From the IMG/VR virus record IMGVR_UViG_3300028241_000164: a stretch of DNA of 37,591 nt; one strand, written 5' to 3'. Below, one piece after another: positions 1 to 37,591 of this stretch. Each line of letters opens with the position of its first letter. The first letter of the stretch is position 1. Under the pieces are notes generated by a model. The model searched no databases and was not told where the DNA came from. It saw nothing but the letters and a program-made list of their open reading frames with translations. Source of the stretch: a virus. A program made the position numbers and the translations under genes.

Positions 1-22
1 CATAAGCCGCCGCACGAGCCGC
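1..22. repeat. 22-bp terminal overlap identical to 37570..37591 (circular closure of the contig)
   Basis: cataagccgccgcacgagccgc is present at both window ends. A minus-strand ORF stays in frame across the join. Confidence 0.9.
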
Positions 23-481
23 CGCACGAGCCGCACGAGCCTCCGCCGCACGAGCCGCATCATTAGCCGCAATTGCGTTATCATCCGTCGGATTTTGCAA
101 CCACGCCTCTGCCGCGACGATTGCGTTGCGCGGGTACTTATCATCGGGATAACGCGTCTCAAAAATATGGATTACCTTTTCGGCGCAAAAAATCGCAAGC
201 GCAACACTGTCTAATTTTCTCCACCTGTACGCCTTGACGATTTTCATTGTGCGGTGTGCAGATTTGTCGCTTTGCGTGTCGCAGTCACCGCTGCCCTCAC
301 AGATTGCCAAAACTTCGCCATTGACATAATTCAGCGCGTCAAGCGGTGTGTCCGAGGCGTGGTAACCGTTGCGGCAGCACTCAATCTTGCCTTTGACGCT
401 GTACTTTTTGCCGACTTTCCATTCCTGTGTGCCGTACTCAGATACGATTTTTCCATTGACTTCCCTCAAAAATTTATACAT
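1..481 (-). CDS. DUF7666-like + Imm5-like alanine-repeat protein, 5' part (the ORF runs off the window start and resumes at 37591)
   Basis: ATG at 481 follows RBS GGGGAGAAAGGGG, and there is no stop down to position 1. The N-terminus EWKVGKKYSVKGKIECCRNGYHASDTPLDALNYV matches my memory of the DUF7666 pattern (G..y..g.i..C..GfHa...pld.l.Y). The segment LAIFCAEKVIHIFETRYPDDKYPRNAIVAAEAWL followed by AAxAA repeats matches Imm5-like putative immunity proteins. Confidence 0.7.
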   Translation of the reverse strand, partial: MYKFLREVNGKIVSEYGTQEWKVGKKYSVKGKIECCRNGYHASDTPLDALNYVNGEVLAICEGSGDCDTQSDKSAHRTMKIVKAYRWRKLDSVALAIFCAEKVIHIFETRYPDDKYPRNAIVAAEAWLQNPTDDNAIAANDAARAAEARAARAAARAAAY

Positions 482-608
482 TTCAAGCCCCTTTCTCCCC
501 GTATTGCCGATAGGACAGCGTGTTGTTATACTACATCTTCTTTGTGGTTGTCGCCGTATTCTTCCATCATCAGTTCGAGCGCATATTCTTTGACGGCTTT
601 ACTCCATC

Positions 609-842
609 TTATACCGTCACGCGGATATAGTCGCGTATCTCTGGGCTGTGTATTGCTTTTGCGATGATGTTGGTCGCGTTGCCGTTTGCGTCAAATTGGA
701 TTTCCTCCCCCTCGATGAGCGTGACCGCGTCGCCGTCCCATTTGCCGTACTGCCGCGCCGTTTTTACGATTTTCCGCCCATCGGCCGCGTCGCCGTCAAC
801 ATCTATGATGTCCCATTTGCCGACGATATAACGCTTTTTCAT
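609..842 (-). CDS. hypothetical protein (77 aa)
   Basis: ORF-track entry 609..851. Start moved to ATG 842 because RBS AGAGGTGA lies 6 nt upstream. Same strand as its neighbours. Confidence 0.6.
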   Translation of the reverse strand: MKKRYIVGKWDIIDVDGDAADGRKIVKTARQYGKWDGDAVTLIEGEEIQFDANGNATNIIAKAIHSPEIRDYIRVTV

Positions 843-883
843 TCTTTTCACCTCTTTTTCTTATGCAATCATCCCGGCGCCGG

Positions 884-912
884 TTAATGCGTTCCACATA
901 TTCAGTTGTCAA
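884..912 (-). promoter_or_regulatory. candidate sigma70-type promoter for the 77-aa gene (TTGACA-17-CATTAA)
   Basis: Minus-strand TTGACA (912..907), 17-nt spacer, CATTAA (889..884). It overlaps the palindrome GTCAAA-N5-TTTGAC (908..924). The -10 is weak. Confidence 0.3.
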
Positions 913-1163
913 AGTTCGTTTGACGCCATAATGGTATCACGCCCTGCAAGGTTTGGCAATTGTCAATAGTAACCAAAGTTTAATTCGCCATTGGAATTAA
1001 CGATGTGCAGGTTGCACGAGGAATTGAGGCTGTTATACTGGTAGTATAGAATAGCAGGGAAATGAACGGATTGATAATACCAGTTGTATAATGCGCTCCC
1101 CAAAAGAACCCTCACACCGCGTCTATTACTGCACACTTTTCCCAAATGTGTTCGCCAACTCGC

Positions 1164-1275
1164 CGTATGCCTTGCCATTGAATGCGCCTGGCCTTGCCTA
1201 TTGCTTGCCGTTCGTTATGCCGTGTTGCCGCATGCCTTGCCTATTGATTCGCCTTGCATGGCTTATGGCATAAGC
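1164..1275. repeat. iteron-like array (GCCTTGCC and variants, ~11/22-bp phasing) ending in the palindrome GCTTATGGCATAAGC
   Basis: GCCTTGCC at 1169, 1191 and 1234. Variants GCTTGCC at 1203, GTTGCC at 1224 and GCCTTGCA at 1251. Perfect 6-3-6 palindrome at 1261..1275. Confidence 0.55.
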
Positions 1276-1288
1276 AGCCTGCGCCACC

Positions 1289-1344
1289 TAATGTATTATA
1301 TATATCATAGAATAAACATAGTATATTATTATATTATACCTATG
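1289..1344. promoter_or_regulatory. AT-rich tract next to the iteron-like array (possible DNA unwinding element)
   Basis: The tract taatgtattatatatatcatagaataaacatagtatattattatattatacctat is very AT-rich in a genome of roughly balanced GC. Confidence 0.4.
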
Positions 1345-1787
1345 GCGCAGGAGGGGTGCCGACTTTTATCCCCCGGGGGAGGGGCGCTGCAACACCGTTC
1401 TCCTATAATTTTTCCCACAAAAGGGCTTTCGGGTTCGCCCTTCGGCTTCGCCCCTCATCTCTCGCCTATGCCGGCGCTCTACTTCGCTCTCAACTCGCAA
1501 CAGGCAATATAAGGGGTTCCCGTACTATGGTTCAGATGCTACTAATCACTCAACGGATATTACTCTGTTATACAGGTTATTATAATCTTGGCTACCGCAG
1601 ACACGTTATACAGGCAGTATAAACTCTGCTTATCACACACTTCTGCCTCTTCGTGTGCATTATCTCACACTATCCCCCATTTCCCTGTGCATAGCAGAAA
1701 ACGCCCTGCAAAGCAAAGCGTTTAGAGGAACTCCTTCTACACATGGCAGACGAGATAACTATATTGTATCAGATAAATCTTTCGTTA

Positions 1788-2519
1788 TCAGTATAAAGTT
1801 GTTTGTATTGCGTGCTGCTCAACCCGCTCAATGGCAATTTTGCAGTATTGCTCGTCGCGCTCTATTCCGACATAGTTTCGCCCCGTGTTAAGACAAGCGA
1901 TTGCGGTTGTTCCGCTTCCTATGCAATTATCCAATACCGTGTCGCCCTCGTTGGTGTATGTTTTAACAAGGTACTCAAATAGTGCAACGGGCTTTTGCGT
2001 TGGGTGCAGTCTTGGGCTGTTGGGATTATTAAAGACAGGGTTAAAACATATAACGGTTTGAGGTGATTTATCTAAATAAACCATTCCCGCTCTATCCATT
2101 GAATTTTTATGTAGCAATTTTGATGTCGGAGCACCACCGCTTTTCACTGGTTTTTTTAGTGTTGTTTTTTGCGGATTGTATTTCATGTTTAGTTTGGCAC
2201 CATTAGCCGTCTTTGCTATCGAGAACACGCATATATCCTCGTGACACCTAATAGGTCTTAATTTTGCGAGTTGAAAATCAGTCCCGTGTTCTTTATTCCA
2301 AACCCAACAATAACGAAACATGGTTGGATTGCTCATAACCAACGCACTTGTGAACGGTTGGCTTGCAGTTAATACGATTGCACCATCGTCTTTGATAACT
2401 CGCTTGTATTGTTCCCAAAGTGGCTCAAACGGTATAATAGTATCCCACTTGCAAGCGGTTGTACCATACGGTAAGTCGCATAAAATCATATCAATCGACT
2501 TGTCGGCTATATCGCGCAT
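1788..2519 (-). CDS. DNA methyltransferase, beta-class N6A/N4C type (MTase 1); the true start probably lies upstream of 2519
   Basis: Motif IV DLPYG. Motif I region HPTQKPVALFEYLV...LDNCIGSGTTAIA. The conserved N-terminal KIYCGDCLEV continues in frame upstream of the first ATG. Confidence 0.85.
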   Translation of the reverse strand: MRDIADKSIDMILCDLPYGTTACKWDTIIPFEPLWEQYKRVIKDDGAIVLTASQPFTSALVMSNPTMFRYCWVWNKEHGTDFQLAKLRPIRCHEDICVFSIAKTANGAKLNMKYNPQKTTLKKPVKSGGAPTSKLLHKNSMDRAGMVYLDKSPQTVICFNPVFNNPNSPRLHPTQKPVALFEYLVKTYTNEGDTVLDNCIGSGTTAIACLNTGRNYVGIERDEQYCKIAIERVEQHAIQTTLY

Positions 2520-2692
2520 TACTTCAAGGCAATCACCGCAATAGATTTTATTTGTTTCTAATATGGCTACTCATCCTCTCTTAATTATGCCTTGTTAATA
2601 CATTCTACAAATATTTACGGCCGAGCCTTTTGCAAGTTCTCTTGCATTATACTCTCTGTATTATTTCAACCTTGCTTTCTATACGCCCTGTA

Positions 2693-2875
2693 TTATTCAA
2701 AGAACCTTGTCCAATGAATTACAAGTATTGACGCTATCGCCTTTGCTACTGACACACTCGGCATCGCCCTGCCCCGCTCAATGGCGCTAACCATCTGCCG
2801 TGTTATGCCGCACCTATCGGCAACGTCCTGCTGCGTTAAGCCCCTATCCTTACGAGCCTGTGCCAACCAATTCAT
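2693..2875 (-). CDS. XRE-family helix-turn-helix transcriptional regulator (60 aa)
   Basis: LTQQDVADRCGITRQMVSAIERGRAMPSVSVAKAIA is a typical HTH_3 pattern. RBS AAAGGGGA lies 7 nt upstream and overlaps the stop of the upstream MTase. Confidence 0.85.
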   Translation of the reverse strand: MNWLAQARKDRGLTQQDVADRCGITRQMVSAIERGRAMPSVSVAKAIASILVIHWTRFFE

Positions 2876-2889
2876 TTACTTATCCCCTT

Positions 2890-3564
2890 TCACCATAATT
2901 TCATTTGCGCCTTTACTGCGTTCAGCCGTTCATTCGCTGCCTTGTAATAGTCCTCGTCTAACTCAAAGCCCCAATATTCAAAGCCCATATTGTGGCAGGC
3001 AATCAGCGAGGATGCAGAACCAACGTGTGTGTCAAGGATTTTGTCGCCTTGCTTTGCGTAGTTCATCAGTAGCCATTCGTAGAGTTTGACGGGCTTTTGC
3101 GTCGGGTGTATTTTATTCTCACCTTGCGGGTTATTAAGGTATCCAAAACCTATCCAGTCGTAGGTAAATCGCCGCAAAATACAGTTAAACGACGTCCACG
3201 CGAGTTCACCATCTGAAAAATTTGTATTGTTTGCATTGGTTATTTTTTTATCCCAAAATACCCATCCTTTTTTTGCGGGCAATAGGTCGGCAAAGTAATT
3301 TCCACCCCATATAATTTGATTTTTTGATACTCTTTGAAGTGCATCAAAATATTTCCGTGGCGGTCTTTTGGTATCCCATTGTTTTTTTTCGTGATGCTGT
3401 ATGCTTGAAAAGGTGCTTGCTTTTCCCGATTTCCCCACTACCGTTGTATTTCCGTCAACGCCTATCCCATACGGCGGGTCAACAATAGCCAACTCAAAAT
3501 ACTTATCGGGGAACTGTGCCATACCGTCCATGCAGTCCATGTTGTAAAAGCCGCTGTCGAGCAT
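2890..3564 (-). CDS. DNA N6-adenine-type methyltransferase (MTase 2), paralog of 32167..32775
   Basis: Motifs FYNMDCMDGM, DPPYG, HPTQKPVKLYEWLL and DTHVGSASS. Start set to ATG 3564 (RBS GAAAGGGG) because a promoter sits inside the longer track ORF. Confidence 0.9.
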   Translation of the reverse strand: MLDSGFYNMDCMDGMAQFPDKYFELAIVDPPYGIGVDGNTTVVGKSGKASTFSSIQHHEKKQWDTKRPPRKYFDALQRVSKNQIIWGGNYFADLLPAKKGWVFWDKKITNANNTNFSDGELAWTSFNCILRRFTYDWIGFGYLNNPQGENKIHPTQKPVKLYEWLLMNYAKQGDKILDTHVGSASSLIACHNMGFEYWGFELDEDYYKAANERLNAVKAQMKLW

Positions 3565-3595
3565 ATTTTCGCCCCTTTCAATTTCGTCTGCACTA

Positions 3596-3624
3596 ATAGT
3601 AGCAAATCGAAATAGCATTGTCAA
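3596..3624 (-). promoter_or_regulatory. sigma70-type promoter for MTase 2 (TTGACA-17-TACTAT)
   Basis: Minus-strand TTGACA (3624..3619), exact 17-nt spacer, TACTAT (3601..3596). It lies about 30 nt upstream of ATG 3564. Confidence 0.6.
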
Positions 3625-3649
3625 TAGGTTTTACAAATATTTTCACCGT

Positions 3650-3682
3650 ATCTGCATAATTCGTCCCATATTTTATGCAGAT
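3650..3682. promoter_or_regulatory. perfect 10-bp inverted repeat ATCTGCATAA-N13-TTATGCAGAT (operator-like)
   Basis: Read directly from the sequence. A third half-site-like copy, ATCTGCGTAT, is at 3711..3720. Confidence 0.5.
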
Positions 3683-3836
3683 AACGGGACATACTCTCTG
3701 TATTATTTTTATCTGCGTATTTATACCCGCTGTATATATTTTTTCCAACATAAAGGTCAATTTGCACCCTATCGGTGTATAATCCAAACGCCCACGGAAG
3801 GGGCAGCCGTGAGCGTAAGGGAGGGAAGGGGCCATG

Positions 3837-3974
3837 TTACGGCCTTTTGGGTTTTTTCACTTTGTATTGAGGCGGGACTTCCAGTTTGCCGTTCGGGGGC
3901 TTCATACCCGGCTTCACCGGCATAATCTTGCGCTTGCCCGCCGTGGCAAATGGCTTCGTTGGGTTCTTCATCAT
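3837..3974 (-). CDS. small Lys/Pro-rich basic protein (45 aa), first gene of the leftward operon
   Basis: Inside track ORF 3837..4028. Only the ATG at 3974 has an RBS (GTGAGGGA, 7 nt upstream). Protein: MMKNPTKPFATAGKRKIMPVKPGMKPPNGKLEVPPQYKVKKPKRP. Confidence 0.5.
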   Translation of the reverse strand: MMKNPTKPFATAGKRKIMPVKPGMKPPNGKLEVPPQYKVKKPKRP

Positions 3975-4103
3975 TTTGCTGTCCCTCACTTTTGTCATTT
4001 TTTGTATGTTAATGAACATATTGTTCAATATCTGTTCAGGTAGTCTTGCTCCATAGGCATCACCATCCCCATTGTCGTCGCTGTTATAGTTCAGGCCGAT
4101 ATA

Positions 4104-4132
4104 ATCATATCAAATTGAAATGCAAAAATCAA
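4104..4132 (-). promoter_or_regulatory. leftward promoter (TTGATT-17-TATGAT with extended -10 TG)
   Basis: Minus strand reads CCGCTTGATTTTTGCATTTCAATTTGATATGAT. It is homologous to the rightward promoter at 4497..4525. Confidence 0.65.
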
Positions 4133-4225
4133 GCGGTTTTTCAAATTTTTTCAAATAAAAGCGCAAAGAAAGAAAGAACCAAAGAAAGAAATAATGTATC
4201 TCGTAATCTCTATTTACAGACTTTA

Positions 4226-4435
4226 TATATTATCTAGTTGTAGGCTAGTTGTAGGCTTATTGTAAAGCTAGTTGTAGGCTAGTTGAGAACGAGTTGAATA
4301 AAATATAATAATAATAAATATAAATTAAAATATATTATCTAGTTGTAGGCTAGTTGTAGGCTTATTGTAAGGCTAGTTGTAGGCTAGTTGAGAACGAGTT
4401 GAATAAAATATAATAATAATAAATATAAATTAAAA
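4226..4435. repeat. 2 x 105-bp tandem duplication; each copy has six 11-bp phased CTAGTTGTAGG-type units plus a ~40-bp pure A/T tract
   Basis: Copy 1 (4226..4330) and copy 2 (4331..4435) differ at one base (4266 a versus 4371 g). Unit starts in copy 1 are 4234, 4245, 4256, 4268, 4279 and 4290. Confidence 0.95.
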
Positions 4436-4496
4436 TAAATAAATATATAATACATATATGCACCGAAAAATAATCTGCAATTATCCGTAAAACCGC

Positions 4497-4525
4497 TTGA
4501 CATTGCCATTTCAAATCGCTATAAT
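4497..4525 (+). promoter_or_regulatory. consensus sigma70 promoter (TTGACA-17-TATAAT) for the rightward late operon
   Basis: TTGACA at 4497..4502, 17-nt spacer, TATAAT at 4520..4525. The terS RBS GGGGGTGA follows. Confidence 0.75.
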
Positions 4526-4547
4526 TGTCTTGAATGGGGGTGACTAT

Positions 4548-4967
4548 ATGGGTAAACAAGGCAAACTTGTAAAGCGCGGCCCTGATGGCATCTCAAAGGA
4601 GTGCCACAAGCAATTCCTTTGGCAGCCGGAAGAACTCAACGATATAATTGACAATTTCAAAGAGTGGTGCGAAGCCTACGACAAGGCAATATGCGTACCC
4701 TCTCTTTGCGAATATCTCAAAATCAGCAAAAGAACCCTGAACGCATATCTTGACATTCCCGAATACCGCGATATTATCGACCGGGCCTATGCGGTTATTG
4801 AATCCGACATAATTTCCAAAGCAATGAAAGGGCAGCAGCGCGAGATTATGTCTATTTTCGTGCTGAAATCCCTCCACGATTACCGTGACACCCAAAAAGT
4901 TGAAATGGATAACAAGATTGTCCTTACCTACGACGCTGATGTTTCGGAAATTATGGAGGAATTGTAA
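4548..4967 (+). CDS. terS: terminase small subunit
   Basis: HTH-like PSLCEYLKISKRTLNAYL followed by the IFVLKSLHDYRDTQ motif (compare iF.LKn..gy.Dkqe of small terminases). Start at ATG 4548 with an RBS. Confidence 0.75.
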   Translation: MGKQGKLVKRGPDGISKECHKQFLWQPEELNDIIDNFKEWCEAYDKAICVPSLCEYLKISKRTLNAYLDIPEYRDIIDRAYAVIESDIISKAMKGQQREIMSIFVLKSLHDYRDTQKVEMDNKIVLTYDADVSEIMEEL

Positions 4968-7900
4968 TTGGAAAGACCGTTCACCATAACCGTTAGTTCC
5001 ACAGGTGCCGTTACGCCTACCGTTATCCCCAAGGCAGGGGTTTCCGGTGAGCATAACGCCACCACGCTGAACTATTCCCTTGCGATTCCCGAAACGGGGA
5101 TTTATAAATACAACATCGAAATCCAAAGCGGCCTCGGTGAAGCCTATCTTTCGGAGTTTATCACTCCGTCCGACGGTGCAACCCGCGTCGTTTCGTTTTC
5201 CATTCCTTCCGCAATTACCCGTATGGGCGCTGCGGACTTTTGCCTTATCGAAACCAAGGTTGACGCACTCGGTGAAATCATTTCCATCACCAAAAGCGCG
5301 ATGACACGCTGTATCTTCACCGCTTCCCCCAATTCTCTTGATGACCTTGAAACATCTTATTCCGGCTTGCTGCAAGGACTTCTTTCCGACGTGGAAAACA
5401 TCTATGATGCCATTGAGGAAATGATTGCCAATGCCGGGCTGTACTTCAACCGCCCGAACTTCATCTTTGACACGCTTGCGGAAGCCCTTGCCTATACCGG
5501 CGACGGCTATATCATAGGCTCCACTGTTCAGACACGCGGCTACTATGTGGCCGGAGATAACGGCGGCGCTTTGTACGAAATCAAGGCCAATGACACGCCT
5601 GATGGCATCTTTTCCTACGAAATCAACAATGACCTTATGCTCTCGATTATCATTGAGAACAACGAGGTTCGCGTAGACCAACTCGGGGCCAAGAAAGACG
5701 CGGTTCATAACGAACCCACAGCCGGCGACCTTGCGACACTTTCTGATTACTTCACTTATTGCGACGCTGAACTCGCGTTGAACGCTTCTGCCTTTGACGG
5801 GAACGCAGCCATCATCGAAGCGGCCCTGCTTGAAGTCGGCAAGGTGACATTCACCCCCGGCGAAGTCTACCCGATTACCAATCTCCATACAACCTATGCG
5901 ATTGATGTGCCGTCCAACGTTACGATTGACGGCTGCGGAGCATACCTGAAACATATTTCGAAAGCGCACTATAACACGTTTTATATCAGCGTCAAAAACA
6001 ACGTTGTTATCAAGAATATCAACTTTATCGGTACAGTTTATGACTACACGTCGGCTGCCGAAAATAAAGCGATTAAAATGGTCAACTGCTCCAACATTAC
6101 GATTGACCGCGTTCGCATTATTGACTACGTAGAAGGAATCAAAACGCAGCAATCTTCGGGTTCTATTACAGACGAAACCCTATGCAATACCGGCATATCA
6201 ATTACCGATTGCCGCATTGAGCGCGTCATTCAGGGTTGGCAAGCGAACGCACTTATCAACTCGACAATTTCAAATCTCTATATTTCCTGCAAAATCAACG
6301 AACTTGTCGGGCAGAACGACGAGAGTTTAGAGGCCCCAATTTACTCCTACGGGGTTGGGAACCATTGTATCTATGCCGGTTCCCATATCCGAAACTGTCA
6401 ATTCAGCAACCTTGTGCTGCGCGACGCATATCGAGGAAGTGCGTTCAAGAGAGAATACGCTTCCACACCCTCCGATGAATCGGGAAATATCTCTATGGCA
6501 AACTTCTCGATTTATAACTGCCGTACCGCCATCTACCTTGGCAACGCGACGGACGGATGCACCATCACCAACGTCACGGCCTATAAGGTTCGGGTTGGAA
6601 TCCTTCTGTCATTTTGCAAAAATATCACGATTGACAACTGCGTATTCACGACCTACAAGGAGGATGACCTGCCGACCACGGAAATCAACGGAACCAATTA
6701 TCCAATTCCATTTGACAGAATCGGCGGACAAATCAATTACTATGCCTGTATGGCCTTGGGCGCGTCGGAGAACGTTAAGGTTTCCAACTGCCTGTTTGAT
6801 ACACACCATTGTTTGATTTACAAGATTGACCCTACACCTGAAACCCTGTACGTCTATGCGACGCACGACAAGACCTCCGATGACTATTCCTCAATATGGG
6901 CTGACGGAAATGCAAGCCAATGGACGCTTACTTCGCAGATAGCCGGAAGGCTTACCTTCACAAGGTATTGGAGGAACCTTCCCGATATGCCCGCGACGGG
7001 AACCCTGACGCACGTCAGCGGCGCTACCAATACGGGGAATATTACCTATACCGATGTTGACATCATAAGGCCGCATACGGTTGAAGATATTCAGTTCTTT
7101 AACTGCGATTTCAGGCTTGAAAAAGTCTATAACAATTCTATCACAGCCGGACTTCTCCCCTTTGCCGGAACCTATATCACGGACAAACTTTTGTTCGACG
7201 GCTGCCGGTTCTTCATCGAAGGATTCGGAGCATATCCCCTTGCCGGCGACTTCATTACTCCGAAAACCACAGGTGAAATGGCGACGGAACTCTCCGCGCT
7301 TTCTACTGCTGACAGGTACTCCTTCCTATTCTTCTTTGGAAATAACACAGCCAACAGGGAGCGGGACTACTTTACATCGTTTAAGAACTGCCGGTTCGAG
7401 AGTGCCGTTGAAATCAACAGCGTGTTCGTTGACTATGCAAGGCGGACATCACTTCATTTGAAGGTCGAAAATTGCACACTGAAAGGATTCCGCCTGATTG
7501 CGAGGCGTTCAACGCAGGCGGGTGTTCCGCGCAGCGATACCTACGATGCGCAAAAGAACCCCGCGTTCTCAACTTATCCTACTAACTTTGAGGCCCATTC
7601 GATTTATATGGATTCCCTTGACCGGTTCCTTTCGTCCGGGAATATCTATGAGGACTACTCCGGCCTTCGTCCGTATCAGTTCGCTGAAAGTTACGGAATA
7701 AGCAATCTGCCGGTCTACAATGACATCACCATCAACGCTGTTAGTTTGCGTCCGGGAGCATCCCCGCCTTCTTTCGTTGAGTTCGTGACTGGGATATATC
7801 AGATTGCTTTTGTCAATGGAAACACGGATATTGTTTATGGCAGTTTTGAAATCCCACACGGATATAAAGAGGGTACTGATTTAGAGGTTCATATTCATTG

Positions 7901-8213
7901 GTCGCCGTCGTCTACCGATACGGGCAACTGCGTTTTCAACTTTGACTACACCATTGCCAATATGGGAACGGGTGTGTTCGGCGCGGCAGCGCAGAAAACC
8001 CTAACGGCTGCCGGTTCGGGTGTTGCTTTGCAGCACCAATACGCTACGGGCAATACCGCCATTGACGGTGACGATATAAAAATCGGTGACGTTATCGTGT
8101 TCGCATTGTCACGTCCTGCCGGTGACGCATTTACAGGCGATGCATTTCTACATTCTATCGGCCTACATTATGAGTGCGACACGCTTGGAAGCCGCGCTCC
8201 GTCGCAGAAATGA
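4968..8213 (+). CDS. tailspike / tail fibre with right-handed beta-helix (pectate-lyase-like) depolymerase domain (1081 aa)
   Basis: TTG start, 8 nt after GGAGG. Repeated beta-helix rungs (NNVVIKNINFIGT, CSNITIDRVRIID, ISITDCRIERV, CQFSNLVLRD, CTITNVTAY, NITIDNCVF, VKVSNCLF). Confidence 0.75.
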   Translation: MERPFTITVSSTGAVTPTVIPKAGVSGEHNATTLNYSLAIPETGIYKYNIEIQSGLGEAYLSEFITPSDGATRVVSFSIPSAITRMGAADFCLIETKVDALGEIISITKSAMTRCIFTASPNSLDDLETSYSGLLQGLLSDVENIYDAIEEMIANAGLYFNRPNFIFDTLAEALAYTGDGYIIGSTVQTRGYYVAGDNGGALYEIKANDTPDGIFSYEINNDLMLSIIIENNEVRVDQLGAKKDAVHNEPTAGDLATLSDYFTYCDAELALNASAFDGNAAIIEAALLEVGKVTFTPGEVYPITNLHTTYAIDVPSNVTIDGCGAYLKHISKAHYNTFYISVKNNVVIKNINFIGTVYDYTSAAENKAIKMVNCSNITIDRVRIIDYVEGIKTQQSSGSITDETLCNTGISITDCRIERVIQGWQANALINSTISNLYISCKINELVGQNDESLEAPIYSYGVGNHCIYAGSHIRNCQFSNLVLRDAYRGSAFKREYASTPSDESGNISMANFSIYNCRTAIYLGNATDGCTITNVTAYKVRVGILLSFCKNITIDNCVFTTYKEDDLPTTEINGTNYPIPFDRIGGQINYYACMALGASENVKVSNCLFDTHHCLIYKIDPTPETLYVYATHDKTSDDYSSIWADGNASQWTLTSQIAGRLTFTRYWRNLPDMPATGTLTHVSGATNTGNITYTDVDIIRPHTVEDIQFFNCDFRLEKVYNNSITAGLLPFAGTYITDKLLFDGCRFFIEGFGAYPLAGDFITPKTTGEMATELSALSTADRYSFLFFFGNNTANRERDYFTSFKNCRFESAVEINSVFVDYARRTSLHLKVENCTLKGFRLIARRSTQAGVPRSDTYDAQKNPAFSTYPTNFEAHSIYMDSLDRFLSSGNIYEDYSGLRPYQFAESYGISNLPVYNDITINAVSLRPGASPPSFVEFVTGIYQIAFVNGNTDIVYGSFEIPHGYKEGTDLEVHIHWSPSSTDTGNCVFNFDYTIANMGTGVFGAAAQKTLTAAGSGVALQHQYATGNTAIDGDDIKIGDVIVFALSRPAGDAFTGDAFLHSIGLHYECDTLGSRAPSQK

Positions 8214-8222
8214 GGTGAGATA

Positions 8223-8315
8223 ATGTTTGCGTATCTATTGTTCTTTTTAAGACAGACAGTCGACCTCGTTGGCTTTATTACTGCGTACTTCAACTACATC
8301 ATCATCGGAGGCTGA
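8223..8315 (+). CDS. small hydrophobic peptide (30 aa)
   Basis: ATG 8223 follows RBS GAGGTGAG. Protein: MFAYLLFFLRQTVDLVGFITAYFNYIIIGG. It is below the ORF-track size cutoff. Confidence 0.5.
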   Translation: MFAYLLFFLRQTVDLVGFITAYFNYIIIGG

Positions 8316-8319
8316 TAAA

Positions 8320-8613
8320 ATGGAAATCATCATCGCAATCATATCATCGACAGGAATCCTATCTATCGTATTCGCGGCCGGATTCAAGAGCATCCTGAAA
8401 CATATCAACGACGATAAAAAATGCAGGGAAGTGGCACAGGGCCTTTTAATTGACCTTTTGCTTGCCAGCATTGACCTTGGAGAAGCAAACGCCCTCGCGC
8501 TGCAAAGGGGCAAAGCAAACGGAGAGTGCGATGCAGCGCTGCAAAAGGCAAGGGAAGTTCGCAAGGAACACACGAAGTTCCTGAACGGAATCGCTATCCA
8601 ACGAATCTACTAA
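8320..8613 (+). CDS. single-pass membrane protein, holin-like (97 aa)
   Basis: ATG 8320 follows RBS GGAGG. N-terminal TMD EIIIAIISSTGILSIVFAAGF followed by a charged helical tail. Confidence 0.5.
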   Translation: MEIIIAIISSTGILSIVFAAGFKSILKHINDDKKCREVAQGLLIDLLLASIDLGEANALALQRGKANGECDAALQKAREVRKEHTKFLNGIAIQRIY

Positions 8614-8626
8614 AAAGGGGTAACAA

Positions 8627-9430
8627 ATGAAGGTATCTACCGTTGAATTATCCGCAGACTTCAAGGAAATCATCATCTTGGCAATAGGCGACCTCCACGA
8701 AGGCGACAGATTATCAGACGGAACGCTCCTGAAAGACAGGCTGAACTTCATTAAGAAAACCGACAACTGTTTTGTAATGCTCCTTGGCGACCTGATTGAC
8801 AACGCACAACCCGACAGCCCCGGAAAGAACTCCGCTTGGTATGGGCGTCCGCACGAACAAATGGAATATATGGCTGAAACCCTGCTTCCGATTAAAGATA
8901 AGATTATTGGAGCGGTAGACGGGAACCACGAAGCGAGAACGGCGAAACACGGATTTGACATCACGGCCGTTATGCTTGGAAAAGTCGGAGTACCCCTGAC
9001 GAGATACAGCCCGGATGGACTCTATACATTCCTGAACTTCGGGCAGGAAACTCGTCCCGACAACAAAGGCGGAAGGAGAAAAATCCCGTATCAGATTTAT
9101 ATGAACCACGGAACAGGCGGCGGAAAGACAGCCGGAGGAAAGGTGAACCCGCTTTATGGGATGAAGGATATTGTCGCGGCAGACTTATACATCAGGGGAC
9201 ATACGCATCTTCCGGCAGGACTTCCGGGAATTGTCTTACAGCCCGATTGCAGAAACCACACCATCATCGAAAAGCCCGTATTCTATATCTCTGTTGCTTC
9301 ATCCTGCAAGTATGGCGGCTATGGTGAAACAGGTTCCTACACTCCATTGAGCAACGCCACGCCTTATGTTTACCTGTGCGGAACACGAAAGGCAATGGAC
9401 ATCGACTACGGCGTTCGCCGGACATTTTAA
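8627..9430 (+). CDS. calcineurin-like metallophosphoesterase
   Basis: Full motif set: GDLHEG, LLGDLID, DGNHE, NHGTGGG, GHTH. Confidence 0.85.
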   Translation: MKVSTVELSADFKEIIILAIGDLHEGDRLSDGTLLKDRLNFIKKTDNCFVMLLGDLIDNAQPDSPGKNSAWYGRPHEQMEYMAETLLPIKDKIIGAVDGNHEARTAKHGFDITAVMLGKVGVPLTRYSPDGLYTFLNFGQETRPDNKGGRRKIPYQIYMNHGTGGGKTAGGKVNPLYGMKDIVAADLYIRGHTHLPAGLPGIVLQPDCRNHTIIEKPVFYISVASSCKYGGYGETGSYTPLSNATPYVYLCGTRKAMDIDYGVRRTF

Positions 9431-9445
9431 GAAAGGGCAATTAAA

Positions 9446-9865
9446 ATGGGAAAAGATTTTGAGGAACACAAAGCAGTCTTTGAATCGAAGAACAGGACAT
9501 TCGGAGAAGGCACCGCAAACAGGAACCCAGAAGAAGGCAAACTTGATTACGAAGGATTCTTTAACCCGCTTGTCTTGGAAGCGTATGCGAAGTATATGCA
9601 CAAGAATCGGTACTTGGCAGACGGAACCATTCGCGACAGCGACAACTGGCAGAAACTCTTTGGCGAGAACCACGTCGCCGTATGCACGAAGTCCCTGCTG
9701 CGGCACACAATGGAGGTATGGAAGTACAACCGCGGATGTACCACAGACATCGAGGAGGCCCTCGGCGGCGTTCTGTTCAATGCGATGGCGATATGGCTGT
9801 CCATCATCAAGAAAGACCTTGACAATGATGTACTTATTGATTCGCCGATAGAGCGTGAAGGTTAA
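9446..9865 (+). CDS. MazG-related dATP/dGTP diphosphohydrolase-like protein
   Basis: The pattern G.ANRNPEEGKLDY..F.P..LEAYAKY...NW.K......KSLLRH......EEALGGVLFNAMAI resembles the dGTP_diPhyd_N/MazG-like family as I remember it. Confidence 0.5.
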   Translation: MGKDFEEHKAVFESKNRTFGEGTANRNPEEGKLDYEGFFNPLVLEAYAKYMHKNRYLADGTIRDSDNWQKLFGENHVAVCTKSLLRHTMEVWKYNRGCTTDIEEALGGVLFNAMAIWLSIIKKDLDNDVLIDSPIEREG

Positions 9866-9909
9866 GCAAGTTCTTACAAAATATTGGATAACTGAAAGGG
9901 AGTATCAAA

Positions 9910-10125
9910 ATGAACTGGAAAAAGAAACTCGCGAGCCGTAAGTTTTGGGCCATGGTCACGGGCGTCGTCCTTTGCGTATGCGTCATCTTCGGCGTGAAGG
10001 ATGTTACCACCGAGCAGATTATTGCCCTCGTCACGGCAATCGGAACCCTCGTTGCGTACATTTTCAGCGAAGCCTCCGTGGACAAGAAAAACATTGATTG
10101 CGCTTGCAAGAAAGGCACAGAATGA
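9910..10125 (+). CDS. holin (two TMDs, SRKFW-type N-terminus)
   Basis: MNWKKKLASRKFWAMVTGVVLCVCVIFG plus a second TMD IIALVTAIGTLVAYIF. Its stop overlaps the endolysin start (ATGA). Confidence 0.75.
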   Translation: MNWKKKLASRKFWAMVTGVVLCVCVIFGVKDVTTEQIIALVTAIGTLVAYIFSEASVDKKNIDCACKKGTE

Positions 10126-10793
10126 AACTACCCATTATGCACCCGGTTGTTAAGGTTCCATGCAAACTTACACAGCCGTATTCGAAAGACCATCCCGCTG
10201 TTGACTATTCTTACAGCGGTGCTTATCGCGGAAAACTGCGCGCCCCATTCCCCGGCGTTGTCGTTGTAGCCAAGGCTACCAATACCACGGCTGGAACCGT
10301 TTTGATTATCAAGGGTACGGGCCTGTATGTCGGCCTGTATTGGTTTGATTATCACATTGATACCCTGTATGTCAAGGTAGGTCAGACGGTAAAAGCAGGG
10401 CAAACGGTGGCCCTTATCGGATTCACCGGATACTGTATCCCTGCAAACAAAAATGGTTCCCATCTTCATTTCGGGATTTGTTCTAAACTTCTTGACACGA
10501 AGTTCCCGAATAAGTCTACCTGTTATAACCCGGAAGGCGAAAAGTTCAAGATTTATACCGACCTTGACGCTTACACCAAAGCAGTTGCAGCCATACAGAC
10601 CAACGAAAAGACAAGCGTCAAAATCATCGTGGATTGGTTGTATATTCGCAAAGGCCCCGGAACCGTTTACAAGCACATTGACAAGGCGCTGAAAGGCGAG
10701 GAATACTTCATCTTTGAGAAAAACGGAACGTGGGGAAGAATCGGAACGAACCGGTGGATAAGCATTAAGGGCAAATATGTAAAGTGGGTGTGA
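10122..10793 (+). CDS. endolysin: M23 (LytM) peptidase with C-terminal SH3-like wall-binding domain
   Basis: HPAVDY, a beta-rich core, GSHLHF, and the C-terminal WLYIRKGPGTVYKHI...GTWGRI. Start set to ATG 10122. Confidence 0.8.
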   Translation: MKLPIMHPVVKVPCKLTQPYSKDHPAVDYSYSGAYRGKLRAPFPGVVVVAKATNTTAGTVLIIKGTGLYVGLYWFDYHIDTLYVKVGQTVKAGQTVALIGFTGYCIPANKNGSHLHFGICSKLLDTKFPNKSTCYNPEGEKFKIYTDLDAYTKAVAAIQTNEKTSVKIIVDWLYIRKGPGTVYKHIDKALKGEEYFIFEKNGTWGRIGTNRWISIKGKYVKWV

Positions 10794-10841
10794 CCTCTGA
10801 ACATCGTCATTGATAAACCCCAACCGAAGCAGCGTGAGTTT

Positions 10842-12152
10842 ATGCTCCACAAAGAGATGTTTGTCGGATATGGTGGGGCAAAAGGCGGAGGCAAGTCACA
10901 CGCATTAAGAACCGTAATTATAATGCTTTGCGCGAAATACGAGAATCTATCGGCGGTTCTTATCCGGCGTACCTATGACGAGGTAAAGTCAAATCAAATC
11001 CAATACATCGAACAGATGTTAAAGGATGCGATGACAGGGGAGAACAGAATCAAGCACAATGCACAAGACCATATCTTCTATTTCCCGAATGGTTCCCGGT
11101 TAAAATATACCTATTGCAGTTCCACCAAAGACCTTCAACAATTCCAAGGAATGTCCTATGACATCATCGGCCTTGACGAGGCTACGCAGTTTGAGTACGA
11201 AGTCTTTACGGCCCTTGCGGCCTGTTTAAGAGGTTCCCCTGAACTCCCCAAGCGTATGTATATCACTTGCAACCCCGGCGGTATAGGACACGAATGGGTT
11301 AAGAGATTGTTCATCGACCGGGATTTTCGTGAAGGTGAAAATCCAAACGACTTCGCGTTCGTACAAGCGTTGGCGAGCGACAACGTATTCAACGGCGAAC
11401 ACTATATGCGGACGCTCGATCTCTACGACGAACCGCTGCGCTCCGCATACCGTGACGGCAAATGGGATATATTCATCGGGCAGGCGTTCCCGCAATGGGA
11501 CGAGGAAGCAATCAGCGTTGACTTTTTCCAAATACCCGACCATTGGACGCTTTCAATGTCTATTGACTACGGATTTGACTGTTTCGCTCCAATATGGTAT
11601 GCTACCGATGAACAGGGTGTCGATTATATCCTGCGTGGAGCCGAGTACAAGGATTGCGTTGTCCGTGAAGCGGCAGAACATATCTTCCGCATCGAACACG
11701 ACCTCGGAATCACCGAACGAAGAATCAGAAGGTACGCGCCCCCCGACCTGTTCAGACGCTCAACGCAGACCGGAAAGACATCGGTGGATATGTTTGCCGA
11801 AAACGGATATACCTTTATGCCGTCAGACAATAACCGGGAAGCGGGATGGTTGGCCATCAGGCAAAGGCTCTCCGACGGTCAGTTGAAAATCATAAGAGGC
11901 GCAGCGCCGGAACTGAACAAGGCGATGAAAATTATACAGTATGTTTCAGGAAATCCGAATGACTGCGAAAAAACCCCGCACGACATCACCCACAGCCCCG
12001 ACGCATTGAGATACTATTGCGTAATGCGAAACAAGAAGGCGGTAGTTCCTGCGGTAGCCGTAAAGCGGGATAAGAGATACGCAAGGGCATTGGTTGAAAA
12101 CAAACATTATGGTTCGAGATTCCGTCCGGGCAACTACTTGAAAGGTTGGTAA
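10842..12152 (+). CDS. terL: terminase large subunit (the start may lie upstream, see finding)
   Basis: Walker A GGAKGGGKS and Walker B IIGLDEAT. C-terminal nuclease-like region. Followed by the portal gene. Confidence 0.9.
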   Translation: MLHKEMFVGYGGAKGGGKSHALRTVIIMLCAKYENLSAVLIRRTYDEVKSNQIQYIEQMLKDAMTGENRIKHNAQDHIFYFPNGSRLKYTYCSSTKDLQQFQGMSYDIIGLDEATQFEYEVFTALAACLRGSPELPKRMYITCNPGGIGHEWVKRLFIDRDFREGENPNDFAFVQALASDNVFNGEHYMRTLDLYDEPLRSAYRDGKWDIFIGQAFPQWDEEAISVDFFQIPDHWTLSMSIDYGFDCFAPIWYATDEQGVDYILRGAEYKDCVVREAAEHIFRIEHDLGITERRIRRYAPPDLFRRSTQTGKTSVDMFAENGYTFMPSDNNREAGWLAIRQRLSDGQLKIIRGAAPELNKAMKIIQYVSGNPNDCEKTPHDITHSPDALRYYCVMRNKKAVVPAVAVKRDKRYARALVENKHYGSRFRPGNYLKGW

Positions 12153-12153
12153 T

Positions 12154-12327
12154 ATGGATTTTCTTCTTGCATTTATCGCGGCACTTTTGGTAATGGTTCT
12201 ATTGACCGGTTCATTTATCGGTGGATATTTTTATGGGAAACGAAACAAAAAGTCCGTTAAGACGGAGCAGCCGACCGAGGAAGATAGGTTAAGACAAAAG
12301 CACTTGCAAAATCTGTTCCGGTTTTAA
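12154..12327 (+). CDS. small single-pass membrane protein (57 aa)
   Basis: ATG 12154 lies 1 nt after the terL stop. TMD FLLAFIAALLVMVLLTGSFIGGYFY followed by a basic tail. It fills the terL-portal gap exactly. Confidence 0.5.
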   Translation: MDFLLAFIAALLVMVLLTGSFIGGYFYGKRNKKSVKTEQPTEEDRLRQKHLQNLFRF

Positions 12328-12336
12328 GGAGGATAA

Positions 12337-14205
12337 ATGGCACTCAAAACCATACCGTTCTATGACGATTACAAACACGCCCTTCCGGCCAATATCTTTG
12401 CCGAACACGAAAAGGCGAAGGCATACAAGGATAGTCTTGGCGAGAACGGATTGTTTGAACAAGCCCGAATCAACGAACTCTATATGCTTGGACAGCATTG
12501 GGAGGGAATTGATATAGGCGACGTGGCTCCGAAGCCCGTTACCAACGTTATTAAGCAGATTATTGATTACAAGATTTCCAATATCGTCAGCAACCCTATC
12601 GACGCTATGTTCTCCTTTGAAGGGGTTCCGTATAATGTAGCGGAGGAAATGCGCGGAAACCCGGAAGAGATTATGGGTGCTGTTGAGGGTGATGGCGAAC
12701 AAAAGATAAATGCCATCGCGGACGCTATTACTGCACACTTCAAGACCATTATGGAACGGTCACAGATGGACAAGATGATGCAGACGGGCGTCAGAAAAGC
12801 GGCTATCAGCGGTTCAATGATTCTATACCTTCCGTACAATCCGAAGGCCCGGACAGGATTAACCTCCCCCGATGGAAAGAAAAAGATTGTCGGCGCGATT
12901 GAACCGGAACTTTTGAATGTCGCAAACGTGGACTTCGGCAACCCGGCGCAACTCGACGTACAAAAGCAGCCTTACATCATTGTTTCGCAGATGCTTGAAA
13001 TCAGGGACATTGTACGAATCGGAGCGCTTAACGGAATACCCGAAGATGAACTTTTGAAAATCGGAAGCGACGAGAACGAAAATACAGGGAATTGGAACAC
13101 GGCCGAAAAAGATGGACAGGCCAAACAGGCTCTCCTGCTTACGAAGTTTTGGCGCGTCTATGACGAGAACGGAGATTCGTCCATCTACTGTACCCAAGTG
13201 TGCCGTGGTGTAACGGTCAATAAAGAGTTTGACACCAAACAGCAACTCTATCCCATTGCTATCTTTCAATGGGATGAACGTGAGGACTGCATCTACGGCC
13301 ACAGCGAAATCACTTCCCTGATTGCCAACCAAAACGCAATCAACAGGCTTTCCTCGGTAGAAATAATGTCGATGCTCTTGACGGGAGTACCTAAGATGGC
13401 GTATAATGATGAAGTGATTACTTGCGCCATCACCAACGAACCCGGTCAAATGATTCCAATATCCGGTATGATTGGCGATGTCCGGCAGCATATCACCTAC
13501 CTGAATCCCGCACAGACAAGCCCGAATTGGGATAATGTTCAGCAGGCCCTTATCGAGAACACCAAGATAATCTCGGGCGCGAACCAAGCGGGATTAGGCG
13601 AACTCCGGCCGGAGAATACATCGGCCATCATCGCATTAAGAGAAGCCGCGACACTTCCGCTGCAACCGATGCTCACAAGGTTCTATGCGTTTTATGAGGA
13701 TATTGCGAGGATTTGCGGCGACATCATTCTGAACAAATACGGCGTACATTCTCTCAAAATGACAAAGAACGGAAACACCTATTACGTTCCATTCAACTCC
13801 GAGGACTATAAGCACTTGATGCTTTCCGTGAGAATTGACGTTGGCGCATCTACCCTTTGGAGCGTGTCCACCGTCATATCGACACTCTCGAATCTCTTGA
13901 TGCAAGGCAATATCACAATCCTTGATTATCTTGAAAGAATCCCCGCCGGTTACATTATCAAAAAGAATGAACTTATCAAGGCCGTCCGTGAGCGTGAGGC
14001 ACAGAAAGCGGAGATGGAAAAGGCCGCGTTGGCTGCTCAAACTCCTCCCACAGCCCCTACTGATGCGCCTACCGAAACGGCTCCGACAGAGGAGATAGAT
14101 GTACCGGGAATGTTGGACGAACTGAATGACGACGAATATCAGGCGTTAAAGGAGCGCCCTGACATTCTCGAAAGCGTTATGGGTATGCCCTCCGAGGGAG
14201 GTTAA
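12337..14205 (+). CDS. portal protein
   Basis: A 622-aa ORF directly after terL with RBS AAGGAGG. Size and position fit a portal, and the C-terminal tail is acidic and Pro/Ala-rich. I recognised no specific motif by eye. Confidence 0.65.
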   Translation: MALKTIPFYDDYKHALPANIFAEHEKAKAYKDSLGENGLFEQARINELYMLGQHWEGIDIGDVAPKPVTNVIKQIIDYKISNIVSNPIDAMFSFEGVPYNVAEEMRGNPEEIMGAVEGDGEQKINAIADAITAHFKTIMERSQMDKMMQTGVRKAAISGSMILYLPYNPKARTGLTSPDGKKKIVGAIEPELLNVANVDFGNPAQLDVQKQPYIIVSQMLEIRDIVRIGALNGIPEDELLKIGSDENENTGNWNTAEKDGQAKQALLLTKFWRVYDENGDSSIYCTQVCRGVTVNKEFDTKQQLYPIAIFQWDEREDCIYGHSEITSLIANQNAINRLSSVEIMSMLLTGVPKMAYNDEVITCAITNEPGQMIPISGMIGDVRQHITYLNPAQTSPNWDNVQQALIENTKIISGANQAGLGELRPENTSAIIALREAATLPLQPMLTRFYAFYEDIARICGDIILNKYGVHSLKMTKNGNTYYVPFNSEDYKHLMLSVRIDVGASTLWSVSTVISTLSNLLMQGNITILDYLERIPAGYIIKKNELIKAVREREAQKAEMEKAALAAQTPPTAPTDAPTETAPTEEIDVPGMLDELNDDEYQALKERPDILESVMGMPSEGG

Positions 14206-14289
14206 TATATCATTCTTTGGGCATAGAATTAAAACAGCCTTATCGAAGTCGCGGGTATCGACTATAACCTACTTTTGAAAGGAGAACCA

Positions 14290-15027
14290 ATGGACATCCA
14301 AGAAGAAATGGCTCAAATCATCACGGAGGCAACGGTGGATGAAACCCCGGCGGAACCTGAAAAGTCCGAAACTCCGAGTGAACCCGAAAGTGTACCGGCA
14401 CCTACGGAGGAGCCAAAGAAAACCTTCAAGGTCAAACACAATAAACAGGAAGTCGAACTCACCGAGGAACAGGCAAACGAAGCCATTCAGTACGGACTGT
14501 ATGTGAAAGACCGAGGCGGTATCACCCCCATCAAATGGTTTGATGAACAAGCCAAAGCGGCAGGATTCGACAGTTTGGCGGCTTATCAGAAGGCTCTTAA
14601 AGAAGCAAGCGAACAGCGTGAAGTTGCGCGTTTGGTTGAAGAAGATTCCTTACCGGAAGAAGTTGCCACCGAACTGGTTCAGTTGAGAATGGAAAAAGCA
14701 GAACGCGCAAAGGCCGAGGCCGAACAGACCACCGAGGCCGTTGATGCCAACCTCGTAAATGAGGTGCGTGAGTTCAATAAACTATTCCCTGACGTGGACG
14801 TTGAGAATCTTCCCGCAGAAGTTCTTGCAGAAAAGCAGGCGAACCGTTCGCGCTCCATCGTTGACATCTATGCAAGGTATGCCGTACAGCAGTACAACAA
14901 AAATCGGCAGATTGAAGAAAGTCAGCGGAAAGCAGCAGAAACAAGCACACCTTCATTGCAGGGCGTGGCAGATTCGCCCGACCTGTATGCCTTTATCGAC
15001 GACATCATTTTCAAAAAAAAGGAGTAA
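14290..15027 (+). CDS. capsid scaffolding protein
   Basis: Acidic, Glu/Ala-rich and helical, located between portal and capsid. Start at ATG 14290 after GAAAGGAG. Confidence 0.6.
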   Translation: MDIQEEMAQIITEATVDETPAEPEKSETPSEPESVPAPTEEPKKTFKVKHNKQEVELTEEQANEAIQYGLYVKDRGGITPIKWFDEQAKAAGFDSLAAYQKALKEASEQREVARLVEEDSLPEEVATELVQLRMEKAERAKAEAEQTTEAVDANLVNEVREFNKLFPDVDVENLPAEVLAEKQANRSRSIVDIYARYAVQQYNKNRQIEESQRKAAETSTPSLQGVADSPDLYAFIDDIIFKKKE

Positions 15028-15033
15028 TGACAA

Positions 15034-15945
15034 ATGCCTATCAATTTCAATGTATTCGGTGAAAAAACCGCCGATGCACTTGACAAAGCGTTCATTCAGA
15101 AAAGCGTTACCGGCTTTATGGACACAAACCCCGACAACATTCAGTTTATCAACGCAGACACCGTTCTCGTTGGTGAAACCAATTTCAGCGGCCTTGGCGA
15201 CTATGACCGCGACAACGGCTTCCCCATCGGCTCTATCAGTTCGTACAAGCGTTCCTACACACTGACGCAGGACAGAGGCCGGGCCTTCCAAGTTGACGCG
15301 ATTGACTACGATTCCCTCGACGCCGCGCTGAAAAAAGGCGTTATGGATATGGCTGACTGGCAAAACAGATATGTCGTGCCCGAAATCGACGCCTATACCC
15401 TTTCCAAGCTGTATTATTTCTCCACCACGAAACGCGAAGCGGCCAACGTTGAACTCTCGGCGGCCAATGTCTATTCCACGCTTGTCGCCGTTCAGGATTC
15501 CTGTATGGATGTTTCTGACGAGGAAGATTTGGTTTGCTTTATCCCGCGTTCCGTCCATTCGATGCTGAACGCCTCTACCGAAGTCACGAAAACCATCGAC
15601 GTTCGTGAGGTCAACAAGAACGGCATCTCCACGAAAGTCAAGTTTATCGACAATATGGAGATTATCCCGGTCAACGCGCAGAGGATGTATTCGGCGTATC
15701 GTTCGCTCAACGGTGTTGATGACGACCAATACAATGGCGGGTTCGTTGTCGCCGACGGTGCTGTCCCGATTCAGTATATCGTTATGCCCCGCTCGGCCGC
15801 GTTCAGAATCACGCGCACGAAGAAAATCCGCGTGTTTCAGCCGGACGGCAATATCCTGAAAGACGCCTATGCGTTGCAGTACCGCAGACTGTATGATGTG
15901 ATTTGCCTTGAAAGCAAAAAGTCGTCCATCTTCGTCGGCTATTGA
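15034..15945 (+). CDS. major capsid protein
   Basis: A 303-aa ORF after the scaffold gene. The N-terminal pattern (TV.VGETNFSGLGDYDRDNGFP.GS) resembles P22-coat/HK97-fold capsid families. Confidence 0.7.
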   Translation: MPINFNVFGEKTADALDKAFIQKSVTGFMDTNPDNIQFINADTVLVGETNFSGLGDYDRDNGFPIGSISSYKRSYTLTQDRGRAFQVDAIDYDSLDAALKKGVMDMADWQNRYVVPEIDAYTLSKLYYFSTTKREAANVELSAANVYSTLVAVQDSCMDVSDEEDLVCFIPRSVHSMLNASTEVTKTIDVREVNKNGISTKVKFIDNMEIIPVNAQRMYSAYRSLNGVDDDQYNGGFVVADGAVPIQYIVMPRSAAFRITRTKKIRVFQPDGNILKDAYALQYRRLYDVICLESKKSSIFVGY

Positions 15946-15957
15946 GGAGGATGAAAA

Positions 15958-16401
15958 ATGATTACTTGTACTCTTGACAACGTAACAAAAATCGTTGCTA
16001 CCGACGCACAGGCCGCAGCCCTTGTGGCTCTCGGATATACCATTACCGGCGGCTCCGCGGAAGTTTCCCCTTCCGTCGCTCTCGGAGCGGTTCCGTCATT
16101 CCTTGAAGATTACAGCGATTCTCTCAATCCGGCGTTTCGTGGTGAAGGGCTTGTCCTGAATCTTACGAACACGATTGGCTATATCGCTGCTCTTGCACAG
16201 CCGGAACTTGACGAAGCCGATTTCAGGGCGCTGATGGACGTCATTCGCGGCCACGAAAATACCACGACCACCCTTACTTCTCTTGCCGTGGTTGACGCGC
16301 TACCTACCGGGCAGAATATCCTTACTACTCGTCTGTACTTCCTGACGACCGACAATACCTTGAACTACAACGATGGTTCTTGGCACGTTCTGACACTATA
16401 A
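15958..16401 (+). CDS. head decoration / fibre-like protein, short paralog
   Basis: Homologous over its whole length to residues 1-160 of the next gene (MIT.(T/S)LDN(V/L)TKIVAT.AQA, NP.(F/Y)RG(E/D)G, LP......LY.LT). Confidence 0.5.
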   Translation: MITCTLDNVTKIVATDAQAAALVALGYTITGGSAEVSPSVALGAVPSFLEDYSDSLNPAFRGEGLVLNLTNTIGYIAALAQPELDEADFRALMDVIRGHENTTTTLTSLAVVDALPTGQNILTTRLYFLTTDNTLNYNDGSWHVLTL

Positions 16402-16413
16402 GGAGGGGAGTCT

Positions 16414-17745
16414 ATGATTACCCTTTCCCTTGACAATCTGACGAAGATTGTTGCGACACAGGCACAGGCCGACGTACTCCTGAAACAGGGTTACTCGTAT
16501 GTGTCGGGGAGCGCAGAAGGCACCGATGTATCGCTTGCCGCTACCACAGGTTATGTTGAAAGCGGAAGCGGAAACCCCTCCTACCGTGGCGACGGCTGCC
16601 TTGGCGAACTTGACGGCGGGCTGCTTCATCTCGTAAAAACCGCTATGGCCGGCGACAACGTGACCTCCGATATGCTTGCGGTTTTGCGAGAAGTTTACCG
16701 CAAAGTTGCGGAAGGGGAAGATATTATCGTTCCTATCTTTACCGAAATGGAAGCCGTTACCGAACTGCCCGACATCGGAGAGGCTGATATAAATACCCTC
16801 TATGTGTTGACAGAAATAGACGGAGAGTTCCCGGTGAACATCTATGCTCCCGACTATGACACATTCACCCCGCTTAACGATTTCGACATCCACCGCGGCA
16901 GAGCGGCGGCGGCTGTGCTTGCTCAACTCTCCTCCGCATACGACTCCGGCGCAAAAATCGTGGTAGACGACGTATCTTCACAATCCGCCATTGAAGCGAT
17001 TATTCTCGCCCGTATTCAGGCAGAGATTGATGTGGTTGACGACAACTTCACCGCGTCGTTCGTGTCGTCTACTTGGACACCACAAAGTCGAACTTGGAGC
17101 GGCAAGATTAAACTCACCGGCGAGGATAACGCGGCATACACCTATACCGACCATTATGCTCGTGTTTGGATGGTTGGCATTGAAGCGGAAACCGTTCACG
17201 GTGAAATCTCCTCGGCTTACGACAGCGGGGCCGATATTATCGTGGACGACTATACCTCGAAAGCCACCGTTGAAGCGTATATCCTTCCGCTGATTCAGGC
17301 GGAGATTGACGCCATTGCCGACTACCTTGTCGTGTCTTTTGTTGACAGTTCCTATGTGACGGAAACGCACACTTGGACAGGTAAGATTAAGGTTTGGGAC
17401 GGACATATCACCGGTAATAGTTTCACAGACGCGACAGAGCGCACTTGGACTATCAGCGTTCCTGCGTATGATATTCACGCACAAATCTCCGCTGCCTATG
17501 CTACTGCCGCCACTATCAACGTTGCGGATTACAGTTCCAAAGCGTCGGTCGAGGCTGCAATTCTCCCGCTCATACAGGCGGAGATTGACGCGGTTGACGA
17601 CAACTTCACCATTTCCTTCGTTGACAGTTCTTATGATGACGTTGCTCACACTTGGACGGGCAAAATCAAGACACAGGACGAGAACATCGCAGCGAATAGT
17701 TTCACAGACGCCGCAGCGCGGACGTGGACTATCACACAAACTTAA
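16414..17745 (+). CDS. head decoration / fibre-like protein, long paralog with three 93-aa tandem repeats
   Basis: Repeats start at residues 172, 265 and 358 (nt 16927, 17206, 17485). Shared motifs: IS(S/A)AY, ILPLIQAEIDA, HTWTGKIK, ARTWTI. Confidence 0.55.
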   Translation: MITLSLDNLTKIVATQAQADVLLKQGYSYVSGSAEGTDVSLAATTGYVESGSGNPSYRGDGCLGELDGGLLHLVKTAMAGDNVTSDMLAVLREVYRKVAEGEDIIVPIFTEMEAVTELPDIGEADINTLYVLTEIDGEFPVNIYAPDYDTFTPLNDFDIHRGRAAAAVLAQLSSAYDSGAKIVVDDVSSQSAIEAIILARIQAEIDVVDDNFTASFVSSTWTPQSRTWSGKIKLTGEDNAAYTYTDHYARVWMVGIEAETVHGEISSAYDSGADIIVDDYTSKATVEAYILPLIQAEIDAIADYLVVSFVDSSYVTETHTWTGKIKVWDGHITGNSFTDATERTWTISVPAYDIHAQISAAYATAATINVADYSSKASVEAAILPLIQAEIDAVDDNFTISFVDSSYDDVAHTWTGKIKTQDENIAANSFTDAAARTWTITQT

Positions 17746-17757
17746 AGAAAGGCAACA

Positions 17758-17780
17758 GGGGCGGGCTAAACCCCCGCCCC
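17758..17780 (+). terminator. GC-rich hairpin after the head genes (attenuator/terminator-like, no U-tract)
   Basis: GGGGCGGG (17758..17765) pairs with CCCGCCCC (17773..17780) around a 7-nt loop. Confidence 0.4.
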
Positions 17781-17787
17781 GACGATT

Positions 17788-18171
17788 ATGGACTATTTCA
17801 AAATCTTAAAATCATTTAGGCTTGACGGACATCCGTGGGTAGAAGGCTCAACCTTTGTCACGGGTTCTATGCCGATAGCACAGGCGCTGATAAAGAACAA
17901 GTTTATTGAAGTCGCACCAATGAAGAAAGAAATCACCGTGAAGGTTATGCGAAAAAGGTACAGCGAACGCAACAAAGCGTCGCTGATTCTTGAAGCAGAA
18001 GAACGCGGTATTAAGATACCATATGGGGCGGTTCGGGCAGACATTGCCAAACTGCTCCGTGATGATGACCGAAAACAGAAGAAGAAGAACAGCCCACACG
18101 CAAAGGTGAAAGCGGAACTTGAAGCGATAAGGAGAAAGCAAAATGACGACAGTCAAGGAAGTTCTCAATAG
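17788..18171 (+). CDS. hypothetical virion-associated protein with HeH/Rho-N-like motif
   Basis: KASLILEAEERGIKIPYGAVRADIAKLL resembles a helix-extension-helix DNA-binding motif. The C-terminus is basic. Confidence 0.5.
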   Translation: MDYFKILKSFRLDGHPWVEGSTFVTGSMPIAQALIKNKFIEVAPMKKEITVKVMRKRYSERNKASLILEAEERGIKIPYGAVRADIAKLLRDDDRKQKKKNSPHAKVKAELEAIRRKQNDDSQGSSQ

Positions 18172-18511
18172 AGCTATTGAACTGCTTGGATATACCGACC
18201 GATATGGTATGTCCGATTCGGAGCAATTCGGCGCAACGTTTAAGACCGCCTTGACTGCGGTCAATACCGTTATCACAGACCTTGCCCGTTGCGAACATAT
18301 TGACTATGTGCCTGTCACCTCCATTGACGATACCATCACCCTGTCACAGGTTTCCATTGACGACATCCTGCCTTACGGCGTGGCTCAATGGCTTGCCATG
18401 ATTGACGGCGACGGCACGAATCAGCAGATGTTTGCTTTTATGTATAACCAAAAAAGGGCAAGCGCGCCAAAGCCTTATCTCACCATCACCGAAACGATAC
18501 CCGTGAGGTAA
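18143..18511 (+). CDS. putative head-tail adaptor/connector protein
   Basis: RBS AAGGAG. A 122-aa ORF between the head and tail genes that overlaps the upstream gene by 29 nt. Confidence 0.45.
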   Translation: MTTVKEVLNRAIELLGYTDRYGMSDSEQFGATFKTALTAVNTVITDLARCEHIDYVPVTSIDDTITLSQVSIDDILPYGVAQWLAMIDGDGTNQQMFAFMYNQKRASAPKPYLTITETIPVR

Positions 18512-18515
18512 TCGA

Positions 18516-20840
18516 ATGGAATATCCGCAACTGAACAAAAATCCCGGCGGCAAAATTGAACTCAAAGACTTTACAGGCGGTATAAATACTGCCCGAAACC
18601 CATTGCTTTTGCAGGACGACCAAGTTCCCGAAGTCGAGAATATGGTGCCGTTCCGTGGGGTGCTTACCACGCGCAGGGCGTTTGAATCATCGACTGCGCC
18701 CGCAACGGTTGCTGCGGTGGAAACTACGGAACGCCAACTCAAAGCGTCATTTTCCGTTTACGAGGTTGGAACCGGTAATACAATAAATTGGTTTCATTCT
18801 ACATTCACACCGACGATAATCGACCAATCAATCACTTCCAAATGTCTTGATTCTTATTCCTTTTTAGAACCGCTTGTTCCCGATTCATTCGTCGAGGGTA
18901 CTGTCTATGACCTTACAGAATATACCTGTGTTACAGACTTTTACAACCCTACATATACCGCCGTTGCAGGAACTAAAATCCTAACCAATGCAAGGTTCTT
19001 GCGTACTGTTCAGGTTGAAAGTTACCTACCCACCATTTCCATTGACTTAACTGATTACGTTGGATATTGCCAACATACGGATTTACTCTTTGAGGTTCAA
19101 ATCGACGGAGAGTTTCATATCATCCGTGTGTTCTTGGACTATATCAATGGGGATATATCGCAACACATTAAAGGGTATATCATCGAAGATGAACGATATG
19201 CCTATGTTCCCACTATTATCACGGGTAAATCCCTTGATGGAACCCTTGCCACAACGCTTGAAGATTTCAACCTTCTTACACCCGCCTTCAAAGAGGAATG
19301 GTTTCCGAGGGCTTCCATTGTAACGGAATCCATAAACGAATGGCATACGCTCTACCCTTCTCCGTCTGTCTTAACACCATACATCAGGCTTAACTTGTCG
19401 CAACAGAATCTCGACGAGGATTCTGACGAGTATATGTTCTGTGAACTGTATGGCGTATTTCAGTTTGCGGAAGGTAAAGATACTTACTACTACGCTACGG
19501 CGAAACTTCAACATATCGAAGCGGCGACCACCGTCACGTTTAAGTTCTATAACGGCGACGGTTGGATGGTGCCGAATCAAGAAGCGTATGTCTTTGACGT
19601 TGTTCGTTTTAATGCCAATATGAAAAATGGATTTGCCGACATTCGTTTTGATTGGCGCGACGTGGCGGACGACATGGGTAGCCCCGCGCTCCACAATGCA
19701 AGTGAGTTCTTCAAAACATTCTACATTGAAAAGATTATTGTCACAGCCCGCAAAAAGAACCCCATGTACGATACCCTTGAAGATGCAAAGTCATTCGACC
19801 TTATCAACACGGACATTACCACGCTGTACGGCGGCACACGTTCCGGTATCGCTGACGGCACACGGAGATTCTTTGCCGGCTACCCCGAAGGCAACCTGAT
19901 TCGGTGGAGCGGGTTGAATGACATTACCTATCTTCCCGAAAACAACTTCGCCTATGTCGGTGACGATGCTGCTATCACAGCGCTTGCAAAACAGTATGGC
20001 GCGTTGATTGTTTTCAAAGAGAACTCCACCTATAACATGGAGTACACCTATTCGGTTGAGGACGGCGCTACGACCGTTCTGTTCCCGATTACGCCTATCT
20101 CAAACGAATACGGGTGCGACATTCCCGCTACCCTGCAACTTGTCAACGACAGGCTTGTATGGGCGAATACCAACGGGCGTGTCTACATCCTATATTCGCA
20201 GTACCAATACAGCAGAAAGAACATCGCTGACATCGGCGGAAACGTCTACGACCTTCTGAAAGACAACCCTCCGACCTTCGCTGCTGTATGGGATAAGATG
20301 TACTTCCTGTTTTCAAGCGTTCAGAGCGGAGGCTCCTACGTCAACCGGGCGATTATATGGGACTTCGACCAATCCACCTACTATAACTATTATTCAAACG
20401 AGAAATCACAGGACAGGCTCTCTTGGTTCTATTGGGACATTACCGAAATCACCGAACAACTCACCGCCGCGCAGACCTTTGAGGACGTACTCTATCTCAA
20501 TGGCGCAAACTACTATGCGTTAAGTGACACTTTAATTGATTCGTGTTCATTAAAGACCAAAGAGTTTGACTTTGGTGCGCCTACGCAGTTGAAGAATATC
20601 AGGCGTATTGATATAATGGCGGAGATAATGGAAGCGCAGACGGTGCAGATAGATTACTTTGGTGACAATGGAACGATACTTTATTCCGACTATCGTGCCA
20701 TTTCAGAAATTGGAAATGTTGTGATAGTTCTACGCCCCCACATATTGCGTTTGAGGACGTTTTCTGTTAAGATTACAGGGACGAAGTTATCAATACAGGG
20801 AATTATTATCACAGCAGACACAGCAGGGAGGTTAAGGTAA
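18516..20840 (+). CDS. large tail protein (podovirus tail-tubular/nozzle-like, 774 aa)
   Basis: The N-terminus LKDFTGGINT...LLLQDDQVPEVENM...G.L..R resembles tail tubular protein B-type N-termini. The call rests on size and position. Confidence 0.5.
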   Translation: MEYPQLNKNPGGKIELKDFTGGINTARNPLLLQDDQVPEVENMVPFRGVLTTRRAFESSTAPATVAAVETTERQLKASFSVYEVGTGNTINWFHSTFTPTIIDQSITSKCLDSYSFLEPLVPDSFVEGTVYDLTEYTCVTDFYNPTYTAVAGTKILTNARFLRTVQVESYLPTISIDLTDYVGYCQHTDLLFEVQIDGEFHIIRVFLDYINGDISQHIKGYIIEDERYAYVPTIITGKSLDGTLATTLEDFNLLTPAFKEEWFPRASIVTESINEWHTLYPSPSVLTPYIRLNLSQQNLDEDSDEYMFCELYGVFQFAEGKDTYYYATAKLQHIEAATTVTFKFYNGDGWMVPNQEAYVFDVVRFNANMKNGFADIRFDWRDVADDMGSPALHNASEFFKTFYIEKIIVTARKKNPMYDTLEDAKSFDLINTDITTLYGGTRSGIADGTRRFFAGYPEGNLIRWSGLNDITYLPENNFAYVGDDAAITALAKQYGALIVFKENSTYNMEYTYSVEDGATTVLFPITPISNEYGCDIPATLQLVNDRLVWANTNGRVYILYSQYQYSRKNIADIGGNVYDLLKDNPPTFAAVWDKMYFLFSSVQSGGSYVNRAIIWDFDQSTYYNYYSNEKSQDRLSWFYWDITEITEQLTAAQTFEDVLYLNGANYYALSDTLIDSCSLKTKEFDFGAPTQLKNIRRIDIMAEIMEAQTVQIDYFGDNGTILYSDYRAISEIGNVVIVLRPHILRLRTFSVKITGTKLSIQGIIITADTAGRLR

Positions 20841-21907
20841 TGGCATACAATCCGCAGGACGAATATAAACAAGCACAGAAACTTGCCGCGATGTTGAACA
20901 AGTCAATCGACACGGCATACGCTCCGGGTATTGCGGAGTATAACCGTCAGATTGAAGCCGCTCCCGCTCAATTTAATCCATACCGAAACTCCGCCGAAGT
21001 ACAGGCGAGGATTCAGGCGCAGACTGTCAATGAGCAGATGGCTAATGCGGGGCTTACCGCGTCCGGTTCAAACCTGACGGCGCAGACGGCGGTACAGACG
21101 GGGAAGCAGACCGCGCTGAAACAAATCAATGCACAGCAAGCGGCTGCGGTTCAGAAGTTGAAGTCCGAACTGAACGCCTATATCGCACAGCGCGATGCTG
21201 CCAAGCAAGAAGGCTACACTAGATTCTATCAACAAGCCGGACAGAATGTAACCGCGTTTAACCAACAGGCCGCGCAGGCTGCCAAGCAGCAGGAATACAC
21301 GCTTGAACAAATGCGGGTTGCAAACAGTTACAATACGTCCGGCGGCGGGAGTTCGGGTGGCTCCGGTGGCGGGAGTTCAGGCGGTGGCACAGGCGGAACC
21401 AAGGAAGTTAAACTTACCACGGCGGAAAAGAACACCGCAAAGGCTTTCGGCAAAGCGTACTATTACAAGATGGACAACGGGCTGAAATCCGCAAGCGAAG
21501 CGTCGGTTGAGATAAGCAGACAGTACGCCCCCGGCTCGGAGGGTTGGCAACTTGCAATGCAAGAGGCGGGCCTTGTGACTTGGACGAAGAACGCCTATGT
21601 TCTTTCGGCTTTGAAATCACCCTCCACGTCGGGCAATGCGGGACTTGTAGCGAGAGCGCTGCTTGAACGTGGAGATGATGCTGCAACTACCCTTCAATGG
21701 ATGAAGTCGCATTATGGGCTTACCGGAAATCAACTCGCCTTTGCGATGCGTGTTGCGGGTTATGGGGAGGCGGCTGTTAAAAATGCTACATCCGTTGCCA
21801 ATACGGCCGCTCCACAGGTTGCGGCTCCATCCGGAGGAAATGGCAGGGTATCAGGGCAGCCGGTCAATACTCAATACGGGCAGGGAGTACACGCCTTCAC
21901 GAGTTAA
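20840..21907 (+). CDS. internal virion / ejection-type protein (Q/A-rich coiled coil plus Gly/Ser linker)
   Basis: Q/A-rich N-terminal half, a GGGSSGGSGGGSSGGGTGG linker, then a globular C-terminal domain. Located in the tail module. Confidence 0.45.
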   Translation: MAYNPQDEYKQAQKLAAMLNKSIDTAYAPGIAEYNRQIEAAPAQFNPYRNSAEVQARIQAQTVNEQMANAGLTASGSNLTAQTAVQTGKQTALKQINAQQAAAVQKLKSELNAYIAQRDAAKQEGYTRFYQQAGQNVTAFNQQAAQAAKQQEYTLEQMRVANSYNTSGGGSSGGSGGGSSGGGTGGTKEVKLTTAEKNTAKAFGKAYYYKMDNGLKSASEASVEISRQYAPGSEGWQLAMQEAGLVTWTKNAYVLSALKSPSTSGNAGLVARALLERGDDAATTLQWMKSHYGLTGNQLAFAMRVAGYGEAAVKNATSVANTAAPQVAAPSGGNGRVSGQPVNTQYGQGVHAFTS

Positions 21908-21916
21908 GGAGAAGTT

Positions 21917-24900
21917 ATGGCCGTCAAAAAGAAAAAGCCCATAAGCCACTATGCTGGCGTTATGGCGCAGCAGGGCGCACAACCGAAGTCTACTGCAACC
22001 CGTGAACAGATAAATAGAATGGCAGATACAATCACCGCTCTTAACAGGAAGAACGGTGTTACTGCTGCGCCTGTTCAGACTACTGTTACCCCCGCTCCGG
22101 CCAAGCATCAATATACAAAGACGGGTGGATTTTCAGGTGGACCGTCGGGTAGTGGTGGTGGTGGTTGGGGTGATTCCACTCCGATATTTTCATACTCAAT
22201 GGACAGGAGAAAGTTGCCGAATGGAGAGATTGACACTACTGGTATGTCTAATGCGGAAATTAAGATAGAGGGAATCTATCGTGACTTTCTGACGTGGGCT
22301 GAAAAAATATATGCGAAAGCGGTTGTGAAAAAAAACAAAGAATTTAACCAATACCGCGAATGGATGGGTGTGGAGCCTAATACATATACGGTTGATGTTG
22401 TTAAAGATGTAATGACTTCCAAAAATTATCAAGAGATTGTAGCCGACAGAAACCAATGGAAACAAAAAGCACAAAACATTATGGAAAAACAGGCGGCAAA
22501 CAGCAAGGCGTATTCCGCTGCCCTGTCCATCGGTTCAGGATTGGAGGCAGGGACTAAAAACGCCATTGCGGGAATGACGCGAACATACGGAGTTGATACC
22601 GAAGTTTACGGAATCAATACCGTACAGGATTACGGTGTTATGGAGGCGGCCAATGCAGTTGCTTCCGCTGATGATACCGTGTTTCAGAAGGTATCCGGAA
22701 CTGTTCTCAACGCAGTTGGCAATATGATACCCTCTATTGTTGCCGGATATTTAACGGGCAGTAACGCCCTCGGTTCGGCCATTATGGGATTGCAAACCGC
22801 AGAGGGTACCTATAACCGTGCCCGTATAGAAGGTAAAAGTCACGACGAGGCCAAGTCTTACGGGATTTTAGTCGGCGCAAGCGAAGCCGCATTTCAATAC
22901 ATTCTCGGCGGAATACCAGGTGTCAGCAGCGGATTGGTTAGTAAAATAACATCGAAGCCGTTACAGTTTATTCTCAAATATACAGATGATGTATTAAAAC
23001 TGTCTGCGAAAAATCCTGCTTGGCAAGCCGTTGTTAAGGCAATGGGAAAAGCAACGGGCCGTATGGCGGGTGAGGCGCTTGAAGAAGGGTTGCAGGAATA
23101 CATTGACGCGGCGCTTCGTTATACTTTCTTTGACGAAAGCCCGGAAGGTGGTATATTCGGAGTTGGCGTTAAAGGAATGGGCCTGTTCGGAAGGGCGGGT
23201 TATTCGGCGTTTATCGGCGCTCTTACGGCGGGGCTTTTAGGCGGAACACAGGTAATAAATGATTATACTTCCGAGAAAGTAGATGCGACGGTCAAGCGTG
23301 ATACTGTATCGGACGCGGAGTTTGAAGCACAAACCGCAAAAGAAAATGCGGAGTCCGCTACTGAATCAGAAGATGATGTTCAAGATGTAGCCGAGGATGC
23401 GGTGATTGATAACGCGGAGCAAATCGTTGACCGCATTACGCTTGAAGGCACCGAGAAACTCATTCAGAAATGGGAGCAGGGTACTTACGAGGGTGTAGAT
23501 TTAGAGAACGCACAGCAGAAACTTGAAGGATTATATCAGCAGCGCGCCGAACTGCAACAGAAACTCCAAGAGGGCAAGCGCGTCAAAGGAAAACTTGCCG
23601 CAGTTGAAGGGCGGATTACCGACGCACAGGCGATGCTTGAAGCAATGAATCAGTATCCGGCCCGCGTTGTGGCAGACTTAAAACAAAAGATTGCAGAACT
23701 GGAATCCAAGGCGGCAGAAAATCCCGATGTTTCTGAAAATCCCGATGCTATTGAAACGGCAAACGAAGAACTGGCGAAATACCAAAAGATACAGAAACTT
23801 CTTAAACGTCGCATATCTCTTAACAAGAAAATCAAGGTAGCCGAGGATATTGCCAAAGCCAAAGCCGACCTTGAAGCGGGAAACATCACAGAGGCGGAGT
23901 ATGCAAACATAATGCGTACTGCGAATAATGTTGATGTGGCGAAAGCGCGGGCTGAAATCGAGAAAATCACCAATGCCATTTACGAGGCCCTGAATGGCTC
24001 TAAAAGCGATTTTGCTCCACAGAGTGAAATTACCCCACCTACGGCTGAAACTGCGACAGGCGAAGCCACAGCCGAAGCACCGGTGCAAAACGAGGCAGTT
24101 CAGGAAACCGCAGCAAAGGAAGTTGTGCCTGAAACAGTTGAGGAAGTTCCCGCTAAAACGGCAAAAACCCCCGCCGAACCCATTACCACAGAACAGGAAG
24201 GCGAAATCATACGGATTGCCAAGAAGCACTTCGGCGTTACGGTGGAGTTTGTCGATTCGCTTGACGGCAACCGAGGTTCTGTCACGGGATTGCGTGTTAA
24301 ACTTGCGCGTGATGCCAATAACGGCTATGATGCGTTTCTCTATACGCTCGGGTGCGAAGTGACGCATACCCTTGAAGGCACAAAGCAGTATGAGAAACTC
24401 AAAGGCTTATTGAGAACGATGCGCGGCTCCAAAGAGTTTGCGCGTGACGTGAACCTGCGTATGGACGCACAGCCTGATATGACACAGGCACAGGCAGAGG
24501 CAGAGATTGTCACGCAGATTGCTGGCGAGAAACTCTTTAATCCCGATACCATTTCTCGGATGGAAAACAAAGGGCTTATAACGAAAATCTTGAACATCCT
24601 TCGGAATCTCAAAGAAAAGATGCGCAAAGGGGCATACGAACAGCAGATTACACGGGTGATTGAGGCGTATCAGAAGGCTTTAAGGAAACAATCACCTACA
24701 AAGACTACCCTGTATGAATCGGGGCTTGACGAACTGAACAGACGCGCCAATGAACCCGGTACCGTCATCAAAAAGAAAGGCGTAGACGCTGTTCGTGACG
24801 TGAGCGTTCCCGAATTTACCAAGACAGGGCGCAGGGTACCGAACCTTGCGAGAACAATGGTGGAGGCCGGAAGCCTGACTGACGAGAGTGTGGATGAGAT

Positions 24901-27325
24901 AGCCCACAATCTTGCTAATGATAAAATAAGTTATAAGGTAGAGCATAATGCCGATGCTATTGTCAAGGGCGACAAGATGTACGGGGACTTGTCGCGCGAA
25001 AACGCATACCGCAGGGGACGGTCGCTGCTTAATTCAGGCAAACTTCCGTCGCCGGCACAGGCGGTATTCCTTCAACGTGTCCTTCAACAGTTGGCTGACG
25101 AAGTGGCTACCAACCCGTCGGGTACGAACCGTGTTGACTTTATGGAGTTTGCCACAGATTTAATGGCTCTCTCGACGAAGGCGGGGCAGTATGCACAGGC
25201 GCAGTCAATACTTAAAAAACTCACCAATGCCGGACGCGCTATGGTGTACATGAAGTTCGTCGAGAACATCAACAATGATTCTATATACCAAAACAAAATA
25301 TCTAAAGGCAAGATGGCGGAAGTCACTATCGACCAAGCGTTGATTGATAAACTGCTTGCTGCGAAAGGCGAGGATATTGTCAAGGTCGAAGATGAAATCG
25401 CGCAGCATATCGCAGACCAAGTTCCGGCAACCTTTATGGAAAAACTCAATGCGTTCAGATACCTTTGTATGTTGGGCAGCCTGAAAACGCAGGGCGGGAA
25501 CATCTTCGGCAACGTATCAATGCTTGGAATGGTCGTTGCGAAGAATACTATCCAAAAAACCATACAGGATATTGCCGTCAAGACGTCCAGCCATAAGACG
25601 ATGACGTGGAAGTTCAGCAAGGAGTTGTTCTCTTTTGCAATCAACGACTTCCGCACCCACAAGAAGGCTGCAATGGGCGAATCGAAATACAACGATGTCA
25701 ACCCGATGTTCGATATTTTGAGCAAGCGTCAAATTATGTGGAAGCCTATTGATAAACTCTATAAAGGCGTTCAGCACGGTATGGAATACTTCGACGAACG
25801 CTTTGCGGAACTTCATTATTCCACCACGCTCGAAAGTTATCTTGGTTCCCACAAGTTGACACCGCAGATGATAAATGACGCGGCGGCCAATATGGAGCGC
25901 TATGATGCCGATACCCCAGAGGGAAAAAAGGCCCGTGAGATAATGCAAACGCTCAATGCGGGCCGTAGTTTCGCCATCAAACAAGCGCAGAAGGCTACCT
26001 TCCGCAATGAAAGTAGGGCGGCGAATTGGCTTGCGGTAGGCTCCCGTATCCGTGGCGTGAATGTCGTCATCAATGGCTTGATTCCGTTCCGCAAGACTCC
26101 TATCAATATTATTGCGCGAGGCGTGGAATACAGCCCCGTGGGGTTGCTTTACAATGCCGCAAGGGTGATGACCGGAAGTGTGCAACGCGGAAGTATGGAC
26201 TTCACGGAAGCGCTTGACCGCACTTGCTCGGGACTGTCCGGCAGCGCGATTGCGATGTTCGGCGCCTATATGATGGCCAAGGGGCTTATAAAGTTAGGTG
26301 ATGACGACGAACTCAAAAATGTAGCCAAAGCCAAAAAGCAAATGGGCGAACAGAAATATACCGTAATGATAAAAGGTAAAGACGGCGAGTATGTGCGCGT
26401 CGATATGGGATGGCTCTCCCCTGTCTGTATGCCGTTCTTCTTGGGCGCAGAACTCTATCGCGGAATTACAAGTGAGGGAAATATATCAGCCTCCGAAATA
26501 ATGGAAGCGATTACCAACATACCGCAGCCCGTCTTTGACCTTTCCCTGCTGCAAGGTATCAACAAGGCCCTTGGAGATATTCGATACGAGGACGAAGATA
26601 AGGAGTTGCAGACTGTCCTGCTTGGAGCCGCCACCAACCTTGTCAATCAGTTTGTGCCTACGATTCTCGGACAGATTGCAAGAACCTTTGATGGAACCCA
26701 AAGAACCGTCTATACAACCAAAGACGGGTGGAAGGGCAAGTGGCTTACCGAGAATATGCAGCGGCAGATTCAGGAAATCCAAATGAAGATTCCGGGATTG
26801 TCGAAGTGGATGGAGCCTAACCTTGATATATGGGGAAGGACGCAAGAAACCGACGGCTACCTATACCGTGGATTCCAAAATCTTGTGTCACCGGCCAACA
26901 TCTACATACCAAAGGATGACAAAGTGACGCAGACGCTTATCGACTTGACGACAAAGGTGCGTGGCGTGGCAAATGAATACCCGATGCCGCAGCAAGTGTC
27001 GCAGGACACGATGGACAAGTACCATCTCACCCCCGAAGAAATGACCAAACTGAAAAAGGCCGTAGGTCAAGCGCAGTATAAGGCCGCAAAAGATTTCATT
27101 GACAACGGCGTGAAGATAGGGTATGATAAGAAGAACCCCCGAAACAAATCGGGACGCGGTAACGCACACGGCAACGTAACGATGGGTACATTCAGGAATA
27201 ATTCCAATGGGTTATACACAGACGATGAACTTCGTGCAAAGGCCGCAAAGTCGGTTATGGAAAAGGCTTACAAGCAAGCCTTTGATGATATGCTTGCTTC
27301 TATTCAGGCAACAAAGAAAAGGTAA
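21917..27325 (+). CDS. giant multidomain virion protein (1802 aa; ejection / polyvalent-type)
   Basis: Last gene of the late operon. It has Gly-rich and small-residue hydrophobic segments, a long acidic coiled coil, a low-complexity PTAETATGEATAEAP region, and a large C-terminal part with hydrophobic helices. Confidence 0.5.
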   Translation: MAVKKKKPISHYAGVMAQQGAQPKSTATREQINRMADTITALNRKNGVTAAPVQTTVTPAPAKHQYTKTGGFSGGPSGSGGGGWGDSTPIFSYSMDRRKLPNGEIDTTGMSNAEIKIEGIYRDFLTWAEKIYAKAVVKKNKEFNQYREWMGVEPNTYTVDVVKDVMTSKNYQEIVADRNQWKQKAQNIMEKQAANSKAYSAALSIGSGLEAGTKNAIAGMTRTYGVDTEVYGINTVQDYGVMEAANAVASADDTVFQKVSGTVLNAVGNMIPSIVAGYLTGSNALGSAIMGLQTAEGTYNRARIEGKSHDEAKSYGILVGASEAAFQYILGGIPGVSSGLVSKITSKPLQFILKYTDDVLKLSAKNPAWQAVVKAMGKATGRMAGEALEEGLQEYIDAALRYTFFDESPEGGIFGVGVKGMGLFGRAGYSAFIGALTAGLLGGTQVINDYTSEKVDATVKRDTVSDAEFEAQTAKENAESATESEDDVQDVAEDAVIDNAEQIVDRITLEGTEKLIQKWEQGTYEGVDLENAQQKLEGLYQQRAELQQKLQEGKRVKGKLAAVEGRITDAQAMLEAMNQYPARVVADLKQKIAELESKAAENPDVSENPDAIETANEELAKYQKIQKLLKRRISLNKKIKVAEDIAKAKADLEAGNITEAEYANIMRTANNVDVAKARAEIEKITNAIYEALNGSKSDFAPQSEITPPTAETATGEATAEAPVQNEAVQETAAKEVVPETVEEVPAKTAKTPAEPITTEQEGEIIRIAKKHFGVTVEFVDSLDGNRGSVTGLRVKLARDANNGYDAFLYTLGCEVTHTLEGTKQYEKLKGLLRTMRGSKEFARDVNLRMDAQPDMTQAQAEAEIVTQIAGEKLFNPDTISRMENKGLITKILNILRNLKEKMRKGAYEQQITRVIEAYQKALRKQSPTKTTLYESGLDELNRRANEPGTVIKKKGVDAVRDVSVPEFTKTGRRVPNLARTMVEAGSLTDESVDEIAHNLANDKISYKVEHNADAIVKGDKMYGDLSRENAYRRGRSLLNSGKLPSPAQAVFLQRVLQQLADEVATNPSGTNRVDFMEFATDLMALSTKAGQYAQAQSILKKLTNAGRAMVYMKFVENINNDSIYQNKISKGKMAEVTIDQALIDKLLAAKGEDIVKVEDEIAQHIADQVPATFMEKLNAFRYLCMLGSLKTQGGNIFGNVSMLGMVVAKNTIQKTIQDIAVKTSSHKTMTWKFSKELFSFAINDFRTHKKAAMGESKYNDVNPMFDILSKRQIMWKPIDKLYKGVQHGMEYFDERFAELHYSTTLESYLGSHKLTPQMINDAAANMERYDADTPEGKKAREIMQTLNAGRSFAIKQAQKATFRNESRAANWLAVGSRIRGVNVVINGLIPFRKTPINIIARGVEYSPVGLLYNAARVMTGSVQRGSMDFTEALDRTCSGLSGSAIAMFGAYMMAKGLIKLGDDDELKNVAKAKKQMGEQKYTVMIKGKDGEYVRVDMGWLSPVCMPFFLGAELYRGITSEGNISASEIMEAITNIPQPVFDLSLLQGINKALGDIRYEDEDKELQTVLLGAATNLVNQFVPTILGQIARTFDGTQRTVYTTKDGWKGKWLTENMQRQIQEIQMKIPGLSKWMEPNLDIWGRTQETDGYLYRGFQNLVSPANIYIPKDDKVTQTLIDLTTKVRGVANEYPMPQQVSQDTMDKYHLTPEEMTKLKKAVGQAQYKAAKDFIDNGVKIGYDKKNPRNKSGRGNAHGNVTMGTFRNNSNGLYTDDELRAKAAKSVMEKAYKQAFDDMLASIQATKKR

Positions 27326-27346
27326 TTGTGCAACTTGCATAGAAAA

Positions 27347-27378
27347 GCCGAGGATTGTGGAATATCCTCGGCTTTTTT
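27347..27378 (+). terminator. rho-independent terminator of the late operon
   Basis: GCCGAGGAT (27347..27355) pairs with ATCCTCGGC (27364..27372), followed by TTTTTT (27373..27378). Confidence 0.9.
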
Positions 27379-27383
27379 AATAA

Positions 27384-27412
27384 TTGATTTGTCCGTTTCA
27401 AAAGCGTATTAT
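27384..27412 (+). promoter_or_regulatory. early rightward promoter (TTGATT-17-TATTAT)
   Basis: TTGATT at 27384..27389, 17-nt spacer, TATTAT at 27407..27412, directly after the terminator. Confidence 0.6.
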
Positions 27413-27437
27413 TTCTTCGAGAGGGGAGGTGAAGGCA

Positions 27438-27572
27438 TTGAAGGAAATTACAAACTACGAGTGCGAGATTTGCGGAATGAACTACCAAACATCGGAGGAA
27501 GCGCAGAAATGCGAGGACAGTCATCCCAAGATTGAGAAAGGGGTACAAATCCATTACAGGGAGTGCGGCTGA
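27438..27572 (+). CDS. C2H2-like zinc-finger mini-protein (44 aa)
   Basis: TTG 27438 lies 5 nt after GGAGGTGA. The segment YECEICGMNYQTSEEAQKCEDSH shows CxxC...CxxxH spacing. Confidence 0.5.
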   Translation: MKEITNYECEICGMNYQTSEEAQKCEDSHPKIEKGVQIHYRECG

Positions 27573-27679
27573 TGAAAAAGAAGAAGGTTAAGGACGTGGA
27601 CACGCTGCCTGAAAAGGGGTGGGTGAAAGACAATCCTGATTTCATCGGAACGCATGAAGAAAGGAGGCTCGAACATTGA
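27572..27679 (+). CDS. hypothetical mini-protein (35 aa)
   Basis: The ATG overlaps the upstream stop (TGATG), and its own stop overlaps the next start. Lys-rich N-terminus. Confidence 0.4.
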   Translation: MKKKKVKDVDTLPEKGWVKDNPDFIGTHEERRLEH

Positions 27680-27819
27680 CCTGCTACAACTGCGACAATA
27701 AAATTAAAGAAGGGGATTTCTACGCCGTATTCAAGAACCCCGATACCGAGGTTGAGATTGTCATTTGCGAGGACTGCAAGGAGAACGCATATTATTTTCA
27801 GAAAGAAGGGGATGAATAA
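27676..27819 (+). CDS. zinc-ribbon mini-protein (47 aa)
   Basis: TTG start 8 nt after AGGAGG. CYNC...CEDC gives a CxxC-N27-CxxC arrangement. The stop overlaps the Rad52-like start. Confidence 0.5.
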   Translation: MTCYNCDNKIKEGDFYAVFKNPDTEVEIVICEDCKENAYYFQKEGDE

Positions 27820-28349
27820 TGGACATAAGAACATTGCGCGCTGACGAAATCGACTGCCGTGTTCAGAGCGTTAAGCGGGGGAAGAATGACGTGGGAGCGG
27901 TGCTGCTGCTATACAAGGATGCCCGCGCCGATATGAAGATTCTTGATGAAACCTTCGGAATCTTCGGCTGGACAAGAGAGCATATCGAAATAGGTGGCAA
28001 TATGTTTTGCACCATCAAGGTCAGAAACCCGGATACCGGCGAATGGATTGCCAAGCAGGATGTCGGCACCGAGAGCAACGAGGAAAAGCAAAAAGGCGAA
28101 GCATCCGATTCATTCAAGCGGGCAGCCACCAACATCGGAATCGGAAGGGAACTCTACACTTCTCCGTTCATTTGGGTAATCCTTGACAAGGGAGAATACT
28201 ATGAGAAGGACGGCAAGTTGAGGGCATCGCCTTCCTTGAAGTTCATCGTGTCGGAGATTTCCTATTCCAAAGACCGGGTGATTGACAAGTTGATGCTGAA
28301 AGACGGCAAGGGACAGGCAAGGTTTACATTCTACAATAAGGAGAAATGA
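27819..28349 (+). CDS. Rad52/Sak-type single-strand annealing protein
   Basis: LLLYKDARADMKILDETFG..GW, DVGTES...KGEASDSFKRAATNIGIGRELY. Confidence 0.85.
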   Translation: MDIRTLRADEIDCRVQSVKRGKNDVGAVLLLYKDARADMKILDETFGIFGWTREHIEIGGNMFCTIKVRNPDTGEWIAKQDVGTESNEEKQKGEASDSFKRAATNIGIGRELYTSPFIWVILDKGEYYEKDGKLRASPSLKFIVSEISYSKDRVIDKLMLKDGKGQARFTFYNKEK

Positions 28350-28351
28350 CA

Positions 28352-28759
28352 ATGCAATTCGTAATCGGAAAAAACGCAGAGGGCGAAACTCTCATTGGCC
28401 TTGTGGGGTATGTCGGCTCCGAACCTGAAAGACGGACGACTGACAATGGTACAAGCATCCTGAACTTCGGTATGGTGATTGACTACCGCAAGGGTGCTGA
28501 CGGCACAGGCAAATCCGTTTGGGCCAATGTGGTGGCCTTCAATCAGGTCGGCAATAAGCGTGTCGAAAAGGGCGACGATGTGTTCGTCACCGGCAGGGTT
28601 CAGGAGTACACCTATTCCGACAGGGATGGCGTGGAGCAGAAGAAAAAAAAAGTGGTGGCTGATGCCATTATCGTTTCCGCCAATGCGCCCGTCAGTTTTG
28701 CTCCCGCAGCAAGCAAGTACGATATTCCGGCGGCCGAGGAAGAAGACTTACCGTTTTGA
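28352..28759 (+). CDS. ssb: single-stranded DNA-binding protein
   Basis: OB-fold pattern and acidic C-terminal tip EEEDLPF. Start set to ATG 28352 (8 nt after AAGGAG). Confidence 0.85.
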   Translation: MQFVIGKNAEGETLIGLVGYVGSEPERRTTDNGTSILNFGMVIDYRKGADGTGKSVWANVVAFNQVGNKRVEKGDDVFVTGRVQEYTYSDRDGVEQKKKKVVADAIIVSANAPVSFAPAASKYDIPAAEEEDLPF

Positions 28760-28770
28760 GGAGTGATAAA

Positions 28771-29325
28771 ATGAGCATCTTTGATACCATTCTCGATGAA
28801 GAACTTGAAGGCGAAATCTCCGCTGATATTCAGCAAGAGGCCGGCGAGTTCAAAGTGATGAATGACTACGACGCCAATCAGGCGGTCAAAAAAGTTAAAC
28901 TTCTCCGCAAAAATGTTGACCGGTACGAATCGGTCATCAAGCAGGAGATTGAGAATCTCAAACTGAAAGCGGCGGTGTACCGCGCACAGGCTGAAAAGAC
29001 GGTCGAGTTCTACGAGAACTGTCTGAAAATATACACGATGTCCGCTGACTGCGAAACAACCAAGACCGGCAACAGGGTTTATCGGCTCCCGGACGGGAAG
29101 TTGTGTATCAAGAAACAGGAGCCGGAGTTTGTGCGCGATGATGCTGCGTTGACCGAGTGGCTCAAAGCACACGGAGGGAAGTTCATCAAGACCACAGCAT
29201 CCCCGGAATGGGGAGAGTTCAAGAAGGTTTGCAAAACGCAGGGCGAGGTTCTTGTGGACGAGAACGGAGAGATTGTCGATGGGGTGAAAGTCATCCCAAG
29301 AGAAGAAAGGTTCGTGATTGAATGA
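28771..29325 (+). CDS. Gam-like / Gp157-like host-nuclease inhibitor family protein
   Basis: FKVMNDYDANQAVKKVKLL, a coiled coil, then YRLPDGKL..KKQEPEF.V.D...L.EWLK. Position after ssb. Start at ATG 28771 with an RBS. Confidence 0.55.
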   Translation: MSIFDTILDEELEGEISADIQQEAGEFKVMNDYDANQAVKKVKLLRKNVDRYESVIKQEIENLKLKAAVYRAQAEKTVEFYENCLKIYTMSADCETTKTGNRVYRLPDGKLCIKKQEPEFVRDDAALTEWLKAHGGKFIKTTASPEWGEFKKVCKTQGEVLVDENGEIVDGVKVIPREERFVIE

Positions 29326-29966
29326 TTGCAAAGATATTGGCGGCGGGCGGCGGCGTTATTACTATCAGCGTTACCGAGGCGTACATCAACGAATTGGTGG
29401 AGGGAAATGTAAAACACCTTGAACTTTCTCCGTCAGACGGAGCCTTTATAACTGCCCCGCAGCGCCGCCATATCTTCGCAACCCTCCATGACATTGCCGA
29501 TTGGTCGGGTGAGGATAAGGATACCATTCGTCAAAATATGCGGGATGATTTTTGCGATAAAACCGAGCGCCCGACATTCTCTCTTTCCAATACCGACAAG
29601 GAAACGGCCCGTGCCTTCCTGACCTATCTGATTGACTTCTGTATCGTATGGGGCGTACCCACAAAACAGGTGCTATATGACCGCACAGAGGACATTGACG
29701 CATACCTGTATGCTTGCCTTATCAATAAGAAATGCACCTTGTGCGGCAGGGACGGTGCGCAGTTGCATCATTACGACGCAATCGGTATGGGGCGGAACCG
29801 GACGGAGATATGCCATATCGGGATGACGGGAATCTCCCTTTGCCCAGAGCATCATTCGGTTGTGGAACAGCAGGGGAAGTCCTATCTAACAGACAGGAAA
29901 CTCTACGGAATCAAGATAGATGACAAGATTGTCAAGACTTATAGATTGAGAGGTGATAATAAATGA
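29322..29966 (+). CDS. HNHc_6-type putative HNH nuclease
   Basis: ITAPQRRHIFATLHDIADWSG...FSLS...A..FL.YLIDF, then C.LCGRDGAQLHHYDAIGMGRNR...LCPEHH. Confidence 0.65.
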   Translation: MIAKILAAGGGVITISVTEAYINELVEGNVKHLELSPSDGAFITAPQRRHIFATLHDIADWSGEDKDTIRQNMRDDFCDKTERPTFSLSNTDKETARAFLTYLIDFCIVWGVPTKQVLYDRTEDIDAYLYACLINKKCTLCGRDGAQLHHYDAIGMGRNRTEICHIGMTGISLCPEHHSVVEQQGKSYLTDRKLYGIKIDDKIVKTYRLRGDNK

Positions 29967-30211
29967 CGGAAGTGGAGCGCGTTCACAGCGCCCGCGAGAT
30001 GCTTAACCGAATCAAGGATGCAAGGGACTATGCAAAAGAGGGATTCGTGCTGATTCAGGGGATGAACAAGGCCGACACGACGGGGAAATGGTTGGTCGAA
30101 GTGGCGGTATCCCGGCTTGAAGAAGCGTTTGAAACGGCTGACGATTTTTATAGGGAAACCCTGAAAGATGTCGAAAATATTCGCAAGCGCAGAAAGGGGA
30201 AGTTATTTTGA
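29963..30211 (+). CDS. hypothetical protein (82 aa)
   Basis: RBS AGAGGTGA. ATGA overlap with the upstream gene. Confidence 0.6.
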   Translation: MTEVERVHSAREMLNRIKDARDYAKEGFVLIQGMNKADTTGKWLVEVAVSRLEEAFETADDFYRETLKDVENIRKRRKGKLF

Positions 30212-30606
30212 AAAACAGATTCAAGCCGGAGGACTGTATCTCAACGGGAGAAACCTATGCCGCTTCGCGCCCGGAGATTATTGCGGCAACAGGATACTGC
30301 GATTCCTATGTCAGGCAACATATCGGCAAGCAAAGGGAAACAGAGGTCATTCTCAACCTATGGAACGGACGCGGATACTTCAAGCCGACCGATGCCGACG
30401 AGGAAGCCGTACTGAAATACTTCCTTCGCGAACACGCCGCAGCAGTCACAAGGATTGCGCGTACAAAGACGGCCCGGAAATGGCTTGAACTTCATTCCAA
30501 CTATTCCTTTGAAGATTACACGCCTGAACTCAAAGTCTATGCGCTGCCGGCCGAGGATAAGATATATATGATGCGCGATGGCAACTTGGTGGAGATGACG
30601 GAATGA
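30208..30606 (+). CDS. hypothetical protein (132 aa)
   Basis: TTG start after AAAGGGGAAG. Coupled to its neighbours. Confidence 0.55.
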   Translation: MKNRFKPEDCISTGETYAASRPEIIAATGYCDSYVRQHIGKQRETEVILNLWNGRGYFKPTDADEEAVLKYFLREHAAAVTRIARTKTARKWLELHSNYSFEDYTPELKVYALPAEDKIYMMRDGNLVEMTE

Positions 30607-30998
30607 GAGTTATCAGGATTAACGCCGAAGCCGTCGGGAAGCAATCTCCCTTATGGGGAAACGGACATTCTTATCTTCCGGCCAAGACCGCTGATTTCCA
30701 AAAACTTGTGGCATGGGAGTACGTCCGGCAGGGCGGTGAGAACTTCGGAAAAAACGCTATCAGCATCGTGCTGCATATCGAAAAGGGATTCCCAAAATCC
30801 TATTCCAAGGCCAAGCGTGACAAGTTGCGTAGCCAAATATGCACCGAGAAACCCGACTGCTCCAACGTATTGAAGGCAATCGAGGACGGGTTGCAGGGCG
30901 TGGCGTTCGACAATGACAAGCAAGTGGTATTCGTGAGTATGAGCAAGCGGTGGACGGACGAATCCTGCATCGTCTTGAAGGTGGAGCCGATACTATGA
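30603..30998 (+). CDS. rusA: RusA-family Holliday junction resolvase
   Basis: KPDCSNVLKAIEDGLQGVAFDNDKQVV is the RusA catalytic-region pattern. Confidence 0.85.
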   Translation: MRVIRINAEAVGKQSPLWGNGHSYLPAKTADFQKLVAWEYVRQGGENFGKNAISIVLHIEKGFPKSYSKAKRDKLRSQICTEKPDCSNVLKAIEDGLQGVAFDNDKQVVFVSMSKRWTDESCIVLKVEPIL

Positions 30999-31120
30999 TT
31001 TGGCTGAACAACATAATTCTATTCGCGTTTTGCAGGCAGACGAACAACCCCGAACAACTCAAACGAACCGCAAAGGAACAGCGGGATTTTTATAAGGCGC
31101 AGATGAGGAAAAAGAAGTGA
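30995..31120 (+). CDS. hypothetical mini-protein (41 aa)
   Basis: The ATG overlaps the rusA stop, and its stop overlaps the next GTG start. It fills the gap exactly. Confidence 0.4.
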   Translation: MIWLNNIILFAFCRQTNNPEQLKRTAKEQRDFYKAQMRKKK

Positions 31121-31758
31121 ACACAGAATATCATAAAATCAAATCACTTTATAGGCGCGATATGGAAGGCACAAAGCGGCTTATTGAAGGCGCGTATGCC
31201 AACGAACTGGTGGAGTATCTCAAAGACAATCAATGGATTTTCACCGAGAAGGTTGACGGAACGAATATCCGCGTCGTTTGGGATGGTCACAAGGTTGAGT
31301 TCTTCGGTAGAACAGATAAGGCGCAGATACCGGCCCATCTTATGACGAAACTGATGTCCCTTTTCTATGGAGAGGAAAACGCACAGGTTTTCGAGCAGTT
31401 ATTTGGAGAGAGAGAGGCCGTGATTTACGGAGAGGGATATGGCCCGAAGATTCAGGCCGGGGGAGAGAAGTATTCTTCCGAAGCACAATTCATCGCATTT
31501 GATGTTAAGGTGAGTGACATTTTCCTTGAACGAGAGGCGGCGGAGGTTATTGCAGAGGCCCTGAATATTCCTATGGTTCCCATCATCCTTATCGGTAGTA
31601 TCGGCGAGGCTGTTTCGTATGTTAAATCAAAACCATTATCACAGGTAGCCGCACAGGAGCGGGAAATGGAAGGGTTGGTCGGCGTACCGGCGCGCAGAAT
31701 CTATGATGTTTTGGGCGGAAGGGTTATCGTTAAAATAAAGGGGTGTGATTTCGATTGA
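31117..31758 (+). CDS. ATP-dependent RNA ligase family protein (Rnl2/DRB0094-like nucleotidyltransferase)
   Basis: Motif I EKVDGTN, III VIYGEGYG, IIIa FIAFDV, IV MEGLVGV, V VIVKIKG. GTG start. Confidence 0.7.
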   Translation: MNTEYHKIKSLYRRDMEGTKRLIEGAYANELVEYLKDNQWIFTEKVDGTNIRVVWDGHKVEFFGRTDKAQIPAHLMTKLMSLFYGEENAQVFEQLFGEREAVIYGEGYGPKIQAGGEKYSSEAQFIAFDVKVSDIFLEREAAEVIAEALNIPMVPIILIGSIGEAVSYVKSKPLSQVAAQEREMEGLVGVPARRIYDVLGGRVIVKIKGCDFD

Positions 31759-32153
31759 TTATCCCCGCAATGAATGGCAAGACGATGCCTAAAAAGGTTG
31801 CCTATTCATCAGATGAACGGAAGCCGCTTGTCATTGCCGTTGACTTCGATGGTACGCTATGCGAGAACGCTTGGCCCGTCATTGGCGCTCCTAAACGTGA
31901 GATGATTCGCCTGATGATTGCTCGGAAGCGTATGGGTGACAAGATTGTTCTTTGGACGTGCCGGGAAGATGAATCGCTTGACTTTGCCGTTCAATGGTGT
32001 GCCTCCCACGGCCTGTACTTCGACGCGGTGAACGCGAATCTTCCGGAGGAACAGGAGAAATGGCAATCGAATCCCCGTAAAATCGGAGCGGACATTTACA
32101 TCGACGACAAGGGGTTAAATCCGCAGAACATTCCTGAATGGTGGTTTGACTGA
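31755..32153 (+). CDS. HAD-superfamily phosphatase (DxDGT type)
   Basis: Motif I VDFDGTL, motif II LWTCR, motifs III/IV RKIGADIYIDDKG. The start (TTG 31755 or ATG 31770) is uncertain. Confidence 0.7.
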   Translation: MIIPAMNGKTMPKKVAYSSDERKPLVIAVDFDGTLCENAWPVIGAPKREMIRLMIARKRMGDKIVLWTCREDESLDFAVQWCASHGLYFDAVNANLPEEQEKWQSNPRKIGADIYIDDKGLNPQNIPEWWFD

Positions 32154-32166
32154 AAAGGAGCAGACA

Positions 32167-32775
32167 ATGTTACAAAGCGGCTTTTACAACATGGATTGCA
32201 TGGACGGTATGGCACAATTTCCCGATAAGTATTTTGAGTTGGCGATTGTTGACCCGCCGTATGGGTTGGAACGTTTTAAGCATGGCGGTTCAGTTATAAA
32301 CAAATATGGCGATGAAAACGGGGAATGGAATAACACAAAGCCCACAAAAGAATATTTCGATGAATTATTTAGAGTATCTCAATGCCAAATAATATGGGGC
32401 GCGAATAATTTTCAGCTTCCACCTACGGAATATTTTGTGATTTGGGATAAGTTGAACCCTGTTGATTTTAGTTTTGCAATGTGCGAAATGGCATGGACGA
32501 ACTGCAGGAAACCGGCAAAAATATATCAATGCAATTCAATGCAATTAGACCGAATTCACCCGACACAAAAGCCCGTTAAACTCTACGAATGGCTACTAAT
32601 GAACTACGCAAAACAAGGCGACAAAATCCTTGACACACACGTTGGTTCTGCATCCTCGCTGATTGCCTGCCACAATATGGGCTTTGAATATTGGGGTTTT
32701 GAATTAGACGAGGACTATTACAAAGCGGCAAGCGAACGGCTCGAAGCAGTAAAGGCACAATTAAAATTATGGTGA
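32167..32775 (+). CDS. DNA N6-adenine-type methyltransferase (MTase 3), paralog of 2890..3564 with a different central region
   Basis: Its N-terminal region (FYNMDCMDGMAQFPDKYFELAIVDPPYG) and its C-terminal region match MTase 2. Start at ATG 32167 after AAGGAG. Confidence 0.9.
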   Translation: MLQSGFYNMDCMDGMAQFPDKYFELAIVDPPYGLERFKHGGSVINKYGDENGEWNNTKPTKEYFDELFRVSQCQIIWGANNFQLPPTEYFVIWDKLNPVDFSFAMCEMAWTNCRKPAKIYQCNSMQLDRIHPTQKPVKLYEWLLMNYAKQGDKILDTHVGSASSLIACHNMGFEYWGFELDEDYYKAASERLEAVKAQLKLW

Positions 32776-32790
32776 AAGGAAACGGACGAA

Positions 32791-33120
32791 ATGATTTGGT
32801 TTTACTGTTCATCTTGCGGAGCGCAGGGGCAGATGAGCGGCGGGAATACGTGTCCGAACTGCTCCGGTGCCATAATCGAAATGGGAAGGTTCCCGGAGCG
32901 TGAAAAGGAAGTCGAGGCAAAGTTTTGCGCTGCCCTTATAGAAGAACTGATGAAACATAAAGTAGAAGTATGGGTTGAAGAAGCCTTTCATAATGGTATA
33001 GAAAATGCCGATAAGGTAACATACAAGGAGGGCTATATCATTAGTGCGCTGATACATAAACTTCAAGACATTGGCCCGCAGTACCTTGCGTTGCTTGAAA
33101 GGGGTGGCAAGAGTGAGTGA
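32791..33120 (+). CDS. hypothetical protein with N-terminal zinc ribbon
   Basis: CSSC-N10-CPNC at the N-terminus. Confidence 0.6.
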   Translation: MIWFYCSSCGAQGQMSGGNTCPNCSGAIIEMGRFPEREKEVEAKFCAALIEELMKHKVEVWVEEAFHNGIENADKVTYKEGYIISALIHKLQDIGPQYLALLERGGKSE

Positions 33121-33319
33121 CCTTACGGATGCGGCCTTTAACAGAATGGAAAAAGCAGAACGCTCAAAGGCCGAGGCCATACCGCCAAAGGAATGTGGGT
33201 ATTCCTGCGACTGCAACGATTGCAACGAGGCGTATCTATGCCAAGAGAAGTGGAACTATGACTACGAGTGCGATGCGGATTGTAGGTACTGCAACAACGA
33301 TGATTGCAAAAACAGGTGA
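33113..33319 (+). CDS. Cys-rich small protein (68 aa, 10 Cys in the last 42 residues)
   Basis: GTG 33113 follows AAAGGGGTGG. C-terminal ECGYSCDCNDCNEAYLCQEKWNYDYECDADCRYCNNDDC. Confidence 0.5.
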   Translation: MSDLTDAAFNRMEKAERSKAEAIPPKECGYSCDCNDCNEAYLCQEKWNYDYECDADCRYCNNDDCKNR

Positions 33320-33369
33320 CATTCTCAAAATCGGCATTTTGCGAAACTCATGAAAGAAGGGAAAAGACA

Positions 33370-34113
33370 ATGAACAAGACAAAAATCGACTGGGCCGACA
33401 GCACTTGGAACCCTGTTACCGGGTGTCTGAACGATTGCCCATACTGCTATGCGAAAAAGATTTCCACAAGGTTTGATGCACATTTTTTTGCTGATAAACC
33501 AAAGGTTCTTAAATTCCCTATGCGTTCAAATCAAGGAATTATATATCCATATCCCTATGGCTTTACGCCGACTTTTCACAGATACCGCCTTGACGAACCC
33601 GCACAAAAGAAAAAGCCACAGAATATCTTCGTTTGCTCAATGGCTGATTTGTTCGGGGACTGGGTGCCGATAAGTTGGATTAAGGATGTGCTGACCGCTT
33701 GTTACAAAGCACCGTGGCACAATTACCTATTCCTGACGAAAAACCCGCAGCGCCTCATTGACATGGGAAAGCAAGGACTACTCCCCGCCAAAGAGAACTA
33801 CTGGTACGGAACGACCATCACGGACGACGCGACGCCGTTCTTCTATTCCGAAGCGCACAACTGCTTTTTATCAATCGAGCCACTGATGGGCGCGTTCGGA
33901 GAGGACGGAAAACTGCCGCCCGCCATCAAATGGGTAATCATCGGCGCAGAAACAGGAAACCGCAAAGGCAAGGTTATTCCCCAAAAGGAATGGATTGAGA
34001 GCATTGTTGATGTCTGCCGCGATTTTGGAACGCCTGTGTTTATGAAAGAATCACTGCGTGAACTGATGGGCGACGATTCTAAACAGGAGTTTCCGGAGGG
34101 GCTGAAACGATGA
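33370..34113 (+). CDS. DUF5131 (phage Gp37/Gp68) family protein with CX3CX2C motif
   Basis: TKIDWADSTWNPVTGCLNDCPYCYAKK is the family N-terminal signature. Start at ATG 33370 with an RBS. Confidence 0.75.
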   Translation: MNKTKIDWADSTWNPVTGCLNDCPYCYAKKISTRFDAHFFADKPKVLKFPMRSNQGIIYPYPYGFTPTFHRYRLDEPAQKKKPQNIFVCSMADLFGDWVPISWIKDVLTACYKAPWHNYLFLTKNPQRLIDMGKQGLLPAKENYWYGTTITDDATPFFYSEAHNCFLSIEPLMGAFGEDGKLPPAIKWVIIGAETGNRKGKVIPQKEWIESIVDVCRDFGTPVFMKESLRELMGDDSKQEFPEGLKR

Positions 34114-34430
34114 ATCACAATCATCGGCATTTGATGAAGTGGGAAATGAAAAAGAATTATAAGAAATACTACAAGCGCATGGACAGGCTTGCATCGACCA
34201 TGAAAAAAGAGGGTATCGACGTTTTCTTTCTCTCCTCGCGGAGCGTTGACGAGAAACGAGCGGAGCAGAAGCGTGTGGCAAACATCCATCCAGAGGCACT
34301 TCTGAACGCTGTTGCAAGCGCGATGGTTGATATGGCGCGAAATGGCGGTGTCGATGTGAGGGCTGTGCTTGATGTGTTGTCGGGTAAGGTGTTGTCGCGG
34401 ACGACGGGGGACGAAAATGCTTCTCAATGA
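34110..34430 (+). CDS. hypothetical protein (106 aa)
   Basis: ATGA overlap with the upstream gene. It precedes the loader gene. Confidence 0.55.
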   Translation: MNHNHRHLMKWEMKKNYKKYYKRMDRLASTMKKEGIDVFFLSSRSVDEKRAEQKRVANIHPEALLNAVASAMVDMARNGGVDVRAVLDVLSGKVLSRTTGDENASQ

Positions 34431-35151
34431 GGTGAACACCACCGTTTATTGCGACACTTGCCATAAGCCGAAGTGCGTTGCTGTCGATGGAGTGCCCGGA
34501 AAACTTCCTGTTATGTGCGACTGCGAGGCACAGGCGTATGCAAAGCGTCAGCAGGAGCAGAACGAGCGCCGCCGTTTGCAGGGGATAAGGGCGAGGATAG
34601 AATCGGGCATACCGGCGGGCAAGTACAGGCAGTACACCTTCGCCAAGGACGACAGGGCGAATCCGACAGCCTCCGATGCCGTTAAAAAATACGTTGACGA
34701 GTGGCCGGAGAACCTCCGAGCGGGGAAGGGCTTGTTACTTTGCGGCGGTGTCGGAAGCGGTAAAACCTTCCTTGCGGTGGCCGCTGCAAATGAGATTGTC
34801 AAGCAGTCGTCCGTCTATGTATCGGAATTGTCTACCCTTGCGCGGGACGCGGGAGATTTTAACAAGGATATGGACAGAATCATCGAGAATGTAGGCTTGC
34901 TTGTCATAGACGACATTGGCGTTGAGCGGTCATCGGAGTATGTGATGGAAAATGCCTATGCTATTATCAACGGGCGGTACAAGACAGGCTTGCCGGTCAT
35001 TTGCACAACGAACTTGACGCCGAGGGAATTGGTTATCAGCGGCACAAGCGTGAAGGCACGAATCTATGACAGGATATTGGAAATGTGTGGAACGACAATC
35101 GTGGTTGACACGAAGGTGAGCCGCAGGATAAAGAATAGGGGGAAAGCATGA
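34417..35151 (+). CDS. DnaC/IstB-like AAA+ helicase loader with N-terminal Cys cluster
   Basis: Walker A GGVGSGKT and Walker B LLVIDDIG. N-terminal CDTC...CDC. Start set to ATG 34417. Confidence 0.8.
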   Translation: MLLNEVNTTVYCDTCHKPKCVAVDGVPGKLPVMCDCEAQAYAKRQQEQNERRRLQGIRARIESGIPAGKYRQYTFAKDDRANPTASDAVKKYVDEWPENLRAGKGLLLCGGVGSGKTFLAVAAANEIVKQSSVYVSELSTLARDAGDFNKDMDRIIENVGLLVIDDIGVERSSEYVMENAYAIINGRYKTGLPVICTTNLTPRELVISGTSVKARIYDRILEMCGTTIVVDTKVSRRIKNRGKA

Positions 35152-35351
35152 ACAGCGCCGGACAATGGTACATTATTCTTGCGGAGTTTGTGGCAATCGT
35201 TCTTGTGGCAATCGGTTATCTTAAATATCAAAAGAGGTTCATTGCGTTTGAGGACAGGACAATAAAGCGCATTAAACGAAGGCTCCTAAAATGCCTGTTC
35301 AAAGAAACGCTGCTGGAGCCGGAGGGCCGCGACGAATGGGGGAATCGGTAA
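35148..35351 (+). CDS. small membrane protein (67 aa)
   Basis: TMD WYIILAEFVAIVLVAIGYL. ATGA overlap with the upstream gene. Confidence 0.55.
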   Translation: MNSAGQWYIILAEFVAIVLVAIGYLKYQKRFIAFEDRTIKRIKRRLLKCLFKETLLEPEGRDEWGNR

Positions 35352-35617
35352 TGAAGCCCGAAGAATTAGAGGCTATCCGGCTTGCCGATGAACAAATGTT
35401 CGGCCGTAAAAAAAGTGTTGCAATTTACCGGGGAAAGGAGTATTATTATAATAACCGGGAACGCCTGCGGAAGAAGGGCCGGGACTATTACGCGCAGAAC
35501 AGGGACAGTATAAAAGAATACAGGAGGCAGCGCCGGGAGGAGAACGCCGAAAAGGAACGGGAGCGGGACAGAGAGCGCTACCGGGCGAGAAAAGATGCAG
35601 AAAATAGTATCGGATGA
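35351..35617 (+). CDS. highly basic Arg/Tyr-repeat protein (88 aa)
   Basis: TAATG overlap with the upstream gene. YYYNNRERLRKKGRDYYAQNRDSIKEYRRQRREEN repeats. Confidence 0.55.
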   Translation: MKPEELEAIRLADEQMFGRKKSVAIYRGKEYYYNNRERLRKKGRDYYAQNRDSIKEYRRQRREENAEKERERDRERYRARKDAENSIG

Positions 35618-35762
35618 AAACGAGGATATGACGGAAATATACTTGCGCTACAAGCAGTTGACAGCGGAGGTTATCATCTACGACACGCCGGACGTGATAC
35701 CGTTTGAGCCATGCCGGGCCTTCAACGAGGACTATTACAGAATGATACGCCATAAAAGATAA
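35595..35762 (+). CDS. hypothetical mini-protein (55 aa)
   Basis: ORF below the track cutoff. It ends 2 nt before the terminator. No clear RBS. Confidence 0.35.
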   Translation: MQKIVSDENEDMTEIYLRYKQLTAEVIIYDTPDVIPFEPCRAFNEDYYRMIRHKR

Positions 35763-35763
35763 A

Positions 35764-35781
35764 GGCCGCCTTTCGGCGGCC
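35764..35781. terminator. bidirectional rho-independent terminator between convergent operons
   Basis: GGCCGCC-tttc-GGCGGCC, with T-rich runs on both strands (cATTTCTTT on plus, TTTATCTTTTAT on minus). Confidence 0.8.
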
Positions 35782-35805
35782 CATTTCTTTGCTTGATAGT
35801 TATTA

Positions 35806-36030
35806 TCACCTCCAAACTAACCTTGTTGTTTCAGTTGCCTGCCCCAACGGTGCAATAGGATGCAATCTGCGAAGTGTGCATACAATGTCATTTTCTTGAC
35901 TATCCCAAACGTACATTGTTGGACACGCGGAAAAAACATTATTTGACAGAATAGATGCCTTGCGTTTTAAGTCGCTCATTGTGTTAGCCCTTATAATGTT
36001 CCCGTGTAAAAGCCCCTTAAATCTTGTCAT
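35806..36030 (-). CDS. hypothetical protein (74 aa)
   Basis: RBS GGAGGA 7 nt upstream of ATG 36030. Confidence 0.6.
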   Translation of the reverse strand: MTRFKGLLHGNIIRANTMSDLKRKASILSNNVFSACPTMYVWDSQENDIVCTLRRLHPIAPLGQATETTRLVWR

Positions 36031-36040
36031 TGTTTTCCTC

Positions 36041-36199
36041 CTATTTAATACTTCTCATTGCCGATTCCATTGTCTTGTAGATACCGCACAGTACAGGCGG
36101 CTTGTCTTTCAACGTGTCGTATTCGTATTGCGTTACAAGCCACCGCCCGGAATATAGCAGGATTCTGTACCGGCGCCCGTCGGGCTTTTCAATGAGCAT
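36041..36199 (-). CDS. hypothetical protein (52 aa)
   Basis: RBS TAAGGAGG 5 nt upstream of ATG 36199. Protein starts MLIEKPDGRRYRILLYSGRWLV. It is below the track cutoff. Confidence 0.6.
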   Translation of the reverse strand: MLIEKPDGRRYRILLYSGRWLVTQYEYDTLKDKPPVLCGIYKTMESAMRSIK

Positions 36200-36208
36200 A
36201 TAGCCTCC

Positions 36209-36538
36209 TTAAAACTCAATCGGAACACATTCGGCGGCCAAGTATGCGTTGAAGTTCTTGACGGTTTCCCTGTACCATAGGCCTTCGACGATTTCAAAAT
36301 AGTCTTTGTTCATATAATCGCTATGATACAGGAAGTCAACCGCCTCTTTGAGCGTGTGCAACTTCGCGCCGCGCGGCAGTATCAATGTGCCGCTTGTAAT
36401 GTCCGTGATATACCATCCAGTACCGCGTTGATTGATTCCAAAGGCATTGCCATGAAATAGATAGACATAGCCTGTTTCCGTGTCGATTCCCTTAATGCCA
36501 TCGAACCGCTTGAAAATGAAATATGTTTGCTTTTTCAT
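36209..36538 (-). CDS. hypothetical protein (109 aa)
   Basis: ATG 36538 follows TTGGAGGG. Track ORF 36209..36550. Confidence 0.65.
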   Translation of the reverse strand: MKKQTYFIFKRFDGIKGIDTETGYVYLFHGNAFGINQRGTGWYITDITSGTLILPRGAKLHTLKEAVDFLYHSDYMNKDYFEIVEGLWYRETVKNFNAYLAAECVPIEF

Positions 36539-36553
36539 AATACCCTCCAATCG

Positions 36554-36577
36554 AGGCCGGGATATAGCGCCCGGCCT
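36554..36577 (-). other. 8-bp GC hairpin between two leftward genes (RNA processing/attenuation candidate)
   Basis: AGGCCGGG (36554..36561) pairs with CCCGGCCT (36570..36577). No U-tract. Confidence 0.35.
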
Positions 36578-36591
36578 TCGCTGTTCTGTTT

Positions 36592-37155
36592 CTACTTGAT
36601 TCTCAATTCAAAGTAGTCATCAATCATCCAATTTAATGCGCTGTTAAACGTTTGCTGTTCTTTAATAATGCGTTCGCGTTCAACGCGCATTTCTTCGACG
36701 TGCTGTAATTGTTCGGTGACGGTTTCAATCAATGCCTTGTGCTGTTCAACGTATGCCTTAATGTTCTCAACCACAACGGCGGCGTTTAACCTTCCATCAA
36801 TAATAGGTGATAAATGCGCTTTTTCTCCGATGTAATTGCAAGCGTGAGCGACTTGAACGGTATATGATGATACATAGGCGGTAGAAGAATAGCCGTAATT
36901 ATCGGGCTTTTCGCCGCGGATTGTGCGATTTTCGATGTACATTTTAATTTCCACCCATGAGTACTCCGATGAAAACTTCAAGTTCGCGTTGACTGCCTTT
37001 AACGCGGTATCAATGCGCTTGTTTACTTGCTTGCCGTCAAAGCGCTTGATAACTTCGATGACAGCCGGGGCGATGTCGTTTGCCTCCTGATATGCTTGCA
37101 AGTGCAGCCGCACAAGCGCGGCGCGGTCATTTGCGGTTAAGCGATAGTCTAACAT
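36592..37155 (-). CDS. hypothetical protein (187 aa)
   Basis: RBS AAGGAGGGA upstream of ATG 37155. Helical C-terminal half. I recognised no motif. Confidence 0.7.
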   Translation of the reverse strand: MLDYRLTANDRAALVRLHLQAYQEANDIAPAVIEVIKRFDGKQVNKRIDTALKAVNANLKFSSEYSWVEIKMYIENRTIRGEKPDNYGYSSTAYVSSYTVQVAHACNYIGEKAHLSPIIDGRLNAAVVVENIKAYVEQHKALIETVTEQLQHVEEMRVERERIIKEQQTFNSALNWMIDDYFELRIK

Positions 37156-37167
37156 TGTAATCCCTCC

Positions 37168-37362
37168 TTAATATTGATAGTAAATATCCGGTAAATCGAA
37201 CCTTGAATTGCTTGTCAACCAATGCGGGACTTCATAAACGATTTCATCCTCTTTGACCGGTTGCAGCCGGCATATTTCCTCCACAGCGGCGGCGATTTCG
37301 GTCATATCTTCCCCGGTGTCGGCGATAACCTTTTTTATCTTTTTCTCCCCCCTCCAAGCCAA
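37168..37362 (-). CDS. hypothetical protein (up to 64 aa, start uncertain)
   Basis: Track ORF with a TTG start that overlaps the upstream mini-gene. An internal ATG is an alternative start. Confidence 0.45.
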   Translation of the reverse strand: MAWRGEKKIKKVIADTGEDMTEIAAAVEEICRLQPVKEDEIVYEVPHWLTSNSRFDLPDIYYQY

Positions 37363-37451
37363 TCCGTTATTCTTTTCTCAAATATTCCCATCAGGAACAA
37401 CGCGACTGTAAGACCAACGAACCAAGCGCAAGTTATTTGCGGTTGAGTCAT
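37335..37451 (-). CDS. small membrane protein (38 aa)
   Basis: ATG 37451 overlaps the stop of the junction gene (ATGA). TMD ITCAWFVGLTVALFLMGIF. Confidence 0.45.
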   Translation of the reverse strand: MTQPQITCAWFVGLTVALFLMGIFEKRITDWLGGGRKR

Positions 37452-37591
37452 CTTATTTCCTCCAATTCGGCAATGCGCTCAATCATCCATGCGTTGATTT
37501 TGTCTTTCATATCCGCATAATCCGCCGCATGAGCCGCATCATTCGCCACATAAGCCGCCGCATCAGCCGCATAAGCCGCCGCACGAGCCGC
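37448..37591 (-). CDS. 3' part of the junction-spanning DUF7666-like/Imm5-like gene (continues from 1..481)
   Basis: 47 codons in frame from the window end, AARAAAYAADAAAYVANDAAHAADYADMKDKINAWMIERIAELEEIR, then TGA at 37450..37448. Confidence 0.7.
   Translation of the reverse strand, partial: AARAAAYAADAAAYVANDAAHAADYADMKDKINAWMIERIAELEEIR
37570..37591. repeat. 22-bp terminal overlap, second copy (identical to 1..22)
   Basis: Identical to 1..22. Confidence 0.9.

Follow-up and report, generated by a model that had tools for sequence, protein, structure and literature searches.

A non-coding phage gap with repeated ATAC-N5-GTAT palindromes as a possible composite control region beside two DNA methyltransferase genes

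The window analyzed here, a stretch of 37,591 nucleotides (IMG/VR record IMGVR_UViG_3300028241_000164), is a circular phage contig in which a gap of 945 bases (843-1787) separates the stop codon of a methyltransferase gene (methyltransferase 1; 2519..1788, minus strand) from the ATG at 842 of a gene for a 77-aa protein, which, like all genes flanking the gap, lies on the minus strand. Preceding methyltransferase 1 on this strand is a gene for a 60-aa XRE-family helix-turn-helix (HTH) protein (2693..2875, minus strand), which directly follows a second methyltransferase gene (methyltransferase 2). The original prediction described 843-1787 as a non-coding island in an otherwise tightly packed genome. 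The gap itself is real, and no ORF inside it looks coding; the rest of the genome, however, is not free of non-coding DNA, as further non-coding stretches were found at 4029-4496 (468 nt with AT-rich repeats), at about 3565-3836 and at about 2560-2692, and a stretch of about 280 nt around 35763-36040 also appears non-coding.

Mixed TAA, TAG and TGA stops occur in all six frames of the gap, so that reassignment of one stop codon opens no frame, and single stop-codon recoding was thereby ruled out. On a codon-usage log-likelihood trained on genes of the same phage, the gap ORFs (n = 7, 44-142 aa) scored -0.04 to -0.20 per codon, compared with +0.05 to +0.35 per codon for real genes, and six-frame translations of the gap gave zero matches in Pfam and PHROGs. 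The ORFs that had been set aside as nonsense do not look coding by codon usage, by the recoding analysis or by either family search. A search for tRNA and tmRNA genes found none.

The methyltransferase gene is followed, 65 nt past its stop codon at 1788, by an intrinsic terminator (1691..1723, minus strand) with a 10-11-bp stem (AAACGCUUUGC / GCAGGGCGUUU), a 3-nt loop and then the tail UCUGCUAU; the hairpin has a folding energy of -18.1 kcal/mol (z = -2.2), and the only Rfam near-match was to sau-6072, a terminator-type sRNA hairpin (19.9 bits, E = 0.55). At the other end, a consensus scan picked out a candidate sigma-70 promoter at 931..959 (minus strand; TTGCCA, 17 nt, TG-extended TACCAT), which may serve the 77-aa gene and whose GGCGTGATACCATTATGGCG stretch is near-invariant in four relatives of the phage. 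If this promoter is used, the likely 5' leader of the 77-aa gene would span 843..930 (minus strand), a segment conserved at 84-86% in two of these relatives (L084 and L280). Within it lie the ribosome-binding site AAGAGGTGA (856-848, minus strand) and the palindrome CCGGCGCCGG (874-883), the latter being part of a 24-nt element (874-897) that is found again at cassette junctions in L084, L085, L280 and L281.

These useful relatives, L084 and L085 and then L280 and L281, were found solely via exact-protein look-ups. Queries of IMG/VR with the 77-aa protein, the DUF7666 protein, the DnaC-like loader and the HTH protein returned no close relative, the 77-aa protein had no match in GTDB genomes, and exact DNA patterns of the conserved blocks were absent from the viral contigs and GTDB genomes searched. 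Methyltransferase 1 as a query gave hundreds of matches, with identities of up to 61% in viral contigs and up to 69% in metagenome contigs; the matches came from unrelated phages without a downstream gap, so that methyltransferase 1 is mobile cargo, and it was rejected as a guide to relatives of the gap. Among the relatives, the differences comprise a ~230-nt insert, a 65-nt repeat expansion (in the window relative to L084 and L280) and a 30-nt insert, with patchy conservation. Small genes have been gained and lost in the island next to the gap, and the L280 operon headed by the 77-aa gene includes an AcrIC5 homolog (Pfam PF22147, E = 1.9e-21, 76 bits).

One proposal in the original prediction was that the whole gap could form one large ornate structured RNA of the ROOL/GOLLD class. 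Large ornate RNAs do occur in phages, the gap has a length that suits the class and no coding signal, and like ROOL, GOLLD, HEARO, OLE and raiA it is a long ORF-free region of a phage genome. Unlike these RNAs, however, it gave no covariance-model match: the Rfam scan that had been suggested as a check detected no family at gathering threshold in the whole window, and at E <= 10 the segment 500-2100 gave three sub-threshold matches, which amounted to a terminator-like hairpin plus noise and included no large RNA. The gap also lacks extra folding stability, the minimum free energy of its full length being no better than that of shuffles on either strand (z = -0.81 and -0.31) and the best 150-nt window reaching a z of only -2.7; similarly, the sequences of a proposed long-range helix (GAGGGGCG/CGCCCCTC) and of a UUCG hairpin are present, but the folding z-scores of their segments are unremarkable. 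The diverged relatives cover the gap outside 1450-1787, and RNAalifold with the four relatives over 840-1165, a comparison of low power, gave a covariation term of -0.56 kcal/mol and a double change in 4 of 66 pairs. In addition, the architecture of the gap varies, since close relatives differ by module-level indels and in L281 the gap is absent upstream of 867, within the 590 nt upstream of its 77-aa gene. A single folded RNA would not tolerate such module-sized indels and patchy conservation, and we now give a large structured RNA almost no credence.

Every motif named in the original prediction was located no more than 1-2 nt from where it had been placed, but its description of the gap as rich in symmetric elements was only partly borne out. 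Overall, the excess is marginal, with eight perfect 6-bp stems (3-15-nt loops) in the gap versus 3.2 ± 2.1 in dinucleotide shuffles, ~4% of which reach eight, and GTCAAA-N5-TTTGAC is not conserved among relatives, whereas the TATAC-N5-GTATA family is far above chance. The sole clearly non-random motif among those listed is the ATAC-N5-GTAT palindrome. It occurs seven times in the 37.6-kb window versus 0.27 expected (0 of 100 shuffles reach seven), with all seven sites confined to 1035-3735, and six times in the non-coding segments alone versus 0.04 expected (0 of 2000 shuffles reach six); the longer form TATAC-N5-GTAT gives nine strand matches versus 0.10 expected. When one mismatch was allowed, extra matches appeared at background level only. 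From this pattern, we read the ATAC-N5-GTAT sites as putative operators for a phage DNA-binding protein.

The sites form four clusters, two of them in the gap. Operator pair Y (ATACTGGTAGTAT at 1035-1047 and ATACCAGTTGTAT at 1077-1089, 42 nt centre to centre) lies in a conserved 66-nt block (1030..1095) that is 94-97% identical to L084, L085 and L280, the level of the adjacent coding gene, whereas the non-coding flanks of the block show 67-86% identity with indels in the same three relatives. Cluster X (1565..1622), which is outside diverged-relative coverage, combines an exact ATACAGGCAGTAT (1608-1620) with a degenerate ATACAGGTTATTA (1570-1582), 38 nt apart, and has a CTGTTATAC(A/T)GGT flank in common with pair Y. 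Outside the gap, pair 2 (ATACTCTCTGTAT at 2649-2661 and ATACGCCCTGTAT at 2681-2693) lies between the HTH gene and methyltransferase 1, and pair 3 (ATACTCTCTGTAT at 3691-3703 and ATACCCGCTGTAT at 3723-3735) precedes both the methyltransferase 2 / HTH operon and a promoter-like site, TTGACA-17-TACTAT (3624-3596, minus strand). Pairs 2 and 3 contain the same 16-mer ATAATACAGAGAGTAT at an equal spacing of 32 nt, and an operator pair is found upstream of each of the two DNA methyltransferase genes. The distance from operator to start codon is ~135 nt for the methylases and 190-250 nt for the 77-aa gene, and at the clearest promoter-like sites 66-75 nt separate the -35 hexamer from the operator pair upstream of it, a long distance for simple repression. 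A possible extended -10 element, TGGTATTAT (1082-1074), lies inside Y. The region shows no excess of promoter-like sites (seven consensus matches versus 5.9 expected), and promoters at the operator clusters, judged by eye, had no consistent -35/-10 geometry; thus, we claim no promoter at these clusters.

Each of the other three clusters precedes a gene, but on the minus strand no gene follows cluster X; this difference is compatible with two rival explanations. The first is a discrete non-coding RNA of ~200-500 nt from about 1096-1690 (an sRNA, an antisense RNA or a long regulatory leader), which would start near an operator cluster and be controlled in common with the anti-defence genes. In line with such an RNA, the block 1362..1423, which contains the 12-bp palindrome TCCCCCGGGGGA (1369-1380) and a plus-strand TATAAT (1404-1409), is ~95% conserved in L084 (3 differences in 62 nt) with differing flanks, the best local folding z-scores (-2.6 and -2.7) fall at 1550-1749 on the plus strand, and a plus-strand hairpin followed by ACTTTTATCC is present at 1343-1370, where L084 has another hairpin, GTGGCCGGCCAC, ahead of the same tail. 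However, the hairpin at 1338-1375 (z = +0.3) and its L084 counterpart (z = 0.0) fold no better than shuffles, the z-score of the whole gap is near zero, Rfam gave no match, 65-230-nt insertions distinguish the relatives in the central part, and the consensus scan gave no convincing promoter; we regard a discrete RNA as conceivable but unlikely. The second explanation is that a gene cassette formerly followed cluster X and has decayed, leaving part of the gap as its remnant. Small genes come and go among relatives in the neighbouring island, and L084 has at the same spot an ORF with an N-terminal part of ~70 aa in coiled-coil form, which continues as odd sequence through a duplicated module and looks like a captured gene piece. 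Against a lost cassette, comparison of the gap with the ORFs of the relatives and of the window found only trivial non-coding homology, a search of 5.8 billion proteins with six translated gap ORFs joined into one query found no homolog, and neither the six-frame family searches nor codon usage, which is non-coding throughout, gave any trace of a former gene, so that we consider this origin improbable.

The central part also contains repeats that might mark a replication or segregation site acting at the DNA level, that is, an origin or centromere-like array with phased GCCTTGCC iterons, an AT-rich unwinding stretch and GC-rich palindromes. An array of GCCTTGCC(T)ATTG direct repeats (1162..1270), spaced by ~11, 22 and 32 nt, includes four of the nine genome-wide occurrences of GCAAGGC (both strands) and varies in copy number among relatives, as iteron arrays do. 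It is followed by a 56-nt AT-rich stretch (1287-1342, within 1278..1351) bracketed by a perfect 9-bp inverted repeat (CCTGCGCCA / TGGCGCAGG); folding z-scores of 1278..1351 are only -1.7 and -1.8, and its TATAAT module is duplicated in L084 around the ~230-nt insert. In addition, the phage has a DnaC-like helicase loader and no recognized initiator. However, the combination of phased direct repeats beside an AT-rich element is much stronger at 4029-4496, which is far more typical of an origin (nine CTAGTTGTAGG iterons and a tandem duplication of 105 bp in DNA of 22-30% GC), the ORFs scanned included no partition genes, and BLAST searches of phages and plasmids returned no similar record. We therefore think it doubtful, at long odds, that the central part is such a site. 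The simplest reading of the 470 nt between X and Y is variable spacer plus remnant DNA that carries further protein-binding sites.

A more specific idea is that the 470-nt ORF-free segment 1096-1564 encodes a repressor-controlled counter-defence non-coding RNA, with the block 1423-1362 (minus strand, GTGTT...CCCCCGGGGGATAAAAG) as a solitary CRISPR-repeat mimic, that is, an RNA anti-CRISPR; we judge this to be very improbable. By eye, the conserved minus-strand GTGTT-GCAGCGCCCCTCCCCC-GGGGGATAAAAG resembles GTGTTCCCCGCGCCAGCGGGGATAAACCG, which we take to be a type I-E repeat, and this served as a lead only. Unlike that repeat, the gap block has a middle part that is 4-5 nt longer and forms no clean stem. 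The Rfam CRISPR-repeat families (CRISPR-DR) gave no match on the 101-nt slice 1340-1440, the type I-C tag ATTGAAAC is absent from the gap and from the sequence after the L280 AcrIC5 gene, and no arrays of the GTGTT-block repeat were found in viral contigs, where CCCCGGGGGATAAAA had 15 matches, all of them unrelated single copies. Similar to RNA anti-CRISPRs (Racr), the block is intergenic and adjoins an island that has AcrIC5 in a relative. RacrIC1, an RNA anti-CRISPR with a solitary CRISPR-repeat unit, is encoded 11 nt after an AcrIC5 homolog (PMC10651486), and an RNA anti-CRISPR at the head of an island with AcrIC5 in a close relative would echo this RacrIC1-AcrIC5 pairing.

The candidate binder of the operators is the 60-aa HTH protein (Pfam HTH_3, E = 9e-17; PHROG repressor and regulator families), which we assign to this role because it is the sole recognizable regulator, being the only DNA-binding regulator among the ORFs scanned. 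Distant homologs of the protein carry no ATAC-N5-GTAT sites. Its setting is reminiscent of the Aca repressors (PMC6765145, PMC9410906), where a small HTH gene likewise ends an operon of counter-defence genes. The published acr promoters contain one or two similar inverted repeats that are bound by an HTH Aca repressor (PMC9410906); similarly, the phage has one or two similar inverted repeats per putative promoter region and reuses the palindrome at several putative promoters, with paired repeats at all four clusters (the partner in X being degenerate) and the small HTH gene within the methyltransferase 2 operon. A further likeness is that the AcrIC5 homolog of L280 lies in the operon that starts right after the gap. 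In contrast to Aca systems, the phage HTH gene follows a DNA methyltransferase gene rather than an acr gene, its product finds only generic XRE relatives in Pfam, NCBIfam and PDB searches, and no acr gene was recognized in the window, its own operon behind the gap included. The phage operators, moreover, lie ~135 to 190-250 nt from the start codons, whereas reported Aca sites are within 150 bp of the start codon and mostly within 120 bp (PMC9410906).

The C proteins and C-boxes of type II restriction-modification systems (PMC2175313, PMC3488213) offer a second comparison, as they too combine a small XRE-type HTH protein beside methyltransferase genes with paired palindromic operators before the regulated genes, the regulator's own operon included, and the phage HTH protein has weak sequence similarity to C.BclI (E = 1e-3). 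Unlike these systems, the phage has no recognized restriction endonuclease gene among the ORFs scanned, and its methyltransferases appear to be orphans. The paired phage sites are separated by 32-42 nt instead of adjoining each other, only two of the four clusters are next to a methylase gene, and the operator precedes methyltransferase 2 instead of standing directly before the HTH gene. C-boxes are of the GACT...AGTC type and so differ from ATAC-N5-GTAT. In temperate phages, the lambda OL/OR operators bound by CI and Cro exemplify multi-operator control of immunity and early genes, and like them the phage palindrome is short, is repeated in several early intergenic regions and has a small HTH protein encoded among its copies; the phage, however, has no integrase or CI-like long repressor among the ORFs scanned, and its pairs, 32-42 nt apart, are not tight triplets overlapping divergent promoters.

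Our preferred reading, to which we give a probability of roughly 0.55, is that the gap is a composite transcription-control region heading an accessory or anti-defence operon and not one RNA gene, which makes it an element of an ordinary kind. The suggestion of a regulatory hub, the other half of the original prediction, is supported, as two of the four operator clusters, the terminator of the upstream gene and promoter-like sites of the downstream operon all lie inside the gap. What the analysis shows directly is the missing coding signal, the numbers and placement of the operator sites, the conserved block Y, the terminator hairpin and the lack of a signal of RNA structure; the binding protein, the active promoters and the direction of the effect (repression or activation) are inferred. 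According to our model, the methyltransferase transcript would stop at the intrinsic terminator (1723-1691, minus strand), beyond which the 13-bp operator clusters X (1570/1608) and Y (1035/1077) would follow along the minus strand, and the 77-aa gene and its downstream neighbours would be transcribed from the promoter-like site at 959-931 and possibly also from the extended -10 in Y. A dimeric phage DNA-binding protein, most likely the 60-aa XRE HTH protein, would occupy all four clusters and thereby jointly limit how far the methylases, its own gene and the downstream island are expressed early. Such control would resemble that by Aca repressors on anti-CRISPR operons and by C proteins on restriction-modification genes.

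If the composite control region is real, one small phage regulator would coordinate two anti-restriction methylases, its own gene and a variable island (with an anti-CRISPR in relatives) through a simple 13-bp palindrome at four spots, a modest case of Aca-like control widened from anti-CRISPR genes to a counter-defence regulon. One candidate is also struck from the list of putative large phage RNAs. The ATAC-N5-GTAT palindrome provides an easy motif handle for locating such regulons, and in other phage loci (2.19 Mb) it occurs at a background of ~0.013 per kb.

The interval at 843-1787 (the gap), which the original prediction had described as a non-coding island of about 945 bp, is real and non-coding: stop codons are mixed through all six frames, the seven ORFs tested within it (44-142 aa) all score below zero for codon usage (-0.04 to -0.20 per codon, compared with +0.05 to +0.35 for real genes of the same phage), and its six-frame translations matched no family in Pfam or PHROG. 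Each motif listed in that prediction was also found, displaced by at most 1-2 nt, and the observation was largely correct. The otherwise tightly packed genome that it assumed was not borne out, since further non-coding stretches exist at 4029-4496, about 3565-3836, about 2560-2692 and near 35763-36040 (about 280 nt). The claimed richness in symmetric and structured elements held in part; generic hairpins are only marginally enriched (8 versus 3.2 +/- 2.1), whereas a palindrome family, ATAC-N5-GTAT, is non-random.

As phage contig JGI Ga0401740_000625, the window is complete and circularly permuted; it encodes a terminase, a portal protein, Erf, SSB, Gam, RusA, a DnaC-like loader and three DNA methyltransferases, and no integrase was recognized in the ORFs scanned. 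The gap sits within a minus-strand gene block, in which a 63-aa gene is followed by methyltransferase 2 (about 3564..2890), a 60-aa XRE-type HTH gene (2875..2693), methyltransferase 1 (2519..1788), the gap itself (1787..843), a 77-aa gene (842..609) and a DUF7666/Imm5-like gene that spans the window ends. Identical 9-12-nt repeats (AGCCGCCGCACG) at 1-70 and 37513-37591 each represent half of an alanine-rich repeat (AAYAAA...) within this last gene as it crosses the circular junction, where the window is ~26 nt shorter than the source contig. Over their last ~75 codons, methyltransferase 2 (minus) and the third methyltransferase (32146-32775, plus) are 92% identical in DNA, and this inverted duplicate (2886-3112 and 32553-32779, about 30 kb apart) could mediate an inversion. 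By eye, the frame of methyltransferase 1 extends upstream of its ATG at 2519 (2520-2575, minus) with an N-terminus typical of the family (...LETNKIYCGDCLEVM); after the in-frame TGA it contains no ATG, GTG or TTG, the sole candidate start being an ATA that follows a GAGAGGA ribosome-binding site by 9 nt, and a non-canonical start, a frameshift or an assembly error could be responsible. Elsewhere, at 31117-32153, an RNA ligase gene adjoins a polynucleotide kinase/phosphatase-like gene, a pairing typical of phage tRNA-repair counter-defence.

The suggestion that the gap serves as a regulatory hub is supported and made concrete by the ATAC-N5-GTAT family. Exact copies number seven in the window against 0.27 expected, a count reached in none of 100 shuffles, and all seven lie between 1035 and 3735; the non-coding segments alone hold six against 0.04 expected. 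In other phage loci (2.19 Mb) the palindrome has a background frequency of about 0.013 per kb, and permitting one mismatch adds matches at background level only. Within the gap are cluster Y (1035-1047 and 1077-1089) and cluster X (an exact copy at 1608-1620 with a degenerate partner at 1570-1582), which have the flank CTGTTATAC(A/T)GGT in common. Pair 2 (2649-2661 and 2681-2693) lies upstream of methyltransferase 1 and pair 3 (3691-3703 and 3723-3735) upstream of the methyltransferase 2/HTH operon; these two pairs share an identical 16-mer (ATAATACAGAGAGTAT), an equal 32-nt spacing and a second box (AAATATTTGTA). Recurrence of one short palindrome in several early intergenic regions is characteristic of a dimeric DNA-binding regulator; of the ORFs scanned, the only one recognized as coding for a regulator is that of the 60-aa HTH_3 protein. 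This protein is of the generic XRE kind: C.BclI and SinR are among its best PDB relatives, and its best NCBIfam match, RstR, falls below the model cutoff; we infer that it is a candidate binder of these operators. The source annotation places an 80-aa gene at 3593-3835 (minus; codon-usage score 0.01) that contains pair 3 and overlaps a TTGACA-17-TACTAT promoter-like site for methyltransferase 2. This gene is probably spurious, and methyltransferase 2 seems actually to begin at the ATG near 3564 (product MLDSGFYNMDC...).

Small HTH proteins of the Aca type repress acr operons by binding one or two inverted repeats at the promoter (PMC9410906, PMC6765145), and C proteins do likewise for restriction-modification genes (PMC2175313, PMC3488213). 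The arrangement in the window works like both systems, a likeness that does not establish membership of either family.

No member of this phage lineage was found in IMG/VR, GTDB genomes, the GenBank phage collection or the PLSDB plasmid collection. The nearest homologues of methyltransferase 1 (70-74% identical) occur in unrelated phages without any gap, and this gene is mobile cargo. Exact-protein look-ups yielded contigs that came without exception from anaerobic digesters or metagenome assemblies; three are near-identical (L082, L083, L279) and four are diverged (L084, L085, L280, L281). Among the diverged relatives, which cover 843 to about 1291 (L084 to about 1450), conservation is patchy: identity to the window is 95-97% in the 77-aa gene, 67-86% with indels at 843-965, 73-77% at 966-1029 and 94-97% at 1030-1095, the block that holds cluster Y. 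The segment at 1161-1291 is rearranged (18-47% under forced alignment); in or near it the window carries a 65-nt repeat expansion, and TATAAT modules are duplicated in L084 and L085. In L281, homology to the window ends at about 867 and other small genes replace the gap. At 108-400, L084 has a ~230-nt insert at the position matching the AT-rich stretch of the window, with a copy of a 30-nt TATAAT-containing module on either side; on its opposite strand, an ORF with a ~70-aa coiled-coil N-terminal part continues through the duplicated module, with a stop only at the contig end, and looks like a captured gene piece.

The original prediction of a large structured RNA, of the ROOL or GOLLD class, is not supported. 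Rfam returned nothing at the gathering threshold and, at E<=10, only a terminator-like hairpin and noise. Folding z-scores in sliding 150-nt windows on both strands ranged from about -2.7 to +1.4, the full 936 nt (852-1787) folded no better than shuffles (z = -0.81, minus; -0.31, plus), and the individual hairpins highlighted earlier were unremarkable, one terminator excepted. RNAalifold on four sequences gave a covariation term of only -0.56 kcal/mol. Judged from these alignments, the patchy conservation, the rearrangements and the low covariation fit a mosaic regulatory spacer and not one folded RNA.

Compared with the window, to which it is 91% identical over 608-1201, the close relative L280 carries five extra small genes between the 77-aa and DUF7666 genes. 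One of them, at 1473-1673 in the island directly downstream of the gap, encodes a strong 66-aa AcrIC5 homologue (PF22147, E = 1.9e-21, a match that exceeds the Pfam cutoff); this gene and its four small neighbours are missing from the window. The gap therefore heads a variable counter-defence island. Because the RNA anti-CRISPR RacrIC1 is located 11 nt after an AcrIC5 homologue (PMC10651486), CRISPR-repeat mimics were sought. The likeness of the conserved block (1423-1362) to type I-E repeats is apparent by eye only, the block having no match to Rfam CRISPR repeats and no related arrays in viral contigs, and the type I-C tag is absent from the gap and from the DNA after the L280 AcrIC5 gene; an RNA anti-CRISPR in the gap is a low-probability lead. 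Between the small genes of the accessory islands recurs a palindrome rich in GC, of the CCGGCGCCGG type and in many cases lengthened to the 24-nt CCGGCGCCGGTTAATGCGTT(T/C)CAC (window 874-897; L084 742 and 1197; L085 835; L280 345, 800, 1746 and 2052; L281 300 and 1006). Copies are found in either orientation, which places several genes between inverted copies, and the homology of the relatives breaks at these palindromes, which may be recombination cassette junctions or intercistronic RNA hairpins.

Several other elements lie within the gap. A hairpin of 10-11 bp followed by UCUGCUAU (1723-1699, minus; -18 kcal/mol, z = -2.2), 65 nt past the methylase stop codon, is a plausible intrinsic terminator. 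Upstream of the 77-aa gene is a TG-extended promoter-like site, TTGCCA-17-TACCAT (959-931, minus), whose -10 region is conserved; canonical sigma-70 hexamers are clearly in use by the host, given the perfect TTGACA-17-TATAAT at 4497-4525. Repeats of the form GCCTTGCC(T)ATTG occupy 1162-1270, their copy number varying among the window, L084/L280 and L085; the GGCAAG motif also stands beside junction palindromes in relatives, as GGCAAGCGATAAAGG. Next come an AT-rich stretch enclosed by an inverted repeat of 9 bp (1278-1351) and a conserved palindrome block (1362-1423). The second large non-coding region (4029-4496, 22-30% GC), between the minus-strand early block and the 4497-4525 promoter-like site of a small-terminase-like gene, contains a 105-bp unit twice at 99% identity, with 4-5 copies of an 11-bp iteron (CTAGTTGTAGG) per unit, and is the best candidate for an origin or packaging site.

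Follow-up and report, generated by a model that had tools for sequence, protein, structure and literature searches.

A hypervariable cassette of phased 11-bp repeats between divergent promoters in an uncultured phage clade, most likely a protein-docking array

The tandem duplication upstream of the small terminase gene terS represents one of several alleles of a cis-acting cassette that is hypervariable, confined to one clade and situated midway between two divergent promoters in the window, by which we mean the whole stretch of 37,591 nucleotides analysed here. Judged from sequence comparisons, the cassette is most likely a docking array for an oligomeric protein that would bind it with low specificity along one face of the helix. 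Phased direct repeats beside A/T-rich DNA are already known as a kind of protein-loading site. What is new is that a regular 11-bp array occupies this position in a clade of uncultured phages, that it varies in allele and copy number on near-identical backgrounds, and that it comes with an invariant polypurine flank and a mutation cluster on one strand.

The block consists of two 105-bp modules in tandem (4226-4330 and 4331-4435), whose sole mismatch is 4266 A versus 4371 G. Tandem Repeats Finder reported it as 4225..4437 with a period of 105, 2.0 copies, 99% matches and a score of 419, and an independent repeat search returned 4225-4329 and 4330-4434 at 99% identity. Inside each module, Tandem Repeats Finder detected an 11-bp array with the consensus CTAGTTGTAGG (4.6 copies); it also gave a period of 23, by which the units are readable as three super-units of 22-23 bp. 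Exact copies of CTAGTTGTAGG occur six times in the 37.6-kb window, 6/6 of them inside the block, and a genome-wide scan with a position weight matrix made from the units of all alleles revealed no second unit cluster. An earlier note on this DNA had described a near-perfect 2 x 105-bp duplication with one mismatch, six units of 11 or 12 bp per copy, about 40 bp of A/T after each array, and a position between divergent promoters, 60 bp from the terS promoter and with terS directly downstream. All of this holds: both repeat searches recover the duplication, the units fall at the starts given below, the A/T stretches are pure A/T runs of 42 and 51 bp, the block ends 62 bp before the -35 element of the rightward promoter, and the gene at 4548-4967 matches PF16677 and PHROG terminase families. 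The parts of the block are as follows.

4226..4330, no strand, module copy 1: ATATATTAT lead-in, six phased units and A/T tract, with a derived A at 4266
Units of copy 1, head-to-tail: starts at 4234, 4245, 4256 (12 bp), 4268, 4279 and 4290
4331..4435, no strand, module copy 2: ancestral G at 4371, as in L026/L028 and L010
Units of copy 2: starts at 4339, 4350, 4361, 4373, 4384 and 4395 (copy 1 plus 105)
Unit series of each module: CTAGTTGTAGG twice, CTTATTGTAA[A/G]G, CTAGTTGTAGG, CTAGTTGAGAA, CGAGTTGAATA
Junction sequence between the two modules: AAATTAAAATATATTATCTAG
4297..4338, no strand: pure A/T run of 42 bp that separates the two arrays
4283-4312: promoter-like site over the 42-bp run, TTGAGA-18-AATAAT, 10/12 match, overlapping 4297-4338
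4402..4452, no strand: pure A/T run of 51 bp, the genome's least stable duplex

With six 11/12-bp units in a 105-bp module, unit phasing at one helical turn is kept over ~100 bp. The A/T tracts are the least stable windows of the genome at sizes of 40-200 bp, lying over 5 sd under the genome mean for 40-bp windows. No other A/T-only run is longer than 17 bp, and the right part of the 51-bp run, AATTAAATAAATATAT[A/C]ATACATATAT, is kept in most alleles. Curvature was predicted by two wedge models, which passed a sanity check on phased A-tracts and gave similar results. By both models the array of the window has about the genome-average curvature and no bend; predicted curvature differs between alleles, allele C reaching about the 95th percentile, and strong predicted bends (above the 99th percentile) fall on the A-tract elements directly upstream of each -35. 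Intrinsic curvature as the recognised feature of the array is thus unsupported by the two wedge models.

The array is flanked on both sides by promoter elements, by a polypurine tract and, further to the left, by two unit-like motifs.

4497..4525, plus strand: PR, rightward promoter, TTGACA-17-TATAAT (12/12), predicted to drive terS and the late operon
4104..4132, minus strand: PL, leftward promoter, TTGATT-17-TATGAT with an upstream TG, predicted to drive the K/P-rich small gene
4103..4156, no strand: left arm of an inverted repeat, 54 nt, 72% complementary to the right arm
4473..4526, no strand: right arm of the inverted repeat, covering PR and its upstream A-tract element
4165..4210, plus strand: polypurine tract, (AAAG)n..AACC..(AAAG)n, followed by ATAATGTATCTCGTA
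4050-4058, plus strand: unit-like motif TCCATAGGC in the PL leader, the genome's single exact copy and identical to unit 1 of alleles C and D
4083-4089, plus strand: unit-like motif GTTATAG in the PL leader

The 54-nt inverted repeat (4103-4156/4473-4526) indicates that PL and PR, together with their upstream A-tracts, are inverted copies of each other. Within this frame, the array proper lies 150-320 bp upstream of the terS ATG and ends ~100 bp before the PR -35 without spanning PR; it is 60-100 bp from either -35, and ~100 bp on each side in single-copy alleles. The polypurine tract and ATAATGTATCTCGTA show zero change in all alleles and backgrounds, despite 42-58% synonymous differences in terS. 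The TCCATAGGC and GTTATAG motifs of the PL leader are kept in most relatives and could be additional candidate binding sites. A small-RNA promoter suspected by eye at ~3763 has a poor -35 and is absent from the promoter scan. RNA-based explanations for the array were likewise discarded, as Rfam and tRNA searches gave zero matches each and the array, lying between PL and PR, is transcribed by neither.

The window is a complete circular genome of 37.6 kb, with a 22-bp terminal overlap and one gene across the junction. Minus-strand genes run from ~35.8 kb through the junction to 3974 and plus-strand genes from 4548 to ~35.6 kb, a layout that places the block at the divergence point of two transcription arms. 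The genes that matter most for the argument are listed here.

4548..4967, plus strand: terS, Pfam GP3_package PF16677 (44.3 bits against a cut-off of 29.4), PHROG terminase small subunit families
10842-12152, plus strand: terL, 6 kb downstream of terS, with the portal gene also after the insert
3837..3974, minus strand: gene for a K/P-rich basic protein of 45 aa, in the window the sole gene of the PL transcript

The 6-kb insert between terS and terL codes for a 1081-aa beta-helix-like protein, a metallophosphoesterase and an endolysin. Elsewhere the genome codes for a Rad52-like annealing protein, SSB, a Mu Gam-like protein, RusA, a DnaC-like loader, three N6/N4 methyltransferases and a 60-aa XRE protein. 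In Pfam and PHROG scans that covered most ORFs, nothing was recognised as a replication initiator, primase or helicase, or as an integrase, partition ATPase, ParM/ParA, ParR, RHH or wHTH/RDF regulator; a partition system, integrase, RDF or Rep as the explanation for the array was accordingly dropped. The K/P-rich protein has no family detected in Pfam or PHROG and is clade-restricted, a homologue search returning two close relatives and nothing else. Its gene is the first PL gene, or among the first, across the relatives. A TerS profile had no match among PDB sequences. The AlphaFold model of TerS (pLDDT 55) is too poor for a fold search and was used for secondary structure alone, in which a predicted N-terminal HTH, long helices and a C-terminal beta-hairpin make up the usual TerS layout.

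Protein and exact-sequence look-ups yielded 15 informative relatives, all contigs from anaerobic-digester or wastewater metagenomes, one of which (L019, JGI 3300041002) is the source contig of the window. No DNA or close protein relatives were found in INPHARED phages, IMG/VR or GTDB genomes, where the sole distant TerS matches (28-30% identity) belong to Clostridium and Alteromonas phages with terS and terL adjacent, as usual, and proved uninformative. All close relatives share the module order of K/P-type gene, PL, polypurine tract and ATAATGTATCTCGTA, 11-bp array, A/T tract, PR and terS, with terS always the first gene to the right. Between the conserved flanks the cassette is hypervariable: nine alleles were distinguished, their units fall into five to six sequence types, and some alleles carry additional modules (+69, +105 or at least 2 x 69 bp). 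Lengths below were measured from anchor to anchor, and many of the relatives' contigs end inside the array.

Allele A1 (L026, L028), 164 bp: one copy of the window's units
Allele A, 2 x 105 (window and L019), 269 bp: two full modules
Allele A plus one 69-bp partial module (L010), 233 bp: full array and partial module
Allele with at least 3 x 69-bp modules (L020), contig begins inside the array: repeated partial modules
Allele B (L001, L024), 170 bp: main unit TCATTATAAAC
Allele C (L004, L008, L009), 170 bp: main unit TCGTTATAGGC
Allele C variant (L029), right anchor sequence differs: C-like with a local change in unit 3
Allele D (L003, L005, L006, L007), 167 bp: main unit TTGTTATAGGC
Allele E (L027), 163 bp: left half B-like, right half A-like

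This series makes the duplication in the window one among several copy-number alleles. The single-copy A1 contigs L026 and L028 have the same units as the window, code for an identical TerS and carry G at the mismatch position, indicating that copy 1 acquired its G-to-A change after the duplication. Together with a terS that differs from that of L026 at 3.6% of synonymous sites, the G shared by A1 and copy 2 marks the duplication as recent. The very recent duplication proposed in the earlier note is thus borne out by the A1 alleles, and the ongoing homogenisation that it offered as an alternative is unneeded to account for the near identity. The same note had suggested comparing repeat copy number among related phages, which proved polymorphic (+69, +105, at least 2 x 69 bp), and had listed a complete lack of the repeats in relatives among its grounds for refutation, which applies by half. 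Close relatives all keep the array; those at 52-55% TerL identity (L013, L015) have the divergent layout with a GP3-type terS first and no upstream tandem array, and one of them, L015, has an integrase and an HTH_17 protein.

How strongly the array is constrained can be read from the three main backgrounds, in which terS differs at 0.42-0.585 of synonymous positions (dS 0.6-1.1) and the array at a p-distance of 0.34-0.36. Divergence near the synonymous rate indicates that constraint on the array sequence is weak. The unit order can still be traced (unit 3 with ATT, unit 5 with TTGAGA, CGAGTT kept), the number of units stays at five to six, single-copy alleles keep an anchor-to-anchor length of 163-170 bp, and no contracted allele occurs among the nine. 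Unit positions T1, T4, T5, T7, A8 and C11 are conserved in all alleles, giving the core T..TT.TA..C, and units within one allele are ~80-100% alike by inspection. Kept phase and number and a short A/T-rich core with the other positions free fit the trace that a cooperative, weakly specific binder would leave, and speak, though not decisively, against a purely neutral repeat.

Neighbouring proteins do not follow the array type. L024 (allele B), L026 (A1) and L027 (E) have terS DNA that is 420/420 identical and identical right flanks, and array cores that are 73-85% identical; a single residue, not in the predicted HTH, distinguishes TerS of the window from that of L001 (allele B). Alleles A1 and E go with the same K/P-rich protein, allele B occurs with its short and long forms, and allele D occurs with two different basic proteins, and the XRE protein is identical with alleles B and D. 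No co-variation with array type was therefore seen for TerS, the K/P-rich protein or XRE among the cassette-proximal genes on the relatives' short contigs, and identical proteins with different arrays imply that none of these three neighbour candidates reads the variable positions.

A further feature of the cassette emerged from comparing alleles C and B, which differ at 16 of 170 aligned bases. The differences are 16/16 G-to-A on the plus strand, fall within 63 bp of the array and alter 16/18 G's, the two unaltered ones lying in CGAGTT. There is zero C-to-T and zero change in the 80 bp leftward and 59 bp rightward, and the rest of the same two contigs shows ~14% divergence with mixed substitution types. 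Allele B is present in two assemblies and partly in allele E, so that the cluster is not a one-off error. It looks like the result of cytosine deamination of the minus strand while single-stranded, could equally stem from a drive towards A/T, and could mark an origin that was opened, a DNA end that was resected or yet another event. A left-to-right G-to-A gradient in allele E had been considered as a resection footprint, but E is explained more simply as a recombinant with a B-like left and an A-like right part.

For the docking array we propose a mechanism in which the DNA-binding domains of one oligomer would each touch the DNA weakly, once per helical turn and on one face, with affinity coming from the number and phase of contacts and not from base identity. 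The binder would be the small terminase encoded directly rightward, and the cassette a pacL-like loading region at which packaging would start, as in SPP1/SF6. From the comparisons above we infer each of these steps, that is, binding by any protein, TerS as that protein and a terminase cut nearby. The role of an SPP1/SF6-like TerS loading (pac) site is a tentative assignment, which we rank first because, of the DNA-binding proteins, TerS alone accompanies the cassette throughout: it is encoded directly downstream in all 15 close relatives, and terS stays there despite the 6 kb that part it from terL. In SPP1 and SF6, the HTH motifs of TerS are spaced at about one helical turn, ~100 bp are wrapped, and contacts are weak and do not depend on sequence; the TerS proteins of the two phages are interchangeable even though their boxA repeats are not the same (PMC4737164). 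By this analogy, one 105-bp module would correspond to about one turn of DNA around the TerS ring, and the occurrence of one and the same TerS with three arrays (A1, B, E) and several copy numbers would be expected of a low-specificity reader. A circular contig with P22-like TerL, portal and TerS also fits headful (pac) packaging.

Several observations weigh against this role. Most known pac sites lie within terS. The TerS found here is by its sequence of the P22 gp3 type and not of the SPP1 G1P family, and in P22 the pac site is part of terS itself, with an HTH-like motif that is reported as occluded (PMC4737164). TerS selects bent DNA in the SF6 model, and this array is not predicted to be bent and ends ~100 bp before the PR -35 without spanning the promoter. 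A pure A/T run of 42-51 bp suits an unwinding element better than a pac site, and the array is absent from the relatives with the same layout at 52-55% TerL identity. For the pac site or TerS recognition array suggested in the earlier note, a TerS that reads the unit sequence is contradicted by identical TerS with A, B and E in several copy numbers, and only a low-specificity wrap of SPP1/SF6 type could still apply.

Alternatively, the phased units could be iterons or loading sites for a phage or host initiator, with the A/T tract as an unwinding element that negative supercoiling from the divergent promoters would help to open. The earlier note had listed an origin as well, and the repeats and A/T element are indeed present: phased direct repeats adjoin the genome's least stable DNA (over 5 sd; 42 and 51 bp against the next 17 bp), exactly where the transcription arms of the circular genome diverge. 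The reading as three 22-23-bp super-units, the DnaC-like replication module that lies directly left of the cassette in L010 and is transcribed from the PL side, and the 16/16 G-to-A cluster limited to the array (C to B), which suggests that the minus strand is at times single-stranded, point the same way. We nevertheless consider an origin unlikely. The scans of most ORFs by Pfam and PHROG found no cognate Rep/O-like initiator, no primase and no helicase, only the DnaC-like loader and proteins of recombination; iterons are as a rule recognised by their specific sequence, whereas these units drift near the synonymous rate, with hybrid arrays on locally identical backgrounds and three array types on 420/420 identical terS and right flanks. 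DnaA boxes occur at chance level, cumulative GC skew has no extreme at the cassette, the distant relatives do without it, and a second, more classical candidate of about five 21-22-bp repeats (1167-1275) followed by A/T-rich DNA (1284-1343) lies in a 900-bp ORF-free region. A further idea, to which we give very little weight, is that of a diversifying cis-element, a packaging or replication entry site kept changing by unit-level recombination, tandem duplication and strand-specific bursts of deamination. The invariant flanks would keep such a cassette functional and exchangeable across backgrounds, the change might evade, for example, satellites, decoy sites or defences that recognise it, and the step from C to B would be a kataegis-like footprint where the minus strand is single-stranded, for instance at a resected pac end or an opened origin.

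Control of the promoters is about as doubtful as an origin. Here a small protein would polymerise head-to-tail on the units, spread over the A/T tract and set PL/PR output as an architectural array, the candidates being the K/P-rich basic protein made from PL, which might recognise the TT(A/G)TA core through its A/T-rich minor groove, or an unrecognised Cox/Apl/ParR-like regulator. The array is centred between inverted-copy promoters (~100 bp to each -35 in single-copy alleles), and has analogues in 186 Apl (PMC7498355) and R1 parC (PMC2241845). RDFs such as 186 Apl occupy direct repeats that are spaced by one turn and located between the main promoters of the phage; their binding is of low specificity, highly cooperative and head-to-tail, and it spreads (PMC7498355; also PMC3936717). 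In turn, parC of R1 has two sets of five 11-bp iterons 39 bp apart (PMC2241845), which the two sets of six units with ~38 bp of pure A/T between them resemble. The conserved unit-like TCCATAGGC and GTTATAG in the PL leader, the position of the K/P-rich gene as always the first, or among the first, of the PL genes and the tolerance of G-to-A changes also favour it. Direct repeats one turn apart between the main promoters are thus found here, but not the small wHTH RDF-like protein, usually accompanied by an integrase, that goes with them, and no RHH, wHTH/RDF, ParM, ParA or integrase was detected in the window. The K/P-rich protein is without detectable family and predicted from sequence alone, the array overlaps neither promoter, the stretch between the promoters accepts insertions of 69 and 105 bp, which would be odd for a spacing-dependent switch, and PR, a perfect consensus, needs no activator. 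The multi-site operator of the earlier note keeps some plausibility in this form, set against an array 60-100 bp from either -35 and no RHH/RDF-type regulator found. More doubtful again is the absence of any sequence-specific function, with the array as a slippage- or recombination-prone minisatellite in an A/T-rich spacer of which only length and A/T content would matter, the length, for instance, separating strong divergent promoters or absorbing supercoils. For this speak the divergence of the array (0.34-0.36 against a pS of 0.42-0.585, with invariant flanks), the lack of a co-varying neighbour protein, the variation in copy number (+69, +105 or at least 2 x 69 bp), the existence of hybrid alleles, the 16/18 G's that could change to A in allele B, and the absence of the array from more distant relatives. 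Phase, unit number and positional orthology were nonetheless kept over a dS of 0.6-1.1, with the same unit positions conserved in all alleles and units ~80-100% alike within an allele, and length was held at 163-170 bp with no contraction among nine alleles, although slippage should delete as often as it duplicates.

If the array loads a terminase, a replication or a regulatory protein, the clade offers a natural allelic series for site choice by the phase and number of weak contacts, which is usually studied in one or two model phages. Across near-identical backgrounds its alleles vary in the sequence of the units, in G/C content and in the number of modules, and they could serve directly in assays of binding, packaging and replication; two further leads on DNA events in vivo come from the invariant polypurine flank and from the G-to-A cluster on one strand. 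If the array is a mere spacer, the finding is an ordinary one.

Origins that combine iterons with a DNA unwinding element provide one comparison set, namely lambda ori, iteron plasmids and the 11-bp direct repeats of the pMV158 RepB bind locus. As there, phased direct repeats abut an easily melted A/T-rich tract of ~40 bp beside active promoters; here, however, no initiator gene was found, the repeats vary among near-identical phages, and the units are contiguous and 11 bp long instead of 17-22 bp. With the arrays of 186 Apl, P2 Cox and lambda Xis the cassette shares a series of direct repeats (five to seven in those systems) one turn apart between main promoters, but it has no integrase or RDF, its promoters are divergent where theirs are face-to-face, and the array stands 60-100 bp off. 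R1 parC likewise has 11-bp direct iterons in two sets, 39 bp apart there and ~38 bp apart here; unlike parC, the cassette comes without ParR/ParM, its spacer is pure A/T with a weak promoter-like match (10/12), and its arrangement in two sets is derived, being peculiar to the allele of this genome. The SPP1/SF6 pac site, with pacL/boxA and a G1P ring, differs in having pairs of boxes where a regular head-to-tail series of 6 x 11 bp is found here, and the present array has no strong predicted bend, does not span the promoter and gene start, and belongs with a GP3_package TerS; no equivalent of pacC or pacR was identified. In both, direct repeats lie upstream of terS and adjoin its promoter, the spacing is one helical turn over ~100 bp (engaged by protein there, a 105-bp module here), and the repeats vary between related phages whose TerS proteins are, in SPP1 and SF6, interchangeable.

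Comparison of array alleles C and B, carried by contigs L004 (256-318) and L001 (1710-1772), revealed that all 16 differences were G-to-A changes on the plus strand. These changes were confined to 63 bp, corresponding to approximately 4234-4300 of the window, and altered 16 of the 18 G's, with no C-to-T change. The cluster was flanked by sequence identical in the two contigs (80 bp on the left and 59 bp on the right), and the remainder of L004 and L001 showed ~14% divergence with mixed substitution types. The C/B differences represent a strand-specific hypermutation cluster.

A polypurine tract beside the array (AAAGAAAGAAAGAACCAAAGAAAGAAATAATGTATCTCGTA; window 4165-4210) was unchanged across all alleles and backgrounds compared (L001-L029), including backgrounds over which synonymous sites of terS, the small terminase gene, differ by up to 58%. 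This tract is constrained much more strongly than the array itself. At the left array edge (window 4204-4225 and its counterparts in related contigs L024, L026, and L027), the 20 bp preceding ATATATTAT varied, with at least four versions (ACCATAAACTTCA, ACCATAGACTTCA, ACTTACAAACTTC, and ATTTACAGACTTT) that form mosaic combinations with the array types. Such a pattern points to breakpoints of recombination around the array, spaced 10-20 bp apart. In addition, many short-read contigs (L002, L006, L020, L021, L022, L023, and L025) stop in the array or its A/T tract, or within ~30 bp of it. Contig ends of this kind would be expected if the assembly graph branched at a polymorphic repeat, and they hint that single samples hold several array alleles.

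On the side of the leftward promoter PL, terminator-like hairpins on both strands directly follow the K/P-rich gene (window 3789-3848), and the sequence GCCCACGG.AGGGGCA.CCGTGAGCG.AAGGGAGGG is kept in L001 and a further relative, L003. Because of these hairpins, the PL transcript in the window seems to be limited to this one small gene. Directly left of the K/P-rich gene, related contig L010 carries several minus-strand genes within its positions 1-1300:
minus strand, methyltransferase fragment
minus strand, 110-aa zinc-ribbon protein
minus strand, DnaC-like loader
minus strand, ORF whose start resembles that of the DUF5131 gene
Their window counterparts lie on the plus strand at 32-35 kb (32146-35151). 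This difference represents a large rearrangement between phages that both have array type A.

Within the terS coding sequence, two strong promoter-like sites were found:
4619-4648, plus strand, promoter-like site, 11/12 match
4750-4777, plus strand, promoter-like site, 11/12 match
A 6-kb insert (window 4968-10800; also examined in L020-L023) keeps terS apart from terL. Besides a metallophosphoesterase, an endolysin, and a small membrane-like ORF, it encodes a beta-helix-like protein, which comprises 1081 aa in the window. Where TerS is identical, the length of this large protein is 803, 811, or at least 794 aa in the other phages, and the protein looks like an exchangeable cassette with a predicted receptor-binding or depolymerase role.

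The ~900 bp at 860-1790 contain no convincing ORF and the following elements:
1167-1275, about five imperfect direct repeats of 21-22 bp, ATGCCTTGCCTATTGA-like
1284-1343, A/T-rich stretch directly after the repeats
1340-1700, conserved G+C-rich block of 360 bp beyond the A/T-rich stretch
The A/T-rich stretch ranks third in the genome for least stable DNA, and this succession of direct repeats and very unstable DNA marks a second origin-like locus. Its G+C-rich block is nearly identical in L001. The locus had no match in Rfam, and its fold z-scores were only -1.5 and -1.7.

Tandem repeats at both window ends are accounted for by a gene encoding an alanine-rich repeat (ARAAEARAARAAARAAAYAADAAAY), which spans the circular junction and has weak matches to PHROG families of unknown function:
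37448-37591 joined to 1-481, minus strand, 200-aa gene

No integrase was found in the window, in contrast to its distant relative L015 (39-kb contig of NCBI GCA_045602905.1; TerL identity 52%), which encodes an integrase, a LexA-like repressor (HTH_3 plus Peptidase_S24), and an HTH_17 excisionase-like protein, together with a diversity-generating retroelement (RVT_1 plus bAvd). Based on this gene content, the wider family includes temperate phages.

Follow-up and report, generated by a model that had tools for sequence, protein, structure and literature searches.

An RNA-ligase-family gene and a BT0820-like HAD phosphatase gene that overlap in one phage lineage are probably independent accessory genes

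A small ligase-type gene and a phosphatase gene stand at the end of a tightly packed operon in a viral sequence, IMG/VR record IMGVR_UViG_3300028241_000164. The whole stretch of DNA that was analysed, 37,591 nucleotides in length, is called the window throughout. The features on which the following argument depends are these:

27819..32153, + strand: packed recombination/replication operon (Rad52-like, SSB, Gam, HNHc_6, orf82, orf132, RusA, a 41-aa ORF, ligase, HAD)
31117..31758, + strand: minimal RNA-ligase-family nucleotidyltransferase, 213 aa, GTG start, PF09414
31755..32153, + strand: BT0820-like capless (C0) HAD phosphatase, 132 aa, TTG start, NF046079
32167..34113, + strand: downstream context assigned with Pfam, comprising an N6/N4 DNA methyltransferase, two small Cys-rich ORFs and DUF5131

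The two reading frames overlap by 4 nt, as a preliminary description of this DNA had reported, and both the ORF coordinates and the evidence for the start codons bear this out. Two observations back the GTG start of the ligase: a GAGGA Shine-Dalgarno motif lies 7 nt upstream, and homologues open with M-x-x-EYHKI. For the HAD gene, an AAGGGG sequence 11 nt upstream and an N-terminal 'M(I/N)IP(A/M)M' conserved in the four closest homologues speak for the TTG start and hence for the TTGA overlap of 4 nt. However, the overlap is not special, because every junction between 27819 and 32153 has one of 4 nt; there are nine such junctions in succession, of which ligase/HAD is the last, and the series includes two unknown ORFs, orf82 and orf132. 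The methyltransferase gene follows with an ATG at 32167 and an AAGGAG ribosome-binding site.

The 213-aa protein had been described as an ATP-dependent RNA-ligase-family nucleotidyltransferase, and this assignment holds. Five motifs occur in the expected order (K45-VDGTN, Y103-GEGYG, F125-IAFDV, E185-GLVGV and K206-IKG), the catalytic Lys45 being encoded at 31249..31251, and in the conventional nomenclature motifs I (KxDGxN), Ia, III, IIIa, IV and V are all present in order. Residues K45, D47, G48, T49, N50, R65-T66, G105-E106-G107, F125/F128/D129, E185-G186 and K206/K208 are invariant across 30 homologues (alignment A1). The Pfam family PF09414 matches with an E-value of 2.3e-17 and 64.1 bits against a gathering cut-off of 27, covering positions 2-171 of a profile of 171, and phrog_548 ('RNA ligase') matches at 1e-21. 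The AF2 model has a pLDDT of 87.5. Only 5 residues separate motif V from the C-terminus and the accessory domain is absent, and to our knowledge the protein is smaller than any characterised ligase.

Classification of both proteins by HMM and structure, which the preliminary description had called for, places the ligase in PF09414 with a T4 Rnl2-like fold and the phosphatase among BT0820-like proteins with the fold of PDB 2obb. For the ligase, the best match in sequence and fold is the nucleotidyltransferase (NTase) domain of T4 Rnl2 (PDB 1s68/2hvq), with a Foldseek E-value of 4e-10, a TMq of 0.68-0.72 and a profile-against-PDB E-value of 7e-7. The two share the six motifs in the same order and a lysine nucleophile about 35-45 residues from the N-terminus, but they are only ~19% identical, and the C-terminal all-helical domain of Rnl2 is entirely missing from the 213-aa protein. 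The same NTase core aligns to residues 158-316 of NgrRnl from Naegleria (PDB 5cot; Foldseek E ~1e-7, profile against PDB 1.6e-3), which represents the Rnl5 clade together with Deinococcus DraRnl, but the protein, with just 44 residues before Lys45, has no N-terminal OB-like module, the defining feature of Rnl5. Neither equivalog profile claims the protein as a member: TIGR02307 (Rnl2) gives 26.7 bits where 197 are required, and TIGR02306 (Rnl5) gives 26.2 bits where 151 are required, over positions 153-333 of 341. Instead, its own family consists of phage 'RNA ligases' of ~210 aa from Streptomyces BE-cluster phages (Faust gp202, BillNye), crAss-like phages (cr116_1, IAS virus) and uncultured Caudoviricetes, which align over the full length at equal size and 33-47% identity. 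These relatives are likewise solitary among small hypothetical genes, and none is adjoined by a BT0820-like HAD.

This ligase family is large, comprising 1932 or more clusters when grouped at 90% identity, and its members have few neighbours in common. The 1662 proteins flanking them fall into 1232 clusters, none of which is found in more than 11 loci, and of the 61 Pfam families among immediate neighbours, none accounts for over 2 of 104 proteins. A gene for RlaP is found no further than 2 kb from the ligase in 8 loci and one for RtcB in 6, cREC_REC and Metallophos each appear twice beside ligase homologues, and tRNA genes number 118 in 1.33 Mb of ligase flank, compared with 34 in 1.21 Mb around HAD homologues. 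Thus, a role in RNA repair is plausible for the ligase alone, because some members of a usually solitary family have RlaP, RtcB or cREC as neighbours where tRNA genes abound. Such arrangements, including those with Metallophos, fit the 'syntax' that Burroughs and Aravind described for modular RNA repair with ligase, RlaP and kinase/phosphatase components (cited in PMC12776372 and PMC7824862). The window locus has none of the partners RlaP, RtcB, cREC or Metallophos. A search of the literature for PF09414 and phage returned nothing on the ~210-aa subfamily.

The minimal architecture raises the question of whether the protein joins strands at all. It might instead be an adenylyltransferase acting on some other acceptor, such as a nucleic acid (5'-adenylylation) or a protein (AMPylation), or it might need an unlinked partner in trans. 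A single NTase domain that lacks the accessory module and belongs to a family with no conserved neighbour could be read in this manner, since an NTase domain by itself, judged from T4 Rnl2(1-249), may not complete all ligation steps, and the isolated Rnl2 domain is not known to perform the 5'-adenylylation required for nick sealing. Even so, we consider either possibility quite unlikely, given that the six ligase motifs do not vary, IV and V, which act in phosphodiester formation, among them, and that the associations with RlaP and RtcB suit RNA end-joining.

The second protein had been described as a HAD phosphatase with DFDGT, T and K...DD motifs, and the alignment agrees. The motifs are D30-F-D32-G-T34 (the DFDGT codons of motif I begin at 31842), T68, K109 and D117-D118, and residues D30, D32, G33, T34, T68, K109, D117 and D118 are invariant in 31 homologues. 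The profile NF046079 ('BT0820 family HAD-type phosphatase') matches at an E-value of 3.7e-27 with 95.3 bits, which is below its equivalog cut-off of 165 bits, and phrog_24386 and phrog_1238 match at 1e-31 to 1e-36. BT0820 of Bacteroides thetaiotaomicron itself (PDB 2obb) is found at 2.3e-21 by sequence and at 3e-9 by Foldseek; it shares the capless fold and the catalytic motifs, with 39% identity over the whole core, and differs in that the window protein carries a lineage-specific N-terminal extension of ~25 residues, which is predicted with low confidence. Judged by these matches, the phosphatase is clearly homologous to the BT0820 family, as a related subfamily and not a proven equivalog. 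No paper on the substrate of BT0820 was found in a literature search on 'BT0820', and no biochemical data for either the ligase family or the BT0820-like HAD family were found in the literature searched.

Gene context provides some hints regarding this phosphatase family, which is as widespread in phages as the ligase family. Among 80 HAD loci, DUF5131 is a neighbour in 27 and N6_N4_Mtase in 25; these are the commonest neighbours of the family, and a methylase and DUF5131 also lie downstream of the HAD in the window. Further neighbours include radical-SAM, SNF2, DNA polymerase A, a PurA-like gene and dGTP_diPhyd_N, and the HAD is found fused to dGTP_diPhyd_N (P0193) and to DUF3310 (P0143). In annotated phages, ThyA/ThyX, dUTPase, RNR, dCMP deaminase, PRTase, NrdD and NadR are encoded nearby. 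RtcB does lie near about 22 HAD loci, but these represent one redundant lineage whose RtcB gene is on the other strand at a distance of 5 kb and not operonic, and the association was set aside; moreover, RtcB needs no 3'-phosphatase. Existing annotations of BT0820-like HADs are inconsistent and include 'phosphoheptose isomerase', '5'-nucleotidase' and 'polynucleotide kinase'.

The last of these labels recalls the proposal that the phosphatase is of the same type as the 3'-phosphatase domain of T4 Pnkp. The shared superfamily and cap type (capless DxDGT) can be upheld, but membership in the Pnkp family by sequence cannot. Pfam gave no match to the HAD at E ≤ 0.1, the PHROG PNK profiles match residues 10-92 only, at 3e-5 and 3e-4, and the HAD alignment profile (A2) retrieved no Pnkp chain from PDB at E ≤ 10. 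Foldseek aligns the HAD to T4 Pnkp (2ia5) with a probability of 0.95-0.98 and a TM of 0.41.

T4 counters PrrC with the classical tRNA repair pathway of Pnkp and Rnl1, which serves here as the system for comparison. Like T4, the window combines DxDGT capless HAD chemistry with an ATP-dependent ligase in one phage, but its ligase resembles Rnl2/Rnl5 instead of Rnl1, a kinase is missing both as a domain and as a gene, and the two genes are not linked outside their own lineage. The lack of a P-loop polynucleotide kinase, already remarked upon in the preliminary description, was confirmed by a search of the entire window for Walker-A motifs. A hidden kinase was rejected, since two of the only four matches are chance occurrences and the others belong to the terminase and a DnaC/IstB-like loader. 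Also rejected as an end-healing partner was the calcineurin-type protein at 8627..9430, whose possible relevance had been raised: it lies 22 kb away among tail/lysis genes, its PHROG match is labelled 'DNA repair exonuclease', no sequence relative was found for it in PDB, and nothing ties it to the pair.

These observations bear on whether the two genes constitute a kinase-less tRNA-repair counter-defence, wherein the HAD would remove the 3'-phosphate left by an anticodon nuclease, a host or unrecognised kinase would phosphorylate the 5'-OH, and the ligase would seal the break. The genes are adjacent and translationally coupled, the HAD resembles the Pnkp phosphatase weakly as described above, and a passage of PMC7824862 names HAD phosphatases among RNA-repair components. 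Certain distant phages are also suggestive. In Listeria phage A511 the gene order is gp47 ligase, gp46, gp45 HAD, gp44 and gp43 Metallophos, so that a ligase of the PF09414 family and a BT0820-like HAD are close together; Bacillus phage Sophrita encodes an RNA ligase 2.2 kb upstream of such a HAD; and in crAss-like phages the HAD gene overlaps that of an AAA_33 (PNK-type) kinase, resembling a split Pnkp, although this linkage is confined to distant homologues. Together these cases hint that some BT0820-like HADs may act on polynucleotide ends. On the other hand, the window has neither a kinase nor tRNA genes, the overlap is generic to the operon, and the neighbours of the HAD family are mainly DNA-modification and nucleotide-metabolism genes.

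The distribution of the two genes among phages also weighs against such a pair. Scans of IMG/VR with single sequences of either protein yielded nothing, and alignment-based scans were required. The resulting census of the ligase comprises 162 loci (80 from IMG/VR, 78 of 80 from GTDB and 4 from GenBank phages), and in none of them does the HAD profile find a match within 10 kb on either side of the ligase homologue, even at E ≤ 10. That the profile is sensitive enough is seen from its matches to A511 gp45 (6e-27) and to the crAss HAD (1e-16). Conversely, a PF09414-like ligase of any kind, whether sought with the narrow HMM, phmmer or jackhmmer, is present in just 1 of 80 HAD loci, where it is truncated and 5 kb from the HAD. 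A conserved phage RNA-repair module of ligase and end-healing enzyme would be expected to recur in independent genomes, and this one does not. The preliminary description had proposed such a module and had recognised that it would be contradicted if the two genes did not co-occur elsewhere, which is essentially what the census reveals.

Closer to the window, some history of the arrangement can be traced. Only the sister contigs L165-L168 have the pair again, with 90% identity for the ligase and 86% for the HAD, while the next-closest ligases (66% and 65% identical) have no HAD. Two further contigs, L171 and L258, are collinear with the window (Rad52 83%, HNHc_6 77%, RusA 76% and HAD 67% identical, with orf109 at 92% in L171), but they have no intact ligase, and RusA runs directly to the HAD. 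In L258 there is a remnant of the ligase gene, namely its last 41 codons, which are 66% identical and end at the HAD start; therefore, the ligase was lost by deletion and the HAD remained. This shows that the arrangement is older than the 90% sister and has persisted for some time, because L258, with a HAD of 67% identity, keeps the remnant. Retention in the sister phage and an ancestral state in the L258 lineage speak for a functional pair. However, L258 and L171 retain the HAD after ligase deletion, and elsewhere the ligase family never needs this HAD. On balance, we regard the kinase-less repair pair as unlikely.

It is similarly improbable that both enzymes serve DNA recombination or replication, with the HAD as a DNA 3'-phosphatase or nucleotidase and the ligase sealing nicks with a ribonucleotide 3'-OH, such as RNA-primer/DNA junctions, in the manner of Rnl2/Rnl5-type enzymes that seal nicked duplexes. 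The two genes do share one operon with Rad52-like, SSB, Gam, HNHc_6 and RusA genes, other ligase loci lie among SSB, PD-(D/E)XK, DNA polymerase A and methylase genes, and the closest solved folds belong to the duplex nick-sealing T4 Rnl2 and to Rnl5 of the Naegleria/Deinococcus type. Yet the ligase lacks both the C-terminal domain of Rnl2 and the N-terminal OB-like domain of Rnl5 that are used for duplex binding, the collinear relatives manage with the same recombination genes and without the ligase, and the only recurrent functional partners of the ligase family are the RNA-repair genes RlaP and RtcB.

The reading we favour, with a probability of roughly 60%, is that the ligase and the HAD are accessory genes independent of each other, whose adjacency is limited to this phage lineage. 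Both are ordinary members of already known families. The 213-aa protein would be a catalytically intact, single-domain Rnl2/Rnl5-like NTase from a ~210-aa family carried singly by diverse phages and prophages, its competence being suggested by the invariant motifs and predicted fold. Most likely it self-adenylylates on Lys45 and seals RNA breaks with 3'-OH and 5'-phosphate ends, a substrate to which the family context points; ends of this kind require no healing. In early infection, the enzyme would probably protect tRNA or other RNA from metal-dependent host nucleases. The 132-aa protein, in turn, would be a BT0820-type capless HAD phosphomonoesterase that accompanies DNA-methylase/DUF5131 and nucleotide-metabolism genes. 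From this context, it most likely dephosphorylates a small phosphomonoester, perhaps a (deoxy)nucleotide, and not RNA ends healed for the ligase. The 4-nt overlap would reflect the translational-coupling style of the whole operon. The ancestral arrangement in the L258 lineage, the ligase-HAD proximity in A511 and Sophrita, and the AAA_33-HAD overlap in crAss-like phages count against independence of the two genes. The analogy with T4 Rnl2(1-249), in which a lone NTase domain may not carry ligation through to the end, counts against the proposed sealing by the ligase.

If the two-gene module were real, it would suggest a new kinase-less tRNA-repair counter-defence, but the comparative data do not back it. 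A more speculative idea, possible although we do not consider it probable, is that the 213-aa protein can work by itself as a 'minimal' RNA ligase of one domain. It would constitute a one-gene counter-defence that directly reseals the 5'-phosphate/3'-OH breaks made by metal-dependent defence nucleases (PIN/VapC-like, Toprim-type) with neither kinase nor phosphatase. Phages would carry such a ligase alone because these breaks can be resealed directly, and in this lineage the neighbouring HAD could widen the range to 3'-phosphate ends. Given its occasional RlaP, RtcB and cREC neighbours, the ligase family is a reasonable target for studies of RNA repair and anti-defence, and possibly for enzyme engineering. 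Likewise, a substrate assignment for BT0820-like HADs would clean up many annotations.

The window comes from a phage or prophage genome and carries structural and lysis genes (large terminase, portal, M23/SH3 lysin), recombination genes (a Rad52-like protein, SSB, Gam, HNHc_6 and RusA), three N6/N4 DNA methylases, DUF5131 and a DnaC/IstB-like loader, and no tRNA gene was found in it. Two ORFs that a preliminary description had paired as a candidate tRNA-repair counter-defence module were confirmed here:

31117..31758, plus strand: ligase ORF, GTG start, 213 aa
31755..32153, plus strand: HAD phosphatase ORF, TTG start, 132 aa

At the sequence level, both start codons are supported: GAGGA lies 7 nt upstream of the ligase start, whose homologues share the same M-x-x-EYHKI beginning, and AAGGGG precedes the HAD start, whose N-terminal 'MIIPAMN' is kept in the four closest homologues.

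Several other features of the segment can be recorded. The three N6/N4 methyltransferases and DUF5131, the latter described as Gp37/Gp68-type and radical-SAM-like, occur within one 37.6-kb segment (1788-2519 and 2890-3624, minus strand; 32167-32775 and 33304-34113, plus strand). Of two large ORFs, the one at 21917-27325 (1802 aa), without any Pfam or PHROG match, probably encodes a tail or injection protein; the other (4968-8213, 1081 aa), whose sole match is a weak one to NosD/beta-helix, is probably a tail spike. A calcineurin-like phosphoesterase (8627-9430) lacks sequence relatives in the PDB, and its PHROG match is to phrog_7339 'DNA repair exonuclease' (3.9e-27); it is flanked by the tail-spike-like gene and the M23/SH3 lysin, an odd site for a nucleic-acid enzyme.

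The RNA ligase assignment of the 213-aa protein holds. PF09414 RNA_ligase matches across its entire profile (E 2.3e-17), phrog_548 'RNA ligase' also matches, and all residues of nucleotidyltransferase (NTase) motifs I, Ia, III, IIIa, IV and V are invariant among 30 aligned homologues (56-90% identity, 209-221 aa). The closest fold to its AlphaFold model (pLDDT 87.5) is the T4 Rnl2 NTase domain (1s68, E 4e-10), followed by that of the Naegleria Rnl5 ligase and, much more distantly, DNA ligases, a ranking with which the family profile agrees. The protein fails both curated equivalog models, Rnl2 and Rnl5, and has neither accessory domain; it is thus a 'minimal' RNA-ligase superfamily member that consists of the NTase domain alone.

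Similarly, the 132-aa protein was correctly called a HAD phosphatase, and no kinase is encoded in the window, in line with the earlier failure to find a P-loop polynucleotide kinase there. A Pfam search with this protein gave zero matches, and the NCBIfam 'BT0820 family HAD-type phosphatase' model matches at 3.7e-27, under its equivalog cut-off. The BT0820 structure (PDB 2obb) matches by sequence (2.3e-21) and by fold (E 3e-9, 39% identity), and DxDGT, T68, K109 and D117-D118 are invariant among homologues. Resemblance to T4 Pnkp extends no further than the fold shared by capless HADs generally (TM about 0.41). Matches to PHROG PNK profiles are partial (1e-4 to 1e-5), and a profile search of the PDB with the HAD family returned no T4 Pnkp match.

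The proposed module is not supported. Its 4-nt overlap is not diagnostic, because neighbouring genes overlap by 4 nt (ATGA, GTGA or TTGA, start/stop) at every one of the nine junctions between 27819 and 32153, in the order Rad52-like, SSB, Gam, HNHc_6, two unknown ORFs, RusA, a 41-aa ORF, ligase and HAD. Nine consecutive overlaps of this kind form an unusually long series of translationally coupled genes. The suggested check of co-occurrence across phage genomes also went against the pair. Ligase homologues at 42-60% identity were sampled in 80 IMG/VR and 80 GTDB loci plus four GenBank phages, and even with the threshold relaxed to E<=10 the HAD profile matched in 0 of the 162 loci that contain a ligase; the same profile recovers Listeria phage A511 gp45 (6e-27) and a crAss HAD (1e-16). 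Reciprocally, a narrow ligase HMM, phmmer and a jackhmmer profile spanning the Rnl2-like A511 gp47 found a ligase in one of 80 IMG/VR loci around HAD homologues, where it is truncated and lies 5 kb away from the HAD gene (L191).

Close relatives bear on the history of the pair. Contigs with a 90%-identical ligase (L165-L168) have the order RusA, ligase, HAD; the next ligase relatives (66% and 65%) have different neighbours and lack the HAD. Two loci collinear with the window, L171 and L258 (Rad52 83%, Gam 75%, HNHc_6 77%, RusA 76%, HAD 67%; orf109 92% in L171), have RusA followed by HAD without the ligase. L258 keeps the last 41 ligase codons (2214-2336, 66% identical), including motifs IV and V; this remnant ('...EGIVGVP...VIVKIKGCDFD') terminates exactly where an intact HAD gene starts, and is a ligase deletion caught in the act. 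Thus the RusA-ligase-HAD arrangement was ancestral in this small clade, and the ligase was later deleted and the HAD gene preserved. Methylase and DUF5131 presence or absence is also independent among relatives, and the accessory genes of this mosaic region are separable from one another. The 41-aa ORF between RusA and the ligase (30995-31120) has a 59%-identical homologue elsewhere in L171 (6280-6411) and is apparently a small mobile gene.

In the 3 kb on either side of ligase homologues, 1662 neighbour proteins fall into 1232 clusters, the largest present in 11 loci, and the 104 immediate neighbours of 107 dereplicated ligase clusters span 61 Pfam families, each seen at most twice. The recurrent functional theme is RNA repair: RlaP lies within 2 kb in eight loci, often 14-15 nt upstream, RtcB within 2 kb in six, and cREC_REC and Metallophos are each immediate neighbours twice. 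Furthermore, ligase flanks hold 118 tRNA genes in 1.33 Mb versus 34 in 1.21 Mb of HAD flanks, about threefold more per kb (L005-L164 versus L172-L251, counts from IMG/VR loci). These neighbours and tRNA-rich flanks support a function for the ligase family in RNA repair, mostly as a gene carried alone. Since an ATP-dependent ligase alone joins only 3'-OH/5'-P ends (PMC7824862), its natural targets are inferred to be breaks from metal-dependent nucleases.

The commonest HAD neighbours are DUF5131 (27 of 80 loci), an N6/N4 methylase (25) and a radical-SAM protein (22), counts inflated by one abundant lineage. Dereplicated neighbours comprise DNA methylases, DUF5131, DNA polymerase A, DnaB-type helicase, RecU, PurA-like adenylosuccinate synthetase and dGTP_diPhyd_N. 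Some homologues carry fusions to dGTP_diPhyd_N (P0193) or DUF3310 (P0143), which suggests a role in the nucleotide pool; the former is the dATP/dGTP diphosphohydrolase N-terminal domain (PF18909). Annotated phages carry further examples:

Genes near HAD homologues in annotated phages
CampHawk, Ralstonia FLC4-11C, Sophrita: thymidylate synthase
Rhizobium RHph_Y65: ThyX, dUTPase, RNR
Yersinia CAU_YEP3: dCMP deaminase, QueC
crAss-like phage: PRTase, ThyX
Enterococcus phage: NrdD, PnuC, NadR

Because of these nucleotide-metabolism neighbours and fusions, the HAD protein is a candidate small-molecule, probably nucleotide, phosphatase, the chemistry that the preliminary description had itself set against its module. 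In about 22 IMG/VR HAD loci of one abundant phage lineage (L203-L244), an RtcB RNA ligase lies about 5 kb downstream on the opposite strand.

Distant lineages hint that some BT0820-like HADs could act on polynucleotide ends. Listeria phage A511 has, in a row, gp47 (Rnl2-like RNA ligase, PF09414 at 1.4e-19), gp46, gp45 (BT0820-like HAD), gp44 and gp43 (Metallophos phosphoesterase), in an early-gene cluster (L254, 358-4203) also containing the NADAR-domain protein gp50; the cluster may truly serve RNA/ADP-ribose repair in Herelleviridae. In Sophrita, an RNA ligase lies 2.2 kb upstream of the HAD gene. Among crAss-like phages, a small AAA_33 (PNK-type) P-loop kinase gene of Bacteroides phage PhiCrAssBcn21 overlaps a distant BT0820-like HAD gene by 4 nt (L253, 2570-3923), with a phosphoribosyltransferase next and ThyX beyond it; kinase and HAD together have the look of a split Pnkp or else of a nucleotide kinase/nucleotidase pair.

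Overall, the evidence best supports two independent accessory genes, adjacent in this lineage alone: one is a minimal RNA ligase with a plausible role in RNA repair, the other a BT0820-type phosphatase with a plausible role in nucleotide metabolism. Their families are known and annotated but biochemically uncharacterised, and it is the minimal ligase family itself that is worth following.
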